This document shows, in pieces, positions 1-64,000 of a stretch of 64,000 nt of DNA (the first letter of the stretch is position 1; each line of letters starts with the position of its first letter). The translations under genes and the position numbers were made by a program. Origin of the DNA: an uncultured Terriglobales bacterium (lineage in GTDB: Bacteria; Acidobacteriota; Terriglobia; Terriglobales; Acidobacteriaceae); contig CAZONJ010000005.1 in NCBI GenBank assembly GCA_964581225.1, positions 3,394 through 67,393 on the forward strand, in the 5' to 3' direction. The notes under the pieces are model-generated. The model was not told the DNA's origin. It worked only from the letters and a program-made list of their open reading frames with translations, and did no database searches.

Positions 1-1149
1 TGCTACAAACGGACGAACGCCCGCGCTGCCGCCGCCGACCGGGATCGCCGGATAAGCGTCAGGGCCAATAATCGCAATAGTCTTTACGTTGCTCTTATTC
101 AGGGGCAGAAGATTGCCGTCGTTCTTCAACAGGACAATGCCGGATTTCGCCGCTTCGAGCGCGACCTGGCGTCCCTGCTGGTTGAACATTGGAACATTCG
201 GATCGGTCTGGTCGCGGTCAAAGAAGCCAAACTGGATGGCGGTGCGCAGGATTCTCCGCACTTTGTCGTCGATGGTGGCGACGGAAACCTTGCCCTGCTG
301 GATTGCGGGCAAAAGTGTGGCGCGGTTCATGAATTTACCGGAGGGCATTTCCAGGTCAAGGCCGCCATTCGCGGCGGCAACCCCGTCGTAGGTGGCGTCC
401 CAATCCGACATGATGATCCCGGTAAAGCCCCATTCTTTCTTGGCAATCTGGGTATTGAAATTGTCGTTCTGGGTCATGTGGACGCCGTTCACCAGGTTGT
501 AGGAGTCCATAATCGCGCCCACATGGGCCTCCTTCACCGCCGCTTCGAAGGTGGGCAAATAGATTTCGCGGGCCGTCCGCTCATCGATATCGGAGCTGAT
601 GTTGTGGCGGTTGTATTCCTGGTTATTGCCGAAGAAATGCTTGACTGTGGCAATCACTCCCTGGCTCTGGACGCCTTTGATGTAGCCCACCAAAGTGCGC
701 GAAGACAAAAATGGATCTTCGCCATAATATTCAAAGTCTCGTCCGCACATCGGCGCGCGATAAATGTTCACCCCGGGGCCCAGCAGAAAGTGGACGCCTC
801 GCGCCCGCGCATCCTGGCCGATGATCGTGCCGACGCGGTTTAGCAGCTCCGGGTCCCAGGAAGCGGCCAGGGCGATGCCCGCAGGGAAGGTCGTCGCAGG
901 ACCATAATTCCTTACCCCCAACGGCCCGTCGGACATCTTCAACTCCGGTATTCCCAGCTCCTTATAGCCGCGTATGTAGAAGCCCCTCTCGCCTCCGAGC
1001 ATGTCGATCTTCTGTTCCAAGGTCATCTTGCTCAAGATCGACTCGACTCTCTGATCGACCTGACTCTGGGAAGCCGGTGTCGGTGGTTGTGCAACCATCC
1101 CAATTGCCAGCAACAACAGCGTAACCACGCCGCAGGTAAGCTTTCGCAT
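1..1149 (-). CDS. Glycoside hydrolase family 3 (beta-glucosidase-like), secreted. The C-terminus runs off the window start.
   Basis: Absent from the ORF track because it has no in-window stop. Reverse translation from the ATG at 1149-1147 gives MRKLTCGVVTLLLLAIGMVAQ (signal peptide), then LKMSDGPLGVR, KHFFGNNQE and GFTGIIMSDW (GH3 nucleophile region). The frame stays open to base 1 (383 codons). Confidence 0.85.
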   Translation of the reverse strand, partial: MRKLTCGVVTLLLLAIGMVAQPPTPASQSQVDQRVESILSKMTLEQKIDMLGGERGFYIRGYKELGIPELKMSDGPLGVRNYGPATTFPAGIALAASWDPELLNRVGTIIGQDARARGVHFLLGPGVNIYRAPMCGRDFEYYGEDPFLSSRTLVGYIKGVQSQGVIATVKHFFGNNQEYNRHNISSDIDERTAREIYLPTFEAAVKEAHVGAIMDSYNLVNGVHMTQNDNFNTQIAKKEWGFTGIIMSDWDATYDGVAAANGGLDLEMPSGKFMNRATLLPAIQQGKVSVATIDDKVRRILRTAIQFGFFDRDQTDPNVPMFNQQGRQVALEAAKSGIVLLKNDGNLLPLNKSNVKTIAIIGPDAYPAIPVGGGSAGVRPFVA

Positions 1150-1291
1150 GATTAAATTTCCCCCTGATAAGGTGTGCAGAACCACAATTTGAAGCCGGGA
1201 GTAACGCTAAATCTTCATGTACGCCGATGTCAATCATGAGAGCGCCGGGCACGTCAAAAATTTAATCTGAGTAAGGGGATATTTTCCCGGA

Positions 1292-2500
1292 TCACACGAT
1301 GCGCTCAAAGACATAATGCGCCGCATTGAGAGCGGAAAGGATCTCTTTCACGTGTTCGGAGCCGCGCGTCTCCATGGTAAGGTCGATGGCCGTGTCACCC
1401 AGATTCACTCCAAAGTAAGCGCGATCATAGGAGGTTTCCACGATGTTGGCACGAATTTTTGCCAAGACGCCGGTCAGCATGTGAAGCGCTCCGGGATAAT
1501 CGGGCAGATGGATGCGCAGCCGTATCAGGCGTCCATCTTTCACCAGGCCGCGTTCGATGATGCGCGAGAGCATGGAGACATCGATGTTGCCGCCGGAGAT
1601 GATTACCGCGACCTTCTTTCCTGTGCAGGAGGTCTTCTGATTCAGCAGCGCGGCCACAGAGGCGGCCCCAGCGCCCTCGGCCAGCGTCTTTTCCCGCTCT
1701 AAAAGAAGGAGGATTGCGTTCGCGATCTCTTCTTCTTCCACGGTCACAATTTCGTCAACGTATTTCTCCACCATGGGCAGGGTACGCTCCCCTGCCCGGC
1801 GGACGGCGATGCCGTCGGCCAGGGTCGTCGCCACCGGCAGCGTGACCGGATGATGCTCCCTCACCGCCGCCTTCATTGAGGGCAGCCGGGAGGTCTGGAC
1901 CCCGATCACGCGGATGCGCGGATTATGGTGTTTGAGCGCACAGGCCATTCCGCTGATCAGGCCGCCTCCCCCGATAGCGGTCACCACCACCTGAAGGTCG
2001 TGGCATTGCTCGATTAGCTCCAGGCCCAGCGTGCCCTGCCCGGCAATTACGGCGTCATCATCAAAAGGATGCAGGAAGGTCAGACCTTCGCCGTCAGAGC
2101 GTCGCCGGGCCTCGTCGCAAGCCTCGTCATAGTTGGCGCCGTGCAGGACGACCTCGGCCCCATAGCGGCGGGTCGCCATCACCTTATTGAGAGGCGTCGG
2201 CAACGGCATGCAGATCTGCGCAGGAATGCCTCGCTTGGTCGCATGGTAGGAGACCGCCTGAGCATGGTTTCCTGCCGAGGCCGCAATGAGGCCTCCCTGC
2301 CGCTCTTCAGGGGTAAGTGTGAGAATTTTATTGAGCGCACCCCGCTCCTTATAGGAGCCGGTCATCTGCAGGTTCTCCAGCTTGAGAAACACGGTATTGC
2401 CGGTAAGCTGGGAAAAAGTTTCGGAGTACGAACAGGGAGAGATGAAGATGGACTCCCGAATCCGCCCGTAGGCCTGCTGTATGTCGTCGATCGTGACCAT
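1292..2500 (-). CDS. ilvA: Threonine ammonia-lyase (threonine dehydratase) with one C-terminal ACT-like regulatory domain
   Basis: 402-aa ORF. It has the PLP-lysine motif TGSYKERGA, the glycine loop GGGGLISG and a C-terminal regulatory domain. Confidence 0.85.
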
Positions 2501-2562
2501 AAGCTGAAACTACAATCTTACAGGTGCACGGGAGAATCGGGCGATTCGATATGCCTGCAAGG

Positions 2563-2599
2563 CAAAAATGCGGCTGCCGAGTGGGCACTCGCCAGCCGC
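2563..2599 (-). terminator. Rho-independent terminator downstream of the outer-membrane beta-barrel gene
   Basis: GC-rich hairpin at 2570-2599 (GCGGCTG...CAGCCGC outer stem, CGAGTG/CACTCG inner stem). On the minus strand it is followed by ATTTTTG (plus-strand AAAAA at 2564-2568). It lies 26 nt after the stop of the 2625-3206 gene. Confidence 0.6.
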
Positions 2600-2624
2600 A
2601 TTTGGTTCGACCGCAAAAACACTA

Positions 2625-3206
2625 TCAGAACCGGATGGTCGGACCTACGGTGATTTTCAGATTGTGATTAGCGCCGTTGTCGAAGTACATCTCGTCGCCG
2701 AGTTCGGTGCGGATGCCAAACGGGCCGGCAAAAAATTCAACTCCACCGGCGGGATAGAAGACCCCATTCAGGTCGGTATTGCTATAGGAAGTGAGCTGGG
2801 CATTTCCAAAGGTCGCCGGACCAGTGTTGGTGCCGAACCGCAAAAAGCCTCCCTTTAGGGTGACAAATGGCCGCAGCGGGAAATTCCGGGTGAACTGGAA
2901 CTTAGGCCCGAAGAGTCCATGGGTAAGCCGCAAGCTGGAACGGGTGGTATTGGTTGTGCCGGTGCTTGTATTGAAGGTAAGCGTGTTATAGCTCTGCTCG
3001 AAGTCGTAAGCGCCCTCTGCTTCGAGAGCGACATTGGGATGGAAGTTGAAACCAATACGGCCGCCTACTCCGTAAAAATTCAGGTTGTTGGCTTGATGCG
3101 CGCGAAAGTAATCGACAAATACTCCTACTTCGCCGTGGTCCTGCGCAAAAAGCGCGGGAACACCGGACAATCCAAAAAATAATAAGAGCAATGTTAAGCG
3201 TTTCAT
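2625..3206 (-). CDS. Small outer-membrane beta-barrel protein (OmpA-like/OmpW-like beta-barrel family)
   Basis: Signal peptide MKRLTLLLLFFGLSGVPALFAQ, alternating aromatic/Gly-rich beta-strand pattern, and a C-terminal ...TVGPTIRF ending in Phe, typical of OMPs. Confidence 0.7.
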   Translation of the reverse strand: MKRLTLLLLFFGLSGVPALFAQDHGEVGVFVDYFRAHQANNLNFYGVGGRIGFNFHPNVALEAEGAYDFEQSYNTLTFNTSTGTTNTTRSSLRLTHGLFGPKFQFTRNFPLRPFVTLKGGFLRFGTNTGPATFGNAQLTSYSNTDLNGVFYPAGGVEFFAGPFGIRTELGDEMYFDNGANHNLKITVGPTIRF

Positions 3207-3453
3207 TAGCGTTGTCTCCCTTAGCTGTTGTCTTTCATGCCCGCCAATCCCAGCACCTGCCCTACTAGGCAGATTCTGCTTGCTGGTTTTAGCGAATCAC
3301 AAAACTTTAGACAGGAGCTTCGCTCAGGGAGTTGGCCCGATTTTAGTTTTGCTGAAGGGGCCTTTACGGGCAACCCTGAGTTTTTCGGTTATGGATGTTT
3401 TCCTGAAAACTAAGCGTCAATGCGCGTCATCTCACCTTAAGGGAGGCACTCCT

Positions 3454-3744
3454 ATGGTTCGAGGCAGTCTCGATATCAAGAGATTAAGCAATACGGCAAG
3501 CACTTCTGATATATACGAGGTCTATTTCCAGGACCTTTCCGGCGATACCTATACCGCCAGCATGACGGGAGAAGAAGTTGAAGAGCTCATCTTCAATAAG
3601 CTGCGGCTCAATATGGAAATCGAGGACATTCGCTCCTGCATCGACGATTTGAAACGCTCCGGCCGGGTCTTCATTGCGGACATCGAGACGGGAAAAGCCG
3701 ATCTTGTCGGATCGGGGCTGCGCTATTTGCCCTACGCAGGATGA
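3454..3744 (+). CDS. Hypothetical small cytoplasmic protein (96 aa)
   Basis: ATG at 3454 preceded by GGGAGG 7 nt upstream. The part of the track ORF upstream of this point (3280-3453) looks non-coding. No recognisable motif. Confidence 0.45.
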   Translation: MVRGSLDIKRLSNTASTSDIYEVYFQDLSGDTYTASMTGEEVEELIFNKLRLNMEIEDIRSCIDDLKRSGRVFIADIETGKADLVGSGLRYLPYAG

Positions 3745-3798
3745 GCGTCCGGTAAAGGGGCCCCAGCAGAAAAGCTTCAAGCGCAAAATGCGCCGCTT

Positions 3799-4842
3799 CT
3801 ATCGATTCACAGGCTGGGCGGAAAATTTACGACTGAGATCGGCGGCAATCTGGCGTCCGTGGAAACGTCCATTTTCTATGAAAATCTCGCTGGTGCGAGA
3901 GCCGGCCACGATGACGCCGGCAAGATAGATGCCGGGCACGTTCGATTCCAGGGTCTGCGTATCGCACACCGGACGGTCCTGCTCGCCGGAACATGCGACT
4001 CCCAGAGAGCGCAGAAATTCAAAATCAGGACGATACCCGGTCAGCGCAAATACAAAATCATTGGGAATCTCTTGTATTCCCTCCGGAGTCTTCAATATCA
4101 CCGAGCGGTCCTTAATTTCTTCCACGCTGGTGTTGAAGTAAGCGGCGATCTCTCCGTTTTTTATTCGGTTCTCGATGTCCGGCAGTATCCAGTACTTCAC
4201 GTGCTTGTGAATGCCGGGCCCGCGATGCACCAGGGTGACACGGGCGCCGTGCCGCCACAGCTCCAGGGAAGCGATCGCGGCCGAGTTCTTCCCGCCAATC
4301 ACCAGCACATCGGTATCGTAGTAAGGATGCGGCTCCCGGTAATAATGATTGACCTTGGGCAGCTCTTCTCCGGGAATCCGCATGAGGTTGGGGAGATCGT
4401 AATAGCCGGTAGCGACAATCAGCTTGCGCGCATCATAGATGTGCCTGACGCCATGCTGGTCCTCGACCTCGACACGGAACTCTCCGTCCGAGCCTTCAAC
4501 TTTTTCGACCCGCTGATACTGCCGCACATCGAGTTGGTAGTGCTGCGCGACCTTGCGGTAGTATTCGAGCGCTTCCATGCGCGTAGGCTTGGCGTGCGTG
4601 CTGGGGAAAGGAATGTCGCCGATCTCCAGCAGCTCCGAGGTGGTAAAAAAGGTCATGTTCGCAGGATAGTGATAGAGGGAATTGACCAGGCAGCCCTTCT
4701 CCACCATCACCGTCTGGAGGCCGGCGCGTTGGGCATCAATGGCGCACGCCATCCCGGTGGGACCCGCGCCGATGACCAGGACATCGAAAATACCTTCGTT
4801 CGCCATAGCGTTTAGATGCTCTATGGTACTTGGCCGCTCCAT
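3799..4842 (-). CDS. FAD/NAD(P)-dependent pyridine nucleotide-disulfide oxidoreductase, YpdA-like (thioredoxin-reductase-like)
   Basis: VLVIGAGPTGMACA dinucleotide fold, second Rossmann motif VIGGKNSAAIASLEL, and the N-terminal region NMTFFTTSELLEIGDIPF typical of the YpdA family. The start may be the internal MANEGIF (4806). Confidence 0.7.
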   Translation of the reverse strand: MERPSTIEHLNAMANEGIFDVLVIGAGPTGMACAIDAQRAGLQTVMVEKGCLVNSLYHYPANMTFFTTSELLEIGDIPFPSTHAKPTRMEALEYYRKVAQHYQLDVRQYQRVEKVEGSDGEFRVEVEDQHGVRHIYDARKLIVATGYYDLPNLMRIPGEELPKVNHYYREPHPYYDTDVLVIGGKNSAAIASLELWRHGARVTLVHRGPGIHKHVKYWILPDIENRIKNGEIAAYFNTSVEEIKDRSVILKTPEGIQEIPNDFVFALTGYRPDFEFLRSLGVACSGEQDRPVCDTQTLESNVPGIYLAGVIVAGSRTSEIFIENGRFHGRQIAADLSRKFSAQPVNR

Positions 4843-4974
4843 ATCTGGATAGCTCTTTTCCCTATGTGGTTTTGGACACGCGGAAAGCGGTCATGATTCA
4901 GGCGTCCGCGCGCGCTTCGTCCTCTGCCGGGATTGTTATAATGACAGGTTTGCCATCCACTTCAGGAGCGCTTC

Positions 4975-6408
4975 ATGTCGACGCAGGTCCCCATCCGTAA
5001 GGAAAAAGATTCCCTTGGCTACAAGGAGCTACCCGCAAATGTGTACTACGGAGTGCAGACCGCGCGCGCGGTGGAGAATTATCCGATCTCCGGAATGCGC
5101 GCCCACCCGACCTTGATTCGCGCCTTTGGCATGGTCAAACGCGCCGCCGCCGAGGCCAACAAGGCCCTGGGGCTGGTGGACGCGACGCGCATCGACGCCA
5201 TTATCGCCGCCGCGCAAGAGGTGATCGACGGCAAGTGGGACCGGGAATTTGTGGTCGATGTCTTCCAGGCGGGGGCCGGCGTGAGCTTCCACATGAATAC
5301 CAACGAGGTGATCGCGAACCGCGCCAATGAGATCCTCGGAGGAAAATTGGGGGAGTACGATCATGTCCACCCCAACGATCACGTCAACTATGGACAATCC
5401 ACCAACGACGTCTTCCCTACCGGAATGCGCCTGGCCACGCTGCTGGAGTTGGAGAAGCTCTATCCTGTCCTCGATTCGCTGGCTGCGGCCTGCGAAGCCA
5501 AGGCAAAAGAATTCGATGAGGTGATGAAATCCGGACGCACCCACATGCAGGATGCCGTCCCCATCCGGCTTGGGCAGGAGTTCGCAGCGTATGGGCTGGC
5601 GATCAGGAAGGCCAGTGAAAACATCCGCAGCAATTCCGAAGATCTGCGCGAGCTTGGCTTGGGCGGCTCCGCCGTGGGCACCGGTATTAACACCCATCCC
5701 CACTATCGTGAAAAGGCCATCGCCAACCTGGCGCGCATCTCCGGGCAAAAGCTGGTCCCTGCCAAGGACATGCGCTGGGCGATGCAGTCCAACGCTCCCA
5801 TGGCACAGCTCTCGGCGGCATTGCGCAATCTCGCACTGGAGATCATCCGCATCTCGAATGACATACGCCTGATCTCTTCCGGGCCGAACACCGGCTTGGC
5901 GGAGATCAATCTGCCGGGCCTTCAGCCGGGCTCTTCGATCATGCCCGGCAAGATCAATCCGGTTATGCCGGAGCTGGCGGCGATGGTCTCGTTTCAGGTG
6001 GTTGGCAACGATGCGGCGGTCTCGCTGGCGGTGCAGGCAGGACAGCTTGAGTTGAACGTGATGATGCCTACCATGGCCTACAACGTGCTCCAGTCCATCA
6101 CCATCATGACCAACATGCTGCGCCAGTTCACGGAAAAATGTATTGCCGGCATCACCGCCAACCGCGAGCGCTGCAACTTCTACGCCCAAAGCACCGTCTC
6201 ACTGGCCACGGCGCTCAACCCGTATATCGGCTATGCCAAGGCTGCCGAGATCGTGAAAGAGTCGGTTGCGACCGGAAAATCGATCATTGAGATTGCGCGC
6301 AGCCGCGGGCTGCTCAGCGAAAAGGACATTGCGGAGATCCTCGATGCAAAACGCATGACCGAGCCACAGATGCCGCTGGAGGCCGCCAAGGAGCGGGACC
6401 GCAGGTGA
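4975..6408 (+). CDS. aspA: Aspartate ammonia-lyase (class II fumarase/aspartase family)
   Basis: Fumarate-lyase signature GSSIMPGKINPVMPE (the NPV-PE variant favours aspartase over FumC) and an N-terminus KDSLGYKELPANVYYGVQTARAVENYPISG. Confidence 0.8.
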   Translation: MSTQVPIRKEKDSLGYKELPANVYYGVQTARAVENYPISGMRAHPTLIRAFGMVKRAAAEANKALGLVDATRIDAIIAAAQEVIDGKWDREFVVDVFQAGAGVSFHMNTNEVIANRANEILGGKLGEYDHVHPNDHVNYGQSTNDVFPTGMRLATLLELEKLYPVLDSLAAACEAKAKEFDEVMKSGRTHMQDAVPIRLGQEFAAYGLAIRKASENIRSNSEDLRELGLGGSAVGTGINTHPHYREKAIANLARISGQKLVPAKDMRWAMQSNAPMAQLSAALRNLALEIIRISNDIRLISSGPNTGLAEINLPGLQPGSSIMPGKINPVMPELAAMVSFQVVGNDAAVSLAVQAGQLELNVMMPTMAYNVLQSITIMTNMLRQFTEKCIAGITANRERCNFYAQSTVSLATALNPYIGYAKAAEIVKESVATGKSIIEIARSRGLLSEKDIAEILDAKRMTEPQMPLEAAKERDRR

Positions 6409-6458
6409 AAAGGCAGACCTTAATAGTGACTCCCGCGCGCAGAACCCATAAAATGTAA

Positions 6459-7511
6459 TTGTCTATGTCGCTTACCCGAGAAGAAGCCCTCGATCTGTTC
6501 CAGTCCGACGATTTGATTGGCCTTGGCATGGAGGCCGATGCCCTGCGCCGCAAGCTCCATCCCGAAGGCGTGGTCACTTACATCATCGACCGCAATATCA
6601 ATTATACCAACTTCTGCACGGAATATTGCACCTTCTGCGCCTTTTACCGCCCGTTGAAGGGCAAGCTGGCCAGCGAAGGTTACATCCTCGATTTCGATAC
6701 CATCCATGAGAAGATCCGCGAGACGGTCGAGCTGGGCGGCACTGGGGTGCTGATGCAGGGCGGCTTGCATCCTGATCTCAAGATCGACTGGCATGAGCGC
6801 CTGCTGCGCGGCATCAAACAGCGCTTCCCCAAGGTCCATCTGCATTGCTATTCGGCTTCGGAGATCCTGGCCATCGCCGAATACAGCGAACTCAGCGTCC
6901 GTGACACCATCCTTCGCCTGCGCGATGCCGGCCTGGATTCGATTCCCGGCGGCGGCGCCGAGGTCCTCGACGATGAAGTCCGCCATCGCATCGCCCGCCT
7001 GAAATGCCTGACCGAAGACTGGCTCCTGGTCCATCGCACTGCCCATCAGTTGGGCATGAGGACCACGGCGACCATGATGTTTGGAGTGGGAGAAAGCTTC
7101 GAGCATCGCATTAACCATTTCCAGCGGGTGCGCGAGCTTCAGGAAGAGACTGGAGGATTTACCGCGTTCATTCCCTGGTCATTTCAGCCAGGAAACACCG
7201 CGCTGGGCGGCCGCAAGTGGGACGAAGCCACCTCGGTCGAATACTTGAAGGTGCTGGCTATCGCCCGGCTTTACCTGGACAACATCCAGAACATCCAGGC
7301 CAGTTGGGTCACTCAGGGATTGAAGGTCCTGCAGCTTGGGCTGCGCTTTGGCGGCAATGACGTGGGTTCGGTCATGCTCGAAGAGAACGTGGTGCGCTCC
7401 GCCGGGGTCTCCAACTGCACTACCGAAGAGGAGCTGCGGTTCATTATCCGCGATGCAGGCTTCCGCCCGGTGCAGCGCGATACCCTCTATCGGACTTATT
7501 TCCTGAATTAG
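6459..7511 (+). CDS. mqnC: Cyclic dehypoxanthinyl futalosine synthase (radical SAM, futalosine menaquinone pathway)
   Basis: VTYIIDRNINYTNFCTEYCTFCAFYRP (CxxxCxxC radical SAM cluster in the MqnC-type context), 350 aa. Confidence 0.75.
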   Translation: MSMSLTREEALDLFQSDDLIGLGMEADALRRKLHPEGVVTYIIDRNINYTNFCTEYCTFCAFYRPLKGKLASEGYILDFDTIHEKIRETVELGGTGVLMQGGLHPDLKIDWHERLLRGIKQRFPKVHLHCYSASEILAIAEYSELSVRDTILRLRDAGLDSIPGGGAEVLDDEVRHRIARLKCLTEDWLLVHRTAHQLGMRTTATMMFGVGESFEHRINHFQRVRELQEETGGFTAFIPWSFQPGNTALGGRKWDEATSVEYLKVLAIARLYLDNIQNIQASWVTQGLKVLQLGLRFGGNDVGSVMLEENVVRSAGVSNCTTEEELRFIIRDAGFRPVQRDTLYRTYFLN

Positions 7512-7612
7512 CTGCTCCGGAAATTGCAATTTAGCAGCGGTCCGCGCAGCTCTCATTTACAATTTTCTAATTCGATACCTCTGCGTTACCAGGGAGAGTT
7601 GCTCTGCCATTC

Positions 7613-9226
7613 TTGTCTGCAGCCTATATTTTTATGATGGTGGCCAGGGACTGGCGTCACTACATAAAGTCGCATTACCTGGATAAGACCTTTAAGGGGC
7701 TTTATACGCCCAACGCCTTCGACCTGGCGCTGCTGATTCCCTACTTTATCGTGCTGATCATCCTCGCTGGCTACGGTATCCACCGTTACGTGCTGGTCTA
7801 CATGTATTACAAAAATCGCAAGCACCGGGCGGAGGAACCGCCCAGCCGCTTTACCGAACTGCCGCGTGTGACCGTTCAGTTGCCGATCTTCAACGAGCAG
7901 TTCGTGGTGGACCGTCTGGTCGAGGCCATCTGCCGGCTCGATTATCCCAAAGACAAGCTCGATATCCAGGTGCTCGACGATTCGACCGATGAGACCGTGG
8001 AGGTTGCCCATGCGGTGGTACAGCGATACGCCGCCCTGGGTAATCCTATCTCCTACCTTCACCGCAGCAACCGTTATGGATTCAAGGCCGGGGCATTGCA
8101 GGAGGGCCTCAAGACGGCGAAAGGCGAATTTGTCGCCATCTTTGACGCCGACTTCGTCCCCCCGGAGGACTGGCTGCTCAAGGTGGTCCATCACTTCGCC
8201 GAGCCTCAAATCGGGATGGTGCAGACCCGATGGACGCACCTGAACCGCGATTATTCCTTCCTCACCAATGTGGAAGCGATCCTGCTGGATGGGCACTTCG
8301 TCCTGGAGCATGGTGGACGCTCGCGCAGCGATGTCTTCTTCAATTTCAACGGCACTGCCGGCATGTGGCGGCGGCAGGCCATCGAAGATGCCGGAGGCTG
8401 GGAGCACGACACCCTTACCGAAGACACCGATCTCTCCTACCGCGCCCAGCTCAAAGGATGGAAGTTCAAATATCTGCAAAATGTCGAATGTCCGGCGGAG
8501 CTGCCCATTGAGATGACCGCCTTTAAGACCCAGCAGGCACGATGGGCCAAGGGGCTTATCCAGACCGGCAAAAAGATCCTGCCCAAGGTATTCAGCAGCG
8601 ATGTCCCTCGCCGGGTGAAAATCGAGTCCTGGTACCACCTGACCGCTAATCTCAGCTATCCGCTGATGATCGTGCTCTCGACCCTGCTGCTGCCGGCGAT
8701 GATCATCCGCTCCTTCGGCGGATTGTTCCAGATGCTGCTGATCGACCTGCCGCTGTTCCTGGCCTCGACCTTCTCGATTTCCAGCTTCTATCTGGTTTCA
8801 CAAAAAGAACTCTTCCCCAGAAGCTGGCCTCGGACCTTCCTCTACCTGCCTTTCCTGATGGCGCTGGGCATCGGGTTGACCATCACCAATACCAAAGCCG
8901 TGATGGAGGCGCTGTTTGGCGTGAAGTCCTCTTTTGTGCGCACGCCGAAATACCGCGTGCAGAAGCGTAACGAAAAATCCGCCGCAGCCAGCAAATACCG
9001 CAAGCGCCTGGGGATCGTCCCCTGGATCGAGCTGACCATCGGATGCTATTTTGCGCTCACCATCTGGTACGCCGTCTATAGCGGCAACTACTTCACCGTC
9101 CCGTTCCTGATGATTTTTGTGATTGGGTATTGGTACACCGGATTGATGTCGCTGCTGCAGGGGCGCTTTGACAAATTAAGCCTTCGCGGCGAGCCGCACA
9201 CCAAGCCTTTTCCGGTGGGCGTGTGA
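7613..9226 (+). CDS. Processive family-2 glycosyltransferase (cellulose-synthase-like/CslA-like beta-glycan synthase) with N- and C-terminal TM helices
   Basis: DDSTD, FDADF (DxD), TEDTDLSYR and QQARW (QxxRW) motifs, with hydrophobic segments at both ends. Confidence 0.8.
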   Translation: MSAAYIFMMVARDWRHYIKSHYLDKTFKGLYTPNAFDLALLIPYFIVLIILAGYGIHRYVLVYMYYKNRKHRAEEPPSRFTELPRVTVQLPIFNEQFVVDRLVEAICRLDYPKDKLDIQVLDDSTDETVEVAHAVVQRYAALGNPISYLHRSNRYGFKAGALQEGLKTAKGEFVAIFDADFVPPEDWLLKVVHHFAEPQIGMVQTRWTHLNRDYSFLTNVEAILLDGHFVLEHGGRSRSDVFFNFNGTAGMWRRQAIEDAGGWEHDTLTEDTDLSYRAQLKGWKFKYLQNVECPAELPIEMTAFKTQQARWAKGLIQTGKKILPKVFSSDVPRRVKIESWYHLTANLSYPLMIVLSTLLLPAMIIRSFGGLFQMLLIDLPLFLASTFSISSFYLVSQKELFPRSWPRTFLYLPFLMALGIGLTITNTKAVMEALFGVKSSFVRTPKYRVQKRNEKSAAASKYRKRLGIVPWIELTIGCYFALTIWYAVYSGNYFTVPFLMIFVIGYWYTGLMSLLQGRFDKLSLRGEPHTKPFPVGV

Positions 9227-9270
9227 TCCGCTCATGCTAAAATTCGCTGCCTGAAAACCTGGGAGGTCTT

Positions 9271-10608
9271 GTGCGCAAATTTTTTTTATTCGCCCTGCTG
9301 TTCGCCGCAACCGTTGCCTCCGCTACTGAGCGGCAGAATAATGCCGACTATAGGGCACGCCGCATGGCGCTTGCCAAGCTCATGGAGGGCGGCTCCCTGG
9401 TGCTCTTTGCCGGCGTCGAGGCCGAAGGGCCAAACGATCTCTACGGCTTTCGCCAGAATGACAATTTTTATTACCTGACGGGATGGTCGGAGCCGGGCGC
9501 AGCGGTGCTGATTTCTCCCGCTACCGACGACAAGACCGGCCAGTCTGCGGGCCATCCTTATACCGAAATTTTTTTTCTTCCTGCGCATAATAAAACCCAG
9601 GAAAAATGGACCGGCCCCAAGCTTGGCCCGGAAGACCCCAACGCGCCGCAGGTGACCGGCTTCGATCGCGTGGAAGCGCTGGACAAGATGCCCAGCGAAC
9701 TTCTCCTGCTGCTGCCGCAGCGGGCGCGGGTCTACACCGACATCGCGGAAGACGGCGCAACCTCGCCTTCGACTGGCCCCATGCAATGGCTGCGCCGGGC
9801 CAATGCCTTCCCGACCTATGTTTCTTTTCCTGACGTTAAACCGCTGCTGGCGCACATGCGCATGGTGAAAGATGCGGGCGAATTGGCGCTGATCGATCAT
9901 GCCGTGCGCGCCTCAATGGCCGCTCACCAGGAGGCATTCAAAGCAGTCCATCCGGGCGTGACCGAGCGCGAAATCTCCGCACTGATGCAATATGAGTTCG
10001 GCAGGCGCGGCTGCGAGCGCCCGGCTTACGCTCCTATTGTCGGATCGGGATTCAATTCCACGGTGCTGCACTATTCCGAAGATTCAGGCGCCATGAAGGA
10101 TGGCGATGTGGTGGTAATGGACGTTGCGGGCGAGTACTCCATGTATGCCTCAGACATTACGCGCACCGTCCCGGTGAACGGCAAATTTACCGCTCGGCAG
10201 CGCGAGATCTATAACGTGGTCCTCGGGGCGCAGCAGGCGGCGATCCATGCCTTTAAAGTGGGCCAGTCCACGCTTACCGGCAACGGTCCGGCCTCACTCT
10301 ACAAAGCCGCCTACGATTACATCGACAGTCACGGAAAGGACAGCCATGGCGAGTCGCTGGGCAGGTATTTTATCCACGGCCTCGGCCATCACATCGGCCT
10401 CAACGTGCACGATGCCAGCGACCCATCCTTGCCGCTGGAGAAAGGGATGGTTTTCACCATTGAGCCGGGAATCTATATTCCGGAAGAGAAGCTGGGCGTC
10501 CGCATTGAAGACATGTTTTACGTGGACAATAACGGCAACCTGGTCATGATGACCCGCGACCTTCCCCATACCGCCGAAGAGGTCGAGCATGCCATGAGCG
10601 CCAAATAG
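9271..10608 (+). CDS. Xaa-Pro aminopeptidase, M24B family, secreted
   Basis: GTG start; signal peptide MRKFFLFALLFAATVASA. Metal-ligand regions DVVVMDVAGEY, HGLGHHIGLNVHD, FTIEPGIYIP and GVRIEDM are present. Confidence 0.85.
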   Translation: MRKFFLFALLFAATVASATERQNNADYRARRMALAKLMEGGSLVLFAGVEAEGPNDLYGFRQNDNFYYLTGWSEPGAAVLISPATDDKTGQSAGHPYTEIFFLPAHNKTQEKWTGPKLGPEDPNAPQVTGFDRVEALDKMPSELLLLLPQRARVYTDIAEDGATSPSTGPMQWLRRANAFPTYVSFPDVKPLLAHMRMVKDAGELALIDHAVRASMAAHQEAFKAVHPGVTEREISALMQYEFGRRGCERPAYAPIVGSGFNSTVLHYSEDSGAMKDGDVVVMDVAGEYSMYASDITRTVPVNGKFTARQREIYNVVLGAQQAAIHAFKVGQSTLTGNGPASLYKAAYDYIDSHGKDSHGESLGRYFIHGLGHHIGLNVHDASDPSLPLEKGMVFTIEPGIYIPEEKLGVRIEDMFYVDNNGNLVMMTRDLPHTAEEVEHAMSAK

Positions 10609-10696
10609 TCCCATTTCCGCATAAGTTACTAAAGTGCACGTGTCGGCTTACCCTATCAGTGGCGATGGAAAACGATCTGCTCAGGTAAACTAGTGT

Positions 10697-10879
10697 TTGC
10701 AGATGAAGCTCTTATTCACCATTCTGGCGCTGTGCACGGGTTCGCTGTTCGCGACCGCGCTGGGGACTTTTGTACGCTTTCGCCGGCATCAACAGTGGAT
10801 TTCACATACTATGCTGAGAGACTCCTTTGAAATGAGCGAACCGCTTGAACAGGAGACTCTCGGCTCGCCGAGAGATTGA
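10697..10879 (+). CDS. Possible small membrane protein (60 aa). Weak call.
   Basis: One hydrophobic helix (LLFTILALCTGSLFATALGTF). It abuts the bioY ORF. No motif and no clear RBS. Confidence 0.2.
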   Translation: MQMKLLFTILALCTGSLFATALGTFVRFRRHQQWISHTMLRDSFEMSEPLEQETLGSPRD

Positions 10880-11505
10880 AAGGGCTTATGTCTGTGCAAA
10901 TATCGGCAGAGTTAGCGGTACATAAATTCCGCCGCGCTGAATACGTTCCCGGCGAGCATTCCTGGCTGGTAGAGATGGGACGCATTATCATTCCCAGCCT
11001 GCTGGTGGCGATCTCCGCTCATGTCGTGGTTCCCCTCGGGCTTACTCCTGTTCCCTTTACCCTGCAGACATTCGCGGTCATATTGATTGGGCTTACCATG
11101 GGCAGCCGCCGCAGCTTTGCGGCATTGCTGCTCTATGTGGCGGAAGGCGCCGCCGGATTGCCGGTCTTTAGCCCCCACGGTGGGGGCGGCCTGGTCCAAC
11201 TGATGGGCCCAACCGGCGGATATCTGATGGCGCTTCCAGTCGCGGCTTTCGTCGCCGGCTATGCCACCGAACAATGGCATCCGAAAGAACAGCGCTTGTC
11301 GAGGATGATCGATATCCTGTTCGGCGCTATAAGCGCCGAGATCGTCATCTTCGCGGGCGGCGCGTTGTGGTTGGCGAAACTCACTCATCTGCCCGCTCCC
11401 AACATATTCAACATCGCGGTCTTCCCCTTTCTTCCCGGCGAGATCGTCAAAGTTATCGGCGCCTGCACGCTGGCCTTGCGCTGGAAACAATTTCCTAAAA
11501 ATTAA
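10876..11505 (+). CDS. bioY: Biotin transporter BioY (ECF-type S component)
   Basis: VPLGLTPVPFTLQTFAVILIGLTMGSRRSFAALLLYVAEGAAGLPVFS matches the BioY core. The true start is probably the internal MGRIII (about 10975). Confidence 0.75.
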   Translation: MKGLMSVQISAELAVHKFRRAEYVPGEHSWLVEMGRIIIPSLLVAISAHVVVPLGLTPVPFTLQTFAVILIGLTMGSRRSFAALLLYVAEGAAGLPVFSPHGGGGLVQLMGPTGGYLMALPVAAFVAGYATEQWHPKEQRLSRMIDILFGAISAEIVIFAGGALWLAKLTHLPAPNIFNIAVFPFLPGEIVKVIGACTLALRWKQFPKN

Positions 11506-11541
11506 TTACAATCATTGATATTAGGATTCCAGGTTCAATTC

Positions 11542-12396
11542 ATGTCTATCTCTCTCTCCGCCCAAATACGCGAAATTTCAGTGGCGCATAGCCCTGATTC
11601 CGACGACGCTTTCATGTTCTACGCGCTCGCTACCGACAAGGTACGGACGCCCGGCCTGAAGTTCACCCATACGCTATGCGATATCGAGACCCTCAACCGC
11701 CTGGCGCGACAAGGCCATTACGACGTGACCGCCATCTCCTTTCACGCCTATCCGTATATTCAGGACAAATACGCGCTTCTGCCCTCGGGCGGCAGCGTCG
11801 GCGAAGATTACGGGCCGATGATTGTCTCGCTCAAGCCCTACACCCCCGACGAGGTCAAGAAACAAGTCATCGCCGTGCCGGGCATGCTTACTACGGCCTA
11901 TCTGTCCTTAAAGCTCTTTGCGCCCGAGGTCCTTACCCAGGTTGTGCCCTTTGACCAGATCATCCCGCAGGTGCTTGCCGGCAAATACGAAGCCGGGCTC
12001 ATCATCCACGAAGGACAACTCACCTACGGGAAGTCCGGCCTGCATCGCGTGCTCGATATGGGGAAATGGTGGCGGGAACAGACTGGACTGCCGCTGCCGC
12101 TGGGCGGAAATGCCATTCGGCGCGACCTTGGCCCGGAGCTGATGCGCGAGATTTCCAGGGCGCTCAAAGAGAGCATCCAGTATGCCCTCGATCATCGCGA
12201 AGAGGCTTTGCAGTATGCCATGCAATTCGCCCGCGAACTTGACCAGACGACCGCCAACCGCTTCGTCAGCATGTATGTAAACGAGCGCACCCTCGACTAT
12301 GCTGCCGAGGGACGCGAGGCCATTCAGCGGCTTCTGCAAATGGGCCATGAAAAAGGCCTGATCCCGGTGAAGCCGAAGGTCGAGTTCGTGGCATAA
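11542..12396 (+). CDS. mqnD: MqnA/MqnD-family protein, probably 1,4-dihydroxy-6-naphthoate synthase
   Basis: N-terminal [16 protein letters not shown] resembles the MqnD HSPCPND-F-FYAL motif, and the protein has a periplasmic-binding-protein-like length. The ATG at 11542 was chosen over the track start at 11515. Confidence 0.6.
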
Positions 12397-12528
12397 GCAA
12401 TCTCCTGTGATTGGTCACCGCTGATATAGACAAACCCTCACGGGCCAATTATGGCTTCGCGGCTGCGAGAAACCAACAGGGCGTGAACTACCGTCATAAG
12501 AAACCGTCAATTTTCTATTTGGCCTGAG

Positions 12529-13335
12529 ATGGCTTACGTGCTAATCTTCCGCTCCATGCCACAGCCTATTATGACGAAATCCACTCCGCAGTTCGGTACC
12601 GCCGAATATGCGGGAAAACCCGATACGGAGCATTGCAGTATTTGCCAGCAGAAGCTGGGCAAGAGCTTTTACCGTATCGACAATGCGCTGGCCTGCGCCA
12701 TTTGCGCGGAGCAGGCGAAGCTCAGCTCACCCAGGGACAACCACGCGGCCTTCGTGCGCGGGCTTTTGTTTGCCGTAGGTGGGGCCATCGTCGGACTGGT
12801 TCTGTACGCCGCGGTCGGCATTATCACCGGACTTGAAATCGGATACGTTTCCCTCGCCGTCGGCTATCTGGTCGGCAAGGCGATGACCACTGGTTCCCGA
12901 GGAATTGGCGGCCGGCATTACCAGATCGCCGCAGTGCTGCTTACATACGCGGCAGTATCTATTGCAGCCGTCCCCATCGGACTTGCGCAATACATGAAAG
13001 ACAAGAAGGCGCATCCCCAGGCCAAGGTCAGCACTACGCAGCAAGCGCCTGCCACCGACCAGGCCGCTTCACAGCAATCTGGGAGTGAATCATCCGCCCA
13101 GGATGCCGAGCAATCGGAAGCTCAGGCGACAAAGCCAGCAAATCTGGGCGCTGCAATCGGGAAATTGGCGCTGATCGGATTGACATCTCCGTTCTACGCC
13201 CTGAAGGAAGGTACCAGCGGCTTGATCGGTCTGGTAATCCTCTTCGTAGGTATTCAGATCGCCTGGAGGACCACCGCGGGCAAGCCGGTCGAGATCAGTG
13301 GCCCATTCGACAATCTTGCTCCCGCCTCCTCCTGA
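12529..13335 (+). CDS. Membrane protein with an N-terminal CxxC...CxxC zinc ribbon and a Q/A/S-rich linker; function unknown
   Basis: CSICQQ...CAICAEQ is followed by about 4 hydrophobic helices and a low-complexity stretch QAPATDQAASQQSGSESSAQDAEQSEAQ. Confidence 0.6.
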   Translation: MAYVLIFRSMPQPIMTKSTPQFGTAEYAGKPDTEHCSICQQKLGKSFYRIDNALACAICAEQAKLSSPRDNHAAFVRGLLFAVGGAIVGLVLYAAVGIITGLEIGYVSLAVGYLVGKAMTTGSRGIGGRHYQIAAVLLTYAAVSIAAVPIGLAQYMKDKKAHPQAKVSTTQQAPATDQAASQQSGSESSAQDAEQSEAQATKPANLGAAIGKLALIGLTSPFYALKEGTSGLIGLVILFVGIQIAWRTTAGKPVEISGPFDNLAPASS

Positions 13336-13433
13336 GGCGGCGCGCGATGAGGAGCGGCTCTGAGAGCTCCTGCGAATGGCAATGGCCATGGACCATTACA
13401 CTGAGCACGCTTTTTGCATAATACCTTCTAAAC

Positions 13434-14441
13434 ATGTCTGCAATCACTCCTGAACTGATGCGAACCTGTAAGCGCTGCTCGCGCGAGCTGGCGGCGGATG
13501 CGCTGGCCTGCGAGCAATGCTATTCCCTGGTCCATGCCGAGGAGCTGGACCGGCTGGCAGCTGAGGCAAAGGCCTTTGAAGCCAACGGCCAGCTGCGCGA
13601 GGCGAGGGAGCAGTGGATGAGAGGCCTGCAATTGCTGCCGCGCCAATCCAAGCAGGCGGAGTGGATTCACGACAAGGCGAGCGCACTTGAGACAGCGGCC
13701 AATGCGGAAACCGGCGATCCACCCACGGAAAACCGGTGGGCAAGAAAACTGGCGCCCCTGGGTCCTATCGCGATCCTCCTGGCCAAGAGCAAGGCCGTTC
13801 TGACGGCGCTCTTCAACCTGAAATTCCTGCTGAGCATGATGGCATTCATGGCCTTCTACTGGAAGGTTTATGGAGCGGTCTTCGGCATCGGCTTCGCGGT
13901 GTTGATCCTGATCCATGAGATGGGTCATTTTATTGACGTGAAGCGCAGGGGGTTGCCGGCGGAGATGCCGGTATTCCTGCCGGGAATCGGGGCCTATGTA
14001 AGCTGGCGGGCGCTGGGCGTTACCGCCGAAACACGCGCTGCGGTTAGCCTTGCCGGTCCGCTGGCGGGTTGGGTTGCGGCCGTGGCCTGTGCCCTGCTCT
14101 GGTGGAAGACTGGCAATCCGATGTGGGCAGCACTGACCCGGGCCGGCGCAGTCCTCAACGTCCTGAATCTTGTTCCGGTATGGGTGCTGGATGGCGGTCA
14201 GGCGGCAGCGGCATTGAGCAAGGCAGAGCGCGTCCTGCTCCTTATGTCCTGCATCGTCCTCTGGCTTGTCCTGGGTGAGGGCATCTTCTTTCTGGTCGCA
14301 TTGGGGGCCGGATGGCGGCTCTTTACCAAAGACCTGCCAGCGCATCCCAGCCGCGCTACTACCATCTACTTTATCGCCGTGCTTACAGGGCTGGGTCTAG
14401 TGATGTGGCTGATGCCCGGACAAGGATTCGGAACGCCGTAG
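13434..14441 (+). CDS. Site-2 protease family (M50) intramembrane metalloprotease with an N-terminal zinc ribbon
   Basis: HEMGHF (HExxH) lies inside a TM helix, and there are multiple TM segments. The N-terminus has CKRCSRE...CEQC followed by a helical region. Confidence 0.75.
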   Translation: MSAITPELMRTCKRCSRELAADALACEQCYSLVHAEELDRLAAEAKAFEANGQLREAREQWMRGLQLLPRQSKQAEWIHDKASALETAANAETGDPPTENRWARKLAPLGPIAILLAKSKAVLTALFNLKFLLSMMAFMAFYWKVYGAVFGIGFAVLILIHEMGHFIDVKRRGLPAEMPVFLPGIGAYVSWRALGVTAETRAAVSLAGPLAGWVAAVACALLWWKTGNPMWAALTRAGAVLNVLNLVPVWVLDGGQAAAALSKAERVLLLMSCIVLWLVLGEGIFFLVALGAGWRLFTKDLPAHPSRATTIYFIAVLTGLGLVMWLMPGQGFGTP

Positions 14442-14463
14442 AACTGTGCGTTCGTTGACTCAT

Positions 14464-14484
14464 GCGCGGAATGTCTATCCGCGC
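14464..14484. terminator. GC-rich hairpin in a convergent intergenic region (possible bidirectional terminator; no U-tract)
   Basis: GCGCGGA-ATGTCTA-TCCGCGC, a perfect 7-bp stem between the 3' ends of the M50 gene (+) and the HPF-sigma gene (-). A second, smaller hairpin CCGCG-GTTCG-CGCGG lies about 60 nt downstream. Confidence 0.25.
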
Positions 14485-14569
14485 GCCCGCTCAGGACGAC
14501 ATTGAAGTCATGGGGCAGACGCAGCACAGATGAGGCCTCCCCGCGGTTCGCGCGGATTGTAAGCAATGC

Positions 14570-15628
14570 TCACGCAATGCGCGAATGTTTCAGCAACTCG
14601 CTCTTGATGCGGCTTTCGTTGGGTATCTTCTTCTGGACGCGGTCCCGCGCCGATTCAATGGATTTCGTTATATCTTCCACCGGGCGCTTAGTCACCTGCG
14701 AGATTTCATCGATGCTGAAGCCTTCAATCACAAACAGTACGAAAGCCTCCCGTTCGTCTTTCTTTGCTCCAGCCAATGCAGACTCAATCTGCGTGATGAA
14801 TTCGTCAGATGCGGCCACCGCTTCAGGAGTGCTGCGGGTCGGATCGGCGATGATGGATTCCTCGTTCAGGTAATCGTCCGGCTGATGGAATTGAAGCCAC
14901 GCTTCGTCGCTCCCGGTCACGTTCTGCTCCCCCGCGGGCTGCTCCATGTGGACCGTCCCCAATTCGTCGCTGTTGCGATTTGCCACTGTACGAATGGACT
15001 GCAACGCCAGTCCGTAGAGCCAACGCTCGGTGCTGAGCGATTCGGGGCGGTGTTCTTCTTCCGATAAAGCTGCGGCAACGGTTTCATCGAGGACCTCTTC
15101 CCGCGAGAGCAGGTTGGGGCTGAGCTCTCCGATGTTGATGCGATATTGCAATTCGCGTTCGATGAACCGGTTAAGGCGCTCCAGGTTGGTATCGACAAAA
15201 AAGTTCACATCGCGCGCCCGTCGGGTTTCGCCGTTGTGGTTGGTATTGCCGTCGGCGGAGACCGCTGCCAGCGTCTGCTCAAACGGGACGCGGCGATGCT
15301 CCTTCGTCAGGCGGCGCCATTTGTGGCGGTTGCGCAGCAGGTCCTTATGCGCGTTCAACTGGTTCATCAATTCGCGGAAGGCGGCCTTGAGCGCGGGCAC
15401 CGCCATCGGAGCCGATTCCTGGGCGGTCATCTGCCCTGAGGGAAGGCGCAGGTTCAAAGATGCCTCAATGCCCCCGGCGCGCGATTGCGCAGGCGCAATG
15501 CCGCCATGCAGGTGCACCAGTTCAGGACGAAATACCTGGAGCCTGCGGCCCAATTTTTCTAACTGTTGTTGGATTTCGTGCTCTACGTCGGGAGTTTTGG
15601 CGGCCTTAAAACTGAAGTGCACATTCAT
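14570..15628 (-). CDS. Fusion protein: N-terminal HPF/RaiA (S30AE, sigma-54 modulation protein) fold plus C-terminal ECF-type sigma-70 regions 2 and 4
   Basis: N-terminus MNVHFSFKAAKTPDVEHEIQQQLEKLGRRLQVF...IEASLNLRLPSG...ALKAAFRELMNQL shows the HPF beta-alpha-beta-beta-beta-alpha pattern. The middle region LNRFIEREL...EEVLDETVAAAL...ERWLYGLALQSIRTVANR is sigma-region-2-like. The C-terminus DEREAFVLFVIEGFSIDEISQVTKRPVEDITKSIESARDRVQKKI is a region 4 HTH. The track ORF extends to 15679. Confidence 0.65.
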   Translation of the reverse strand: MNVHFSFKAAKTPDVEHEIQQQLEKLGRRLQVFRPELVHLHGGIAPAQSRAGGIEASLNLRLPSGQMTAQESAPMAVPALKAAFRELMNQLNAHKDLLRNRHKWRRLTKEHRRVPFEQTLAAVSADGNTNHNGETRRARDVNFFVDTNLERLNRFIERELQYRINIGELSPNLLSREEVLDETVAAALSEEEHRPESLSTERWLYGLALQSIRTVANRNSDELGTVHMEQPAGEQNVTGSDEAWLQFHQPDDYLNEESIIADPTRSTPEAVAASDEFITQIESALAGAKKDEREAFVLFVIEGFSIDEISQVTKRPVEDITKSIESARDRVQKKIPNESRIKSELLKHSRIA

Positions 15629-15769
15629 GCCCGTACCATCCGATGAAGGAAGTCGCGTACTCTGCCGTGAGCAGGGCACTCAACCTGTTACACTTGCAAA
15701 TTTTACACCTGATTGGTGAGACGCAAGCGGGCAAAAGGACGTTGCACGGGAAATAAGCTCTCCATGCGG

Positions 15770-16954
15770 CTAAACCGCCACAGTGAGAGAGTCTTCTGTT
15801 CGGGTTACAGGATGATACAGGGTGTCGCGCTCTACGGGTTCTCGTCCCGCTTCGCGGATCAGCCGCATCAATTCCTGACGGCGCATGCCCTGCGGCGTAG
15901 TCGCTCCGGCATCGTGATAAATTTTTTCCTCAATCACCGTGCCGTCGATATCGTCGGCGCCGAAGCGCAAGGCGATCTGCGCGATCTTTGGAGTCAGCAT
16001 CTGCCAGTAAGCCTTGATATGAGGAAAGTTGTCCAGCATGAGGCGTCCGATCGCGATCTGTTTGATGTCGAGCAGCCCTGTCGTTCTGGGCAAATGTTGC
16101 AGCGGCGTGTTGTCAGGATGGAATGCCAGCGGAATAAAGGTCTGGAATCCATGCGTCTCATCCTGCAAATCGCGCAGGCGCAGCAGGTGGTCTACGCGGT
16201 CTTCTTCATTCTCGACATGGCCATAAAGCATGGTCGCATTGGACTTGAGGCCAAGCTGGTGCGCGATGCGGGCCGTCTCCAGCCACTCGCCGCCATCGAT
16301 CTTGTGGTCGCAGATGATATGCCGCACGCGGTCGGCGAAGATTTCCGCGCCGCCTCCCGGCAGCGAATCCACGCCCGCTTTTTTTAATTTTTCCAGCGTC
16401 TCGCGAATGCTCAGCTTGGCGCGTCGCGCCAGAAACGCAACCTCCACCATGGTGAAGGCCTTGAGGTGAACATCGGGAAACCGCTGCTTGAGCCCGGAGA
16501 TCAGGTCCAGGAAATATTGCAGCGGCAGGTCGGGATGAAGCCCGCCCACAATGTGAAACTCGGTCACCGCTTCGGAGTAGCCGGAGGCCGCTGTCTGCCA
16601 CGCCTCTTCGAGCGCCATAGTGTAGGCGCCAGCAGTGTCCTTCTTGCGTCCGAAGGCGCAGAGACGGCAGGCCGCAACACAGACGTTCGTGGGATTGATG
16701 TGGCGATTGACGTTAAAAAATGTAGTGTTCCCCCACATCTTTTCGCGAACGTGATTGGCCAGCCAGCCGACCGCGAGAATATCGCCCGAGCGATAAAGGG
16801 TAACGCCGTCCTCATAAGTAAGACGAGCGCCCGCCAGGACTTTGTCGGCGATGGGATTCAGGCGCGCATCCTCGGTTTGAAAAGCATGTCGCTTCGAGGA
16901 GGCCGGCGGCGCCCCGGCGCGAGCGGCTGTGGAAGGAGCTGTTGTTGCTGACAT
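15770..16954 (-). CDS. mqnE: Aminofutalosine synthase (radical SAM, futalosine pathway)
   Basis: FFNVNRHINPTNVCVAACRLCAF (MqnE-type CxxxCxxC context), 394 aa. It is a paralog of the 6459-7511 gene. Confidence 0.75.
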   Translation of the reverse strand: MSATTAPSTAARAGAPPASSKRHAFQTEDARLNPIADKVLAGARLTYEDGVTLYRSGDILAVGWLANHVREKMWGNTTFFNVNRHINPTNVCVAACRLCAFGRKKDTAGAYTMALEEAWQTAASGYSEAVTEFHIVGGLHPDLPLQYFLDLISGLKQRFPDVHLKAFTMVEVAFLARRAKLSIRETLEKLKKAGVDSLPGGGAEIFADRVRHIICDHKIDGGEWLETARIAHQLGLKSNATMLYGHVENEEDRVDHLLRLRDLQDETHGFQTFIPLAFHPDNTPLQHLPRTTGLLDIKQIAIGRLMLDNFPHIKAYWQMLTPKIAQIALRFGADDIDGTVIEEKIYHDAGATTPQGMRRQELMRLIREAGREPVERDTLYHPVTRTEDSLTVAV

Positions 16955-17140
16955 ACAGCTTCATGATAGCGCATACGGAATAGGCCGGGCCAGCACAGGC
17001 CCATTCGACTACGGATTTCAGATTCCTGTGTACCTTCGCTCAAACATACTTTAATATTCCGGTGTTTCCTATTCCCGAATCGCGCCCGTTGCCAGTTGTT
17101 CCTGCGGCTGTGGGCGCAACTGCTGGAGCGTGCTTAGAAC

Positions 17141-19486
17141 ATGGGTTTACTTCTGCTTCGACGAGTAATCGTTTTCACAATTCTGGTGGCGGGCGCAGTT
17201 ACTGCGCAGAATCAGATGGTGGATCCCGATATCGATGCCGGCAATGGCCCCTTCTCTTATTTCAGCCGGCCAACAGACGTAATTGGGGTAATGGACGGGC
17301 GCGCCGGCACGCTCGTCTCTCCTGAGGGATATTTATATACCGGATATGGAGAGCTGGTGTTCTTCACCGGCAGCCCACTTCACCCTGCCGCAGAGCGCAT
17401 CAAGACCCTCGATCGCGGATATCTGCCGGTCATCGAATATACCTTCAAGGACAACGGCGTTGAATATCGGGTCACGGCATTCGCGGCCACCCTGGACGGC
17501 AACCCGGAATCCCCATTGATGAATTTTATCCGCATCCGGATGGTGAACACGGCGTCAACTTCGAAGCTGGCCAGCTTCGCTGTGGGGATGCGTTATACCA
17601 GTCCTTCGAATATCGCGGACGGTGTCGGCGACAACCGCTTTCAGCGTCCGGCGACGCCCAAGCGTTTAGGAGATTACTCGCAGCCTGGAGTGGAATGGAA
17701 CCCGGATTGGGAATACCGTTTCATCGACGATGGTTTTGTGCGCGACGGTCGCCTCATGTACCTGTTTCCCACCACTCCAAAACCGGTACGCAGCCTTACC
17801 TTGAAAGAAAGGTATAACGGCGCTCCCCACAGTACCCCACGCCAGCTCCATATCCAGCCGACTACTCCCGCGGGCATTGTCCAATACGAGCTGCCGCTAA
17901 CCGCCGGAAGCGACAAAGTCCTCGAATTTCGTATGCCTTATGGGCCGCTGCCGCTCGACTCCCCGGTCGTGTCACAACTTCGCGGCGCAAGCTTCGACGA
18001 ATATCTCAAGCGCACGGAGGAATTTTGGGAGTCGATATTTTCCAGAGGACTTGAAATCAGCGTCCCGGAAGCGAAGGTCAATGATGCCTTCCGCGCAAAC
18101 CTCGTTTACGACCTGATCGCGCGGGACAAGGTAGGGACCAACTACGTTCAGACCGTCAACAAATTCCACTATCACGCCTTCTGGCTGCGCGATTCATCCT
18201 ACATCGCCCGCATGTACGACCTCTCCGGCTATCACGACTTCGCGGGTCAGGTGCTTGACTTCTTTCCCGGATGGCAGCAGCCCGACGGCAACTTCGTCTC
18301 GCAGGGAGGCCAGTTCGACGGCTGGGGACAGGTGATGTGGGCCTACGGCCAGCATTACAGGATCACCAAAGACCGCGCGTTCGCCGAGCGGGTGTACCCC
18401 TCCATGCAGCGCGCCGTCGCATGGTTGCGCCAGGCAAGAAGCGCAGACCCCCTGCATCTGATTCCGGCCACCACCCCGGGCGACAATGAAGACATCACCG
18501 GCCATGTCACTGGACACAACTTCTGGGCGCTCGCCGGGCTGAAGAACGTGATCGCCATGGCGGACGCCCTGGGCCGCAGCGCCGATGCGAAGGCCTATCG
18601 TGCCGAGTATGACGATTACAAGAGCGCGCTGCTGGCCGCGTTGAAAAAGGCGACCGCCTCCACCGGAGGATACATGCCTCCCGGGCTGGACAAGCCAGGC
18701 GGCCAGGATTGGGGCAACATGCTCTCCGTCTATCCCGAGCAGGTGCTTGATCCATCCGATCCCATGGTCACTGCGACCTTGGAGGGCACCCGGGCCAAGT
18801 ACCAGGAAGGCATTATGACCTACGGCGATGGGCGCTGGCTGCACCACTATCTCACCTTCAAAAACACGGAGACAGAGATCATCCGCGGAGAGCAGCAGCA
18901 CGCGCTCGAAGAGCTCTACGCCGTCCTGCTTCACACCAGTTCGACCCACGCCGGCTTCGAGTTTTGCATTTTCCCCTGGGGCACTCGGGACTTCGCGCAA
19001 AATCTCTCGCCCCATGGCTGGTTTGCGGCGAAGTTCCGCTCCACCTTGCGTAATATGATGGTCCGCGAGGAAAATCGCGACCTTCACCTGCTCTCCGTGA
19101 TTTCCCCGGAGTGGGTCAAGCCGGGACAGAGTATTCGGGTCCATCGAGCGCCTACCAATTTCGGGCAGGTGAACTTCGATCTGGAGTTCTCGGAATCGAT
19201 GGCCACGCTGCGGATGGAAAACAAATTCACGGAAGCGCCGCGCCAGATCGTGCTGCATCTGCCGTGGTTCATGAAGGTCAGCAGGATCGTTGCCGATGGC
19301 AAGTCTCTCGAATCGACCACAAACTCGGTTCGGTTGCCGGCCGGCGCAAGACAGGTAAGTATCTGGTGGTCCAAGCCGGAGAACGCTCCGGCGCTAAGCT
19401 ATGCCAATGCGGTAAACGCATATAAGGCGGAGTATCGCCGCCGCTATGAGCAGTGGTCGCAAGCTGGAAGCCAGCAGAACCATTAG
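17141..19486 (+). CDS. Secreted (alpha/alpha)6 six-hairpin glycosidase-like protein, family unassigned
   Basis: Signal peptide MGLLLLRRVIVFTILVAGAVTAQ. The core FHYHAFWLRDSSYIARMY...QQPDGNFVSQGGQFDGWGQVMWAYGQHY...GHNFWALAGL is typical of GH15/GH63-like six-hairpin folds. Confidence 0.55.
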   Translation: MGLLLLRRVIVFTILVAGAVTAQNQMVDPDIDAGNGPFSYFSRPTDVIGVMDGRAGTLVSPEGYLYTGYGELVFFTGSPLHPAAERIKTLDRGYLPVIEYTFKDNGVEYRVTAFAATLDGNPESPLMNFIRIRMVNTASTSKLASFAVGMRYTSPSNIADGVGDNRFQRPATPKRLGDYSQPGVEWNPDWEYRFIDDGFVRDGRLMYLFPTTPKPVRSLTLKERYNGAPHSTPRQLHIQPTTPAGIVQYELPLTAGSDKVLEFRMPYGPLPLDSPVVSQLRGASFDEYLKRTEEFWESIFSRGLEISVPEAKVNDAFRANLVYDLIARDKVGTNYVQTVNKFHYHAFWLRDSSYIARMYDLSGYHDFAGQVLDFFPGWQQPDGNFVSQGGQFDGWGQVMWAYGQHYRITKDRAFAERVYPSMQRAVAWLRQARSADPLHLIPATTPGDNEDITGHVTGHNFWALAGLKNVIAMADALGRSADAKAYRAEYDDYKSALLAALKKATASTGGYMPPGLDKPGGQDWGNMLSVYPEQVLDPSDPMVTATLEGTRAKYQEGIMTYGDGRWLHHYLTFKNTETEIIRGEQQHALEELYAVLLHTSSTHAGFEFCIFPWGTRDFAQNLSPHGWFAAKFRSTLRNMMVREENRDLHLLSVISPEWVKPGQSIRVHRAPTNFGQVNFDLEFSESMATLRMENKFTEAPRQIVLHLPWFMKVSRIVADGKSLESTTNSVRLPAGARQVSIWWSKPENAPALSYANAVNAYKAEYRRRYEQWSQAGSQQNH

Positions 19487-19525
19487 AAGCGGGCCCCCAA
19501 TCGACCGAATCGAAAAGAGGATGCC

Positions 19526-20689
19526 ATGTCCAACACCGTCGTAGTAAATCGCACGGATGCATTCACATCTCGGCCCGCAACCACACCCGCACAGACCGGC
19601 CAGCGCCTGGTCTCGCTCGATGTCTTCCGGGGCATCACCATTGCAGCAATGATTCTGGTGAATAACGGCGGCGATTCACAACACACTTATTGGCCCCTGG
19701 AACACTCGCGCTGGAATGGTTGGACGCCCACCGATCTGGTTTTTCCTTTTTTCCTCTTTATTGTCGGGCTGTCCATGGTCTTGTCATTCGGATCGCGGTT
19801 GAGCAAAGGTTACACCCGGAGAAAATTGATGCTTCACGCGCTCAAGCGGAGCGCGATCATATTTGCGCTTGGTGTGTTCCTCTATGCTTATCCGAATTTC
19901 GACTGGCATACGGCCCGGGTGCCGGGTGTGCTGCAACGAATTGCGGTCACTTATCTCATCACCTCAATCTTGTACCTGTATGCAAGCCGCACCGTACGCT
20001 ATGTCCTGTCTGCCTTCCTGCTGCTCGCATATTGGCTGGTCCTCACCCGAATCCCGGTCCCAGGCTATGGCGCCGGAGTGCTGACCATCGACGGCAACCT
20101 CGTAGGGTACATCGATCGCAGCCTTCTTTATAACCACCTTTGGATTGCCCACCGTTTCGATCCTGAGGGGATCCTCAGCACTTTGCCCTCGATCGTGACC
20201 TGTCTCCTGGGTCTCTTTACCGGAGAGTGGATGCGCTCGGCCAGAACGCCACTTCGCAAGATAGCTGGAATGGCAGGCGCGGGAGTCGCGGCCATCATCG
20301 CGGGAGAGATCTGGAACCTGTGGTTCCCTATCAACAAGTCGATATGGACGAGTTCGTTTGTCCTGCTGACCGCCGGCCTGGCGTTGATCGGATTTGCCGC
20401 CTGCTACTGGCTCATTGACGTACGCGGGAAGCGGGCCTGGGGCAGGCCCTTCGAAGTCTTTGGAGTGAACCCGCTGGCGATCTATTTCCTGGCAAGCTGG
20501 GCGGAGACTGCGAGCTACCATCATCACATTCACGGCGAAAGTATAAAAACTTTCTTATACAACAGGTTCATTGCCCCGCTGTTTGCGAATCCGTATCACG
20601 CCTCGCTTTTCTGGGGGTTGAGTTATGTCGTTCTATTCTTCCTGATTGCCTGGATGATGTATCGCAAGAGGATATTCATTCGCCTCTAA
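19526..20689 (+). CDS. DUF5009/DUF1624 membrane protein (heparan-alpha-glucosaminide N-acetyltransferase-like)
   Basis: RLVSLDVFRGITIAAMILVNNGGD opening motif and about 10-11 TM helices. Confidence 0.7.
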   Translation: MSNTVVVNRTDAFTSRPATTPAQTGQRLVSLDVFRGITIAAMILVNNGGDSQHTYWPLEHSRWNGWTPTDLVFPFFLFIVGLSMVLSFGSRLSKGYTRRKLMLHALKRSAIIFALGVFLYAYPNFDWHTARVPGVLQRIAVTYLITSILYLYASRTVRYVLSAFLLLAYWLVLTRIPVPGYGAGVLTIDGNLVGYIDRSLLYNHLWIAHRFDPEGILSTLPSIVTCLLGLFTGEWMRSARTPLRKIAGMAGAGVAAIIAGEIWNLWFPINKSIWTSSFVLLTAGLALIGFAACYWLIDVRGKRAWGRPFEVFGVNPLAIYFLASWAETASYHHHIHGESIKTFLYNRFIAPLFANPYHASLFWGLSYVVLFFLIAWMMYRKRIFIRL

Positions 20690-20793
20690 ACCCTTTGACG
20701 ATAGAGCCATGCATCGGTCCGCTACGCGGTCCTGCGGAGATGAGTGGCGCGCAATCGGGCAAGGTTTGCCGTCAAGGTTTAGAATCACCGGTT

Positions 20794-22086
20794 ATGCTCT
20801 TATCGAATAAGACGCTCAGCAAACTTGGCATCGTTCTGCTCTCGGCTATTCTCTCCAGCCCGCTTGCTGCTGAACCTGTGCCCTTTAAGCGGGCCATCCA
20901 ATTGGCGATTACCCACAGCTCGACCCTGGAAATCGCCACTTCCGAGCAGGACCGCGCTTATGCCGGATACAAGGAAGCCAAGGACCAATTTGTTCCCCAG
21001 ATCTTTCTCGGCTCGGGAGTCGCTTATTCGTTTGGCTTTCCGCTGGGAGCGCCCTCGATTTTTAATGTCCAATCGCAGAGTCTGCTTTACAATCCCGCCG
21101 CCCGGGAGTTCATGCGCGCCGCCAAGACTGACTTCCGCGCCTCGCGTTTCAATAAAGAAGAGCAGCGCAGCCAGGTAATTCTCGATACAGCTTTGACCTA
21201 TTCCGAACTCGATCGGGAAACGGCTGCCCTGGCGGTGCTGAAACAGGAAGAGGGATCTGCCCTGCGCGTGGAAGATATCGTGAATCAACGCATTCAGTCT
21301 GGGATTGAGAATGCCGTGGAAGGGACCAAAGCAAAGCTGAGCAGCGCGCGCATTCGATTGAAGATGGCCCAGATCCAGAGCAACATGGAAATCCTTCGCC
21401 AGCACATCGCGGCCCTGACCGGGGTCCCCGCCACGCAATTTGAGACCGTCACCGAATCGATTCCTCCCCTGCCGGAGGTCTCGCAGGACGAAGACCTGGC
21501 ATCGAAGGCGGTGGATTCCAGTCCGCTGTACAAGAGCGCGCTGGAATCGGCAAACGCAAAGACGATTCGCGCCAACGGCGAGCACAAGGAGCTTCTGCCC
21601 GCCGTCGATCTGGTGGGCCAGTATGCGCTTTTCAGCAAGCTCAATAATTACGAGGAGTATTACCGGACATTTCGCTACAACAACGGCGCCTTCGGATTTC
21701 AGATCCGCATTCCATTCCTGAACCAGGGCCAGCGCGCGCACGCCGCTGCCGCCGACGCGGAAGCGGTGAAGGCGCATCACGAGGCGGAAGCTACCAAACA
21801 GCAGGTATCGTCGGAGACTTTAAGGCTACAGCGCGCCGTGGCCCAGCTCAACGCCGCCAAGGCGGTAGCGCAGCTCGAATATCAGTTGGCGCGGGCGGAC
21901 ACGGAGGCCGTCCAGGTGCGGGTGGAGAGCGGGACGTCCAATTTGCGCGACCAGGAGCAGACCCGGCTGGCTGAGAATGACAAATATGCCGCCCTGCTGG
22001 ACGCCACTTACGAGCTGGAAAAAGGACAGATGCAGCTCCTGCGGGCCACCGGAGAAATTGAGAAATGGGCGCTTTCTTCCCACTGA
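20794..22086 (+). CDS. TolC-family outer-membrane efflux protein
   Basis: Signal peptide MLLSNKTLSKLGIVLLSAILSSPLAAEP, two OEP-type coiled-coil repeats, and the internal start at 20794 gives the expected size. The track ORF starts at 20695. Confidence 0.7.
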   Translation: MLLSNKTLSKLGIVLLSAILSSPLAAEPVPFKRAIQLAITHSSTLEIATSEQDRAYAGYKEAKDQFVPQIFLGSGVAYSFGFPLGAPSIFNVQSQSLLYNPAAREFMRAAKTDFRASRFNKEEQRSQVILDTALTYSELDRETAALAVLKQEEGSALRVEDIVNQRIQSGIENAVEGTKAKLSSARIRLKMAQIQSNMEILRQHIAALTGVPATQFETVTESIPPLPEVSQDEDLASKAVDSSPLYKSALESANAKTIRANGEHKELLPAVDLVGQYALFSKLNNYEEYYRTFRYNNGAFGFQIRIPFLNQGQRAHAAAADAEAVKAHHEAEATKQQVSSETLRLQRAVAQLNAAKAVAQLEYQLARADTEAVQVRVESGTSNLRDQEQTRLAENDKYAALLDATYELEKGQMQLLRATGEIEKWALSSH

Positions 22087-22221
22087 AGGGCTGATTTCTC
22101 CCATTCAGGGCTTTCATTTTGCCTTTTAGCGGCGGCATCTCTTTTAATGAAGAACAGGCGCCAAATAAGCGTCTTTCCAGTAGGGCAGAACTGCCGCTGG
22201 ATGTTATAGTTATGGTTAACA

Positions 22222-23718
22222 ATGAGCGTACTGAAAACCCTTCTTCTTAATCCTCCGTCTTTCGAAAATTTCGATGGTGGAGCGAGTTCCCGTTGGCCGG
22301 CAACCCGTGAGATCGAGTCGTATTGGTATCCCGTATGGCTGGCTTATCCCGCAGGCCTGCTGGAAGGTTCACGCCTTCTCGATGCGCCTCCGCACCACGT
22401 TTCGGCCGAAGAGACCATCCAGATCTGCAAGGATTATGAGTTTCTCGTGCTTTTTACCAGCACTCCCGGCTGGACCGGCGACCAAAGGCTGGCGGAAGCG
22501 ATAAAAAAGGCGAATCCCGGCATCAAGATCGCCTTTGTCGGGCCACCCGTGACCACCTCGCCGGACAAGGCCCTGAACGAGTGCTCTGCCCTCGATTTCA
22601 TATGCCGGCGCGAGTTCGACTATTCGATCGTCGAGTTTGCCCAAGGCAAGCCGCTCGACCAGATTCTGGGCATCTCGTACCTGAACAACGGGAAGGTGGT
22701 CCACAATCCGGACCGCCCGCAGATCCAGGACCTCGATGCATTGCCTGACGTGACCGATATCTACGCTCGCGATCTGGATGTGACCCGCTACAACGTGCCT
22801 TTCCTGCTGCATCCGTATGTGGCCTTATATTCCACGCGCGGCTGTCCGGCGCAGTGCACCTTCTGTCTGTGGCCGCAAACTCTCAGCGGACATGCATGGC
22901 GCAAGCGTTCCACCGATGCGGTTGCCCGGGAGATGGCGAAGGCGAAGCAGCTCTTCCCTCATGTGAAGGAATTTTTCTTCGATGACGATACCTTCAACAT
23001 TCAGAAGGCGCGCACCATCGAGCTCTGCTCCAAGCTGAAGCCACTGAACCTTACTTGGTCATGCACCTCGCGTGTCACCACCGATTACGAGACGCTCAAA
23101 GCCATGCGCGAGGCGGGATGCCGCCTGCTGATCGTGGGCTATGAGTCGGGCGATCCGCAGATCCTGAAAAATATTAAGAAGGGCGCGACCGTCGAGCGGG
23201 CGCGCGACTTTACCCGCGACTGCCATAAGTTAGGGCTTACCATCCACGCCGACTTCATCCTCGGCTTGCCGGGCGAGACCCGCGAGAGCATTCGCCGTAC
23301 CATCGACTTTGCCAAGGCGCTGGATTGCGAGACCATCCAGGTTTCCGTCGCCCATGCGTATCCCGGCACGGAGTTTCACGACTTCGCGAAGCAGAACGGC
23401 TTTATCGTGAATGAGCAGTCGATGGTGGACGATGGCGGCCATCAGATGGCCCACATCGAATACCCCGGATTAGACCGCGAATATGTGATGGAGATGGTCC
23501 ATCGCTTCTATGACGAATACTATTTCCGTCCAAAGGCGGTTTACCGCATCGTGAAGAAGGCGTTCTTCGACAGCGGAGAGCGCAAGCGGCTCTATAAAGA
23601 AGCCAAATCCTTCCTGAAGCTGCGCGCGGCGCGAAATCGCTATGTGAAGCAAAGCCGCAAATCGCAGGTCGGGTCTGTCGAAAGCCAGGCAAAGGCGGTT
23701 GCCGCACAAGGGGATTAG
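22222..23718 (+). CDS. hpnJ: Hopanoid-biosynthesis-associated B12-binding radical SAM protein HpnJ
   Basis: The N-terminus LLNPPSFENFDGGASSRWPATREIESYWYPVWLAYPAGLLEGSRLLDAPP matches my recollection of the HpnJ family signature. The radical SAM cluster is GCPAQCTFCLWP. The gene is adjacent to the hopanoid operon. Confidence 0.75.
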   Translation: MSVLKTLLLNPPSFENFDGGASSRWPATREIESYWYPVWLAYPAGLLEGSRLLDAPPHHVSAEETIQICKDYEFLVLFTSTPGWTGDQRLAEAIKKANPGIKIAFVGPPVTTSPDKALNECSALDFICRREFDYSIVEFAQGKPLDQILGISYLNNGKVVHNPDRPQIQDLDALPDVTDIYARDLDVTRYNVPFLLHPYVALYSTRGCPAQCTFCLWPQTLSGHAWRKRSTDAVAREMAKAKQLFPHVKEFFFDDDTFNIQKARTIELCSKLKPLNLTWSCTSRVTTDYETLKAMREAGCRLLIVGYESGDPQILKNIKKGATVERARDFTRDCHKLGLTIHADFILGLPGETRESIRRTIDFAKALDCETIQVSVAHAYPGTEFHDFAKQNGFIVNEQSMVDDGGHQMAHIEYPGLDREYVMEMVHRFYDEYYFRPKAVYRIVKKAFFDSGERKRLYKEAKSFLKLRAARNRYVKQSRKSQVGSVESQAKAVAAQGD

Positions 23719-23813
23719 TTCAATTCCTTCCTGAGATGGGCATGGCCATAACGCTGTGCCCATTTATTTTGTTCCAGATGAGCCATTCCCCCAAATCTCG
23801 CGGCATCCACAGC

Positions 23814-24233
23814 ATGACGCTGATGCGCTATCTCCTGCTGCTCCTTCTGGTTCTATGCAGCACTTTGGGGGACGTATTTCTTTCGCGCGGCATGAAGCAG
23901 ATTGGAAGGATCAGCCCCACACGCTGGCATGACCTCCTGTTTGCGGTCACAAACCCCTGGGTCATGGTGGGCATTCTTCTCCTGCTGGTCTTTTTTTCTT
24001 CCTATCTTTCGTCGCTCTCGTGGGCGGACCTTTCCTACATCATGCCGGCAACCTCCTTCGGCAATGTGTTTACCGCGTTGCTCGCGAAGTTTTATCTGCA
24101 TGAAAACATCCCGGTTGCGCGCTGGCTCGGGATTCTGCTTATCACCTTTGGGGTTGGATTCGTGGCGCGAGGCCCTTCGCTCACTGTCCGGCCCGCGCCA
24201 GAGGCGGCGCTGCCGGAGAAGAGTAATCCATGA
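23814..24233 (+). CDS. Half-size (4-TM) DMT/EamA-like membrane protein, first of a pair
   Basis: Single EamA-like domain with four hydrophobic helices. The internal ATG at 23814 (MTLMRYLLLLLLV) is preferred over the track start at 23736. Confidence 0.6.
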   Translation: MTLMRYLLLLLLVLCSTLGDVFLSRGMKQIGRISPTRWHDLLFAVTNPWVMVGILLLLVFFSSYLSSLSWADLSYIMPATSFGNVFTALLAKFYLHENIPVARWLGILLITFGVGFVARGPSLTVRPAPEAALPEKSNP

Positions 24234-24625
24234 GCCTGCAACATCAACTCGCCGACGCCAGCTTTATCGTTCTTCTGGTGGCGTTCAATACCTCGGGAGA
24301 CCTGCTTATGGCCAGGACCATGCGCAAGGTTGGGGACGTGGACGTCATTCGCAAACAGCGTGGGATTGTTGGAGTGGTCCGCGCGATCCTGACCACTCCG
24401 TCTTTCTATGGCGCGCTGGCCTGCATGGCTGCGGCATTCTTCAGCCTTTTGACCGCGCTTTCGCTTATCGATTTGAGCCTGGTGATCCCCGCTGCCGCCT
24501 CTTTGACGTTTCTATCCAACCTGACCGGAGCAAAATTCTTCCTCAAAGAACGCGTGGACCGGACACGCTGGATCGCCGGATTGGTGGTCATGTGCGGAGT
24601 GGTGCTTTTGGCAGTTAAGAAGTGA
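24230..24625 (+). CDS. Half-size (4-TM) DMT/EamA-like membrane protein, second of a pair
   Basis: 131 aa, four hydrophobic helices, and an ATGA start/stop overlap with the preceding half-size DMT gene. Confidence 0.6.
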   Translation: MSLQHQLADASFIVLLVAFNTSGDLLMARTMRKVGDVDVIRKQRGIVGVVRAILTTPSFYGALACMAAAFFSLLTALSLIDLSLVIPAAASLTFLSNLTGAKFFLKERVDRTRWIAGLVVMCGVVLLAVKK

Positions 24626-24734
24626 AAAGCAGTCGGTCGTAGCGCTCTCTGATCTAAACGTAATGGAAGTTTGTTCGGACTGGATGTCCTTCGACTCGCA
24701 AATCTGACCGCGTGAAATATCCAACTTACTTTAA

Positions 24735-24906
24735 TGTCATTCCTGGGGTTGAAAAGCTTGATGCTGTAATGATGGACGAGGCATTCTTGGGGTCCTTCGA
24801 CTTGCGCTTGGCTCGCCTCGCGCGGCGCTCAGGATGACAAAATTATAGGGGTATCTAAAACAAAACTAAACGCTGTTGAAACTGGAAACCTGAAACTCGA
24901 AACTGC
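24735..24906. repeat. Composite intergenic repeat, copy A (REP/MITE-like)
   Basis: It shares these modules, in the same order, with 58071-58296: TGTCATTCC; GGGGTCCTTCGACTTGCGCTTGGCTCGC..CTCGCGCGGCGCTCARGATGACAAAATTA (24789-24845); and GAAACTGGAAACCTGAAACTCGAAACTGC (24878-24906). A degenerate extra copy of GTCCTTCGACTCGC lies at 24686-24699. Confidence 0.85.
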
Positions 24907-24914
24907 TCTTTTGG

Positions 24915-26366
24915 TCACTTCGGGAACAATTTCATGATGCCGGTTGCGGGCAAATCGGGCTTGAGAAATTTCCCTGGCTTTCCGGATGCCTGGGCGATCG
25001 CCTCCGCCGCTTTATAACCGCTGCGGACCGCGCCCTCCATGGTCGCCGGCCATCCGGTCGCCGTCCAGTCCCCGGCCAGAAACACGCGAGGCCATTCCGT
25101 TTGCGATGCAGGACGATACTGGTCTGACATTGGTTGAACGGAATATGTGGCATGGACTTCCTTGATTACTGTCGCCTTCAACAGCGTTGATTCCCGTACC
25201 TTGGGAAAGAACTCTGCCAGCTCTTTGATCGCCAGATCGATAATCTCCTGCCGCGATTTATCCACCAGTGACTTTGAGGCGCTTACCACCAGCTCCACAT
25301 AACTGCCGGACTCACCTGCCGCTCCTGCGCGCTCTCCTCTATTCTGCAACTTCGACTTATGGAACATCCACTGAATGGTCCGGTCCAAAAGCACAGCATG
25401 TTCCAGGTCAGTGATCTCCCGGTCGAACCACAGATGGATGCCGGTAATCGGCGAGCTCTCAAATTGTTGCAGCATACTCCCAAGGCGCTGCTGGACCGCT
25501 GCCGAACCGTTCTGGGCAGGCAGCATCTTGGCCAGCACATGATAAGGGACTGCGAGCAGCAAATAATCGGAGCGGAGCTCCTGCGCGCCCGCATGAAGAT
25601 TGATTCCGGAAGAATCGGCTGAAAATGAATCTACCGCCGTCCGCAGGCGGACTTCCCCGCCGCGCTGCTGGATGTAGTCGATTGCCTGCCGATAAAGCTC
25701 GGTGAGCGGCACCATGGGCACGCCCATCTTCCCTGCCGCAGCGGATTTCAGGAACGACTCGCGGAAAACCTGCGCGGCATAGCGCACCGAGGTGCGGTCC
25801 AGATCTTCATTCAGGGCGCTCACCAGCACGACCTTCCAGAAGCGTTCGATCGCAGCCGGGGTCTGCTTATGACGATGCAGCCACGCCTCGAAATTTTCTT
25901 CCGTATCTTCCGGCAGCCCTGCCATCAGCGCCAGCATGGCCCGTGAGATTGCCAGTTTATCTTTCAAGCTCAGCGACGCGGCTTTCAGGAACGACCAACT
26001 GGTATGCAATGGAGCGGGCAGGAGCGATGGGCCAATCTTTGATCGCCTTCCCCCGGGCTCGATAAAGGTAAGCGTATCGAACCAGCGGATCTTTTCTTCG
26101 GAGCCGATGCGATGGTAAAAGTCCAGCAAATTGGTGCAGCATCCCAGCAGGACATGCTGGCAGTTGTCCACCACTTCGCCGGTCCCCGGATGCTCATAGG
26201 AAGAGGCGCGACCGCCAATGTAGGGGCGGCGCTCAAAGAGCGTAACGCGAAATCCGCTGTCCGCCAGGACGCATGCGGCGGAAAGACCGGCCAATCCACC
26301 GCCGGCTACGGCGACTGATGGCGCATTGGAATAAGATTCTTCTGGCACGGAAGCGAAATCCATCAA
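24915..26366 (-). CDS. hpnE: Hydroxysqualene dehydroxylase HpnE (FAD-dependent amine-oxidase fold)
   Basis: VAVAGGGLAGLSAACVLA FAD fold, about 480 aa, immediately after hpnC-hpnD. The track start is TTG at 26366; the ATG one codon in (26363) overlaps the hpnD stop as TGATG. Confidence 0.8.
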   Translation of the reverse strand: MMDFASVPEESYSNAPSVAVAGGGLAGLSAACVLADSGFRVTLFERRPYIGGRASSYEHPGTGEVVDNCQHVLLGCCTNLLDFYHRIGSEEKIRWFDTLTFIEPGGRRSKIGPSLLPAPLHTSWSFLKAASLSLKDKLAISRAMLALMAGLPEDTEENFEAWLHRHKQTPAAIERFWKVVLVSALNEDLDRTSVRYAAQVFRESFLKSAAAGKMGVPMVPLTELYRQAIDYIQQRGGEVRLRTAVDSFSADSSGINLHAGAQELRSDYLLLAVPYHVLAKMLPAQNGSAAVQQRLGSMLQQFESSPITGIHLWFDREITDLEHAVLLDRTIQWMFHKSKLQNRGERAGAAGESGSYVELVVSASKSLVDKSRQEIIDLAIKELAEFFPKVRESTLLKATVIKEVHATYSVQPMSDQYRPASQTEWPRVFLAGDWTATGWPATMEGAVRSGYKAAEAIAQASGKPGKFLKPDLPATGIMKLFPK

Positions 26367-27301
26367 GCAAAAATAGACTGGAAAAGGCCCTTTGATAATA
26401 TCGCCGATTTTTCCAGGGCGCTGAGGCGGACCCGGCTGGTGAGGACATCATAGTGACGCTTGCCAATCTTCTCCAGCAAGCGGCGATAAATTGTAACCAT
26501 CACCCAAAAGGCAGGACGACTGTCTTTATCGATTAAAGGGGCCAGCTCATCGGCCGCCCGATAGAATTCGCGCGCGCGCTGCGCCTCAAATTCCAGCAGC
26601 GGCCGTAGGCGCAAAGGCTCCAGCGAGCTTCCGCCGTTGGCGACAAACTCTTCCGGAGTCATGCCGAAGCGCAGAATATCTTCCTCCGGTAAATAGACGC
26701 GCCCCATCTGCGCATCTTCTTTCACATCACGAATGATGTTGGTAAGTTGAAAGGCAATGCCGCAGCGTTCCGCAAGCGCCTCCGCGCGGGGATCGCTATA
26801 TCCGTAGACGCGAATACAAACCAGTCCCACAACCGAGGCCACGTAGTAGCAATAGTTATAGAGGTCTTTAAAAGTGCGGTATGGCGCAACCGTTTCCACG
26901 GCCGCTCCACCACCGGGCCGGGAGGCGGGACTTTGCTGCGGCTGCTGCGGAATTTTCAGGTCCATGGTCGTTCCTGCCACCAGCTTATGCAGGAGCTCGC
27001 CGGGAATTTCAAAACGGCGCTGGGCGTCGGCCAAAGCAAAAAAGACCGGATCGTTGGTCGGTCTTCCGGCAGTCACCGCATTCCATTCAGAGAGCCAGGT
27101 TTGAAGTGCGGCGCGGCGTTCGGGGACGGTCCGCGAGGCGTCGTCGGAAAGATCGTCCGCATGCCTCATAAATGCATAGACAGCGCAGAGCGCATTGCGC
27201 TTCTCTCGCGGCAGCGGGAGAAAGCCATAGTAAAAGTTCTTGGCCTGGGAGCGCGCGATCCCCCGGCAAACCGCATAGGCCGTAGCGAGCTGGGTGTTCA
27301 T
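26363..27301 (-). CDS. hpnD: Presqualene diphosphate synthase HpnD (squalene/phytoene synthase family)
   Basis: Asp-rich motifs YAFMRHADDLSDD and NIIRDVKEDAQMGRVYLP. ATGA overlap with the hpnC stop. Confidence 0.8.
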   Translation of the reverse strand: MNTQLATAYAVCRGIARSQAKNFYYGFLPLPREKRNALCAVYAFMRHADDLSDDASRTVPERRAALQTWLSEWNAVTAGRPTNDPVFFALADAQRRFEIPGELLHKLVAGTTMDLKIPQQPQQSPASRPGGGAAVETVAPYRTFKDLYNYCYYVASVVGLVCIRVYGYSDPRAEALAERCGIAFQLTNIIRDVKEDAQMGRVYLPEEDILRFGMTPEEFVANGGSSLEPLRLRPLLEFEAQRAREFYRAADELAPLIDKDSRPAFWVMVTIYRRLLEKIGKRHYDVLTSRVRLSALEKSAILSKGLFQSIFA

Positions 27302-28251
27302 GCCAGTTTTCCCAACAGCGCGCGCGCCACCAGCGAGAGCTTGCGGAATTTGGAAATTACCGGCCGCGAGCGGAGCACATCAAAATCCCGGCGCTCGATG
27401 GCCCGCAGGATCTCCTGGCCTCCGCGGGTGAACAATTCAATGTCCAGCGCCAGCTCCTTATCTACTTTTTCCACCAGCGGCAGTCCGCGTTCGAACCATT
27501 CGCGCGCGCGCGCGACCTCGAAGCGCATCATCTCCAGGAATTGAGGAGTCGTTTGGCGGGAGGCAATCTCCTGCTCGGAGACCCCGAAACGCCTGAGGTC
27601 CTCCAGCGGCAGATACACGCGGCCCTTTCCATAATCGACAGAAACGTCCTGCCAAAAATTCGCCAGTTGCAGGGCGGTGCAGGTGAAATCCGAGAGCCGC
27701 TGCCGTTCTTCATCCCGATATCCGCAAAGATACAGCACCAGATGCCCCACAGGGTTTGCCGAATTCACGCAATAGCCAAGCAGGTCCTCAAACGTTTCGT
27801 AGCGCGCGACGGTCTGGTCCTGCCGGAAGGCTTGCAGCAGATTAGCGAAAGGGGCTTTTGGGACTAGGCATTGCCGGATGGTTTCGGCGAGCGCAACAAA
27901 TACCGGATGCCGCGCCTGTCCGGCGTAGCAGGCATCGAGTTCGCCCTGCCATTCATCGAGCAACTGCAATGAAAGCTGAGGATCGCCGGTTTCGTCTCCC
28001 AGATCGTCGGAGATGCGGCAATAGGCATAGACGCTATAGAAGTGAGGCCGCAAACGTTTGGGCAGAAACCAGGTTGCAACCGAGAAATTTTCATAATGCG
28101 AGTGGGCAAGGCGCGCGCAATAAGCGTGGGCCTGGGCCAGAGTCGGGGCCTGCTCCGGAATGCGGTATTCGGCTGGCAGCAGGTCCCAGCCAGAACGCAC
28201 TCGGCCCACGGGATTGCTGTTGGTGAGCTGCTCCTGACTGGCGAGATGCAA
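27298..28251 (-). CDS. hpnC: Hydroxysqualene synthase HpnC (squalene synthase family)
   Basis: HYENFSVATWFLPKRLRPHFYSVYAYCRISDDLGDE and NFWQDVSVDYGKGRVYLP, typical of HpnC. Confidence 0.8.
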   Translation of the reverse strand: MHLASQEQLTNSNPVGRVRSGWDLLPAEYRIPEQAPTLAQAHAYCARLAHSHYENFSVATWFLPKRLRPHFYSVYAYCRISDDLGDETGDPQLSLQLLDEWQGELDACYAGQARHPVFVALAETIRQCLVPKAPFANLLQAFRQDQTVARYETFEDLLGYCVNSANPVGHLVLYLCGYRDEERQRLSDFTCTALQLANFWQDVSVDYGKGRVYLPLEDLRRFGVSEQEIASRQTTPQFLEMMRFEVARAREWFERGLPLVEKVDKELALDIELFTRGGQEILRAIERRDFDVLRSRPVISKFRKLSLVARALLGKLA

Positions 28252-28268
28252 TGGGCCTCCGATCCCTT

Positions 28269-29342
28269 CTAGTGTCCCGGGATAATTGCGGTCTTGATCT
28301 CGCCGGTGCGGTCGAGCATGCGACGCAATACCTGCTGCAGACGAGAGAGCGGGGCTTCGCCAGTGACATAATCTGTGCTCTTGATCTTCTTCTCGCAGAT
28401 CAGGGCAAATGCCCGGCGGACCATGTCCGGAGTGTGATGGAAGGTCGCCTTCAGCGTGATCTCGGAATAGTGCAGGCGGTTGGTGTCAAGCTCGACCTTG
28501 GTTCCGCTGGCGCAGCCGCCGAAGAAGTTCACGGTGCCGCCTTTGCGCACCATGTCTACCGCCCACTGCCATGCCTCCGGACGTCCCACCGCCTCAATCA
28601 CTGCATCGGCGCCCCGGCCGCCGGTGAGCGAATATACCGCATCGATTGGATTCGCGACCTTCGTGGTCTGCACAATCGCGCCAGCGCCAAACTTGCGGGC
28701 CGCATCGACCTGCTCATCCCGCTTGACCACGGCGATCACATTCATGCCGCTTACTTTGGCGACCTGCATGAACATCAACCCAATCGGGCCACCGCCGATC
28801 ACTACCACGCTGTCGCCAATCTCGGCGCCGGTTTCGTGCAATCCCCGCAGCACGCACGCCAGCGGCTCGGTAATGGCGGCAGCTTCAAAACTCACGCCGG
28901 AAGGGATGGCCAGCATATTGGCTTCTACGATGCGGCGTGGCACTTTGATGTACTCCGCATACGCTCCGTTATTGAAGAGCAGGTCCTCGCAGAGGTTTTC
29001 CTGGTGTTTCGAGCAATAAAAGCAGGCCCCGCAAGGCGCGGAGTTCAGCGCGACCACCCGCATACCTTTTTTAAAGCTCCTTACCCCAGCTCCGACCTCT
29101 TCGATAATTCCGGAAAGCTCATGGCCGAACAACGCCGGCGGAGTAATCATGCGGGCATGGTAGCCACGCTGAAAGACCTTGAGATCGGTGCCGCAGGTGA
29201 GCGCGACCTCGACTTTGATCAGGACCTCGCCATCTTCGACGCGAGGAATCGGCACCCTCTCGATTTTTACGTCCTGCTTGCCATAGAGGACCGCTGCTGT
29301 CATTTTTCCGTTCACGAAAGTTTTACCTGCTCCGTTCTTCAC
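28269..29342 (-). CDS. Zinc-dependent medium-chain dehydrogenase/reductase, polyol (sorbitol/threonine) dehydrogenase type
   Basis: CGTDLK and FGHELSGIIEEVG (catalytic Zn), CGACFYCSKHQENLC (structural Zn) and VIGGGPIGLMF (Rossmann fold). GTG track start; the internal MTAAVLYG (29303) is a plausible true start. Confidence 0.8.
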   Translation of the reverse strand: MKNGAGKTFVNGKMTAAVLYGKQDVKIERVPIPRVEDGEVLIKVEVALTCGTDLKVFQRGYHARMITPPALFGHELSGIIEEVGAGVRSFKKGMRVVALNSAPCGACFYCSKHQENLCEDLLFNNGAYAEYIKVPRRIVEANMLAIPSGVSFEAAAITEPLACVLRGLHETGAEIGDSVVVIGGGPIGLMFMQVAKVSGMNVIAVVKRDEQVDAARKFGAGAIVQTTKVANPIDAVYSLTGGRGADAVIEAVGRPEAWQWAVDMVRKGGTVNFFGGCASGTKVELDTNRLHYSEITLKATFHHTPDMVRRAFALICEKKIKSTDYVTGEAPLSRLQQVLRRMLDRTGEIKTAIIPGH

Positions 29343-29349
29343 TACGTTT

Positions 29350-30453
29350 TCATATACCGGGCTGAATGACGATCTTCATCGAATCCGGCTTCGGATTTGC
29401 CGCCAGTTGGAGTCCTTCCACGCCGCTCCGCAGCGGGAAGCGGTGAGAAATCAGCCCTGCCAGATCGACCTCGCCGCTGAACACCAACCGGACGGTCTCA
29501 TCCTGCAAATCGACCGAGGCGCTATAGGAGCCGAGCAGCGTCTTTTCGTCTACGCAAACCGCCGCAGGATCGATCACCGCTTCGCTGCGCACCGTCTGGG
29601 CAAACAGCATCACCCTGCCGCCGTAGCGTGCCGCATCGATTGCAGACTGTATCAGGCTGTTGGCGCCAACCGCCAGAATGACCGCGTCCGCTCCACGCCC
29701 TTCGGTCAGGCTCCGGATGCGCTCCACCACGTTCTCCTGCGCGGCAGCAATTGTCTCCTGGATACCGTAGCTATTAGCTATTGTAAGCCTCTGCTGATGT
29801 AAATCGGAAGCTACTACTCTGGCTCCGGCGCGCTGCGCCAGCACCGCCAGAATAATGCCGATCGGCCCCTGGCCGATTACCAGCACCGTCTCACCCGGAC
29901 GCAGATTCAGCGCCTCAATCCCCTTCAGGCAGGTATTGACCGGCTCTACAAAAGCAGCCTGCTCGAAAGAGACCTCATCGGGGATTTTGACCACCCCACG
30001 ATTCACAATCCAATCCATTACCCTCACGTACTCCGCAAAACCGCCGCCTGAGGGCTCAAAGCCGGCAGTACAACCTACCTTCTTGTACACCGGACATTGC
30101 GCAAAGACCTTATGCCGGCAGTAGTAGCAACTCCCACAGGGAATATGATGAAAGACCATTACCCGGTCGCCCACCATAAAGTTGGAGACCCCAGCGCCTA
30201 CTCCGGCCACCGTGCCCGAAGTCTCATGACCAAATATGCGCGGCGCGGAGTGCGAGCCAGTGCTGATCTTCTTTAGATCGGTCCCGCAAACGCCGCAGGT
30301 GTGTACCTTGATCAGGATCTCGCCCGCGCCAATCTCGGGTACGGGTACGGTTTCGATGCGAACATCGTTGATGCCGCGATACACCGCTGCCCGCATCGTG
30401 GAAGGCACTACAGTATCGAGCGATGGGGACATTGAGGTCGCTGAAGAGGCCAT
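29350..30453 (-). CDS. Zinc-dependent medium-chain dehydrogenase/reductase, polyol dehydrogenase type (paralog of 28269-29342)
   Basis: CGVCGTDLKK and FGHETSGTVAGVG, CGSCYYCRHKVFAQC and VIGQGPIGIIL. The internal MRAAVYRG (30396) is a plausible alternative start. Confidence 0.8.
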   Translation of the reverse strand: MASSATSMSPSLDTVVPSTMRAAVYRGINDVRIETVPVPEIGAGEILIKVHTCGVCGTDLKKISTGSHSAPRIFGHETSGTVAGVGAGVSNFMVGDRVMVFHHIPCGSCYYCRHKVFAQCPVYKKVGCTAGFEPSGGGFAEYVRVMDWIVNRGVVKIPDEVSFEQAAFVEPVNTCLKGIEALNLRPGETVLVIGQGPIGIILAVLAQRAGARVVASDLHQQRLTIANSYGIQETIAAAQENVVERIRSLTEGRGADAVILAVGANSLIQSAIDAARYGGRVMLFAQTVRSEAVIDPAAVCVDEKTLLGSYSASVDLQDETVRLVFSGEVDLAGLISHRFPLRSGVEGLQLAANPKPDSMKIVIQPGI

Positions 30454-30457
30454 TCTG

Positions 30458-31195
30458 TTACTCTGATTTTACCTTGAATTGCGGGACTTCTACGAGCTTT
30501 GCCATCCGCCCAAATTCACCCCTGGAGATGTACTCCTTTAGTTTTCCATTCAAAGCTTTAGCCGCAATGGCGCTGTTTTTTGCCAGAAGACGAATGGCAG
30601 GCCATTGCCCAGGATGGAAGGCAAGATGAGCCAGAAACTTCAGGTAGTTAAATTTTCCATTTTCGGCAATAAAGCCGCTCAAATCCGGCAGCGTGACATC
30701 GGCCTCGTCGGAGATGGCCTTTAACGCTAAAAACGGAATGCCTGCTCTCTCGGCGCTTGCCGCAACCGCAACCGCCTCCATATCGATGATCTGCGCGTTA
30801 TAGCTTTGGCGCAGCGCTGCCTTCCGCTTTGCGCCGGCAATGCCGCCGATGGAAACCAACACACCTGCGCCGGAGATGGCCCTGTATGCCCGTCCCGTCT
30901 CCTCCGAAAGAACCGTTGCAGGAAGCACTACGTCTCCAACATGCAATGAGGGATCGAGCGCGCCGGCAAATCCAACCGACGCCAGCAAATTGGGCTGGAT
31001 GACCTGAATGAGCGCCTCTGCCGCCGCGGCCGCCGCTTTCTGTCCAATTCCCGCACAGATTACGAAAACATTATCTTGCGAGTAACAACGGAAGCGGGTG
31101 CCGGGCAATCCTTGTACTGAGCTGAAGGTGGAAAGCAGTTCCTGGATCTCGCGCTCCAGGGCGGCAATGATTCCGATTTTGTAAGGCTGCGCCAT
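30458..31195 (-). CDS. hpnG: Hopanoid-associated nucleosidase/phosphorylase HpnG (PNP/UDP family)
   Basis: MAQPYKIGIIAALEREI opening, PNP_UDP_1-like fold, and a position between hpnA and the rest of the hpn genes. The ATG at 31195 lies 2 nt after the hpnA stop. Confidence 0.75.
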   Translation of the reverse strand: MAQPYKIGIIAALEREIQELLSTFSSVQGLPGTRFRCYSQDNVFVICAGIGQKAAAAAAEALIQVIQPNLLASVGFAGALDPSLHVGDVVLPATVLSEETGRAYRAISGAGVLVSIGGIAGAKRKAALRQSYNAQIIDMEAVAVAASAERAGIPFLALKAISDEADVTLPDLSGFIAENGKFNYLKFLAHLAFHPGQWPAIRLLAKNSAIAAKALNGKLKEYISRGEFGRMAKLVEVPQFKVKSE

Positions 31196-31197
31196 CT

Positions 31198-32217
31198 CTA
31201 ACGCGCCACCATGCCGTGGGCTTCCCTGCCGGTCACATATCCATGGGATTGAAACCACTCCACTGCGCGCCGCAATGCGGCTTCCACGGGCACGATCCGG
31301 TATCCTAATTCACGTTCCGCTTTTTCTGAAGATGCGAACATCTTCTTTTTTCCCATACGCACCGCTTCAATCGTCGCGCGCGGCTCTTTTCGCAAAACCA
31401 CTCCGGTAAAAAATTGGTCGAACGCCGCAAATCCCATAGCAACGCTGTGCGGCACCTGAATGGTGGGAGACGGTAGGCCGGTGATAGCGGAGAGTCTGTC
31501 TAAAAGCTGCTTCAGCGTAAGGTTCTCTCCGCCCAGGATATAGCGTTCCCCGGGACGGGCCTTCTCAAAGGCGAGAATGTGTCCGCGCGCCACCTGGTGC
31601 ACATCCGCCAGATTCAATCCAGTGTCCACATAGGCGGGAAACTTGCGCTTGAGAAAGTCCAGGATGATCCGCCCGGTGGGAGTCGGCTTGATGTCCTGCT
31701 CACCGATTGGAGTGGTGGGATTCACCATCACGACGGGCGCGCCGTTGCGTCCCGCTTCCAGCGCCACCTCTTCGGCCATAAATTTGGAGCGCTTGTAATG
31801 GCCGATCATCTGCTCCAGAGAGACCGGGTCCGCTTCCTTTACCGATCTTCCATCGCCAATAAATCCCATGGTCGCAACACTGCTGGTATAGACCACCCGT
31901 CGGACCTTTGCCTCTGCCGCCGCCCGGATGATGGCGCGCGTGCCCTCGACATTGGCGCGGTACATCTCCTCCGGATTGCGCGTCCACAAACGGTAATCGG
32001 CGGCAACATGAAAGACGGCATCGCAGCCCTGCATTCCTTTGCGTAACGATTCAGGATCGCGAAGGTCGCCAATCACACGATCTCCGCGTAGCCTGGCGAT
32101 GTTTTCCAGGCGGCTCTCCCGGCGCACCAGCAGGCGCAACTCCGCGCCTTGCGCAGAAAGGGCCTGCGCCACATGGCTGCCAACAAAGCCCGTCGCTCCA
32201 GTTACAAATGCTCTCAT
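31198..32217 (-). CDS. hpnA: Hopanoid-associated NAD-dependent sugar epimerase/dehydratase-family protein HpnA
   Basis: MRAFVTGATGFVGSHV (GxxGxxG) and the YKRSK catalytic YxxxK. The start was chosen at 32217 rather than the track's 32268. Confidence 0.75.
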   Translation of the reverse strand: MRAFVTGATGFVGSHVAQALSAQGAELRLLVRRESRLENIARLRGDRVIGDLRDPESLRKGMQGCDAVFHVAADYRLWTRNPEEMYRANVEGTRAIIRAAAEAKVRRVVYTSSVATMGFIGDGRSVKEADPVSLEQMIGHYKRSKFMAEEVALEAGRNGAPVVMVNPTTPIGEQDIKPTPTGRIILDFLKRKFPAYVDTGLNLADVHQVARGHILAFEKARPGERYILGGENLTLKQLLDRLSAITGLPSPTIQVPHSVAMGFAAFDQFFTGVVLRKEPRATIEAVRMGKKKMFASSEKAERELGYRIVPVEAALRRAVEWFQSHGYVTGREAHGMVAR

Positions 32218-32324
32218 CGGAGGTTCCCAGTTTGATTTTCGAGCAGATGAATCGCAAAACGCACACAAAAAGTAAGAGGCACGACCAAAATCGTGCCTTC
32301 GATTACCGCCTCGGAAGCAAATTC

Positions 32325-32768
32325 TTACTCGAGCGCCTCGGGAGCCAGCCCGATATTTTGCTCCCCTGCGGCCCTCTTCTCCCAGTATTTTTTAATCCAG
32401 GCCTCCCAACTCCGGCCGGCGGCGGTATCGCGTCCGGTGAAGGCCAGAGCGGCGATTTCAGAGTATGGGACCGAGACCTTTTCGCTGGAATCCTTCGGGA
32501 AAACCCGGACGGTCGATTCAGCCAGCGTCCTGCCTTTGCGCCGGTCGAAGATATAGCCTTCGATCTTGCTCCCATTTTTCCGGGTGATGGTCACATCTCC
32601 GCGATAGTCGAATGCCCTTTCCAGCGCCTCGTATACCTCTGTCTCGCTGGCCAGCTCCGGGATCCATCCTTCCAGCTTGTCGTGCTGCGTTCCAGGCGCG
32701 ACTTCCAGCGCGTCCGGATTTGCCGTCTTTGGCTGGTGCTCTGAAGATTGCGCTGAGGTGGAACTCAT
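32325..32768 (-). CDS. Hypothetical protein (147 aa) inside the hopanoid operon
   Basis: ATGA overlap with the hpnH stop and coding-like codon usage. It has a disordered N-terminus followed by a compact domain ([26 protein letters not shown]...). No motif recognised. Confidence 0.6.
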
Positions 32769-33892
32769 GCCCGGGTCTCCTCAAGCTGGGACGAAGCTGC
32801 ATCGATCTGGACCAGCGGATTGTAAGCGTGCATCGGCCGCACTGTCTCGTTAAGAAGCTTCTCGGCTTCCTCGTCTTTGTATTTGGTAAACAGCACCGCG
32901 CGGGCAGTGGCAAGAAGTCCGCGGACGGAGCTGAAGGTTTGATTCACGGCCGAGGCCTCATAACCGCTGTGCACCATGCAATTGGCGCATTGCGGGTTGC
33001 CGGACTCGGTGCCGTAGCGCTCCCATTCCGTGGCCTCTATCAATTCCTGGAAGCTTTCCGCATAGCCGTCCTGCAGCAGATAGCATGGCTTTTGCCAGCC
33101 AAAGACGTTGTAGGTCGGCATGCCCCAGGGCGTGCAGGAGAAATCCCGCTTGCCCATCAGGAACTCAAGAAAGAGCGGCGAGGCGTTAAAGCGCCAGTTG
33201 GCCTTGCGGTTGGAGAGGATGGCGCGAAAGAGCCGACGCGTGCGCGCCCGGCCAAGGAAATGCTTCTGGTCCGGCGCTTTATCGTAAGAGTATCCGGGAG
33301 AGAGCATCATGCTCTCTACGCCCAACTCCATCATCTCATCGAAGAAGCCGCGCACGCTCTTGGGGTCGGCGCCATCGAACAGCGTGGTGTTGGTTGTGAC
33401 CCGGAAGCCGCGCCGCAGTGCCTCTTTAATTCCTTCCACCGCCGCCTCGTAGCCGCCTTCCCGGCAGACGGAGAAATCGTGGTGCTCGCGCTGGCCGTCC
33501 AAATGGACAGAGAACGAAAGATATTTACTCGGCTTGAAAAGGTCGAGCTTTTCTTTGAGCAGCAGCGCATTGGTGCACATGTAAACGTACTTCTTGCGCG
33601 CCACCAGTCCGGCAACAATCTCATGAATGCGCGGGTGCAGCAAAGGCTCGCCCCCGGGAATCGAAACGAACGGGACGCCGCATTCCTCCACCGCGCGGAA
33701 GCATTCCTCCGGCGAGAGGTCCCTCTTTAAGATGTGCGCCGGATACTGGATTTTTCCGCAGCCCGCGCAGGCAAGATTGCAGCGGAAAAGCGGCTCGAGC
33801 ATCAGGACCATGGGATAGCGCTTCTTCCCTGCCAGCTTCTGCTTCAGGACGTAGGTTGTTACCGTCAACATCTGAGAAATTGGTACTGCCAC
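32765..33892 (-). CDS. hpnH: Adenosylhopane synthase HpnH (radical SAM)
   Basis: [26 protein letters not shown] is the HpnH signature. GTG start preceded by AGGAGGAG. Confidence 0.9.
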
Positions 33893-33907
33893 TCGGCTCC
33901 TCCTGGA

Positions 33908-35896
33908 CTACTGCTCGTTCCGCGCCTGCATGGCCTTTTGATAAGTGGAAAGCGCCAACAGCGGAAAAAAGTTTCTGTAAAGATGATAGGCGAGATAGAA
34001 GACCCGCGGAAAGCCCGTGCCGGTATATTGCGGCTCGTCCCACGATCCATCGCGCCTTTGCGTGCGCAACAAATAAATTATGCCCTTGGCCACGGAATCG
34101 CTGCGCAGGTCTCCGGCGGCCAGCAATCCAAGAATGCCCCAGGCCGTCTGCGAAGGCGTGCTGGGACCGATTCCCTTGGTATTGGGATCGTCATAGGAGC
34201 CGCAGGTCTCTCCCCAGCCGCCATCGGAGTTCTGGATCGACCTCAGCCACTCCGCCGCCTGCTGGACATACGGTTCATGGTTCCATACCCCGACCGCCTC
34301 CAGGCCGCGCAGCACCTGCATCGTCCCGTAGATGTAGTTCACGCCCCAACGGCCAAACCAGGAGCCGTCCGGCTCTTGTTCGCGGGCGATGAACTCGATG
34401 GCCTTTTTTACCCGCTTGTCGCGCTGGTCATAGCCGTACGTCGCCAGCATCTCGATCACGCGCGCGGTAATGTCCACCGTGGCGGGATCCAGCATGGCAT
34501 TGTGATCGGCGAATGGAATGTGCTGAAAGACCATCTTGTCGTTATCTTTATCGAACGACGCCCAGCCGCCATTCTTGCACTGCATGGCAAAGATCCACTT
34601 GATTGCCCGCTGTGCTACCTCGTGCTGATAACGCTCGCGCGGGTTGGCCACCTTGGAGAGCGCCAGCAGCACCATCGCCGAATCGTCCACATCGGGATAG
34701 AACTCGTTGTTGAATTCGAAGTACCAGCCGCCCGGCTCGGTGTTCTTCACCTTTACCGCCCAGTCCCCTTTGTGGCGTACTTCCTTTGACAGGATCCAAT
34801 CGGCGGCCTTCAACATGCGGGGATCGTTTTTCGAGACCCCCGACTCGCCCAGCGCGAACATGGCATACGCCGTGTCCCACACCGGAGACATGCAGGGCTG
34901 CATACGGAAGGTGGCGTCGGAGTGGCCCTCCGCTCCGTCCTCTTCGATGCCGAGCTTTTCGAACTCATCCACTGCGCGGATGAATTGCGGGTCGTCGGCG
35001 GAGTATCCGAGGCAGCGCAGCGCGATGATGGAATTCATGATGCCGGGATAAATTGCCCCCAGGCCGTCGCTTTTTTCAAAGCGCTCGAGCATCCACTTCT
35101 CCGCTTTTTTCAATGCGATGGAGCGCAGTGGGCGCACGTGCACGCGTTCAAAGTAGTGGGCGATATTGTTGAGGACCAGGAAGAAATTACGCCAGCTGAA
35201 CTTTTCCTTCGACCATCGCAAGTAAAGATTGCAGTTCTCCCGCCCTCCCGGGAAAAGTTCTCCGATACTCATCTCCGCCGGGACCTTCTTAAACGGCTTC
35301 TTCGCGTAAGCGATCGAAAGCGGCACCAGAATGGCGCGCGACCACGACGAAATCTCGTAAAGATTGAACCAGAACCAGTTCGGGAACAGCACAATCTCCG
35401 GTGGGATTGCAGGTACGGCGTTGTAATCGTATTGACCGAAGAAGCAGAGATATAGCTTGGTGAAGGTATTAACTTCGGTAGCGCCGCCCAGCGCAAGAAT
35501 GCATTGGCGCGCTTCTTGCAGCACGGGATGCTCGGCGGTGAATCCGGCCAGCTTTAGTCCGAAATAAGCCTTCACCGAGGCGCTTATGTTGGAGGGACCG
35601 CCCTGGTAGATGGGCCATCCTCCATCCTCATTCTGGTGGCGGAGAATTTCCCGGGCCGCTGCCTGGATGCGCTCGGGATTGCTTGTCCCTAAAAGGGCGT
35701 GCAGAAGAATGTAATCCGACTCCAGCGTGGTGTCGGCTTCGAGCTCGCCACACCAGTAGCCGTCCTCATGCTGGGCGGAAAAAAGGTAGCGGCGGGCAGC
35801 GTCCATGGTGGCCGCAACCCGGCTTACAATATCATCGATCTTCCCGCGCACGAGTTGGGCCGGGCGTTCCGATGTTGTAGGGGAGAAATCTTCCAT
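33908..35896 (-). CDS. shc: Squalene-hopene cyclase
   Basis: DVDDSAMVLLAL (DxDD catalytic motif) and multiple QW-type repeats (DGGWG, DGSWF). The start at MEDFSP (35896) lies 1 nt after the ispH stop; the track's longer N-terminus overlaps ispH. Confidence 0.9.
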   Translation of the reverse strand: MEDFSPTTSERPAQLVRGKIDDIVSRVAATMDAARRYLFSAQHEDGYWCGELEADTTLESDYILLHALLGTSNPERIQAAAREILRHQNEDGGWPIYQGGPSNISASVKAYFGLKLAGFTAEHPVLQEARQCILALGGATEVNTFTKLYLCFFGQYDYNAVPAIPPEIVLFPNWFWFNLYEISSWSRAILVPLSIAYAKKPFKKVPAEMSIGELFPGGRENCNLYLRWSKEKFSWRNFFLVLNNIAHYFERVHVRPLRSIALKKAEKWMLERFEKSDGLGAIYPGIMNSIIALRCLGYSADDPQFIRAVDEFEKLGIEEDGAEGHSDATFRMQPCMSPVWDTAYAMFALGESGVSKNDPRMLKAADWILSKEVRHKGDWAVKVKNTEPGGWYFEFNNEFYPDVDDSAMVLLALSKVANPRERYQHEVAQRAIKWIFAMQCKNGGWASFDKDNDKMVFQHIPFADHNAMLDPATVDITARVIEMLATYGYDQRDKRVKKAIEFIAREQEPDGSWFGRWGVNYIYGTMQVLRGLEAVGVWNHEPYVQQAAEWLRSIQNSDGGWGETCGSYDDPNTKGIGPSTPSQTAWGILGLLAAGDLRSDSVAKGIIYLLRTQRRDGSWDEPQYTGTGFPRVFYLAYHLYRNFFPLLALSTYQKAMQARNEQ

Positions 35897-35897
35897 A

Positions 35898-36902
35898 TCA
35901 TTCAGCAGCAACAGCAACCTGACCGGATCGAGGGGCAGCCTGGATGGCCTGCACAATCTCCGCCGGAAGCCCAAAGCGCACGTTCTCCGGCATTACCTCA
36001 ACCTCCTGGACATTGGTAAACCCTTCCTTCGCCAAAAACTCTACGACCTGCTGCACCAGGATCTCAGGAGCGGAAGCCCCTGCCGTGAGCGCGACCGTCT
36101 TTACCCCGGCCAGCCACTCCGGCTTGATCGATTTACAGGTTTCGATGAGATACGAAGGCGTATTCAGATTCACCGCCACTTCCACCAGCCGGTTGGAGTT
36201 GGAGCTATTGACCGAGCCTACGACCAGCAACAGATCGGGATCGTAATCCTGCTTGATCACCACATTCTTCACTGCAACCTGCCGGTTCTCGGTGGCGTAG
36301 CAGATGTCCTGGGCATGAGGCCCTTGAATATTGGGGAACTTCCGCTTCAGCGCCTGGATAATGTCATGCGCCTCGTCCAGGCTCAAAGTAGTTTGCGTGA
36401 GATACGCGACACGATTGGGGTCCGGCACCGTCAGCGTCTCTACCTCTTGCGGACTGCCCACCACCTGGGTCACGTTGGGGGCCTCTCCTAATGTCCCGAT
36501 GATCTCGTCGTGGTCGCGATGCCCGACCAGGATCAGCGAGTATCCCTTTTTGGCAAAGTTGATCGCCTCTACGTGGACCTTGGTGACCAGCGGGCAGGTG
36601 GCATCGATCACGCGCAGCTTGCGCGACTGGCTGGCCTCGCGCACCTCGGGAGAAACTCCGTGGGCGCTGTAGATTACCCGGGCGCCGGCGGGAACTTCGT
36701 CTACGCTGTCCACAAAAATCGCGCCTTTGGCCGCCAGCTCATCCACCACATAGCGGTTATGCACGATCTCTTTGCGCACATAAATGGGCGCGCCAAAGGT
36801 TTCGAGCGCAATACGCACAATATCGATCGCGCGCACCACCCCGGCGCAGAACCCCCGGGGCTTCAGAAGGAGTAGAGTTTTAGGTTCAGTTGTCACGTTC
36901 AT
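35898..36902 (-). CDS. ispH: 4-hydroxy-3-methylbut-2-enyl diphosphate reductase (IspH/LytB)
   Basis: Three cluster cysteines in PRGFCAGV, ATCPLVTKVH and DICYATENRQ, plus the SSNSNRL motif. Confidence 0.9.
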   Translation of the reverse strand: MNVTTEPKTLLLLKPRGFCAGVVRAIDIVRIALETFGAPIYVRKEIVHNRYVVDELAAKGAIFVDSVDEVPAGARVIYSAHGVSPEVREASQSRKLRVIDATCPLVTKVHVEAINFAKKGYSLILVGHRDHDEIIGTLGEAPNVTQVVGSPQEVETLTVPDPNRVAYLTQTTLSLDEAHDIIQALKRKFPNIQGPHAQDICYATENRQVAVKNVVIKQDYDPDLLLVVGSVNSSNSNRLVEVAVNLNTPSYLIETCKSIKPEWLAGVKTVALTAGASAPEILVQQVVEFLAKEGFTNVQEVEVMPENVRFGLPAEIVQAIQAAPRSGQVAVAAE

Positions 36903-37089
36903 CTTAATAGCTTCAGTATAGCTGGAAACCTTTGATTATTCACCGTAAAGTACAGGAGAGGCACCCGGCAGGTCAACGCAAATGACAGAAAAAGCAGGAA
37001 TTAGCATTGATTGGCAGGTAGTTGCAGCGAATGGGACGAAAACTGCCTTCCTCCCCGCAAAATAGCCGTATTCAGGCGTTTTCTCCGCC

Positions 37090-38778
37090 TTAAACACTCA
37101 TTTTGAGCATCTGCTCGGCATGTTCCAGGGAGCTTTGAGTGAGAGTCGCCCCGCTTAACATCCGGGCGATCTCTTCGGCCTTCTCTTTTTGAGAAAGTCG
37201 ACGCACGAAGATTTTGCTCCTTCCCGCCAACTCTCTCTTTTCGATCCCATAGTGGTGATCGGCGAAAGAGGCAATCTGGGGCAAGTGGGTAATGCAGAGC
37301 ACCTGGTTATTGCGGGAGAGCGCCTTCAGCTTCTTCCCTACTGCCTCGGCCACGCGTCCGCCGATGCCAGTATCGATTTCGTCGAAGATCAGAGTGCGTT
37401 GCCGCGTGCCGGCCGCCCTTGCTCCCTTTCCTCCGCCTTCTTCAATGCTGGTTTTGAGCGACAGCATGATGCGCGAGAGCTCCCCGCCGGATGCAGTCTC
37501 TTCCAGCGGCTTCAGCGGCTCTCCGGCATTGGCGGCGATCAGGTAAGCCACGCGGTCGAATCCGGAAGGCGACCAGTTCGCCGGATCGTCTGTAGCGGAA
37601 ACCTCGACCTGGAATCGGGCCTTCATGACCAGATCCGCCAGTTGGGCTGCGACGGATTTTTCCAGCATCCTGGCGGCATTCTTGCGTTTTCTGGATAACT
37701 CCTGCGCGCCCCTGCGATAGGTGTTCGCCGCCTCTTCAAGCTGGTGGCGCAAGCGCTTGAGGATTGCGTCGCGATCTTCAAATTCGTCCAGCTTCTGCGC
37801 CAGCTCCGCGCCATAAGTAATGACCTCATCGACCGAGAGGCCATATTTCCGCTTGAGCCGGTCGAGCAGCTCCAGCCGGTCTTCCACCTCCGACAGGCGC
37901 TCCGGCGAGGCATCGATGTTCTGGGCGTAATCGCGCGCGCTTTCACTCACGTCCTGGAGGTTCGCTTCCGCCGAAATTAGAAGTTGCAGGGCCGCCTCAA
38001 AGTCGGGCTCAAAACGCGCCAGCTCTTCCAGATGCTTGCTCGCGGATCGAAGCGAGGCCAAAGCCGATGTGGAGGATTCATAGAGCGCGTCATAGGCGCC
38101 CATAGCGGCGGCATAGAGTTTCTCCGCATTGGCCAGCACGCGCTTTTCGTTGCCGAGCTTGATGTCTTCTCCGGCCTCCAGGCGCGCCTCGTCGATTTCT
38201 TTTTTCTGAAATTTCCATAGATCGAGCAGGCGCAAACGCTCTTGCTCGTCCCTCTCCATGGAGGATATTTTTTCCTGGATTCCGCGCCACGCAGCGTACT
38301 CCGCTGACAACGACTGGGAAGAGATTCCGGCAAAACTATCCAGCAGCTTGAGGCGCGACGCCGGATCGAAGGCCATCACCGTCTCGTTCTGCGCGTGGAT
38401 CGAAGCCAGCTCCGGGGCAAGCTGCCTTAGGACCGCGACCGTGGCCGGCTGGTTATTGATCCAGACGCGTCCTTTGCCGTTCAGGGCGATCTCCCGCTTC
38501 AGAATCAGCTCTTCCCCTTCGGACTCAATTCCGTTCGCTTCCAGGACTTTTTCCGCGCCGGCGCCTTCCGGCACGAAGACGCAGGAGACTATGGCCTTTT
38601 CGGCCCCGTGGCGGACCATGTCAGAAGAGGATTTATCGCCCAGCAGCAGGGCCAAAGCGTCAATCAGGATGGATTTGCCCGCGCCCGTCTCGCCGGTAAG
38701 CAGATTCAGCCCGGAGGCAAACTCCACCACCACATTGTCTATCAGGGCATAATTTTCGACGCGCAGCTCAAGTAACAC
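37090..38778 (-). CDS. recN: DNA repair protein RecN
   Basis: Walker A GETGAGKS, a long coiled-coil middle region, and a C-terminal SGGELSRIMLSL signature plus FDEIDTGIGG. Confidence 0.9.
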   Translation of the reverse strand: MLLELRVENYALIDNVVVEFASGLNLLTGETGAGKSILIDALALLLGDKSSSDMVRHGAEKAIVSCVFVPEGAGAEKVLEANGIESEGEELILKREIALNGKGRVWINNQPATVAVLRQLAPELASIHAQNETVMAFDPASRLKLLDSFAGISSQSLSAEYAAWRGIQEKISSMERDEQERLRLLDLWKFQKKEIDEARLEAGEDIKLGNEKRVLANAEKLYAAAMGAYDALYESSTSALASLRSASKHLEELARFEPDFEAALQLLISAEANLQDVSESARDYAQNIDASPERLSEVEDRLELLDRLKRKYGLSVDEVITYGAELAQKLDEFEDRDAILKRLRHQLEEAANTYRRGAQELSRKRKNAARMLEKSVAAQLADLVMKARFQVEVSATDDPANWSPSGFDRVAYLIAANAGEPLKPLEETASGGELSRIMLSLKTSIEEGGGKGARAAGTRQRTLIFDEIDTGIGGRVAEAVGKKLKALSRNNQVLCITHLPQIASFADHHYGIEKRELAGRSKIFVRRLSQKEKAEEIARMLSGATLTQSSLEHAEQMLKMSV

Positions 38779-38816
38779 CGGGACCGCCTGCTGGAGAGAG
38801 GTGAGCGCAGTTTAGC

Positions 38817-39599
38817 ATGAGGGCACATCTTCTTTTCATGGAGAAAATGGTTTGTTACCTTACAATCAAGATGATGACACCTTTGGCATTTTTAGGAACC
38901 TACGCCGTGGGCGAAATTGGAAACCTCATCGCCCAAACTGGACCGGTGGCAAAAACTGTTTTGATCATCCTGTTGATTTTCAGCCTCTTCTCCTGGTCCA
39001 TAATCTTTTCCAAGTGGTCGAGCATGCGGCGGGCGCGGACGCAGAGCGGTCGCTTCCTGCGCGCCTTTCGCAAGGCCATGCGCCTGCAGGACGTCTCCGC
39101 AGTCTCCGAGCAGTTCAAGCCCAGCCCGCTGGCGACGGTCTTTGAGCATGGTTATGAGGAATACCGCCGCCAGACGAGCGGCGCAGGCGTCCCGCGCAAC
39201 CTGATGGCAATCCAGCGCGCCACCCAGATCGCCTCGTCGGAAGAGCTTACCCGCATGGAGCAGCGGCTGCCATGGCTGGCGACCACCGGCGCCGTCACCC
39301 CGTTTGTCGGCCTCTTTGGAACGGTATGGGGCATCATCGACGCCTTCCAGGGACTCGGCAATGCGGGAGCGGCCACCCTGCGCGCGGTCGCGCCCGGAAT
39401 CTCTGAGGCGCTGATTACCACCGCAGCCGGCCTCTTTGTCGCTATCCCGGCGGTGATTGCCTATAACCAGTTCTCGCACCAACTGCGTGAATTTGGCGCG
39501 CGCATGGACGATTTCAGCCTTGAGTTCCTAAATGTAGTTGAAAACAGCAGCGCAGCCGCTCCGGTTACAGGCCGCGCCACCCAGCGCGTTCTCGACTGA
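38817..39599 (+). CDS. tolQ: Tol-Pal system protein TolQ (MotA/TolQ/ExbB proton channel)
   Basis: Three TM helices and the ATTGAVTPFVGLFGTVWGI motif; first gene of the tol cluster. The true start is probably near MMTPLAF (about 38871). Confidence 0.85.
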   Translation: MRAHLLFMEKMVCYLTIKMMTPLAFLGTYAVGEIGNLIAQTGPVAKTVLIILLIFSLFSWSIIFSKWSSMRRARTQSGRFLRAFRKAMRLQDVSAVSEQFKPSPLATVFEHGYEEYRRQTSGAGVPRNLMAIQRATQIASSEELTRMEQRLPWLATTGAVTPFVGLFGTVWGIIDAFQGLGNAGAATLRAVAPGISEALITTAAGLFVAIPAVIAYNQFSHQLREFGARMDDFSLEFLNVVENSSAAAPVTGRATQRVLD

Positions 39600-39608
39600 G
39601 GAGAGATT

Positions 39609-40037
39609 ATGGCTTTTACCACCTCTCAGGGACGAACCCAGAGCTCACTATCCGATATCAACGTCACTCCATTGGTGGACGTGGTGCTGGTGTTGCTCAT
39701 CATTTTTATGCTGACCGCGCCGGTACTTCAATCCGGGATTGAAGTTTCGGTGCCTAAGACCAAGACGGTAAAGGAGATCACCGAACCGCGCCTGGTGCTC
39801 TCGATCGACCGGGAACAGCGCGTTTTTCTGGGCAGTGATGCGATCAATGTGAATGAAATTCCCACCACTCTGCGAGGAAAGGTCCACGACCCCACCAAGC
39901 AGGCTATTTATCTGCGGGCTGACGAGAATGTGCCCTTTGGGGTCTTCGCCGCCGTGATGGACGCGGTGAAACAAGCGGGAATCACCAATGTAAGTATCGT
40001 GACGGAGCCCTGGCAGGAGAAGAATGCCGTACGCTGA
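39609..40037 (+). CDS. tolR: Tol-Pal system protein TolR (ExbD/TolR)
   Basis: INVTPLVDVVLVLLIIFM TM motif, 142 aa. Confidence 0.85.
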   Translation: MAFTTSQGRTQSSLSDINVTPLVDVVLVLLIIFMLTAPVLQSGIEVSVPKTKTVKEITEPRLVLSIDREQRVFLGSDAINVNEIPTTLRGKVHDPTKQAIYLRADENVPFGVFAAVMDAVKQAGITNVSIVTEPWQEKNAVR

Positions 40038-40809
40038 TGTATTCGAAGTCCGCGAACCGTGGGGCCGCCCGCTCACTGTGTCCGCCGTACTGCATATTGT
40101 GTTGTTTGGCGGAATCATCGCCTACACCGCCTACCTCGGACGCAGCGGAGAAAATTGGGGAGGATCGACCACCGGGCAAGGGACCATCAGCGCGAATCTG
40201 GTAAGCAGCGCCGCAATTCCCCTGCCTCACCCGGAGGTCCCGGCGAAGAGCATTGTCGCCAACGAGTCTCCCGGCCTCTCCCAGTCGCAACCTAAAGTAG
40301 AGCCGCAGCCTGAAGAGAAAAGTATCCCCATCCCGCTGGAGCATAAGACCAAGCCCATCCCGGCGCAGAAGCCGCGAGTCTCCACCGAGAGCAAGCCTAA
40401 GCCGGTCGAGCAGGCCAGCAATGTGGTTCCCTTTGGCCAAGGCGGCCAGTTGCAGCAGCATTTTGCCATCTTTCACAATTCCAGCGGAACCATGGGCATC
40501 AGCATGGGCTCCGGCGGCGATTTTGGAAGCCGGTACTCGTGGTATGTGGAGGCAGTCCGGCGCAAGGTCTCCGACAATTGGCTGCGGTACGAAATCGATC
40601 CCCACATCCCCAGCGGAGAGCGGGTCTACCTGGTCTTTGACATCCTGCGCAGCGGACAGCCAGTAAACGCGCAGGTTGAAAAATCGAGCGGAATTCCCTC
40701 GCTGGACCAATCGGCCGTGCGCGCGCTTCAGCGTATCGATACCTTTGGGCCATTGCCCAACGATTACGCCGGAAGCCGGGTCGCTGTGGAATTTTATTTC
40801 GAGAAATAG
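40024..40809 (+). CDS. TolA-position protein with a TonB-type C-terminal domain
   Basis: N-terminal TM helix, a Pro/Lys/Glu-rich spacer (PKVEPQPEEKSIPIPLEHKTKPIPAQKP) and a TonB_C-like end. It overlaps tolR by 14 nt. Confidence 0.7.
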   Translation: MPYADVFEVREPWGRPLTVSAVLHIVLFGGIIAYTAYLGRSGENWGGSTTGQGTISANLVSSAAIPLPHPEVPAKSIVANESPGLSQSQPKVEPQPEEKSIPIPLEHKTKPIPAQKPRVSTESKPKPVEQASNVVPFGQGGQLQQHFAIFHNSSGTMGISMGSGGDFGSRYSWYVEAVRRKVSDNWLRYEIDPHIPSGERVYLVFDILRSGQPVNAQVEKSSGIPSLDQSAVRALQRIDTFGPLPNDYAGSRVAVEFYFEK

Positions 40810-40853
40810 CTGTAGATTTTTTATGTAATCCAATACTCGGAAAGGCCGTTGTA

Positions 40854-42212
40854 ATGAAAACAGATTTTCTCAAGCCGGACGCTCGATTCATCACCGCTTT
40901 CATAGTTTTGCTTTTAGCGAGCCTCAGCGCATGGGGACAGCAATCCATCGACCAGATTCGTACCGGCACCAACCTGGGCGTGGATAAAGTACGCATCGCG
41001 GTGCCCGACTTCAAAGCCGCATCCGCCATCGCTAATCCCGATCTGCTTACCACCTTCAACACCACGCTTTTTTCCGACCTGCAGAACGCCGGCATCTTCG
41101 ATGTGGTCTCTAAAAGCTTCTATCCTTTGCAACAGCCGGGGACGCCGCAGGAGATCAAGCTGGACTCATGGGGCAATCCTCCGGCAAACGCCGCCATGGT
41201 GGCCTTCGGGAATATGGGCGTCAGCGGCGAGGAGATGAACGTCTCCGGTTGGCTCTTTGACGCAAAAAACAGCGCCGCGCCGCAGGTATTGGGAAAGCAG
41301 TATCGCGAATCGGCCAACGTGGACAACGCGCGTCTGATCGCCCACAAATTTGCCGACGAGATTATCTTCCGCTTGGGTGGAGGCATTCCCGGTATCGCCG
41401 AGAGCAAAATATATTTTGTAAAGTCGATACGCCCCGGACACAAAGAGATCTGGCAAATGGACTATGACGGGGCTGGACAGAAGGCCGTAACCCATTCCGG
41501 CTCCATCGCTCTTTCTCCGCGAGTTTCACCGGACAATTCCCGCATGGCTTTTGTGGAGCTTGGACATGAGGGCGCCCAGATCAAGATGTATTCGTTCGAC
41601 CTTGGGCGCCTGGTCAGTTTTCCCCGCTTTGGCGGCACCACAATTTCTCCCGCATGGTCGGCGGATGGCAGCAGGCTGGCCTTCTCCTCTTCCCGCACCG
41701 GCGACCCTGAAATCTATACCACCAATGCCGAAGGCGGCGACCTGCATCGCGTTACCGAATCCCGCGGTCCCGATGTCTCGCCCGCCTGGAACCCAAAAAC
41801 CAACGCGCAGATTGCATGGGTGAGCGGTCGCACCGGCCTGCCCCAGATTTACACCATGGAATCCGATGGGACCAACGTGCAGCGCATGACGGATACCGGC
41901 TATGCCGTCTCTCCCTCATGGTCTCCCAACGGGCAGTTCCTGGTCTTCGCATGGACCCGCAGCTATGGCCCCGGCGTCCCGGGCAATCAGGACATTTACA
42001 TCATGGACATTGCCAGCAAGCAATGGACGCAGTTGACGCATGAGTCCGGAAGCAATGATTTCCCCTCCTGGTCTCCGGATGGGCGTCACATCGTCTTTCA
42101 ATCCACGCGTACCGGCACATCGCAGATATGGACGATGCTGGCGGACGGCACCCAGCAACGGCAGCTGACCGTCTCCGGGAAAAATGAAGAGCCCGACTGG
42201 AGTTTCAAATGA
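40854..42212 (+). CDS. tolB: Tol-Pal system beta-propeller protein TolB
   Basis: Signal peptide, an N-terminal TolB domain and repeated ...SPxWSPDG... propeller blades. Confidence 0.85.
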   Translation: MKTDFLKPDARFITAFIVLLLASLSAWGQQSIDQIRTGTNLGVDKVRIAVPDFKAASAIANPDLLTTFNTTLFSDLQNAGIFDVVSKSFYPLQQPGTPQEIKLDSWGNPPANAAMVAFGNMGVSGEEMNVSGWLFDAKNSAAPQVLGKQYRESANVDNARLIAHKFADEIIFRLGGGIPGIAESKIYFVKSIRPGHKEIWQMDYDGAGQKAVTHSGSIALSPRVSPDNSRMAFVELGHEGAQIKMYSFDLGRLVSFPRFGGTTISPAWSADGSRLAFSSSRTGDPEIYTTNAEGGDLHRVTESRGPDVSPAWNPKTNAQIAWVSGRTGLPQIYTMESDGTNVQRMTDTGYAVSPSWSPNGQFLVFAWTRSYGPGVPGNQDIYIMDIASKQWTQLTHESGSNDFPSWSPDGRHIVFQSTRTGTSQIWTMLADGTQQRQLTVSGKNEEPDWSFK

Positions 42213-42299
42213 AACTTTCTAGTAACGCTCATTTTCTGTTTGTGAGTACCGGAACGCGCTTCCTGTTATAAACTTCACTTTTATTTTTCTTTTTCCGCA

Positions 42300-42315
42300 T
42301 TGTGATTTGTCACAA
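42300..42315. promoter_or_regulatory. Perfect 6-4-6 palindrome TTGTGA-TTTG-TCACAA, 20 nt upstream of the pal start
   Basis: Read directly from the sequence. An extra TTGTGA half-site lies at 42240-42245. The half-sites are Crp-like but the spacing is non-canonical. Confidence 0.3.
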
Positions 42316-42335
42316 ATATTATTGGAGGAACAGAG

Positions 42336-43079
42336 GTGAATAGCAGATTTGTTGAATCAGTTCGAATTGCGGCGTTGACGACCATTCTTCTCATTGCCGG
42401 TTGTCATAAAAATTCAAAGCCGACCGCGCCGCCACCGCCCCCACCGCCAGCTCCGTCGGCGCCTACCGCGACCCTTTCGGCAAATCCCGCCACCGTGAAT
42501 GCCGGGCAAGCGACGCAGCTTACATGGAATACCGAGAATGCGACGGATGTGTCCATTGACGGCATCGGAAAGGTCGATCTCAACGGTTCACAGAGCGTGA
42601 CTCCGACTGCGTCCACCACCTATCATCTCGTGGCCAAGGGCCCGGGCGGCCAGCAGGAAGCCACCACCCGCGTAACCGTGAATACTCCTCCACCGGTCGA
42701 GGCTGGCACTCCTGCGCCTACCATGACCGACCAGCAGCTCTTCGAGCAAAACGTTAAGGACGTCTTCTACGACTACGATAGCTATCAGCTGCGCCCCAAC
42801 AATCAGCAGCAACTGGCGGCAGCGGCGCAGGTAATCAATCAGCACCCGAACTGGAAGGTGCGGATCGAGGGCTACTGCGACGAGCGTGGCTCAACCGAAT
42901 ACAATATGGCTCTGGGAGAAAGTCGCGCCCAGACCGCGAAGCAGGCGCTGGTTTCGGCAGGCGTAGACGGCTCGCGCATCTCCACCATCAGCTACGGCAA
43001 GGAGAAGCCCTTCTGCACCCAGTCCACCGAAGAGTGCATGCAACAGAACCGCCGGGCGCATTTCATGCTGGCCCAGTAA
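42336..43079 (+). CDS. pal: Peptidoglycan-associated lipoprotein Pal (OmpA family) with an extra N-terminal Ig-like domain
   Basis: GTG start after GGAGG and lipobox LIAGC. It has a Pro-rich linker, an about 75-aa beta-rich insert, then an OmpA_C domain (NWKVRIEGYCDERGSTEYNMALGESRA). Confidence 0.85.
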   Translation: MNSRFVESVRIAALTTILLIAGCHKNSKPTAPPPPPPPAPSAPTATLSANPATVNAGQATQLTWNTENATDVSIDGIGKVDLNGSQSVTPTASTTYHLVAKGPGGQQEATTRVTVNTPPPVEAGTPAPTMTDQQLFEQNVKDVFYDYDSYQLRPNNQQQLAAAAQVINQHPNWKVRIEGYCDERGSTEYNMALGESRAQTAKQALVSAGVDGSRISTISYGKEKPFCTQSTEECMQQNRRAHFMLAQ

Positions 43080-43115
43080 CCAAGGTTGTTTCCAGTGCAT
43101 ATTGCATTTCAACCG

Positions 43116-43154
43116 GGGACCTGCTTTCATCCACAGCAGGTCCCTTGTTTTGTT
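43116..43154 (+). terminator. Strong rho-independent terminator after pal
   Basis: GGGACCTGCT-ttcatccac-AGCAGGTCCC (perfect 10-bp stem) followed by TTGTTTTGTT. Confidence 0.85.
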
Positions 43155-43244
43155 AGGATTAACTTGAGAGAAAGAGTTCCCCGCGCGGCGCCTTCTGAAA
43201 ATCCGCTTTTACGTGGGACAGCAACTCTGCATCGAATAAATATT

Positions 43245-44132
43245 ATGAAGACACTACGTTTTTCTGTTCCCTTGCTGGCCGGCTTAATGCTCATCACAGC
43301 AGGTCCAGCCCGTGCCGCCAATAAAGATATGGTCCAGCTGCAAACCCAGGTGCAGGCGCTCCAGGACGAGATGGCGCGCATGCAGCAGTCGTTTGACGAG
43401 CGTATGGGCGTGATGAAGAACCTCATCGACCAGACGACCGACAACATCAATCGCATGAACCAGAGTCTTGATGGGGTCACCAAGACCTTGCAGCAGCAGA
43501 CCACCGATCAGGGATCGAAGGTCGACCAGGTCTCCGGCCAGATCCAATCGCTGCACGATTCGGTGGACGAGCTGAAAGCGCGTCTGGCGAAGGTCGGCAA
43601 GCAACTCGACGATATCCAGGCGGCGCAACAGAACCTCCAGTCACAACCTGCGACTGGCGCTCCTGCCGGTGCCGTGCAGCAACCCGGCGCGCAGCCACCA
43701 CAAGCCCAGGCGCCGCCCGCCGATGTGCTCTACAATAATGCGCTGCGCGATTACAACGCCGCCAAGTACGACTTGGCCGTCCAGGAATTCTCGGATTATT
43801 TGAAGTTCTATAACAATACCGACCTGGCGGGAAACGCCCAATACTATCTGGCGGACATTGAATATCGTCAGGGGCAGTATCCCAAGGCAATTCAGGATTA
43901 CGATAAGGTCCTGGAGGAGTATCCCGGCGGAAACAAGGCCGCCGCAGCCCAACTCAAGAAGGGGTATGCATTGCTGAACGTTGGCCAGCGCGATGCCGGC
44001 ACCCGCGAACTAAGATCTCTAATCGCCCGCTATCCGCGCTCCCTGGAAGCGCAACAGGCGAAAGACCGCTTGCGTCAGTTGGGGGCCGCTCCCACGGCCT
44101 CCAAACCCAGTCCTGGCCGGCGCCGGCAATAA
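43245..44132 (+). CDS. cpoB: Tol-Pal system protein CpoB/YbgF (coiled coil plus TPR)
   Basis: Signal peptide MKTLRFSVPLLAGLMLITAGPARA, an N-terminal coiled coil (LQTQVQALQDEMARMQQ) and a C-terminal TPR region (YYLADIEYRQGQYPKAIQDY). The start was moved from 43086 because the terminator lies inside that extension. Confidence 0.8.
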   Translation: MKTLRFSVPLLAGLMLITAGPARAANKDMVQLQTQVQALQDEMARMQQSFDERMGVMKNLIDQTTDNINRMNQSLDGVTKTLQQQTTDQGSKVDQVSGQIQSLHDSVDELKARLAKVGKQLDDIQAAQQNLQSQPATGAPAGAVQQPGAQPPQAQAPPADVLYNNALRDYNAAKYDLAVQEFSDYLKFYNNTDLAGNAQYYLADIEYRQGQYPKAIQDYDKVLEEYPGGNKAAAAQLKKGYALLNVGQRDAGTRELRSLIARYPRSLEAQQAKDRLRQLGAAPTASKPSPGRRRQ

Positions 44133-44207
44133 GTTAGCTCCCGATCGAACCATCTACACGTCTTCGTCTTACGCCCGCCCCGATTGCTTATAAAATCATT
44201 GCAAATC

Positions 44208-45008
44208 TCAGCACTTGGGAAGAGAGAAACGCAGCTCTCGTTGCGCTCCGCTTACTATTAACTCCAGTGTGCCTCCGGCAGCCTCGGCAATACGCTGGCT
44301 TATAGCGACGGAAAGGGCACGCCCATCCATCGTTGAGCCGCGTGTGGCAAATGGATGAAAAAACTTTTCCGGCACTCGCGCCTGCGGCCCGCTCCGATAC
44401 ACACAGGAGAGGCAGATATGCTCTGGGCCTTCTGCAATATTTAAAGAAACACGCTCACCTGCCGCGCAATCTGTACTCGCTTCAATGAATAAATTGATGA
44501 GCGCGCGTTGCAGACGCCCTGGATGGATGCGCGTCAAGGGCCCAGCCGGCGCAGGAGACTTTTTCCAGATGAAATTGGCGGTGTGGGGTCCGATCTGGCT
44601 CAGGGCGTTGCTCGCGCTCTCTCCAAATTCAACAGATTCCTGGATATCTCCGGGATCGAGCGCCTCGCTCAAATCGCGCACCGCATTGACCAGGTCGATC
44701 AAATTCTCCGTCAACCCCCTTGCCTGGCCCACTGCTTCCCTCAGCTTGGCTTCACTGCCTTGGGAGGCAAACTCAAGGCAAAACCGCAACGAGGTGGCAG
44801 GTTGACTGAGTTTGTGATTGATCTCTCGGAGGAACTCGACCTGCTCTTTGCGAAAGGAAGCGAGCTTCCCCGCCTGTAGACCGTTCACCGGCTTCGGCGG
44901 CGTGCCATTCGGCCTGTCATGCCGCCCTGGCTGTTCCAGATTTTCGGGAGCGGCGGCGCAAGAAGATTTTCCCGAGACTTCTTTATGCATTTGCAGCGGC
45001 CCGCGCAA
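44208..45008 (-). CDS. Soluble histidine-kinase-like protein with no TM or sensor domain
   Basis: H-box INHKLSQPATSL, N-box-like RALINLFIEAS and a C-terminal GGTLELIV. I could not see a canonical DxGxG G1 box. Confidence 0.6.
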   Translation of the reverse strand: MRGPLQMHKEVSGKSSCAAAPENLEQPGRHDRPNGTPPKPVNGLQAGKLASFRKEQVEFLREINHKLSQPATSLRFCLEFASQGSEAKLREAVGQARGLTENLIDLVNAVRDLSEALDPGDIQESVEFGESASNALSQIGPHTANFIWKKSPAPAGPLTRIHPGRLQRALINLFIEASTDCAAGERVSLNIAEGPEHICLSCVYRSGPQARVPEKFFHPFATRGSTMDGRALSVAISQRIAEAAGGTLELIVSGAQRELRFSLPKC

Positions 45009-45699
45009 GATACATGGCTTCCGGCGCTGCTGACCCGAGCTGATAGCCTTTTCCCCGTATGGTATGGATCAGCTTGTGATCGTGGCCGCCGTCAATCTTG
45101 CGGCGCAGGTAATTGATGTACACATCGACAATGTTGGTCATGGTGTCGAAATTGAGGTGCCAGACATTTTCGATGATCATGGTCCGCGTCACCGGCCGGC
45201 CGCAGTTCAGCATGAGGTATTCCAGCAGGGTGAATTCTTTGGGTGTAAGTTCGATCAGCTGTCCTGCGCGCGTGACGGAGCGCTCCACCCTTCTCAGCTC
45301 CAGGTCCTCATAATTCAGGATGGAATCGGAGGAGCGGCCTTGCCCGCGACGGAGCAGCGCCCGGACCCGGGCCGAGAGTTCGGTATAGGAGAACGGCTTG
45401 ATCAGGCAATCGTCAGCGCCTAAGTCGAGACAGCGGACCCGGTCCTCCACTCGATTCCGCGCTGTCAGAATCAATACCGGAACGTTGCTCTGCTTCTCGC
45501 GCAGCTCCTGCAGTATCTCCACGCCATCCCCCGAAGGCAGATTGAGATCGAGGATCATCAAATCGTAGTTATTGGTCAATGCCTGGGCCTTGGCCTCCGC
45601 GCAGTCCTCTACGTGGTCTACGGTGTACGACTCGGCTTCCAGCCCGCGCTGCACAAACGAGGCCAAAGGACGATCATCCTCGACTACCAGAACGCGCAT
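44983..45699 (-). CDS. OmpR-family response regulator
   Basis: MRVLVVEDD...DLMILDLNLP receiver domain and a winged-helix end LTPKEFTLLEYL...IHTIRGKGYQL. Confidence 0.9.
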   Translation of the reverse strand: MRVLVVEDDRPLASFVQRGLEAESYTVDHVEDCAEAKAQALTNNYDLMILDLNLPSGDGVEILQELREKQSNVPVLILTARNRVEDRVRCLDLGADDCLIKPFSYTELSARVRALLRRGQGRSSDSILNYEDLELRRVERSVTRAGQLIELTPKEFTLLEYLMLNCGRPVTRTMIIENVWHLNFDTMTNIVDVYINYLRRKIDGGHDHKLIHTIRGKGYQLGSAAPEAMYLARAAANA

Positions 45700-45983
45700 A
45701 AAATTCTCCTGTTTCTAATGAGGCGATACTTGCAATTGCGATTGTGCTTAATGAGAGCGGAAGGGTCAAATTAATTCTCATTAAAATTATGTGCCGAAAA
45801 GTTAATGAACGAATATTCAGAAACATTTTCGACACCGCTTTATCGAATTTCCTGCTGGCCGGAGCGGACGATAGACCTTTGCTTTCAACAACATGTTTCC
45901 CCCAAGCCCTATGCTGCTCTACTCCCGGAATTTGCATCTTAAAATTGCATATTGGCATTTCCAATCCCCGATCGGCTTAAGCA

Positions 45984-47960
45984 TTGGCGCAACTTACTGA
46001 TATTTCAGAAAAAGCTAGAAATCACGCATCCGGGTTCCAGCGGCAGCTTCCAGTAGGGGCAGAGCCTCTCCCGGAGGGTGGCACGCACTTTCGCGTATGG
46101 GCGCCAGCCCGAAAGAAAGTCGAGGTAGTCCTGCTTCAGGGCGGCCAGTCCCCTCTTGCGATGGAACTGCAAGCGGACCGGGGCGGCTATTTCGCTGGCC
46201 TGGTAGAAAAGGCTGCCGAAGGTACCCTCTACAAGTACCGCCTGGACGGCAAAGACGAATTTCCCGATCCTGCCTCGCGCTTTCAACCCGAGGGGCCGCA
46301 TGGGCCTTCCCAGATAGTCAATCCCGCCCAATTCCAATGGACAGACCAAAACTGGCGCGGCATAGAAATCAGCGGCCAAATCGTTTACGAATTGCACATC
46401 GGGACATTTACTCCTCAAGGAACATATGAAGCTGCCAGCGCTAAACTGCCGTATCTGAAAGAGTTGGGCGTGAACGTAATCGAGATCATGCCGCTGGCCG
46501 ATTTCCCCGGGCGCTTCGGCTGGGGCTACGATGGAGTGGATCTCTTTGCTCCCGCGCATATCTACGGAAAGCCCGAGCATCTCAAGCAGTTTATTAATCA
46601 GTCCCACAAGCTCGGCTTGGCGGTCATTCTCGATGTCGTCTACAACCACCTGGGGCCGGACGGCAACTATCTTACCCAGTTTTCACCGGACTACTTTACC
46701 GGCCAGCATCCCACCGAATGGGGAGAGGCGCTGAACTTCGATGGCCGGAACTGCCATGGTGTGCGCGAATTCTACCTTGCCAATGCCGAATATTGGGTCC
46801 GAGAATTTCATATGGACGGGCTGCGGCTCGATGCCACGCAGGCGATCCATGACTCGTCCGAGGACCACATTGTGGCCGCAATCGCGCGCCGGGTGCGCGA
46901 GTCGGCGGGGGAACGGGCGACCATCATTATTGCCGAGAACGAACCGCAACATGCGGTCCTGGCCCGACCCATCGAGTGGGGCGGTTATGGCATAGACGCC
47001 CTTTGGAACGACGATTTTCATCACAGCGCCCATGTTGCCCTTACCGGACACAAAGAAGCCTATTACACCGACCATTTGGGGGCCCCCCAGGAGTTCATCT
47101 CCGCCGCCAAATATGGTTTTCTGTTCCAAGGCCAGCGATATAGCTGGCAGAAAAAGTTGCGGGGGATGCCGGCGCTGGGATTAAAGCCTTCTTCGTTCGT
47201 CACCTTTCTGGAAAATCATGACCAGGTGGCCAATTCCGCGCGCGGCGCTCGCCTTCATAAGCTCACCAGTCCCGGCCGGTATAAGGCCATGACGGCGCTC
47301 TATCTGCTCGCGCCCGGCACACCTATGCTTTTTCAGGGCCAGGAATTTTTGTCCTCCGCTCCCTTCCTTTATTTTGCCGATCATGACGCAAAGCTCTCCC
47401 GCGCCGTCTTTCACGGCCGGAGAGAGTTCCTGGGACAATTCCCCAGCCTGGCGACACCGGAGATGCGCCAGTGCTTCGACGATCCCTCCGATGAGAAAAC
47501 TTTTCTGCGCTGTAAGCTGGACTGGAGCGAATCGCAAACAAATCAAAATGCCTTGCAAATGATCAAAGACCTGCTGGCCTTACGCCGTGACGATCCCGGA
47601 CTGCGCATGCAGGGCTGGGGCAAGCTGGATGGCGCGGTGCTCGGCCCGAATGCGTTTCTGCTGCGCTACTTTGTTGAAAACGACCAGGACCGCCTACTGT
47701 TGGTGAACCTCGGCATTGATCTTGAACTCTTGCACGCTCCCGAGCCGCTGCTTGCGCCGCCCCAGGGCAAGGTCTGGAGCGTAATCTGGTCTACGGAAGA
47801 TCCCAAATACGGAGGTTGCGGGAGCCCGCATCCGGAGACGGACAATGGTTGGCGCATCTACGGAGAAGCGGCGCTGCTGCTGGCCCCGGTGAATGCTCCC
47901 TCGCAGGCCCAAAATGACGGCTTGAATAAATTCAATAAAAACGATAAGAGAAAAAGTTGA
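45984..47960 (+). CDS. treZ: Malto-oligosyltrehalose trehalohydrolase (GH13)
   Basis: FRVWAPARKKVEVVL, IEIMPLADFPGRFGWGYDGVDLFAP, VILDVVYNHLGPDGNYL, DGLRLDATQAI and ALWNDDFHHS. Apparent TTG start. Confidence 0.85.
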   Translation: MAQLTDISEKARNHASGFQRQLPVGAEPLPEGGTHFRVWAPARKKVEVVLLQGGQSPLAMELQADRGGYFAGLVEKAAEGTLYKYRLDGKDEFPDPASRFQPEGPHGPSQIVNPAQFQWTDQNWRGIEISGQIVYELHIGTFTPQGTYEAASAKLPYLKELGVNVIEIMPLADFPGRFGWGYDGVDLFAPAHIYGKPEHLKQFINQSHKLGLAVILDVVYNHLGPDGNYLTQFSPDYFTGQHPTEWGEALNFDGRNCHGVREFYLANAEYWVREFHMDGLRLDATQAIHDSSEDHIVAAIARRVRESAGERATIIIAENEPQHAVLARPIEWGGYGIDALWNDDFHHSAHVALTGHKEAYYTDHLGAPQEFISAAKYGFLFQGQRYSWQKKLRGMPALGLKPSSFVTFLENHDQVANSARGARLHKLTSPGRYKAMTALYLLAPGTPMLFQGQEFLSSAPFLYFADHDAKLSRAVFHGRREFLGQFPSLATPEMRQCFDDPSDEKTFLRCKLDWSESQTNQNALQMIKDLLALRRDDPGLRMQGWGKLDGAVLGPNAFLLRYFVENDQDRLLLVNLGIDLELLHAPEPLLAPPQGKVWSVIWSTEDPKYGGCGSPHPETDNGWRIYGEAALLLAPVNAPSQAQNDGLNKFNKNDKRKS

Positions 47961-50086
47961 GTAAGCGCCCCCTTTACGTTCGGCCTGAAGACAGCCCGGA
48001 GCGTCGCGCCCTGGACCGTGTTACCCGCGCGCTCACCTGGAATGCGCAAACCGTTCCTGCCGAGGAATGGGAGGTACTGCTTACCCGCGAATGGCTGGTA
48101 ACAAACGGGCTGGGAGGATACGCTTCCGGGACCATCTCCGGCGCCTCGACCCGCCGCTTCCACGGCCTGCTGATCGCGGCGCTCCCCTCTCCCCACGGCC
48201 GCACCATGATGTTGAACGATGTGACCGAGCAGATCATCTTTCCCAACGGCGACTCCTTCCAGCTCGGCGGAGAGGAAACCGCCTCCGGCAAAACCGATTT
48301 GCGCAGCGCCAAATATCTTACCCAGTTCAGCCTGAGGGCCGGCCTGCCGGTGTGGACATTCTCCCTGGGAGACGTGTTGCTCGAAAAGCGGCTCCATCTG
48401 GTGCATGCCCAGAATACGGTCCACCTCTCCTACAGCATAAAAGGGCCACACCCAGTCACGGTCCTGCTTCGCCCTTCGGTTTATTTCCGCTCTCATGAAG
48501 GGTCTCTCTCCGGCCTCAATATCCATTCTTATTCGCTGCACCCTGCCGGAAATAATGGCTGCGAAATATCGAATGGCTCCAACCTCGGTCCGCTTCGCCT
48601 CTTACTCCATGGGGAACAGGCGAAACTCGATGTTGATTCCGCCGAAACCCCCGATTTGCGCTTTCGCATCGAGCAAAGCCGGGGATACGACTTCCAGGGC
48701 AATCTGTGGTCGCCGGGCTTTTTCAGCTTCAATCTTCAGCCGGACGGCGTGGCCACATTGATCGGTTCCACGGAACCATGGGAGATTGTGCGCGCCCTTC
48801 AGCCGGAAGAGGCGTTGCATTCTGAATTTGAGCGCCGCCGCCGCTTGCTCAGCCATGTTCCGCTGGCGGCCAGCGAAGAGATCGCGGCGGAGATGGTGCT
48901 GGCGGCAGACCAGTTCATCATCACTCCCGCCGGGCGACTCCTGGATGAAGCGCGCGCGCTTGCCGCCGGGGATGAGGTCCGCACCGTGATCGCCGGTTAT
49001 CACTGGTTCACCGATTGGGGACGCGACACCATGGTCAGCCTGGAAGGGCTTACGCTCACCACCGGCCGCCATGTGGAAGCCGGTTACATCCTGCGCACCT
49101 TTGCGCAGTACATACGCGACGGGCTGATCCCCAATATGTTCCCGGAAGGCAAGAATGATGGCCTTTACCACACCGCTGATGCTACCCTCTGGTTTTTTCA
49201 TGCCGTAAAGCGTTACATGGATTTCACCAGCGACCGGGCAACACTGCGATTGCTACTGCCTCATTTGATTGACATCGTGAACTGCCATCTGCAGGGGACG
49301 CGCTTTGGCATCAAAGTGGGTCCCGAGGACGGCCTGCTGCGCCAGGGTGCGGAGGGCTACCAGCTCACCTGGATGGACGCCAAGGTCGGCGATTGGGTGG
49401 TAACGCCGCGCCGGGGCAAGGCGGTGGAGATCAATGCCCTCTGGTATAACGCGCTTCGCCTGCTGGAAAGCTGGACGCGCGAAGAGCGCAACGACAATCT
49501 TGCCGGCGTTTACGCCGCCCATGCCAAACGCGCTCATGAGAGCTTCAACCGGCGCTTTTGGTATGCACAAGGCCGGTATCTCTACGATGTAATCGATGGG
49601 GAAAACGGGGACGATGCGGCGTGCCGTCCAAACCAGCTCTTTGCTATCTCTCTAGACCATCCCGTCCTGGAGCGTAAATACTGGGAGCCGGTCCTCGATG
49701 TAGTCCGCGAAAAGCTGCTTACCCCAGTTGGCCTGCGTTCGCTCTCAGCCGGCCATCCGGATTACAAGCCGCGTTATGATGGCGACCTGCGCGCCCGCGA
49801 TGCCGCTTACCATCAAGGCACGGTCTGGGGATGGCTGATCGGTCCATTTGTAGACGCTTACCTGAAGCTGCATCCGCACGACTCGCGTACGGCGCGAGGC
49901 TTTCTGGAAGGTTTTACCCACCATCTGAATGAAGCCTGCATCGGCTCAGTAAGCGAGATCTTCGATGCCGCCCCCCCATTCACGCCCCGCGGCTGCATCG
50001 CCCAGGCGTGGAGCGTTGCCGAGCTCCTGCGCTGCTGGGTCAAGACCGCTGGCGTCAGTGCGCAAAGACGCGATGCTGCGGCTTAG
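47957..50086 (+). CDS. Glycogen debranching enzyme (amylo-alpha-1,6-glucosidase, GDE N- plus C-domains)
   Basis: REWLVTNGLGGYASGTISGASTRRFHGLLIAAL and GYHWFTDWGRDTMVSLEGL. The TTG start overlaps the treZ stop (TTGA). Confidence 0.8.
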   Translation: MSKRPLYVRPEDSPERRALDRVTRALTWNAQTVPAEEWEVLLTREWLVTNGLGGYASGTISGASTRRFHGLLIAALPSPHGRTMMLNDVTEQIIFPNGDSFQLGGEETASGKTDLRSAKYLTQFSLRAGLPVWTFSLGDVLLEKRLHLVHAQNTVHLSYSIKGPHPVTVLLRPSVYFRSHEGSLSGLNIHSYSLHPAGNNGCEISNGSNLGPLRLLLHGEQAKLDVDSAETPDLRFRIEQSRGYDFQGNLWSPGFFSFNLQPDGVATLIGSTEPWEIVRALQPEEALHSEFERRRRLLSHVPLAASEEIAAEMVLAADQFIITPAGRLLDEARALAAGDEVRTVIAGYHWFTDWGRDTMVSLEGLTLTTGRHVEAGYILRTFAQYIRDGLIPNMFPEGKNDGLYHTADATLWFFHAVKRYMDFTSDRATLRLLLPHLIDIVNCHLQGTRFGIKVGPEDGLLRQGAEGYQLTWMDAKVGDWVVTPRRGKAVEINALWYNALRLLESWTREERNDNLAGVYAAHAKRAHESFNRRFWYAQGRYLYDVIDGENGDDAACRPNQLFAISLDHPVLERKYWEPVLDVVREKLLTPVGLRSLSAGHPDYKPRYDGDLRARDAAYHQGTVWGWLIGPFVDAYLKLHPHDSRTARGFLEGFTHHLNEACIGSVSEIFDAAPPFTPRGCIAQAWSVAELLRCWVKTAGVSAQRRDAAA

Positions 50087-52868
50087 GCATCGTCCGATCG
50101 CCCATGCGATCTCTCCATAGCATGGCGTTCAACTGCTGCGTGTCGGCGGCATCGGCATGGGAGAAATCCATCTTTTCTGAGGCCGCCGCACCCGGTCCCT
50201 TTGTGGGATTCACCTGGTAGATCAGCCCATTGGTTGCGTTGCGCGTCTCCGCCGTGAATGCCGGCTGTTTTCCGTCGCCCGCAAACAGCGGCGCCATCAG
50301 CGCGGCCCGGGCGTCATTGTTATTCATCGGAGGCGCGCCCAATAATGCCTCCATAGTGCGGACCACGTTTACCGTGGTGTAGAACGTGTGGTCCACAAAT
50401 GGTTGTGTGCCTGATGCCCCATGGCGCGGCGAATATTTACTGATCGCCAGGGCGATGCTGCGGTGCGCGTCCACATGATCGACGCCATCCTGGGCATCGT
50501 CTTCCAGCACGAAAATGGCGGTATCGTTCCAGTATGGACTGTGGGAAACGGCCTCGACCACGCGCCCCAGGGCAAGGTCATTGTCCGCGATGGCGGCGCT
50601 GGGAGTGGCCTTCATCGCCTTCATGCCAGAGGTATGATCGTTGGGAAGCCGGAGCAATATGAATTGCGGAAGCTGCTCGCCTCGTCCGCTCTTCTTCGCT
50701 TCGACAAACTGGGAAAACTCGTTCAGAAACTCGTCGGCGCGAAGCTGGTCGGGAAACTCCAGCCTGAAGTCCGGATACCTCGGATCGAAATGATCGCGCA
50801 GCTCCGGTTTGGCGGAAACATTACGCGCCAGCATGGGAACATCCCAGGGCCACGGGCTGACGTTCCCATGCGGCTGGCCCAGGTAATCGGGCAGCGCCTC
50901 CCCTTTATGGACGACGCTGCGCGGGCAGTTTACGCCTCCCTCGCCGGGAGTGCCTTCCATCGGAGACTGCGTCGTCTCAGGCGCGGCGCACCACACCGTC
51001 CCAACGAATTCGCCGTAGTGCCGGTAGGAGATTCCGTGGCGGGCAAAGTTCGTCCACAAATATCCTGTACCGGGCTCATCGATGTCGGGAATGCCTTCCT
51101 CCATGGGATACCCATGGACCACGTCGCCTTCGAAGTCATAGGTGCGTTCCTTGCTGCGATAGTTGATCGGCCAAATTTTCTCCGTGTAGTCGCTGGTGAT
51201 GGCTGCGGTAGACCACACATGACCATCGCCCGATACCTCCCCGCTATCGTAAAAATTGTCGAGCACCCCAAACTGGCGCGCCAGCTTGTGCTCATTGGGC
51301 GTGATCTCCTCTCCATACATGGTAAGCGAGGGGTCTCCATCACCTATGCCGAGGTCCCCGAGGATCTGGTCGTAGGTGCGGTTCTCTTTGATCACATAAA
51401 TTACATGATGAATGGGATTGCCGCCGGCCCGGAAGGCGATCGGGGCGATGTTGCCGCGCATCAGGTTACTGGCCATTACGTTCTCGGTATATTCGCGCAG
51501 ATGCGCCCTGAGACCGTCCAGCGGAATGCGGGCCACCGATCCATAGAGCAACGAGGCTATATAAGGATGTCCACCGTGGCGGCCGGCCACCGCTCCTGGC
51601 GGCAAAAGGGTATTGTTAGGCCCCGTGCCCCGCGCCTTTCCCGCCACCACAAATAAATTTCCTGCGACTACACGCACCGCGGTCGGATACCACTCCGCCG
51701 GAACGAAGCCAATGGCGATGTTCTGCTGTGATTTCAGATCGAAGACTGCGACCGCGTCGGCGCTGGCTTCGGCGGCAAATAGTGTGCCGCCGTCCTGGGA
51801 TTGCGCCAGGCCGATGGGATATGTTCCTCCATATTGCTGTCCTGGCAGGCGAGTACTCAAAAAGCGCGGCGAAGCCGGACGATCGCGGTCCACCACGGCG
51901 ACCTCATCGGTATTCGCCAATGCCACATAGAGCTTTCGCTCGTCCGGGCTCAGAAGCATCGCAGTGGGATGCGAGCCAGCCTGTGTCTTCTCCGCGGGTA
52001 GGCGCAAGCTGATAAACCGGCGGACCTGTCCGCTCCGCAGATCGAGTTCGGCAACGCGCGAGGCATTCCACAAACTCACGTAGCCGGTGCTTCCATCTTT
52101 TGTGACCACGACCCCATAAGGAAAGCTGCCCGGAACCGTCGAGTAAAGGCTGAGATCGAAGTGATGAGTAATTTCACCGCTCTGGGCATTGAGCAGCACG
52201 GCCTCATCGGAGAGATTGTTTGCCACCAGCAGCATCTCCCCGGTGGAATTGTCTCCCGGAACGACGGCCAGCTCCGCGGGAAAAGAAATGAGCTGGTCGG
52301 GAGCATTGCGCTCATCCACATGAGTTTTCTTGCCTGCGGGAAGCTTGCCCATGGGGATTTTTATGAAGCGCTCGGGAGCAAGCTCGCCATTCTGAAAGCT
52401 GTAAACCGCAATGCCGTTTCCGGTATCGCCCTGGCTGTTGCCATCCGGATCGGAGAGAGAGCCCATGCTGGCATAGACCTTGTGTCCATCGGCGCTGAAG
52501 ACGACGCCGTAAAAATACGTCTGGCGAGCATTTTGCTTGAGGCGCGGGTCGGGAAAGTCTTTAAGCGACATTTCGCGTGAACTGCCCGCCTTCGTGTCCA
52601 CGATGGCAATGGATTGCGAATAATCCGACTCGCGCGTGCCCCAGCCATTGTTCACAATCGCGATATAGCGTCCGTCCGGACTGACCGCCATGGCCGAGGG
52701 AAAGCCGTTCGTCTTCTCCGGATCTCCGGGCACAGGTTCCAGCAGCAGTTTGCCGGAAGGCAGCGCGACCTGCTGCTTCCCCGGAGCAGGCCTCTGGCCG
52801 TTAAGCCTTTGATGGAAGAGAAAGAACGCGCACAACAGCAGAGCGAGTATCGGAAGTGTTTTTTTCAT
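50055..52868 (-). CDS. Secreted fusion: YncE-like beta-propeller plus phosphoesterase (phospholipase C/acid phosphatase AcpA family)
   Basis: Signal peptide MKKTLPILALLLCAFFLF and N-terminal propeller repeats. The C-terminal part has HHVIYVIKENRTYDQILGDL and VLEDDAQDGVDHVDAHRS, phosphoesterase-family motifs. Confidence 0.75.
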   Translation of the reverse strand: MKKTLPILALLLCAFFLFHQRLNGQRPAPGKQQVALPSGKLLLEPVPGDPEKTNGFPSAMAVSPDGRYIAIVNNGWGTRESDYSQSIAIVDTKAGSSREMSLKDFPDPRLKQNARQTYFYGVVFSADGHKVYASMGSLSDPDGNSQGDTGNGIAVYSFQNGELAPERFIKIPMGKLPAGKKTHVDERNAPDQLISFPAELAVVPGDNSTGEMLLVANNLSDEAVLLNAQSGEITHHFDLSLYSTVPGSFPYGVVVTKDGSTGYVSLWNASRVAELDLRSGQVRRFISLRLPAEKTQAGSHPTAMLLSPDERKLYVALANTDEVAVVDRDRPASPRFLSTRLPGQQYGGTYPIGLAQSQDGGTLFAAEASADAVAVFDLKSQQNIAIGFVPAEWYPTAVRVVAGNLFVVAGKARGTGPNNTLLPPGAVAGRHGGHPYIASLLYGSVARIPLDGLRAHLREYTENVMASNLMRGNIAPIAFRAGGNPIHHVIYVIKENRTYDQILGDLGIGDGDPSLTMYGEEITPNEHKLARQFGVLDNFYDSGEVSGDGHVWSTAAITSDYTEKIWPINYRSKERTYDFEGDVVHGYPMEEGIPDIDEPGTGYLWTNFARHGISYRHYGEFVGTVWCAAPETTQSPMEGTPGEGGVNCPRSVVHKGEALPDYLGQPHGNVSPWPWDVPMLARNVSAKPELRDHFDPRYPDFRLEFPDQLRADEFLNEFSQFVEAKKSGRGEQLPQFILLRLPNDHTSGMKAMKATPSAAIADNDLALGRVVEAVSHSPYWNDTAIFVLEDDAQDGVDHVDAHRSIALAISKYSPRHGASGTQPFVDHTFYTTVNVVRTMEALLGAPPMNNNDARAALMAPLFAGDGKQPAFTAETRNATNGLIYQVNPTKGPGAAASEKMDFSHADAADTQQLNAMLWRDRMGDRTMPKPQHRVFAH

Positions 52869-53019
52869 GCCGCTTCATTGTAATGGGGGCTTTTGAATCC
52901 TCCATGAAATCGGAAAAGAAATTTTATCGGCCACCGATGGCTTGCCAACAGCCTGCACATAAAGAGCTTTGCCGGTTGCTCGAAGGATTTGCACTCCGAT
53001 CTCGAAACAGCATGACATG

Positions 53020-54201
53020 CTACTGTCCTACCAACCGCGCCAGGCGCTCGATCCCTTCGGCAAACTCCTGCTCGGGGGTAATCAGGCTCACCACCAGAAA
53101 CCCTTCCTGGGGAAAATCATAGAAGTGTCCGGGATGCACCACCACTGATTGTTCGCGCATCAGCGCAATGGCCAGCTCTTCGTCGGAGCGGGTCACCGGG
53201 ACGCGCAACACCGCATACCATCCGCCCTGCACTTCCAAACGCGAGATTAATTTCTGCTCCCGAAGGTTGCCGTCCAGCGTCTTGAGATTTTTTTTGGCGC
53301 GTCTGCGCACCTGCTCCTGGATGGCCTTGCGCTGCCGCAACAGGACGGGCGTCGCCAACTGCAACGGCGCATTCATCGAAAGATATGTGTCCGCAATCAC
53401 CTCAAGGCGCTCTTCGGCTTGGCGGCGCAGCTGCTCGGGACCATTGATCACGATCCAGCCGACCTTCATCTGGGGCAGGCACGCGATCTTCGATAGGCCG
53501 CTCAAGGTAAACGTCAGGCATTGGGTGTTAAGGACAAAGCTATGGGGGACCTTCGCGGAAAGTAAATAATCGAGAAAGACCTCATCGGAGATGATCGCGA
53601 GATTGTTTTCCGCGCAGATTGCAGCCAGTTCCGCCGCCTCGTCGCTGCCGATGAATGAACCCGTGGGATTATTGGGATGCACCACCATTACCGCGCGCGC
53701 CCCATCGGCGATCGCCGAGCGCAGCGCCGCCATGTCCACCTGCCAGCCATGGTCGTAGTGCAGCGGATAGGCGACGAGCTTTACGTCCTGGATCTCGGCC
53801 AGAAAATCAAAGAGCGGATAGCTTGGCCGTGGCGCCAGGATTTGCTCACCGGGATTGCACAGCAGCCGGAAGAGAAATGAGTAAGCCTCGCTGGTTCCGG
53901 TGGTCAGGAATATCTGCTCCGGCGATATGCTTGCCGTGGAGCCCATGGAGCGGGCATGCTCCCCGTAATACTCGCTCACCGCCTCCCTCGCTGTTAACAA
54001 TCCTCGCGGCTCGGGGTGATAGACCAGCGCCTCAGGATTCGTCAGCGAACCCAGGATTGCATCATCGTCGAAATGGAAGCCGCAGGTGGTGGGATTGGAT
54101 GCGGTCAGATCCAGCAGCCTCGCTCCCGACCTCCGCAACCGGTCCAGCTCTTCCGAATAGCGGTTTCTCTTGAGCTGCCATGACGTCCTCGACGCAAACA
54201 T
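53020..54201 (-). CDS. Class I/II pyridoxal-phosphate-dependent aminotransferase
   Basis: LLDLTASNPT opening, VVHPNNPTGSF and SGLSKIACLPQMKVGW (PLP-lysine region). Confidence 0.8.
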   Translation of the reverse strand: MFASRTSWQLKRNRYSEELDRLRRSGARLLDLTASNPTTCGFHFDDDAILGSLTNPEALVYHPEPRGLLTAREAVSEYYGEHARSMGSTASISPEQIFLTTGTSEAYSFLFRLLCNPGEQILAPRPSYPLFDFLAEIQDVKLVAYPLHYDHGWQVDMAALRSAIADGARAVMVVHPNNPTGSFIGSDEAAELAAICAENNLAIISDEVFLDYLLSAKVPHSFVLNTQCLTFTLSGLSKIACLPQMKVGWIVINGPEQLRRQAEERLEVIADTYLSMNAPLQLATPVLLRQRKAIQEQVRRRAKKNLKTLDGNLREQKLISRLEVQGGWYAVLRVPVTRSDEELAIALMREQSVVVHPGHFYDFPQEGFLVVSLITPEQEFAEGIERLARLVGQ

Positions 54202-54269
54202 AGTCCCACTCTATCAAAGTGCCTCACGTAGGACCGCATCACGATATCCAATTGGACCTCATGCATTTA

Positions 54270-54587
54270 TCAAGCAGCGGCGTCTTCGCCTCTGGAATCC
54301 GTTTTGTTCTTGCCTGCGCCTTCCCGCTCACGATCTGTCGAGCGGCGGTTACGTGGCTCTGCGTCGGCCGGGAGTTCGGCGAGAACTGAGGTTACACTGT
54401 CGCCGATGAAGTCCGCATTGCCGCCCTCCTGCGTGGGACGTCCGGCTGCTTCGATTTCAGTGTTGCCGGAAATGATCTGAGTTCCACCCGTGAACGGCGG
54501 GTTATCTTGCTGCACTGTATTCTCTCCGGCGCTGCTTCCCTCGTCCTCTTCCCTCCGAATCATCTTCTTGCGATCTTTTTCTGCCAT
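54270..54587 (-). CDS. Small hydrophilic, highly charged protein (105 aa), unknown function
   Basis: Strong RBS: TAAGGAGAACCAA precedes the ATG on the minus strand. The composition is low-complexity and rich in E, D, R and G. Confidence 0.45.
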   Translation of the reverse strand: MAEKDRKKMIRREEDEGSSAGENTVQQDNPPFTGGTQIISGNTEIEAAGRPTQEGGNADFIGDSVTSVLAELPADAEPRNRRSTDREREGAGKNKTDSRGEDAAA

Positions 54588-54706
54588 TTGGTTCTCCTTA
54601 AAAATTAGCTGTTGGTTTGGATGCCTTTCGCCCCCATTGCATCCTAGAAAGAAGACAACAAATCAGCAGCGTGGAGTACCTCGGCGCGAGCAATATGGGA
54701 GCAGTT

Positions 54707-54892
54707 ATGGCGGATTGCAATAAAGAGAATAAATGGAATCCAGGGATGAACTCAGACTCGGAGCCACAGCCGATCGAAGATCCTGATTTCGGGACTGGCA
54801 TGGAATATGAATCCGGCGACCGGGACCGCGATCTCTCAAAAGCGGATAAGATCCGCAGCCAATGGGAGAAGACCCGAAAGCCGGAAAAGTAG
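54707..54892 (+). CDS. Possible small acidic protein (61 aa). Weak call.
   Basis: ATG at 54707 with GGGAGC 4 nt upstream. The product is acidic and low-complexity (DSEPQPIEDPDFGTGMEYESGDRDRD). It is divergent from 54270-54587. Confidence 0.25.
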   Translation: MADCNKENKWNPGMNSDSEPQPIEDPDFGTGMEYESGDRDRDLSKADKIRSQWEKTRKPEK

Positions 54893-54956
54893 CAAAGTAA
54901 TAGACCAACAATGAGGACGGGCAAGATATTGCCGCGGTAAATTCCGCTACCCGGAG

Positions 54957-56042
54957 TTGAAATGCATGGGTGATAATCAAAGGATGCAATCCTCCCATGC
55001 TTTCTTTTTCCGCTTGGTTGTCATCGGGCAGACATGCTCTCTGCTGCTGGTTTTAACGGCAGTGTCGGCATGTGCCAAATCCAGCGGCCATGGCGCTTCC
55101 AGTGGCAGTGACGCTGCTCAAAGTCCAGCGGCTTCTCCGGCAGCAAAGGAAGATTTGGGACCATCATTGCCGGAGCTGCGCGTGAATGCCCAGCGCGCCA
55201 TGCAATACACCCGGGAGATCGTCGCCTTAGGCTCGCGTCCCGTAGGCAGCGAGGCGCATAAGAAGCTTGAGGGATACATTCACAGTCATCTGAAGGGCGC
55301 GCAGGTGGAAGACGACCTCTTTACCGACAAAACTCCCGCCGGCGCCTTCAGGATGAACAACATCATTGCGAGGTTCCCGGGCAGCCGGCCAGGCGTGATC
55401 GTGCTGGGATCGCATTACGACACCAATTATCCATTGCCGAAGACGTATGTGGGCGCGAATGATGGCGGCTCCAGCACCGGCCTGTTGCTCGAATTCGCTA
55501 ACCTGCTGCGCGAGCAAAGCAAGGGCAAGCCGCTCGCTGGATATAGCGTCTGGCTGGTCTTTTTCGATGGCGAAGAGGCTTTTCAGCAATGGTCGGCAAC
55601 GGACAGCCTTTACGGCAGCCGTCACTTGGCGGAAAAATGGAAGCAGGACGGGACCCTGCCGCAGGTCAAAGCTCTGTTGCTCGCGGACATGATTGGCGAC
55701 GCCGACCTCAACATCGAGCATGACGGCAACTCCAATCCCCAGCTTGAGCAGCTTGTCTATAAGGCCGCTACTCAGCTCGGATACCAATCGCATTTCTTTG
55801 CTCGAAATACCGCGATTGAGGACGATCATCTGCCCTTCGCGCGCCTGGGCGTGCCGGTCGCCGACTTTATCGACCTCGACTATGGATACAACAATGTCTT
55901 CCATCACACCCCGGAAGACACCCTGGACAAGCTGAGCCCAAAGAGCATCCAGATCAGCGGGGACGTCATGCTGGAGACGGTCCATCTATTCGAGGCCGAG
56001 GGCCTGCCTCCGCTACAGCCCGCGCGAGGCACGGGTGATTAA
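54957..56042 (+). CDS. M28-family zinc peptidase (glutaminyl-cyclase-like), probable lipoprotein
   Basis: Lipobox-like LTAVSAC, GSHYDT, NDGGSSTGLLLE, FFDGEE and DDHLPF metal/active-site regions. Confidence 0.75.
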   Translation: MKCMGDNQRMQSSHAFFFRLVVIGQTCSLLLVLTAVSACAKSSGHGASSGSDAAQSPAASPAAKEDLGPSLPELRVNAQRAMQYTREIVALGSRPVGSEAHKKLEGYIHSHLKGAQVEDDLFTDKTPAGAFRMNNIIARFPGSRPGVIVLGSHYDTNYPLPKTYVGANDGGSSTGLLLEFANLLREQSKGKPLAGYSVWLVFFDGEEAFQQWSATDSLYGSRHLAEKWKQDGTLPQVKALLLADMIGDADLNIEHDGNSNPQLEQLVYKAATQLGYQSHFFARNTAIEDDHLPFARLGVPVADFIDLDYGYNNVFHHTPEDTLDKLSPKSIQISGDVMLETVHLFEAEGLPPLQPARGTGD

Positions 56043-56899
56043 GCCACTTCGGGCTTCTCGCCGGGCTGGCCGCCTGGCTTCATGCTTTCGCGCTTGATAT
56101 AAACCTCGCCCGCCCTGATCTCGATTGGGTAAGTCGTAATTTTATCTTTGGCCGGTCCAGCGACTACCCGGCCGGAGCGAACATCGAATTGCGAGCCATG
56201 CCACGGACACTGGATGGTACAGCCGACCAGCGCCCCATCCGAGAGCGGTCCGCCTCTATGCGTGCAATGATCGCTGAAGGCGACCATGCCCTCGCTGCAG
56301 CGCGCAACCACGATCCGCTCATTCTGTATCTTTGCCAGCAGTACCTGGCCATCGCCTAACTCGCTCTGATTGCACACCGGACGGTCCCAGCCATCAAGCG
56401 TGCGCTCTTTGAGTTGTCCGGCGTTGGCATAACGACGGTCGACGCCAATCTGGTTGCGGTAGCTGAGGGTGCCGCCCAGCCAGCCTGAAACTGCGAGCGC
56501 TGCAATCGCGAGGGTGCCGATGGTAAGCTCCAGGCCGGTGGGAGGACTGGCCGCATGTCCTCTGCGGATGGCAATCACCAGGAATGCGAGCAGCACGCAG
56601 ACATTCAGGATTCCATGCACGGCCCCGCGCTTTTTGGCGCTCGATTGCGGAGGGACGACCGCAAAGTAGTCGATGGTCCCGGCGATAGCGGCGCACGCCG
56701 CCCCTACGATGCCGGCGATTGCGCAATAAAAGCTGGCCGCGCCAAGCATCGCGTCGTGGCTGCTGATGGCAATGATGTCGAAGACCCAGCTTCCAATCCA
56801 TAGCCCTAAAGGAAGAACTACCAGCATGGGGTGCAGCGGATGAGATGAAATCTTTGCTCTTGATCGCATGAAATGGTCCTTACCCGGCAGGAACTTCAT
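56039..56899 (-). CDS. Membrane DUF2231 domain fused to a Rieske [2Fe-2S] domain
   Basis: The N-terminal half has about 4 TM helices with HPLHPMLVVLPLGLW. The C-terminal half has CTHRGGPL...CPWHGSQF (CxH...CxxH). Confidence 0.7.
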   Translation of the reverse strand: MKFLPGKDHFMRSRAKISSHPLHPMLVVLPLGLWIGSWVFDIIAISSHDAMLGAASFYCAIAGIVGAACAAIAGTIDYFAVVPPQSSAKKRGAVHGILNVCVLLAFLVIAIRRGHAASPPTGLELTIGTLAIAALAVSGWLGGTLSYRNQIGVDRRYANAGQLKERTLDGWDRPVCNQSELGDGQVLLAKIQNERIVVARCSEGMVAFSDHCTHRGGPLSDGALVGCTIQCPWHGSQFDVRSGRVVAGPAKDKITTYPIEIRAGEVYIKRESMKPGGQPGEKPEVA

Positions 56900-57064
56900 C
56901 TACCCGCCTTCTTAAGGGATTATGAAAGTAGCTCGCGGGATGGCCGGACTGCCCCAATTTGTGGGCCGCCACGCCGAACAGGCAATTATCTCGCTTTTCA
57001 CGCTCGCCCGATGCCCCTCTCCAAGCTGCACGAAAATTGCAGCGGCTGATAGTCTTATCTGGGA

Positions 57065-57991
57065 ATGCCGCACACCATCTACTTCTGGATTGCATTCAAC
57101 GTATTTATCGTCCTGATGCTGCTGCTCGATTTGGGCGTGCTGCACCGCTCCGCCCGGATCATGCGAGTCAAAGAGGCCTTTGGCTGGAGCGTCTTCTGGA
57201 TCGTCCTCGCGGCTGCCTTTGCGGCGCTGATCTACTGGTTGCAGGGCAGCCGGGCGACCCTGGACTTTATTACCGGATATCTGGTGGAAGAGTCCCTGAG
57301 CGTAGACAATCTTTTCATTTTCATCCTCCTCTTCCAATATTTTCGTGTGCCCCGCGAGCACCAGTACAAAGTGCTTTTCTGGGGCATTATCGGCGCACTC
57401 CTCATGCGCCTGGCATTTATCGTCATCGGCGTGACCGCCATCCGCAGATTTCATTTTATCGTTTACCTGTTTGGGGCTTTGCTGGTTTACAGCGGAATCA
57501 ACCTCTTTTCGGAGAAGGAGCGCGAGGTCCATCCTGAGAACAATCCGCTCCTGAAACTGTTTCGCCGTTACTTTCCGGTCACCGAAAACTATGCAGGAGA
57601 GAGCTTCTTCGTGCGCCGCGCCGGACGCAGCCTTGCCACGCCGTTGTTCCTGGTTTTGCTGGTGGTCGAAACCACAGACTTGCTCTTTGCCGTCGATTCC
57701 ATTCCTGCTGTGCTGGCCATTACCCGCGACGCTTTCATCGTGTATACATCCAACGTCTTCGCCATCCTCGGCTTGCGCTCGCTGTATTTTGCGCTCTCCG
57801 GATTGATGACCTTGTTCCACTACCTGAACTACGGACTGGCAGCGGTCCTGGTCTTTGTGGGGGCCAAGATGCTGCTCTCGCATTATTATGATTTGCCTAC
57901 GGCGCTGGTCCTGCCGGCGATTGCAGGCGTGCTCGCCCTCTCCATCGTCGCCTCATTGATCTGGCCGGAGAAAAAGGAAATGGCTCCGTAA
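57065..57991 (+). CDS. terC: TerC/Alx-family integral membrane protein
   Basis: FITGYLVEESLSVDNLFIFILLF and LVVETTDLLFAVDSIPAVLAIT, the paired TerC repeat motifs. Confidence 0.85.
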   Translation: MPHTIYFWIAFNVFIVLMLLLDLGVLHRSARIMRVKEAFGWSVFWIVLAAAFAALIYWLQGSRATLDFITGYLVEESLSVDNLFIFILLFQYFRVPREHQYKVLFWGIIGALLMRLAFIVIGVTAIRRFHFIVYLFGALLVYSGINLFSEKEREVHPENNPLLKLFRRYFPVTENYAGESFFVRRAGRSLATPLFLVLLVVETTDLLFAVDSIPAVLAITRDAFIVYTSNVFAILGLRSLYFALSGLMTLFHYLNYGLAAVLVFVGAKMLLSHYYDLPTALVLPAIAGVLALSIVASLIWPEKKEMAP

Positions 57992-58070
57992 AAATGCCCT
58001 TGGTCGTGCCGGAAAGCGCAATAAACAGTTCGGCTTTCAGCCGCGGCCATCAAATAGCTCCATCTGCTTT

Positions 58071-58296
58071 TGTCATTCCGAAGCGCAGCGAGGAATCCCT
58101 ATCGTACTGAAGACATGTATCAGGGCAGGGTTTTAACCCTGCCGAAAACTCGGGGTCCTTCGACTTGCGCTTGGCTCGCAAGCTCGCCTCGCGCGGCGCT
58201 CAAGATGACAAAATTAGAGAGAATCGGAATGACGAGGGCTGGGTGGATTTTAAAAGCGGGATCTTGTGAAACTGGAAACCTGAAACTCGAAACTGC
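58071..58296. repeat. Composite intergenic repeat, copy B (REP/MITE-like, with imperfect terminal inverted units)
   Basis: The left unit TGTCATTCCGAAGCGCAGCGAGG (58071-58093) is an imperfect inverted copy of the right unit CCTCGCGCGGCGCTCAAGATGACA (58187-58210). There is an internal hairpin GGCAGGG-ttttaa-CCCTGCC (58124-58143). The shared core 58152-58215 has an 8-nt insertion relative to copy A. The GAAAC heptad module is at 58268-58296. Confidence 0.85.
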
Positions 58297-58304
58297 CTTT
58301 ATAA

Positions 58305-59903
58305 CTACTCAAACTCAATCTTCTCCCCGTCAAGCACCGAATGCTTCCGGAAGCGACCGTCATCACGATCAGGAAAATCGGTGCGATAATGCGCGCCCCG
58401 GCTTTCAGTGCGGGCGATGGCAAAGCGGCATACCAGTTCAGCGATGGCGGCCAGGTTTGCCGCTTCGATCTGCCGCCGGTTGTTGAGGGCCTGGAATGTA
58501 GCTCTCCACTCCTGGATTTGCTGCATCGCCTTCGCCAGTCCCGCTCCATCGCGAATCACTCCGGCTTTGCTCCACATCAGGCTTTGCAGTTCGCGGACCG
58601 GAATGACCTTGTCCTCTGCGGGGAATGGCGCCGGCCAGGCGGCAACTTTGCTGTGCGTAACCGCCCCTAGCTCGTTGCGCATCGCCCGCGCCGCCCGCGC
58701 CCCAAATACGAGGCCTTCCAGCAACGAATTGCTGGCCAGGCGGTTCGCGCCATGTACCCCGGTGCAGGCGGTCTCCCCTGCCGCATACAGACCGGGCACG
58801 CTGCTTGTTCCATCAAGATCGGTTTTCACCCCGCCCATCAGGTAATGCGCTGCCGGTCTTACCGGAATCAGGTCGGTAGCAATGTCCAGCTTGTATTGCA
58901 TGCAGGTGCTGTAAATGCGAGGAAAGCGCGAGCGCAGCCGCTCCGCATCCAGATGCCGCATGTCGAGGTACACCACTGCTGGATGCTTCCTGCTGCGTTC
59001 AAGTTCGCGAACGATCGCGCGCGCCACCACATCGCGTGGGGCCAGTTCGGCGAGTGGGTGGTAATTTCCCATGAAGCGCTCCAGCTCGGAGTTTCGCAGC
59101 AGCGCTCCTTCTCCACGCAATGCCTCGGAGAGCAGGAAGCGGGGAGCGCCTTCCACACTGAGCGCGGTCGGATGAAATTGGAAGAACTCCATGTCGCTGA
59201 TCGCAGCGCCGGCGCGATGGGCCATCGCGATTCCGTCACCGGTTGCCACCGGCGGGTTGGTAGTATCGCTATAGACCTGTCCCGCCCCTCCGCTGGCCAG
59301 CAGCACAGCAGAAGCGCGCACCAGTCTTCGCTTCCCTTTACTTTCGGAAGCGCCATCGGCAGCTCCGCCCGGCGGGGTAGTAGGAATCAGCAGGACGCCT
59401 TCCACTCGCTCCCCCGGCTTCCACAGATCGGCGGTAAATTCAAATTCGCAAAATTGGATATTGGAGAGGGTCTTGGCCTTGGCGAGGAGCGCCCGCCCAA
59501 TCTCCCGTCCCGTGGAATCGCCATGGGCATGCAGGATGCGCGAACGGCTGTGCGCGGCTTCGCGGGTAAAAGTAAGCCGCGTGCCCTCGCGGTCGAAGCC
59601 GGTCCCCCACGCAATCAGCTCCTGAATGCGGGGCGGTCCCTCCTCTACCAGGATCTTCGCCGCCTCCACATTCACCAATCCATCTCCCGCATCCAGCGTG
59701 TCCTGCAGATGCAAGCCGACTTCATCTTCGTCGCTCAGGGCGACTGCGATCCCCCCTTGGGCATACTGCGTGTTGGATTCGGTGAGCTCCTGTTTCGTGA
59801 CCACCAGTACCCGGCCGGCTTCGGCCAGCTCGATGGCGGAGCGCAATCCCGCGATGCCGCCGCCCACCACAACGAAATCCGTTTCTTCCTGGTGGAGATT
59901 CAT
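58305..59903 (-). CDS. nadB: L-aspartate oxidase
   Basis: DFVVVGGGIAGL FAD fold, HYLMGGV, ACTGVHGANRLASNSLLE and RGAHYRTDFP. Confidence 0.9.
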   Translation of the reverse strand: MNLHQEETDFVVVGGGIAGLRSAIELAEAGRVLVVTKQELTESNTQYAQGGIAVALSDEDEVGLHLQDTLDAGDGLVNVEAAKILVEEGPPRIQELIAWGTGFDREGTRLTFTREAAHSRSRILHAHGDSTGREIGRALLAKAKTLSNIQFCEFEFTADLWKPGERVEGVLLIPTTPPGGAADGASESKGKRRLVRASAVLLASGGAGQVYSDTTNPPVATGDGIAMAHRAGAAISDMEFFQFHPTALSVEGAPRFLLSEALRGEGALLRNSELERFMGNYHPLAELAPRDVVARAIVRELERSRKHPAVVYLDMRHLDAERLRSRFPRIYSTCMQYKLDIATDLIPVRPAAHYLMGGVKTDLDGTSSVPGLYAAGETACTGVHGANRLASNSLLEGLVFGARAARAMRNELGAVTHSKVAAWPAPFPAEDKVIPVRELQSLMWSKAGVIRDGAGLAKAMQQIQEWRATFQALNNRRQIEAANLAAIAELVCRFAIARTESRGAHYRTDFPDRDDGRFRKHSVLDGEKIEFE

Positions 59904-59994
59904 GGATCAAAACGATGGTAGCATGCGCGGTCCGAGGCGCGATTTAGCGGGAAATGCCTGAAAGAAAGCCCGCCGTGCGCTATGATAAATTTTC

Positions 59995-61095
59995 GTGAAA
60001 AAAATTCCAGTTCGCCTGAAGCAATCTCCCTATGAAGTCCTGATTGAGCGCGGAGCGCTCCAGCGCGTAGGCAAGCTTGTCTCCAAGCTGCTGCCGGCGC
60101 GAACTTCCCACTGCTTCATCGTTACCGTGGATTCGGTATGGAAGCATTGGGGAGAACGTCTTTCGCAGTCACTGGAAAAAGCGCAGATCCGGCATACCAA
60201 GCTGGAGGTCCCGGACGGAGAGCGCTACAAGGGTCTCTCCATTGTCGAGCGCCTTGCCGAACAGCTGGCGGAAAATCATGCCGACCGCCAATCAGTGGTG
60301 CTGGCATTTGGCGGCGGGGTCATCGGCGACATGGCCGGGCTGCTCGCCTCGCTTTATATGCGCGGGATTTCCCTGGTGCAGATTCCTACCACCTTGCTGG
60401 CCCAGGTGGACGCCTCGATTGGAGGCAAGACCGGCGTGAACCTCAAAGCCGGCAAAAATCTGGTTGGGACCTTCAAGCAGCCGCTTGCCGTGATTATCGA
60501 TCCTGAAGTTTTGCGCACCTTGCCCGAACGGGAGTTCCGCTCCGGACTGTTTGAAGCCATCAAGTGTGGGATCATCCGTCACCGCAAACTGTTCGATTTT
60601 ATGGTGGAATGCCGCAACGAGATATTGCAGCAGGACCCGTCGTCGCTGGAGCGCCTGATCGCCGATTCCGTGCAGATCAAAGCCGACGTAGTGGCGGCGG
60701 ATGAAAAGGAATTGGACCTGCGCCGCATCCTTAATTTTGGCCATACCGTCGGCCATGCCCTGGAAGCCGATACCTCGTATAAGCACTTCCTCCATGGAGA
60801 GGCCGTCGCCTGGGGGATGGCCGCAGCGGCAATGATCGGCGTTGCCGTGCAGAAGACCAGCTCCGAGGTGGCGCGCAACATCGTCTCTGCCGTGCTGGCA
60901 TATTCGCCGCTGCCTGAAGTCAACAGCCGAGGCGTAGACATCGCGGAAATACTCATGTCAGACAAGAAGACGGTCGGCGGCACTCCGCATTTTGTGCTGG
61001 CAAGAGAGATTGGCAAAGTCGAAATCTACAATAAAGTCCCCAAAGAGACCGTGATGCACGCGGTCGAGCAGCTGCGCTATCTTTCGCGGACGTGA
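59995..61095 (+). CDS. aroB: 3-dehydroquinate synthase
   Basis: LAFGGGVIGDMAG, DASIGGKTGVN and NFGHTVGHALE...HGEAVAWGM. GTG start. Confidence 0.9.
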   Translation: MKKIPVRLKQSPYEVLIERGALQRVGKLVSKLLPARTSHCFIVTVDSVWKHWGERLSQSLEKAQIRHTKLEVPDGERYKGLSIVERLAEQLAENHADRQSVVLAFGGGVIGDMAGLLASLYMRGISLVQIPTTLLAQVDASIGGKTGVNLKAGKNLVGTFKQPLAVIIDPEVLRTLPEREFRSGLFEAIKCGIIRHRKLFDFMVECRNEILQQDPSSLERLIADSVQIKADVVAADEKELDLRRILNFGHTVGHALEADTSYKHFLHGEAVAWGMAAAAMIGVAVQKTSSEVARNIVSAVLAYSPLPEVNSRGVDIAEILMSDKKTVGGTPHFVLAREIGKVEIYNKVPKETVMHAVEQLRYLSRT

Positions 61096-61865
61096 CGTTC
61101 ATGGCGCCCGAATCCCACCCCACAAATAGGACTCCGGTCATTGGCGCAGCTCCGGCAGGCACGGTCAATGAGCAATCCGCCGCCCAGGCAGTGCGTCAGA
61201 TGTTCGATGAAATCGCGCCCCGCTACGACCTGCTGAACCACGTTCTCTCCTGCAATATTGACCGGCTCTGGTGGTGGCGCGTGGCCCGCGCCTTTTCTCA
61301 TATCCTGCGCCGGGAGAATTCACAGGTGCTGGACTTGTGCTGCGGCACCGGGGACATGGCCGCCGCCCTCCGCCGCCAGACCCGCAACCGCCGCCCATTG
61401 TACGCCGCCGATTTTTCCCATGGAATGCTTACGCGGGGAAAACAAAAGTTTGCCGCTCATCGCATTCTCGCCATCGAGGCCGATGCCTTGCAGTTGCCCT
61501 TCCCCAACGCCCGATTCGATCTGGTGACCTCCGCCTTCGGCTTTCGCAATCTCTCCAACTACGATCGCGGGCTGCGGGAGATCCACCGCGTGCTGCGCGA
61601 TGGAGGAGAGATCGGCATTCTCGATTTCAGTGAACCGGGCGGGCTCTTCGGGAAGATATATCAAGTCTATTTCCGCCAGGTATTACCCAGGGTGGGCGCG
61701 CTTATCTCGGGTGTCAAAGGGCCATACTCGTACCTGCCTGCATCGGTAGAGCGGTTTCCTGCTCCTTCGGAGATGCTGCAACGTATGCGCGCCGCAGGAT
61801 TTCGTGCTCCCTCATGGCAGCCGTACAGCTTCGGCATTGCCGGACTTTATCGCGCGCAGAAATAA
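61092..61865 (+). CDS. ubiE: Demethylmenaquinone methyltransferase (UbiE/MenG family)
   Basis: FDEIAPRYDLLNHVLS, VLDLCCGTGD (SAM motif I) and FGFRN. The GTGA start/stop overlap with aroB applies if the GTG at 61092 is used (alternative ATG at 61101). Confidence 0.85.
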   Translation: MTFMAPESHPTNRTPVIGAAPAGTVNEQSAAQAVRQMFDEIAPRYDLLNHVLSCNIDRLWWWRVARAFSHILRRENSQVLDLCCGTGDMAAALRRQTRNRRPLYAADFSHGMLTRGKQKFAAHRILAIEADALQLPFPNARFDLVTSAFGFRNLSNYDRGLREIHRVLRDGGEIGILDFSEPGGLFGKIYQVYFRQVLPRVGALISGVKGPYSYLPASVERFPAPSEMLQRMRAAGFRAPSWQPYSFGIAGLYRAQK

Positions 61866-61913
61866 GCCTCGGAAAAACGTGATCCGGCTTATCGTGATCT
61901 GAAGCGCCCTCGA

Positions 61914-62993
61914 TCAGCTTACCTGCGCGTTTGCCGCGCGGATGCTATCGGCCACGCTGTCCTTTAATGCTTCCTCATTGGTGAAACGGATGATCTCGTT
62001 GTAATTCGGCCCGAGAAATTTTCTCAGGCGAGCGGTCTCCATCGTATAGGAGCCAACGACATAGGGGAATGCGTCGGGTGGGACAGAAGAAATTCCCATG
62101 GACCACATGAGCTTGATCACCGCGTGGCAAAGCGCGCGCGTAGGCAGTCGCAGTATTTTGGCCTTGGCCAGGAGCGCGCATTGGGCGATGGTGAGCGCGT
62201 CGCCGCGTCCCGCCACATTCAGGACCGTCACTTTTTCAGCGGGCTGTGCATGCCGGAGCAGAAAAGCGATCAGCCTCGCCACATCGTCGACATGGATGAA
62301 TTGCAGCTTGTGCTTGAGATATCTCTTGCCCACCGGCAACAGCAGCGGAAGACGTTTTTCTTTTCGCCGCAGACGGCGGGCCAGAAAGCCATTGCCAAAG
62401 GCCGTGCCGCGCAAAGCTCCAACCATATAATTCTGCATCGTCGCGCCGGCAAAAATGTGCGGTCGCAACAAAAATACCCTGCACTGCCCCAGGCCTCCGG
62501 CCCGCGACCGGACCACCTCATCCGCCTCTTTCTTATGCACCGCATAAGTCAGGGTGTGAGCTTGCAGCGGAGAGCTTTCGTCCACCGGCCTCTCCAGATC
62601 GGGTCCATACGCGGAGACGCTGCTCAGATGGATCAGCTTGCCCACGTTCCCGCCCATGCGATTGGCTTCGGCAATTGCCTCCAATACCCGCGCCGTGCCG
62701 GCTACATTGATTCGCCACATCCGCTCGCGGTCCAGGATTCCGGTGCGCAGGGGATCCACCACAAACGCCAGGTGGACGACCGCCTGCACCCGATCCTCGA
62801 TAAGAAGTTTTGCCAGCTCCGAGCACGAAGACTCTTGGCCAAGATCGATCTGCCGGAAGAGATAGCTGGGCGACGGCTGGGGCCATTGGAAATCTACACC
62901 AATGATCTTGAAGCCGCCTAGCAATGGAGTAAGGCGGCTGCCTAAGTTTCCTGCCACTCCCGTAATCAATACCGTTGGCGTAGAAGTGGACAT
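61914..62993 (-). CDS. NAD-dependent epimerase/dehydratase-family (extended SDR) protein
   Basis: LITGVAGNLGSRL (GxxGxxG) and YAVHKKEAD (YxxxK). Confidence 0.7.
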   Translation of the reverse strand: MSTSTPTVLITGVAGNLGSRLTPLLGGFKIIGVDFQWPQPSPSYLFRQIDLGQESSCSELAKLLIEDRVQAVVHLAFVVDPLRTGILDRERMWRINVAGTARVLEAIAEANRMGGNVGKLIHLSSVSAYGPDLERPVDESSPLQAHTLTYAVHKKEADEVVRSRAGGLGQCRVFLLRPHIFAGATMQNYMVGALRGTAFGNGFLARRLRRKEKRLPLLLPVGKRYLKHKLQFIHVDDVARLIAFLLRHAQPAEKVTVLNVAGRGDALTIAQCALLAKAKILRLPTRALCHAVIKLMWSMGISSVPPDAFPYVVGSYTMETARLRKFLGPNYNEIIRFTNEEALKDSVADSIRAANAQVS

Positions 62994-64000
62994 TATTTTT
63001 TAGGCGATGAGGGGTTTCCAGCCTTTCCAGGTGTGGTCGATTTTGACGGGCTTGGAGGATACGGCCGAGAATTCAGTGTGGGCGGCTTCGCCTGCGGCTG
63101 CACTCCACCCGGACCGGCCTCAGTAGGCCCGAAATAGGCCTCGTTCAATTGGGCCTTGCTCGAATTCATCAGCTTGGCCATCTCGTCCTGCATCCGCTGC
63201 TTTTGCAATGTTCTCTTGATTTCTTCTTTGGCCGACTCCAGCGGGAGCTGCTCCTTCTTGTCGACCCGGTAGATCATGTAGCCCATTGGATCGGTGATGA
63301 CCTCTGAGACCTCGCCAGGCTTGAGGGCGAATACCTGCGATTCCACACTGGGAGGGAGTGCCCTGCCCCGGCGGACATGTTCCAGTTGCGTATTTGGTGC
63401 TGGATTCTTGTTCTTGAGCGCTTCCAGAACCCCTGCCTGGATCTTGGCGGGGTCTTCTCCCTTGATCAATTGCTGGCGCGCATTCTCGGCCACCTGCTTT
63501 GGATCCACGCTGGGTGTCGCCGGATTGGAAGCAGCCCCTGTATTCTCCGCTTCGGGGTTTGCTTTAGGAACAACGATGCGCGTGACCGTGAGATCTTGGA
63601 AGCTTCCGGCATTGTTGTCATAGTAAGCCTTGATGTCCGCATCGGAAACGTTGGTGGCGCTCTCTCTAAGCTTCTCGTCCCCCAATTGGGCCTCGGTCTG
63701 CAGCCGCATCAGCTTGAGCCGCTCCTGGAAACGGGGGTCCTGGTCCACGCCCAGCTTTTCTCCCTGTTTTGCCATGACTAACAGTTGCGCATACTGCTGC
63801 GCCATCATCTTGCGGGTCTGCATGTCCGCATTGGGCCGGAAGGCCTCCACCAGCTTTTCAAAGTCGGCCCGGCTTATCTGGGTGCGGCATTTTAAGGCGT
63901 CCGAGGCCGGCTGGGTATCGTCGCATAGCCCCTCGATGGTAATCACCGGGGTGTTGGCCGGCACCGCAGCTTCCGATGGCGGCGCGGCAGCGGATTTGGG
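62993..64000 (-). CDS. Parvulin-type peptidyl-prolyl isomerase (SurA/PpiD-like). The N-terminus is beyond the window end.
   Basis: The frame is open to base 64000. It has a chaperone-like helical region then a PpiC-like domain (LTVTRIVVP...ALKPGEVSEVITDPMGYMIYRV). Its TAA stop shares one nucleotide with the ATG of the next gene (TAATG). Confidence 0.6.
   Translation of the reverse strand, partial: PKSAAAPPSEAAVPANTPVITIEGLCDDTQPASDALKCRTQISRADFEKLVEAFRPNADMQTRKMMAQQYAQLLVMAKQGEKLGVDQDPRFQERLKLMRLQTEAQLGDEKLRESATNVSDADIKAYYDNNAGSFQDLTVTRIVVPKANPEAENTGAASNPATPSVDPKQVAENARQQLIKGEDPAKIQAGVLEALKNKNPAPNTQLEHVRRGRALPPSVESQVFALKPGEVSEVITDPMGYMIYRVDKKEQLPLESAKEEIKRTLQKQRMQDEMAKLMNSSKAQLNEAYFGPTEAGPGGVQPQAKPPTLNSRPYPPSPSKSTTPGKAGNPSSPKK

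Follow-up and report, generated by a model that had tools for sequence, protein, structure and literature searches.

A conserved pair of zinc-dependent dehydrogenases in the hopanoid operon of Acidobacteriota and its possible part in side-chain redox

In Acidobacteriota, two adjacent genes for zinc-dependent MDR oxidoreductases, here called ADH1 and ADH2, are a fixed component of the hopanoid operon. We analysed the pair in a 64,000-nt stretch of DNA from an uncultured Terriglobales bacterium (the window) and compared it with loci within and beyond the phylum. Several features are new in this analysis: the genes form an ancient module in which ADH1 comes first; their products carry contrasting fingerprints that suggest a cofactor dichotomy, NAD(H) for ADH1 and mostly NADP(H) for ADH2; and the setting of the pair differs between Acidobacteriota, where hpnG and hpnC nearly always flank it, and the other lineages sampled, where it adjoins hpnC-hpnD(-hpnE) or stands alone. 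Among the functions considered, redox chemistry on the C35 side chain built by HpnH and HpnG is the one that we tentatively place first.

Operon membership and conservation

The operon in the window reads ispH-shc-hpnH-ug3-hpnA-hpnG-ADH1-ADH2-hpnC-hpnD-hpnE (Table 1), and the operon neighbours of ADH1 and ADH2 are all hpn or isp genes. As the initial annotation had described, the two reading frames are co-directional and tightly packed between hpnG and hpnC: 4 nt separate the stop of the hpnG-like gene from ADH1, 7 nt separate ADH1 from ADH2, and 17 nt, containing a GGAGG ribosome-binding site, separate ADH2 from the TTG start of hpnC. An alternative ATG start of ADH2 at 29303 (Met14) would widen the ADH1–ADH2 gap to 46 nt. 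A promoter and terminator scan of 24–38 kb yielded counts that were not above those of shuffled sequence; its sole notable feature was a hairpin with a T-run, located between ug3 and hpnA.

Table 1 Features of the hopanoid operon and of ADH1 and ADH2 (positions within the window)
Feature	Position	Strand	Description
ispH	35898..36902	-	
shc, squalene-hopene cyclase	33908..35974	-	TIGR01507, 767 bits
hpnH, adenosylhopane synthase	32765..33892	-	TIGR03470, 545 bits
ug3, 147 aa	32325..32768	-	no family matched; name from PMC5462960
hpnA (SDR)	31198..32268	-	TIGR03466, 493 bits
hpnG-like nucleosidase/phosphorylase	30458..31258	-	PNP_UDP_1; best match HpnG model TIGR03468, 104.7 bits versus 187.1 cutoff
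ADH1 (= ug1)	29350..30453	-	predicted Zn-dependent MDR oxidoreductase, 367 aa, ATG start, A family; ADH_N + ADH_zinc_N
ADH1 CGVCGTDLKK	30268..30297	-	catalytic-zinc Cys and Thr; Lys versus His of SDH/TDH
ADH1 FGHETSG	30214..30234	-	catalytic-zinc His-Glu
ADH1 structural-zinc four-Cys lobe	30094..30138	-	
ADH1 insert GCTAGFEPSGGG	30040..30075	-	A-family-specific, conserved; not in ADH2 (alignment)
ADH1 VVASDLH	29797..29817	-	invariant Asp217 at beta-2 end; NAD(H)-type fingerprint
ADH2 (= ug2)	28269..29342	-	predicted Zn-dependent MDR oxidoreductase, 357 aa, GTG start, B family; ADH_N + ADH_zinc_N
ADH2 TCGTDLKV	29175..29198	-	catalytic-zinc Cys
ADH2 FGHELSG	29109..29129	-	catalytic-zinc His-Glu
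ADH2 structural-zinc four-Cys lobe	28989..29033	-	
ADH2 IAVVKRD	28716..28736	-	lacks an acidic residue; Val206 and Lys207 never vary, Arg208 kept in ≥90% of orthologues; fingerprint of NADP(H) type
hpnC	27298..28251	-	TIGR03464, 355.8 bits versus 250 cutoff
hpnD	26363..27301	-	TIGR03465 as best NCBIfam match, 242 bits versus 278.6 cutoff
hpnE	24915..26366	-	TIGR03467, 500 bits
hpnJ	22222..23718	+	convergent with hpnE; TIGR03471, 776 bits

Comparison with 80 other Terriglobales-type species showed that ADH2 lies directly 3' of ADH1 (77/77 loci), hpnG directly upstream of the pair (69/73) and hpnC next downstream (73/74, and 9/9 in other Acidobacteriota), an arrangement far beyond chance. Identities across species were 70–77% for ADH1 (80 species), 74–82% for ADH2 and 69–79% for shc, with hpnG reaching only 34–44%; 45% of ADH2 positions were invariant across species, and purifying selection on both dehydrogenases matches that on shc and hpnH. 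The hpnA-hpnG-ADH1-ADH2-hpnC core is also present in a second acidobacterial lineage (50–58% identity). Where the Terriglobales operon is split, the pair remains with hpnCDE (L041 and L072) or with hpnG (L004). The flanking hpn genes and this synteny bear out the earlier assignment of both genes to the hopanoid operon.

The association of ADH genes with the hopanoid cluster is not new, having been published in 2017. ADH1 and ADH2 are the "ug1" and "ug2" of Sinninghe Damsté et al. 2017 (Front Microbiol 8:968, PMC5462960), listed there as "function not established": ug1 is a Zn-dependent ADH of ~370 aa after hpnA-hpnG, and ug2, in subdivision 1 Acidobacteria, a Zn-binding ADH of ~350 aa before hpnC-hpnD-hpnE. 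The genes in the window fit this description, one Zn-ADH lying directly after hpnG and the other directly before hpnC. In contrast to the present analysis, that study placed ug1 and ug2 in separate clusters (C and A) and made no mention of a paired module, a cofactor dichotomy or occurrence beyond Acidobacteria; for the formation of bacteriohopanetetrol (BHT) it proposed HpnA rather than ug1 or ug2.

Protein family, zinc sites and cofactor fingerprints

Both proteins have the domain order of the MDR superfamily, with a GroES-like ADH_N domain (PF08240; 91 and 89 bits for the two ADHs, above the cutoff) followed by a Rossmann ADH_zinc_N domain (PF00107; 79 and 94 bits, above the cutoff). In both, and in their orthologues, the Cys, His-Glu and Glu ligands of the catalytic zinc are conserved, as is the structural zinc site with its four Cys; the structural Cys are absent solely from the ADH1 orthologue of L086. 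All MDR hallmarks that had been read from the window were found again—FGHETSG and FGHELSG, the structural-zinc motifs CGSCYYCRHKVFAQC in ADH1 and CGACFYCSKHQENLC in ADH2, and the Rossmann motifs GQGPIG (ADH1) and GGGPIG (ADH2). On the basis of these motifs, ADH1 and ADH2 are predicted to be two catalytically intact Zn-dependent MDR oxidoreductases.

The description of the pair as polyol-dehydrogenase type came down to a distant resemblance. Neither ADH1 nor ADH2 reached any NCBIfam equivalog cutoff: the L-threonine 3-dehydrogenase model TIGR00692 gave 181 bits for ADH1 (its best NCBIfam match) and 169 bits for ADH2 (cutoff, 458), the further L-threonine 3-dehydrogenase model NF003808 gave 175 and 157 bits for the two ADHs (cutoff, 380) and the scyllo-inosose 3-dehydrogenase IolM (NF041097) gave 176 and 166 bits (cutoff, 450). 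The best PDB matches were sorbitol dehydrogenase (SDH; 1pl6, E values of 1e-35 and 6e-30 for the two ADHs), the NADP(H) ketose reductase of whitefly (1e3j) and TDH (2dfv/2dq4). These enzymes share the fold, domain order, catalytic Cys/His/Glu and four-Cys structural zinc with the ADHs, but identity is only ~30–35%, Lys stands where SDH and TDH have His after the zinc Cys, and ADH1 has an additional conserved TAGFEPxGGG loop. The F-R-Y segment in the C-terminal domain of ketose reductase, which we take to bind polyol, is not kept: at the aligned positions ADH1 has Y-S-A and ADH2 has F-H-H. Two labels were rejected: sorbitol/L-iditol 2-dehydrogenase (the JGI label of homologues), given that TDH and generic ADHs match at least as well as 1pl6, and TIGR03366 "HpnZ_proposed" (122 and 99 bits versus a cutoff of 328), a phosphonate catabolism model whose likeness in name to hpn is coincidental. 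Oxidation of a lactol to its lactone, the chemistry required to convert ribosylhopane to ribonylhopane, is carried out on sugars by archaeal MDR glucose dehydrogenases (Pfam Glu_dehyd_C); the ADHs match this family at 26 and 33.5 bits, below the cutoff of 34.9, making it a lead only.

The cofactor fingerprints differ at the end of beta-2. ADH1 orthologues carry an invariant Asp or Glu, and Asp217 of ADH1 aligns to the Ala of the NADP-dependent ketose reductase 1e3j (Ala-Arg at that site). At the same position ADH2 has V-K-R in the window and G-R-R in most other lineages. By fingerprint, ADH1 is probably NAD-type and ADH2 mostly NADP-type; the ADH2 orthologues of two distant lineages (L082 and L090) have an acidic, NAD-type residue, which would argue against a role of ADH2 as an NADPH reductase.

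The pair as an ordered module

ADH1 and ADH2 are 36% identical, their orthologues form reciprocally monophyletic groups, and the tree of the A family is congruent with that of the B family. The two genes were separated in none of >100 loci, and in several lineages the end of ADH1 and the start of ADH2 share 4 nt. The "paralogs" of the initial annotation are thus ancient and do not reflect a recent local duplication. Apparent ADH1–ADH2 fusion proteins (P0004 and P0279) and the 505-aa P0001 proved on inspection to be frameshift or assembly artefacts and so lend no support to a physical ADH1–ADH2 complex.

Beyond Acidobacteriota, the pair precedes hpnC-hpnD(-hpnE) in two lineages: L082, in which hpnC is directly downstream of ADH2, and an Armatimonadota MAG (GCA_028871815.1), in which an 89-aa ORF lies between them. 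No shc, hpnH or hpnG was found near the pair on the sampled loci of either. None of the sampled lineages outside Acidobacteriota had hpnG or hpnH beside the pair (hpnG upstream in 0/7 distant lineages), and four other lineages carried no hpn gene at all on the contigs with the pair, which span 7–45 kb. In several lineages the pair stands alone or next to housekeeping genes (QueF, low-specificity threonine aldolase and nucleoside catabolism genes), although hpn genes are the only neighbours that recur across lineages. A metagenome scan with P0129 retrieved the second acidobacterial lineage and no close relatives of L082; the acidobacterial lineage also dominated a profile search with distant ADH1 orthologues. 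In the loci sampled outside Acidobacteriota, the gene-neighbourhood check proposed in the initial annotation therefore upheld a link to hpnC-hpnD(-hpnE) in two lineages and none to hpnG or hpnH, so the position right after hpnG, which had been taken as a pointer to the reaction, does not indicate the step.

Possible functions of ADH1 and ADH2

Reduction of ribosylhopane to BHT was shown in 2015 to be enzymatic and NADPH-dependent in cell-free extracts (as cited in PMC12583986), and the literature of 2025–2026 still leaves the enzyme unassigned (PMC12583986, Nov 2025; PMC13459092, Aug 2026), as the initial annotation had stated in putting the pair forward for this step; the proposal consequently stays a live candidate. 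Ribonylhopane, which has no assigned enzyme, is reported from Nitrosomonas europaea and from mutants of Rhodopseudomonas palustris (PMC4263297). Our leading, still tentative, reading is that ADH1 and ADH2 act in redox on the C35 side chain, and we infer their substrates and reaction directions as follows. ADH2 (NADP(H)-type) would act on ribosylhopane in its open-chain form, reducing the C-35 aldehyde to a primary alcohol and so yielding BHT. ADH1 (NAD(H)-type) would oxidise the same 5-substituted ribose or polyol, perhaps from lactol to lactone (ribonylhopane) or at a secondary hydroxyl ahead of epimerisation or amination. Aldehyde-to-alcohol reduction is canonical chemistry for Zn-MDR enzymes, and the NADP-type fingerprint of ADH2 fits the NADPH dependence observed in extracts. 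The BHT step thus suits ADH2 best, as a plausible but unproven NADPH reductase. We know of no such ADH gene in the hpn clusters of genetically studied BHT producers. The pair cannot be a universal BHT enzyme, because Chloracidobacterium thermophilum produces BHT and BHT cyclitol ether with ug2 missing (PMC5462960), and it may rather be a lineage-specific solution. Operon membership and the vacancy of the step speak for the candidacy; the non-hopanoid contexts of the pair speak against it. Against a side-chain role stand the conservation of two enzymes where a single reduction requires one, the lack of hpnG/hpnH adjacency in the loci sampled beyond Acidobacteriota and the split operons, which keep the pair with hpnCDE twice and with hpnG once. 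A more elaborate version, which we consider unlikely, has a dual-cofactor module for 5-substituted 5-deoxyribose lactols: ADH2 (NADPH) would convert ribosylhopane to BHT and ADH1 (NAD+) would form ribonylhopane or a keto intermediate, both partitioning the HpnG product in Acidobacteria, with stand-alone copies elsewhere handling deoxyribose by-products of radical-SAM chemistry.

The solitary and housekeeping contexts suggest a different function, possible but doubtful, in which the pair would serve as a general module that takes some small soluble compound (a polyol, an aldose or a hydroxy-amino acid) through two redox steps; it would be co-transcribed with the hopanoid genes and leave hopanoids untouched. 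ADH1 would oxidise with NAD+ and ADH2 reduce with NADPH, for a net epimerisation or isomerisation; the opposite fingerprints suit such a scheme, the best family matches (Tdh, scyllo-inosose dehydrogenase, sorbitol dehydrogenase and ketose reductase) point to substrates of this kind, and neither sequence has an obvious membrane-binding segment. IolG/IolW (scyllo-inositol formation) and arabinitol dehydrogenase/xylulose reductase, each an NAD-oxidase with an NADPH-reductase acting sequentially on one polyol, work in a similar way, but they belong to other protein families (GFO/IDH/MocA and SDR), and a shared substrate of ADH1 and ADH2 is hypothetical. A soluble substrate is difficult to reconcile with the near-invariant placement of the pair in an otherwise pure hopanoid/isoprenoid operon in ~100 species of one phylum, with the recurrence of hpn genes alone as neighbours or with scores below every soluble-substrate equivalog cutoff.

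The adjacency to hpnC—in Terriglobales, other Acidobacteriota and L082, and across only the 89-aa ORF in the Armatimonadota MAG—would also be expected if the pair acted with HpnC, HpnD and HpnE at the squalene or isoprenoid-alcohol stage (farnesol/farnesal or hydroxysqualene) and not on the C35 side chain. The split operons of L041 and L072 and the two loci without nearby shc, hpnH or hpnG agree with this, yet we regard it as improbable. To our knowledge, most hpnCDE-bearing bacteria have no ADH1–ADH2-type pair. The three-enzyme HpnD/HpnC/HpnE route is described as biochemically complete, with no call for an NAD(P)-dependent dehydrogenase (Pan 2015, in the summary given by PMC7306690), and HpnE uses FADH2 (same summary), leaving no evident need for an MDR enzyme; in cultured subdivision-3 strains, hpnCDE is dispersed and ug1 stays with hpnA-hpnG (PMC5462960). 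Least probable of all, in our view, is an obligate heteromer with a single reaction, or an NAD/NADP substrate cycle shuttling reducing equivalents (such as NADPH for the isoprenoid and radical-SAM steps of the operon). Genes never found apart, the 4-nt overlaps, the congruent trees and the opposite fingerprints are all consistent with it, but the catalytic site is complete in each subunit and neither one resembles a purely structural partner, and the fusions P0004 and P0279 that might have favoured it are artefactual.

Bacteriohopanepolyols, major lipids of bacterial membranes, give rise to geohopane biomarkers, and the BHT-forming enzyme has been missing since the extract activity of 2015. 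The ancient module and its contexts away from hpnG correct an over-simple reading of operon position, and its occurrence with hpnC-hpnD or alone outside Acidobacteria calls for caution in labelling all homologues "BHT reductase". For at least one large soil phylum, no available sequence candidate is more concrete than this operon-embedded, conserved and probably NADP-type Zn reductase; if the assignment is true, ADH2 would be the long-missing BHT-forming enzyme.

Conservation of the ADH pair in the hopanoid operon

The two ADH genes of the hopanoid operon have already been published: Sinninghe Damsté et al. (2017) described ug1 (Zn-dependent alcohol dehydrogenase of about 370 aa, after hpnA–hpnG) and ug2 (Zn-binding alcohol dehydrogenase of about 350 aa, before hpnC-D-E), corresponding to ADH1 and ADH2, and listed their function as not established (PMC5462960). 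We confirmed the initial annotation of both genes as co-directional and tightly packed between hpnG and hpnC; the gaps flanking and between them are 4, 7 and 17 nt, the 17-nt spacer holding a GGAGG site for hpnC. The medium-chain dehydrogenase/reductase (MDR) motifs quoted for both proteins were likewise found, together with the domains listed in the table.

A species-representative genome scan yielded at least 571 relatives, of which the best 80 (all Terriglobales-type MAGs, 70–77% identity) were examined, with synteny counted by tblastn using the window's proteins as queries. ADH2 directly followed ADH1 at 77 of 77 loci, hpnG lay directly upstream of the pair at 69 of 73, and hpnC was next downstream at 73 of 74. 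A second acidobacterial lineage (source names including Bryobacteraceae and Acidobacteriota; ADOP permease nearby) has the same core, ispH–shc(–hpnH)–hpnA–hpnG–ADH1–ADH2–hpnC(–hpnD), with a PNP_UDP_1 protein preceding ADH1, which is 50–58% identical to that of the window. In broken operons the pair remains with hpnCDE (L041 and L072) or hpnA–hpnG (L004), and no split pair was seen at any Acidobacteriota locus examined, broken operons included.

Features of the window, with identity of related Terriglobales proteins to the window protein
Feature	Position	Strand	Identity (%)	Remarks
MqnE	15770-16954	-		aminofutalosine synthase, 507 bits
hpnJ	22222-23718	+		776 bits; convergent to hpnE
hpnJ group	22222-24625	+		hpnJ, small EamA-like protein, 131-aa protein without family match
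hpnE	26366..24915	-		hopanoid operon member
hpnD	27301..26363	-	51–64	hopanoid operon member
hpnC	28251..27298	-		hopanoid operon member
ADH2	29342..28269	-	74–82	ADH_N + ADH_zinc_N
ADH1	30453..29350	-	70–77	ADH_N + ADH_zinc_N
hpnG-like	31258..30458	-	34–44	PNP_UDP_1
hpnA	32268..31198	-		hopanoid operon member
Hairpin	32277-32298	-		9 bp, GC-rich, then T-run; between ug3 and hpnA
ug3	32768..32325	-		147 aa, no family match (Pfam, NCBIfam); between hpnH and hpnA; ug3 of PMC5462960
hpnH	33892..32765	-	76–86	hopanoid operon member
shc	35974..33908	-	69–79	hopanoid operon member
ispH	36902..35898	-		hopanoid operon member
RecN	37090-38778			Pfam SMC_N
ORF group	38817-44132			MotA/TolQ-, TolB-, OmpA/Pal- and TPR/YbgF-like, by eye from translations; looks like a Tol-Pal-type cluster

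The hairpin might terminate or attenuate transcription inside the operon, dividing it into ispH–shc–hpnH–ug3 and hpnA...hpnE. Of the 80 related loci, about 20 have hpnH and ug3 together, as a unit separating shc from hpnA; most of the remainder have hpnA immediately after shc. The hpnJ group, present in 35 of 80, includes two small proteins that by size and type are probably ug5 (EamA-like) and ug4 (131 aa) of the 2017 paper; these bacteria have hpnJ without hpnK (PMC5462960). The acidobacterial HpnG-like proteins fall far under the HpnG model cutoff of 187 bits (window, 105; L109 9473-9949, 80; L111 9250-9990, 117), and their identity among Terriglobales is only 34–44%, versus 60–85% for every neighbouring gene; the window protein matches MTA/SAH nucleosidase (86 bits) nearly as strongly as HpnG. 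In some second-lineage metagenomic loci the shc position holds a squalene-hopene-cyclase-like gene that is short (598 aa) and highly divergent (L096 6476-8272; also L092, L095 and L102–L104; 179 bits against a cutoff of 431; 26–30% identical to the window shc), with the rest of the operon conserved. Elsewhere in the window, MqnE indicates the futalosine route to menaquinone.

Protein family and cofactor fingerprints

ADH1 and ADH2 (36% identical to each other) reached none of the curated NCBIfam equivalog cutoffs: the best matches to L-threonine 3-dehydrogenase (Tdh) were 181 and 169 bits against a cutoff of 458, and those to scyllo-inosose 3-dehydrogenase 176 and 166 bits against 450. The top solved structures, all within E 1e-30 to 1e-40, were whitefly NADP(H) ketose reductase, a Thermus ADH, a Sinorhizobium protein of unknown function, sorbitol dehydrogenase (SDH) and L-threonine 3-dehydrogenase (TDH). 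Across 70–80 species, both ADHs keep the catalytic Cys/His/Glu and four structural Cys. Both families have Lys after the zinc Cys, whereas SDH and TDH have His; the loop G-x-TAGFEPxGGG is private to ADH1, and the F-R-Y segment of the ketose reductase is replaced by Y-S-A in ADH1 and F-H-H in ADH2.

The end of beta-2 carries an invariant Asp217 in ADH1 (Asp or Glu in all lineages examined). In ADH2 it reads Val-Lys-Arg in Terriglobales, Gly-Arg-Arg in the majority of other lineages and an acidic residue in two distant orthologues (L082 and L090); these residues align with Ala-Arg of the NADP-dependent ketose reductase. By these fingerprints, the likely cofactor is NAD(H) for ADH1 and, in most cases, NADP(H) for ADH2. 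Three public gene calls of 505–586 aa (P0001, P0004 and P0279) apparently fuse or duplicate ADH1 and ADH2; on inspection they proved to be frameshift or assembly artefacts, not genuine fusions, and could mislead domain-architecture surveys.

An ancient ordered pair

In an exhaustive representative search the acidobacterial clade formed one 50%-identity cluster, below which came a few full-length groups at 39–49% identity and then a generic MDR continuum. The pairs all begin with an ADH1 orthologue (39–49% identical) and end with an ADH2 orthologue (37–52%), with cross-identities of only 27–34%; a neighbour-joining tree sets the two families apart at 93% bootstrap, with broadly congruent internal topologies. 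It follows that the duplication is ancient and that the conserved unit is the ordered pair.

Only hpn genes recur as neighbours. Locus L082 has ADH1–ADH2–hpnC–hpnD, and an Armatimonadota MAG (L088/L089) has a threonine-aldolase-like gene, ADH1–ADH2, an 89-aa ORF, hpnC–hpnD–hpnE and trpA, while shc, hpnH and hpnG are all absent within 10 kb. L083/L107/L114 have a WYL regulator, QueF, ADH1–ADH2 and then unrelated genes including a PUFA-synthase-like PKS; L086, L087 (marine) and L090 have the pair alone. In L114 (GCA_964628275.1, 11035-21038) QueF is directly upstream of the pair, which adjoins a small amine-oxidase-like gene and the very large polyketide synthase. A heterocystous cyanobacterium (L081, whose contig has the typical hetR and patX) carries a lone ADH1-family gene (5844-6902, 45% identical, without an ADH2 partner) that groups with the marine L087 ADH1 (100% bootstrap).

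Candidate functions

The initial annotation proposed the pair for reduction of ribosylhopane to bacteriohopanetetrol (BHT), a step it took to lack an assigned gene. This agrees with the literature searched, in which we found no assignment: a November 2025 paper (PMC12583986) still calls the enzyme "not yet established", HpnA had been suggested (PMC5462960), and a 2026 review shows the step as non-enzymatic (PMC13459092). Of the steps still lacking an assigned enzyme, the one that a Zn-MDR enzyme suits best is the reduction of the ribosylhopane aldehyde. ADH2 would carry out this reduction, its NADP-type fingerprint agreeing with an extract activity that depends on NADPH, and the NAD-type fingerprint of ADH1 suggests an oxidative partner reaction, for example lactol to the lactone ribonylhopane. 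MDR glucose dehydrogenases perform lactol oxidation of this type. Ribonylhopane itself is a reported hopanoid with no assigned enzyme (PMC4263297).

We hold this side-chain redox scheme only tentatively. Operon membership and the ADH2 fingerprint favour it, but Chloracidobacterium makes BHT without ug2 (PMC5462960), so the pair cannot be the universal BHT enzyme. The argument that a position after hpnG fits the pathway order is also weakened: outside Acidobacteriota, hpnC–hpnD(–E) do adjoin the pair, but hpnG or hpnH never did in the loci sampled. Four lineages have the pair without any hpn neighbour, which also counts against the scheme. An alternative of only slightly lower probability is a module that oxidises and then reduces a soluble polyol or aldose and is simply co-transcribed with hopanoid genes; against it stands the recurrence of hpn genes alone beside the pair. 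The hpnC–hpnD(–E) linkage bears on a squalene-stage role alongside HpnCDE, which we consider improbable. Finally, it counts against the scheme that one reduction needs one enzyme and two are conserved. An obligate heteromer or cofactor cycle seems quite unlikely.

With respect to the literature searched, the proposed link of the pair to BHT formation is a new one; it has partial support and can be tested. Whichever reaction is involved, operon membership and phylum-wide conservation make a role of the pair in hopanoid biosynthesis likely in Acidobacteriota.
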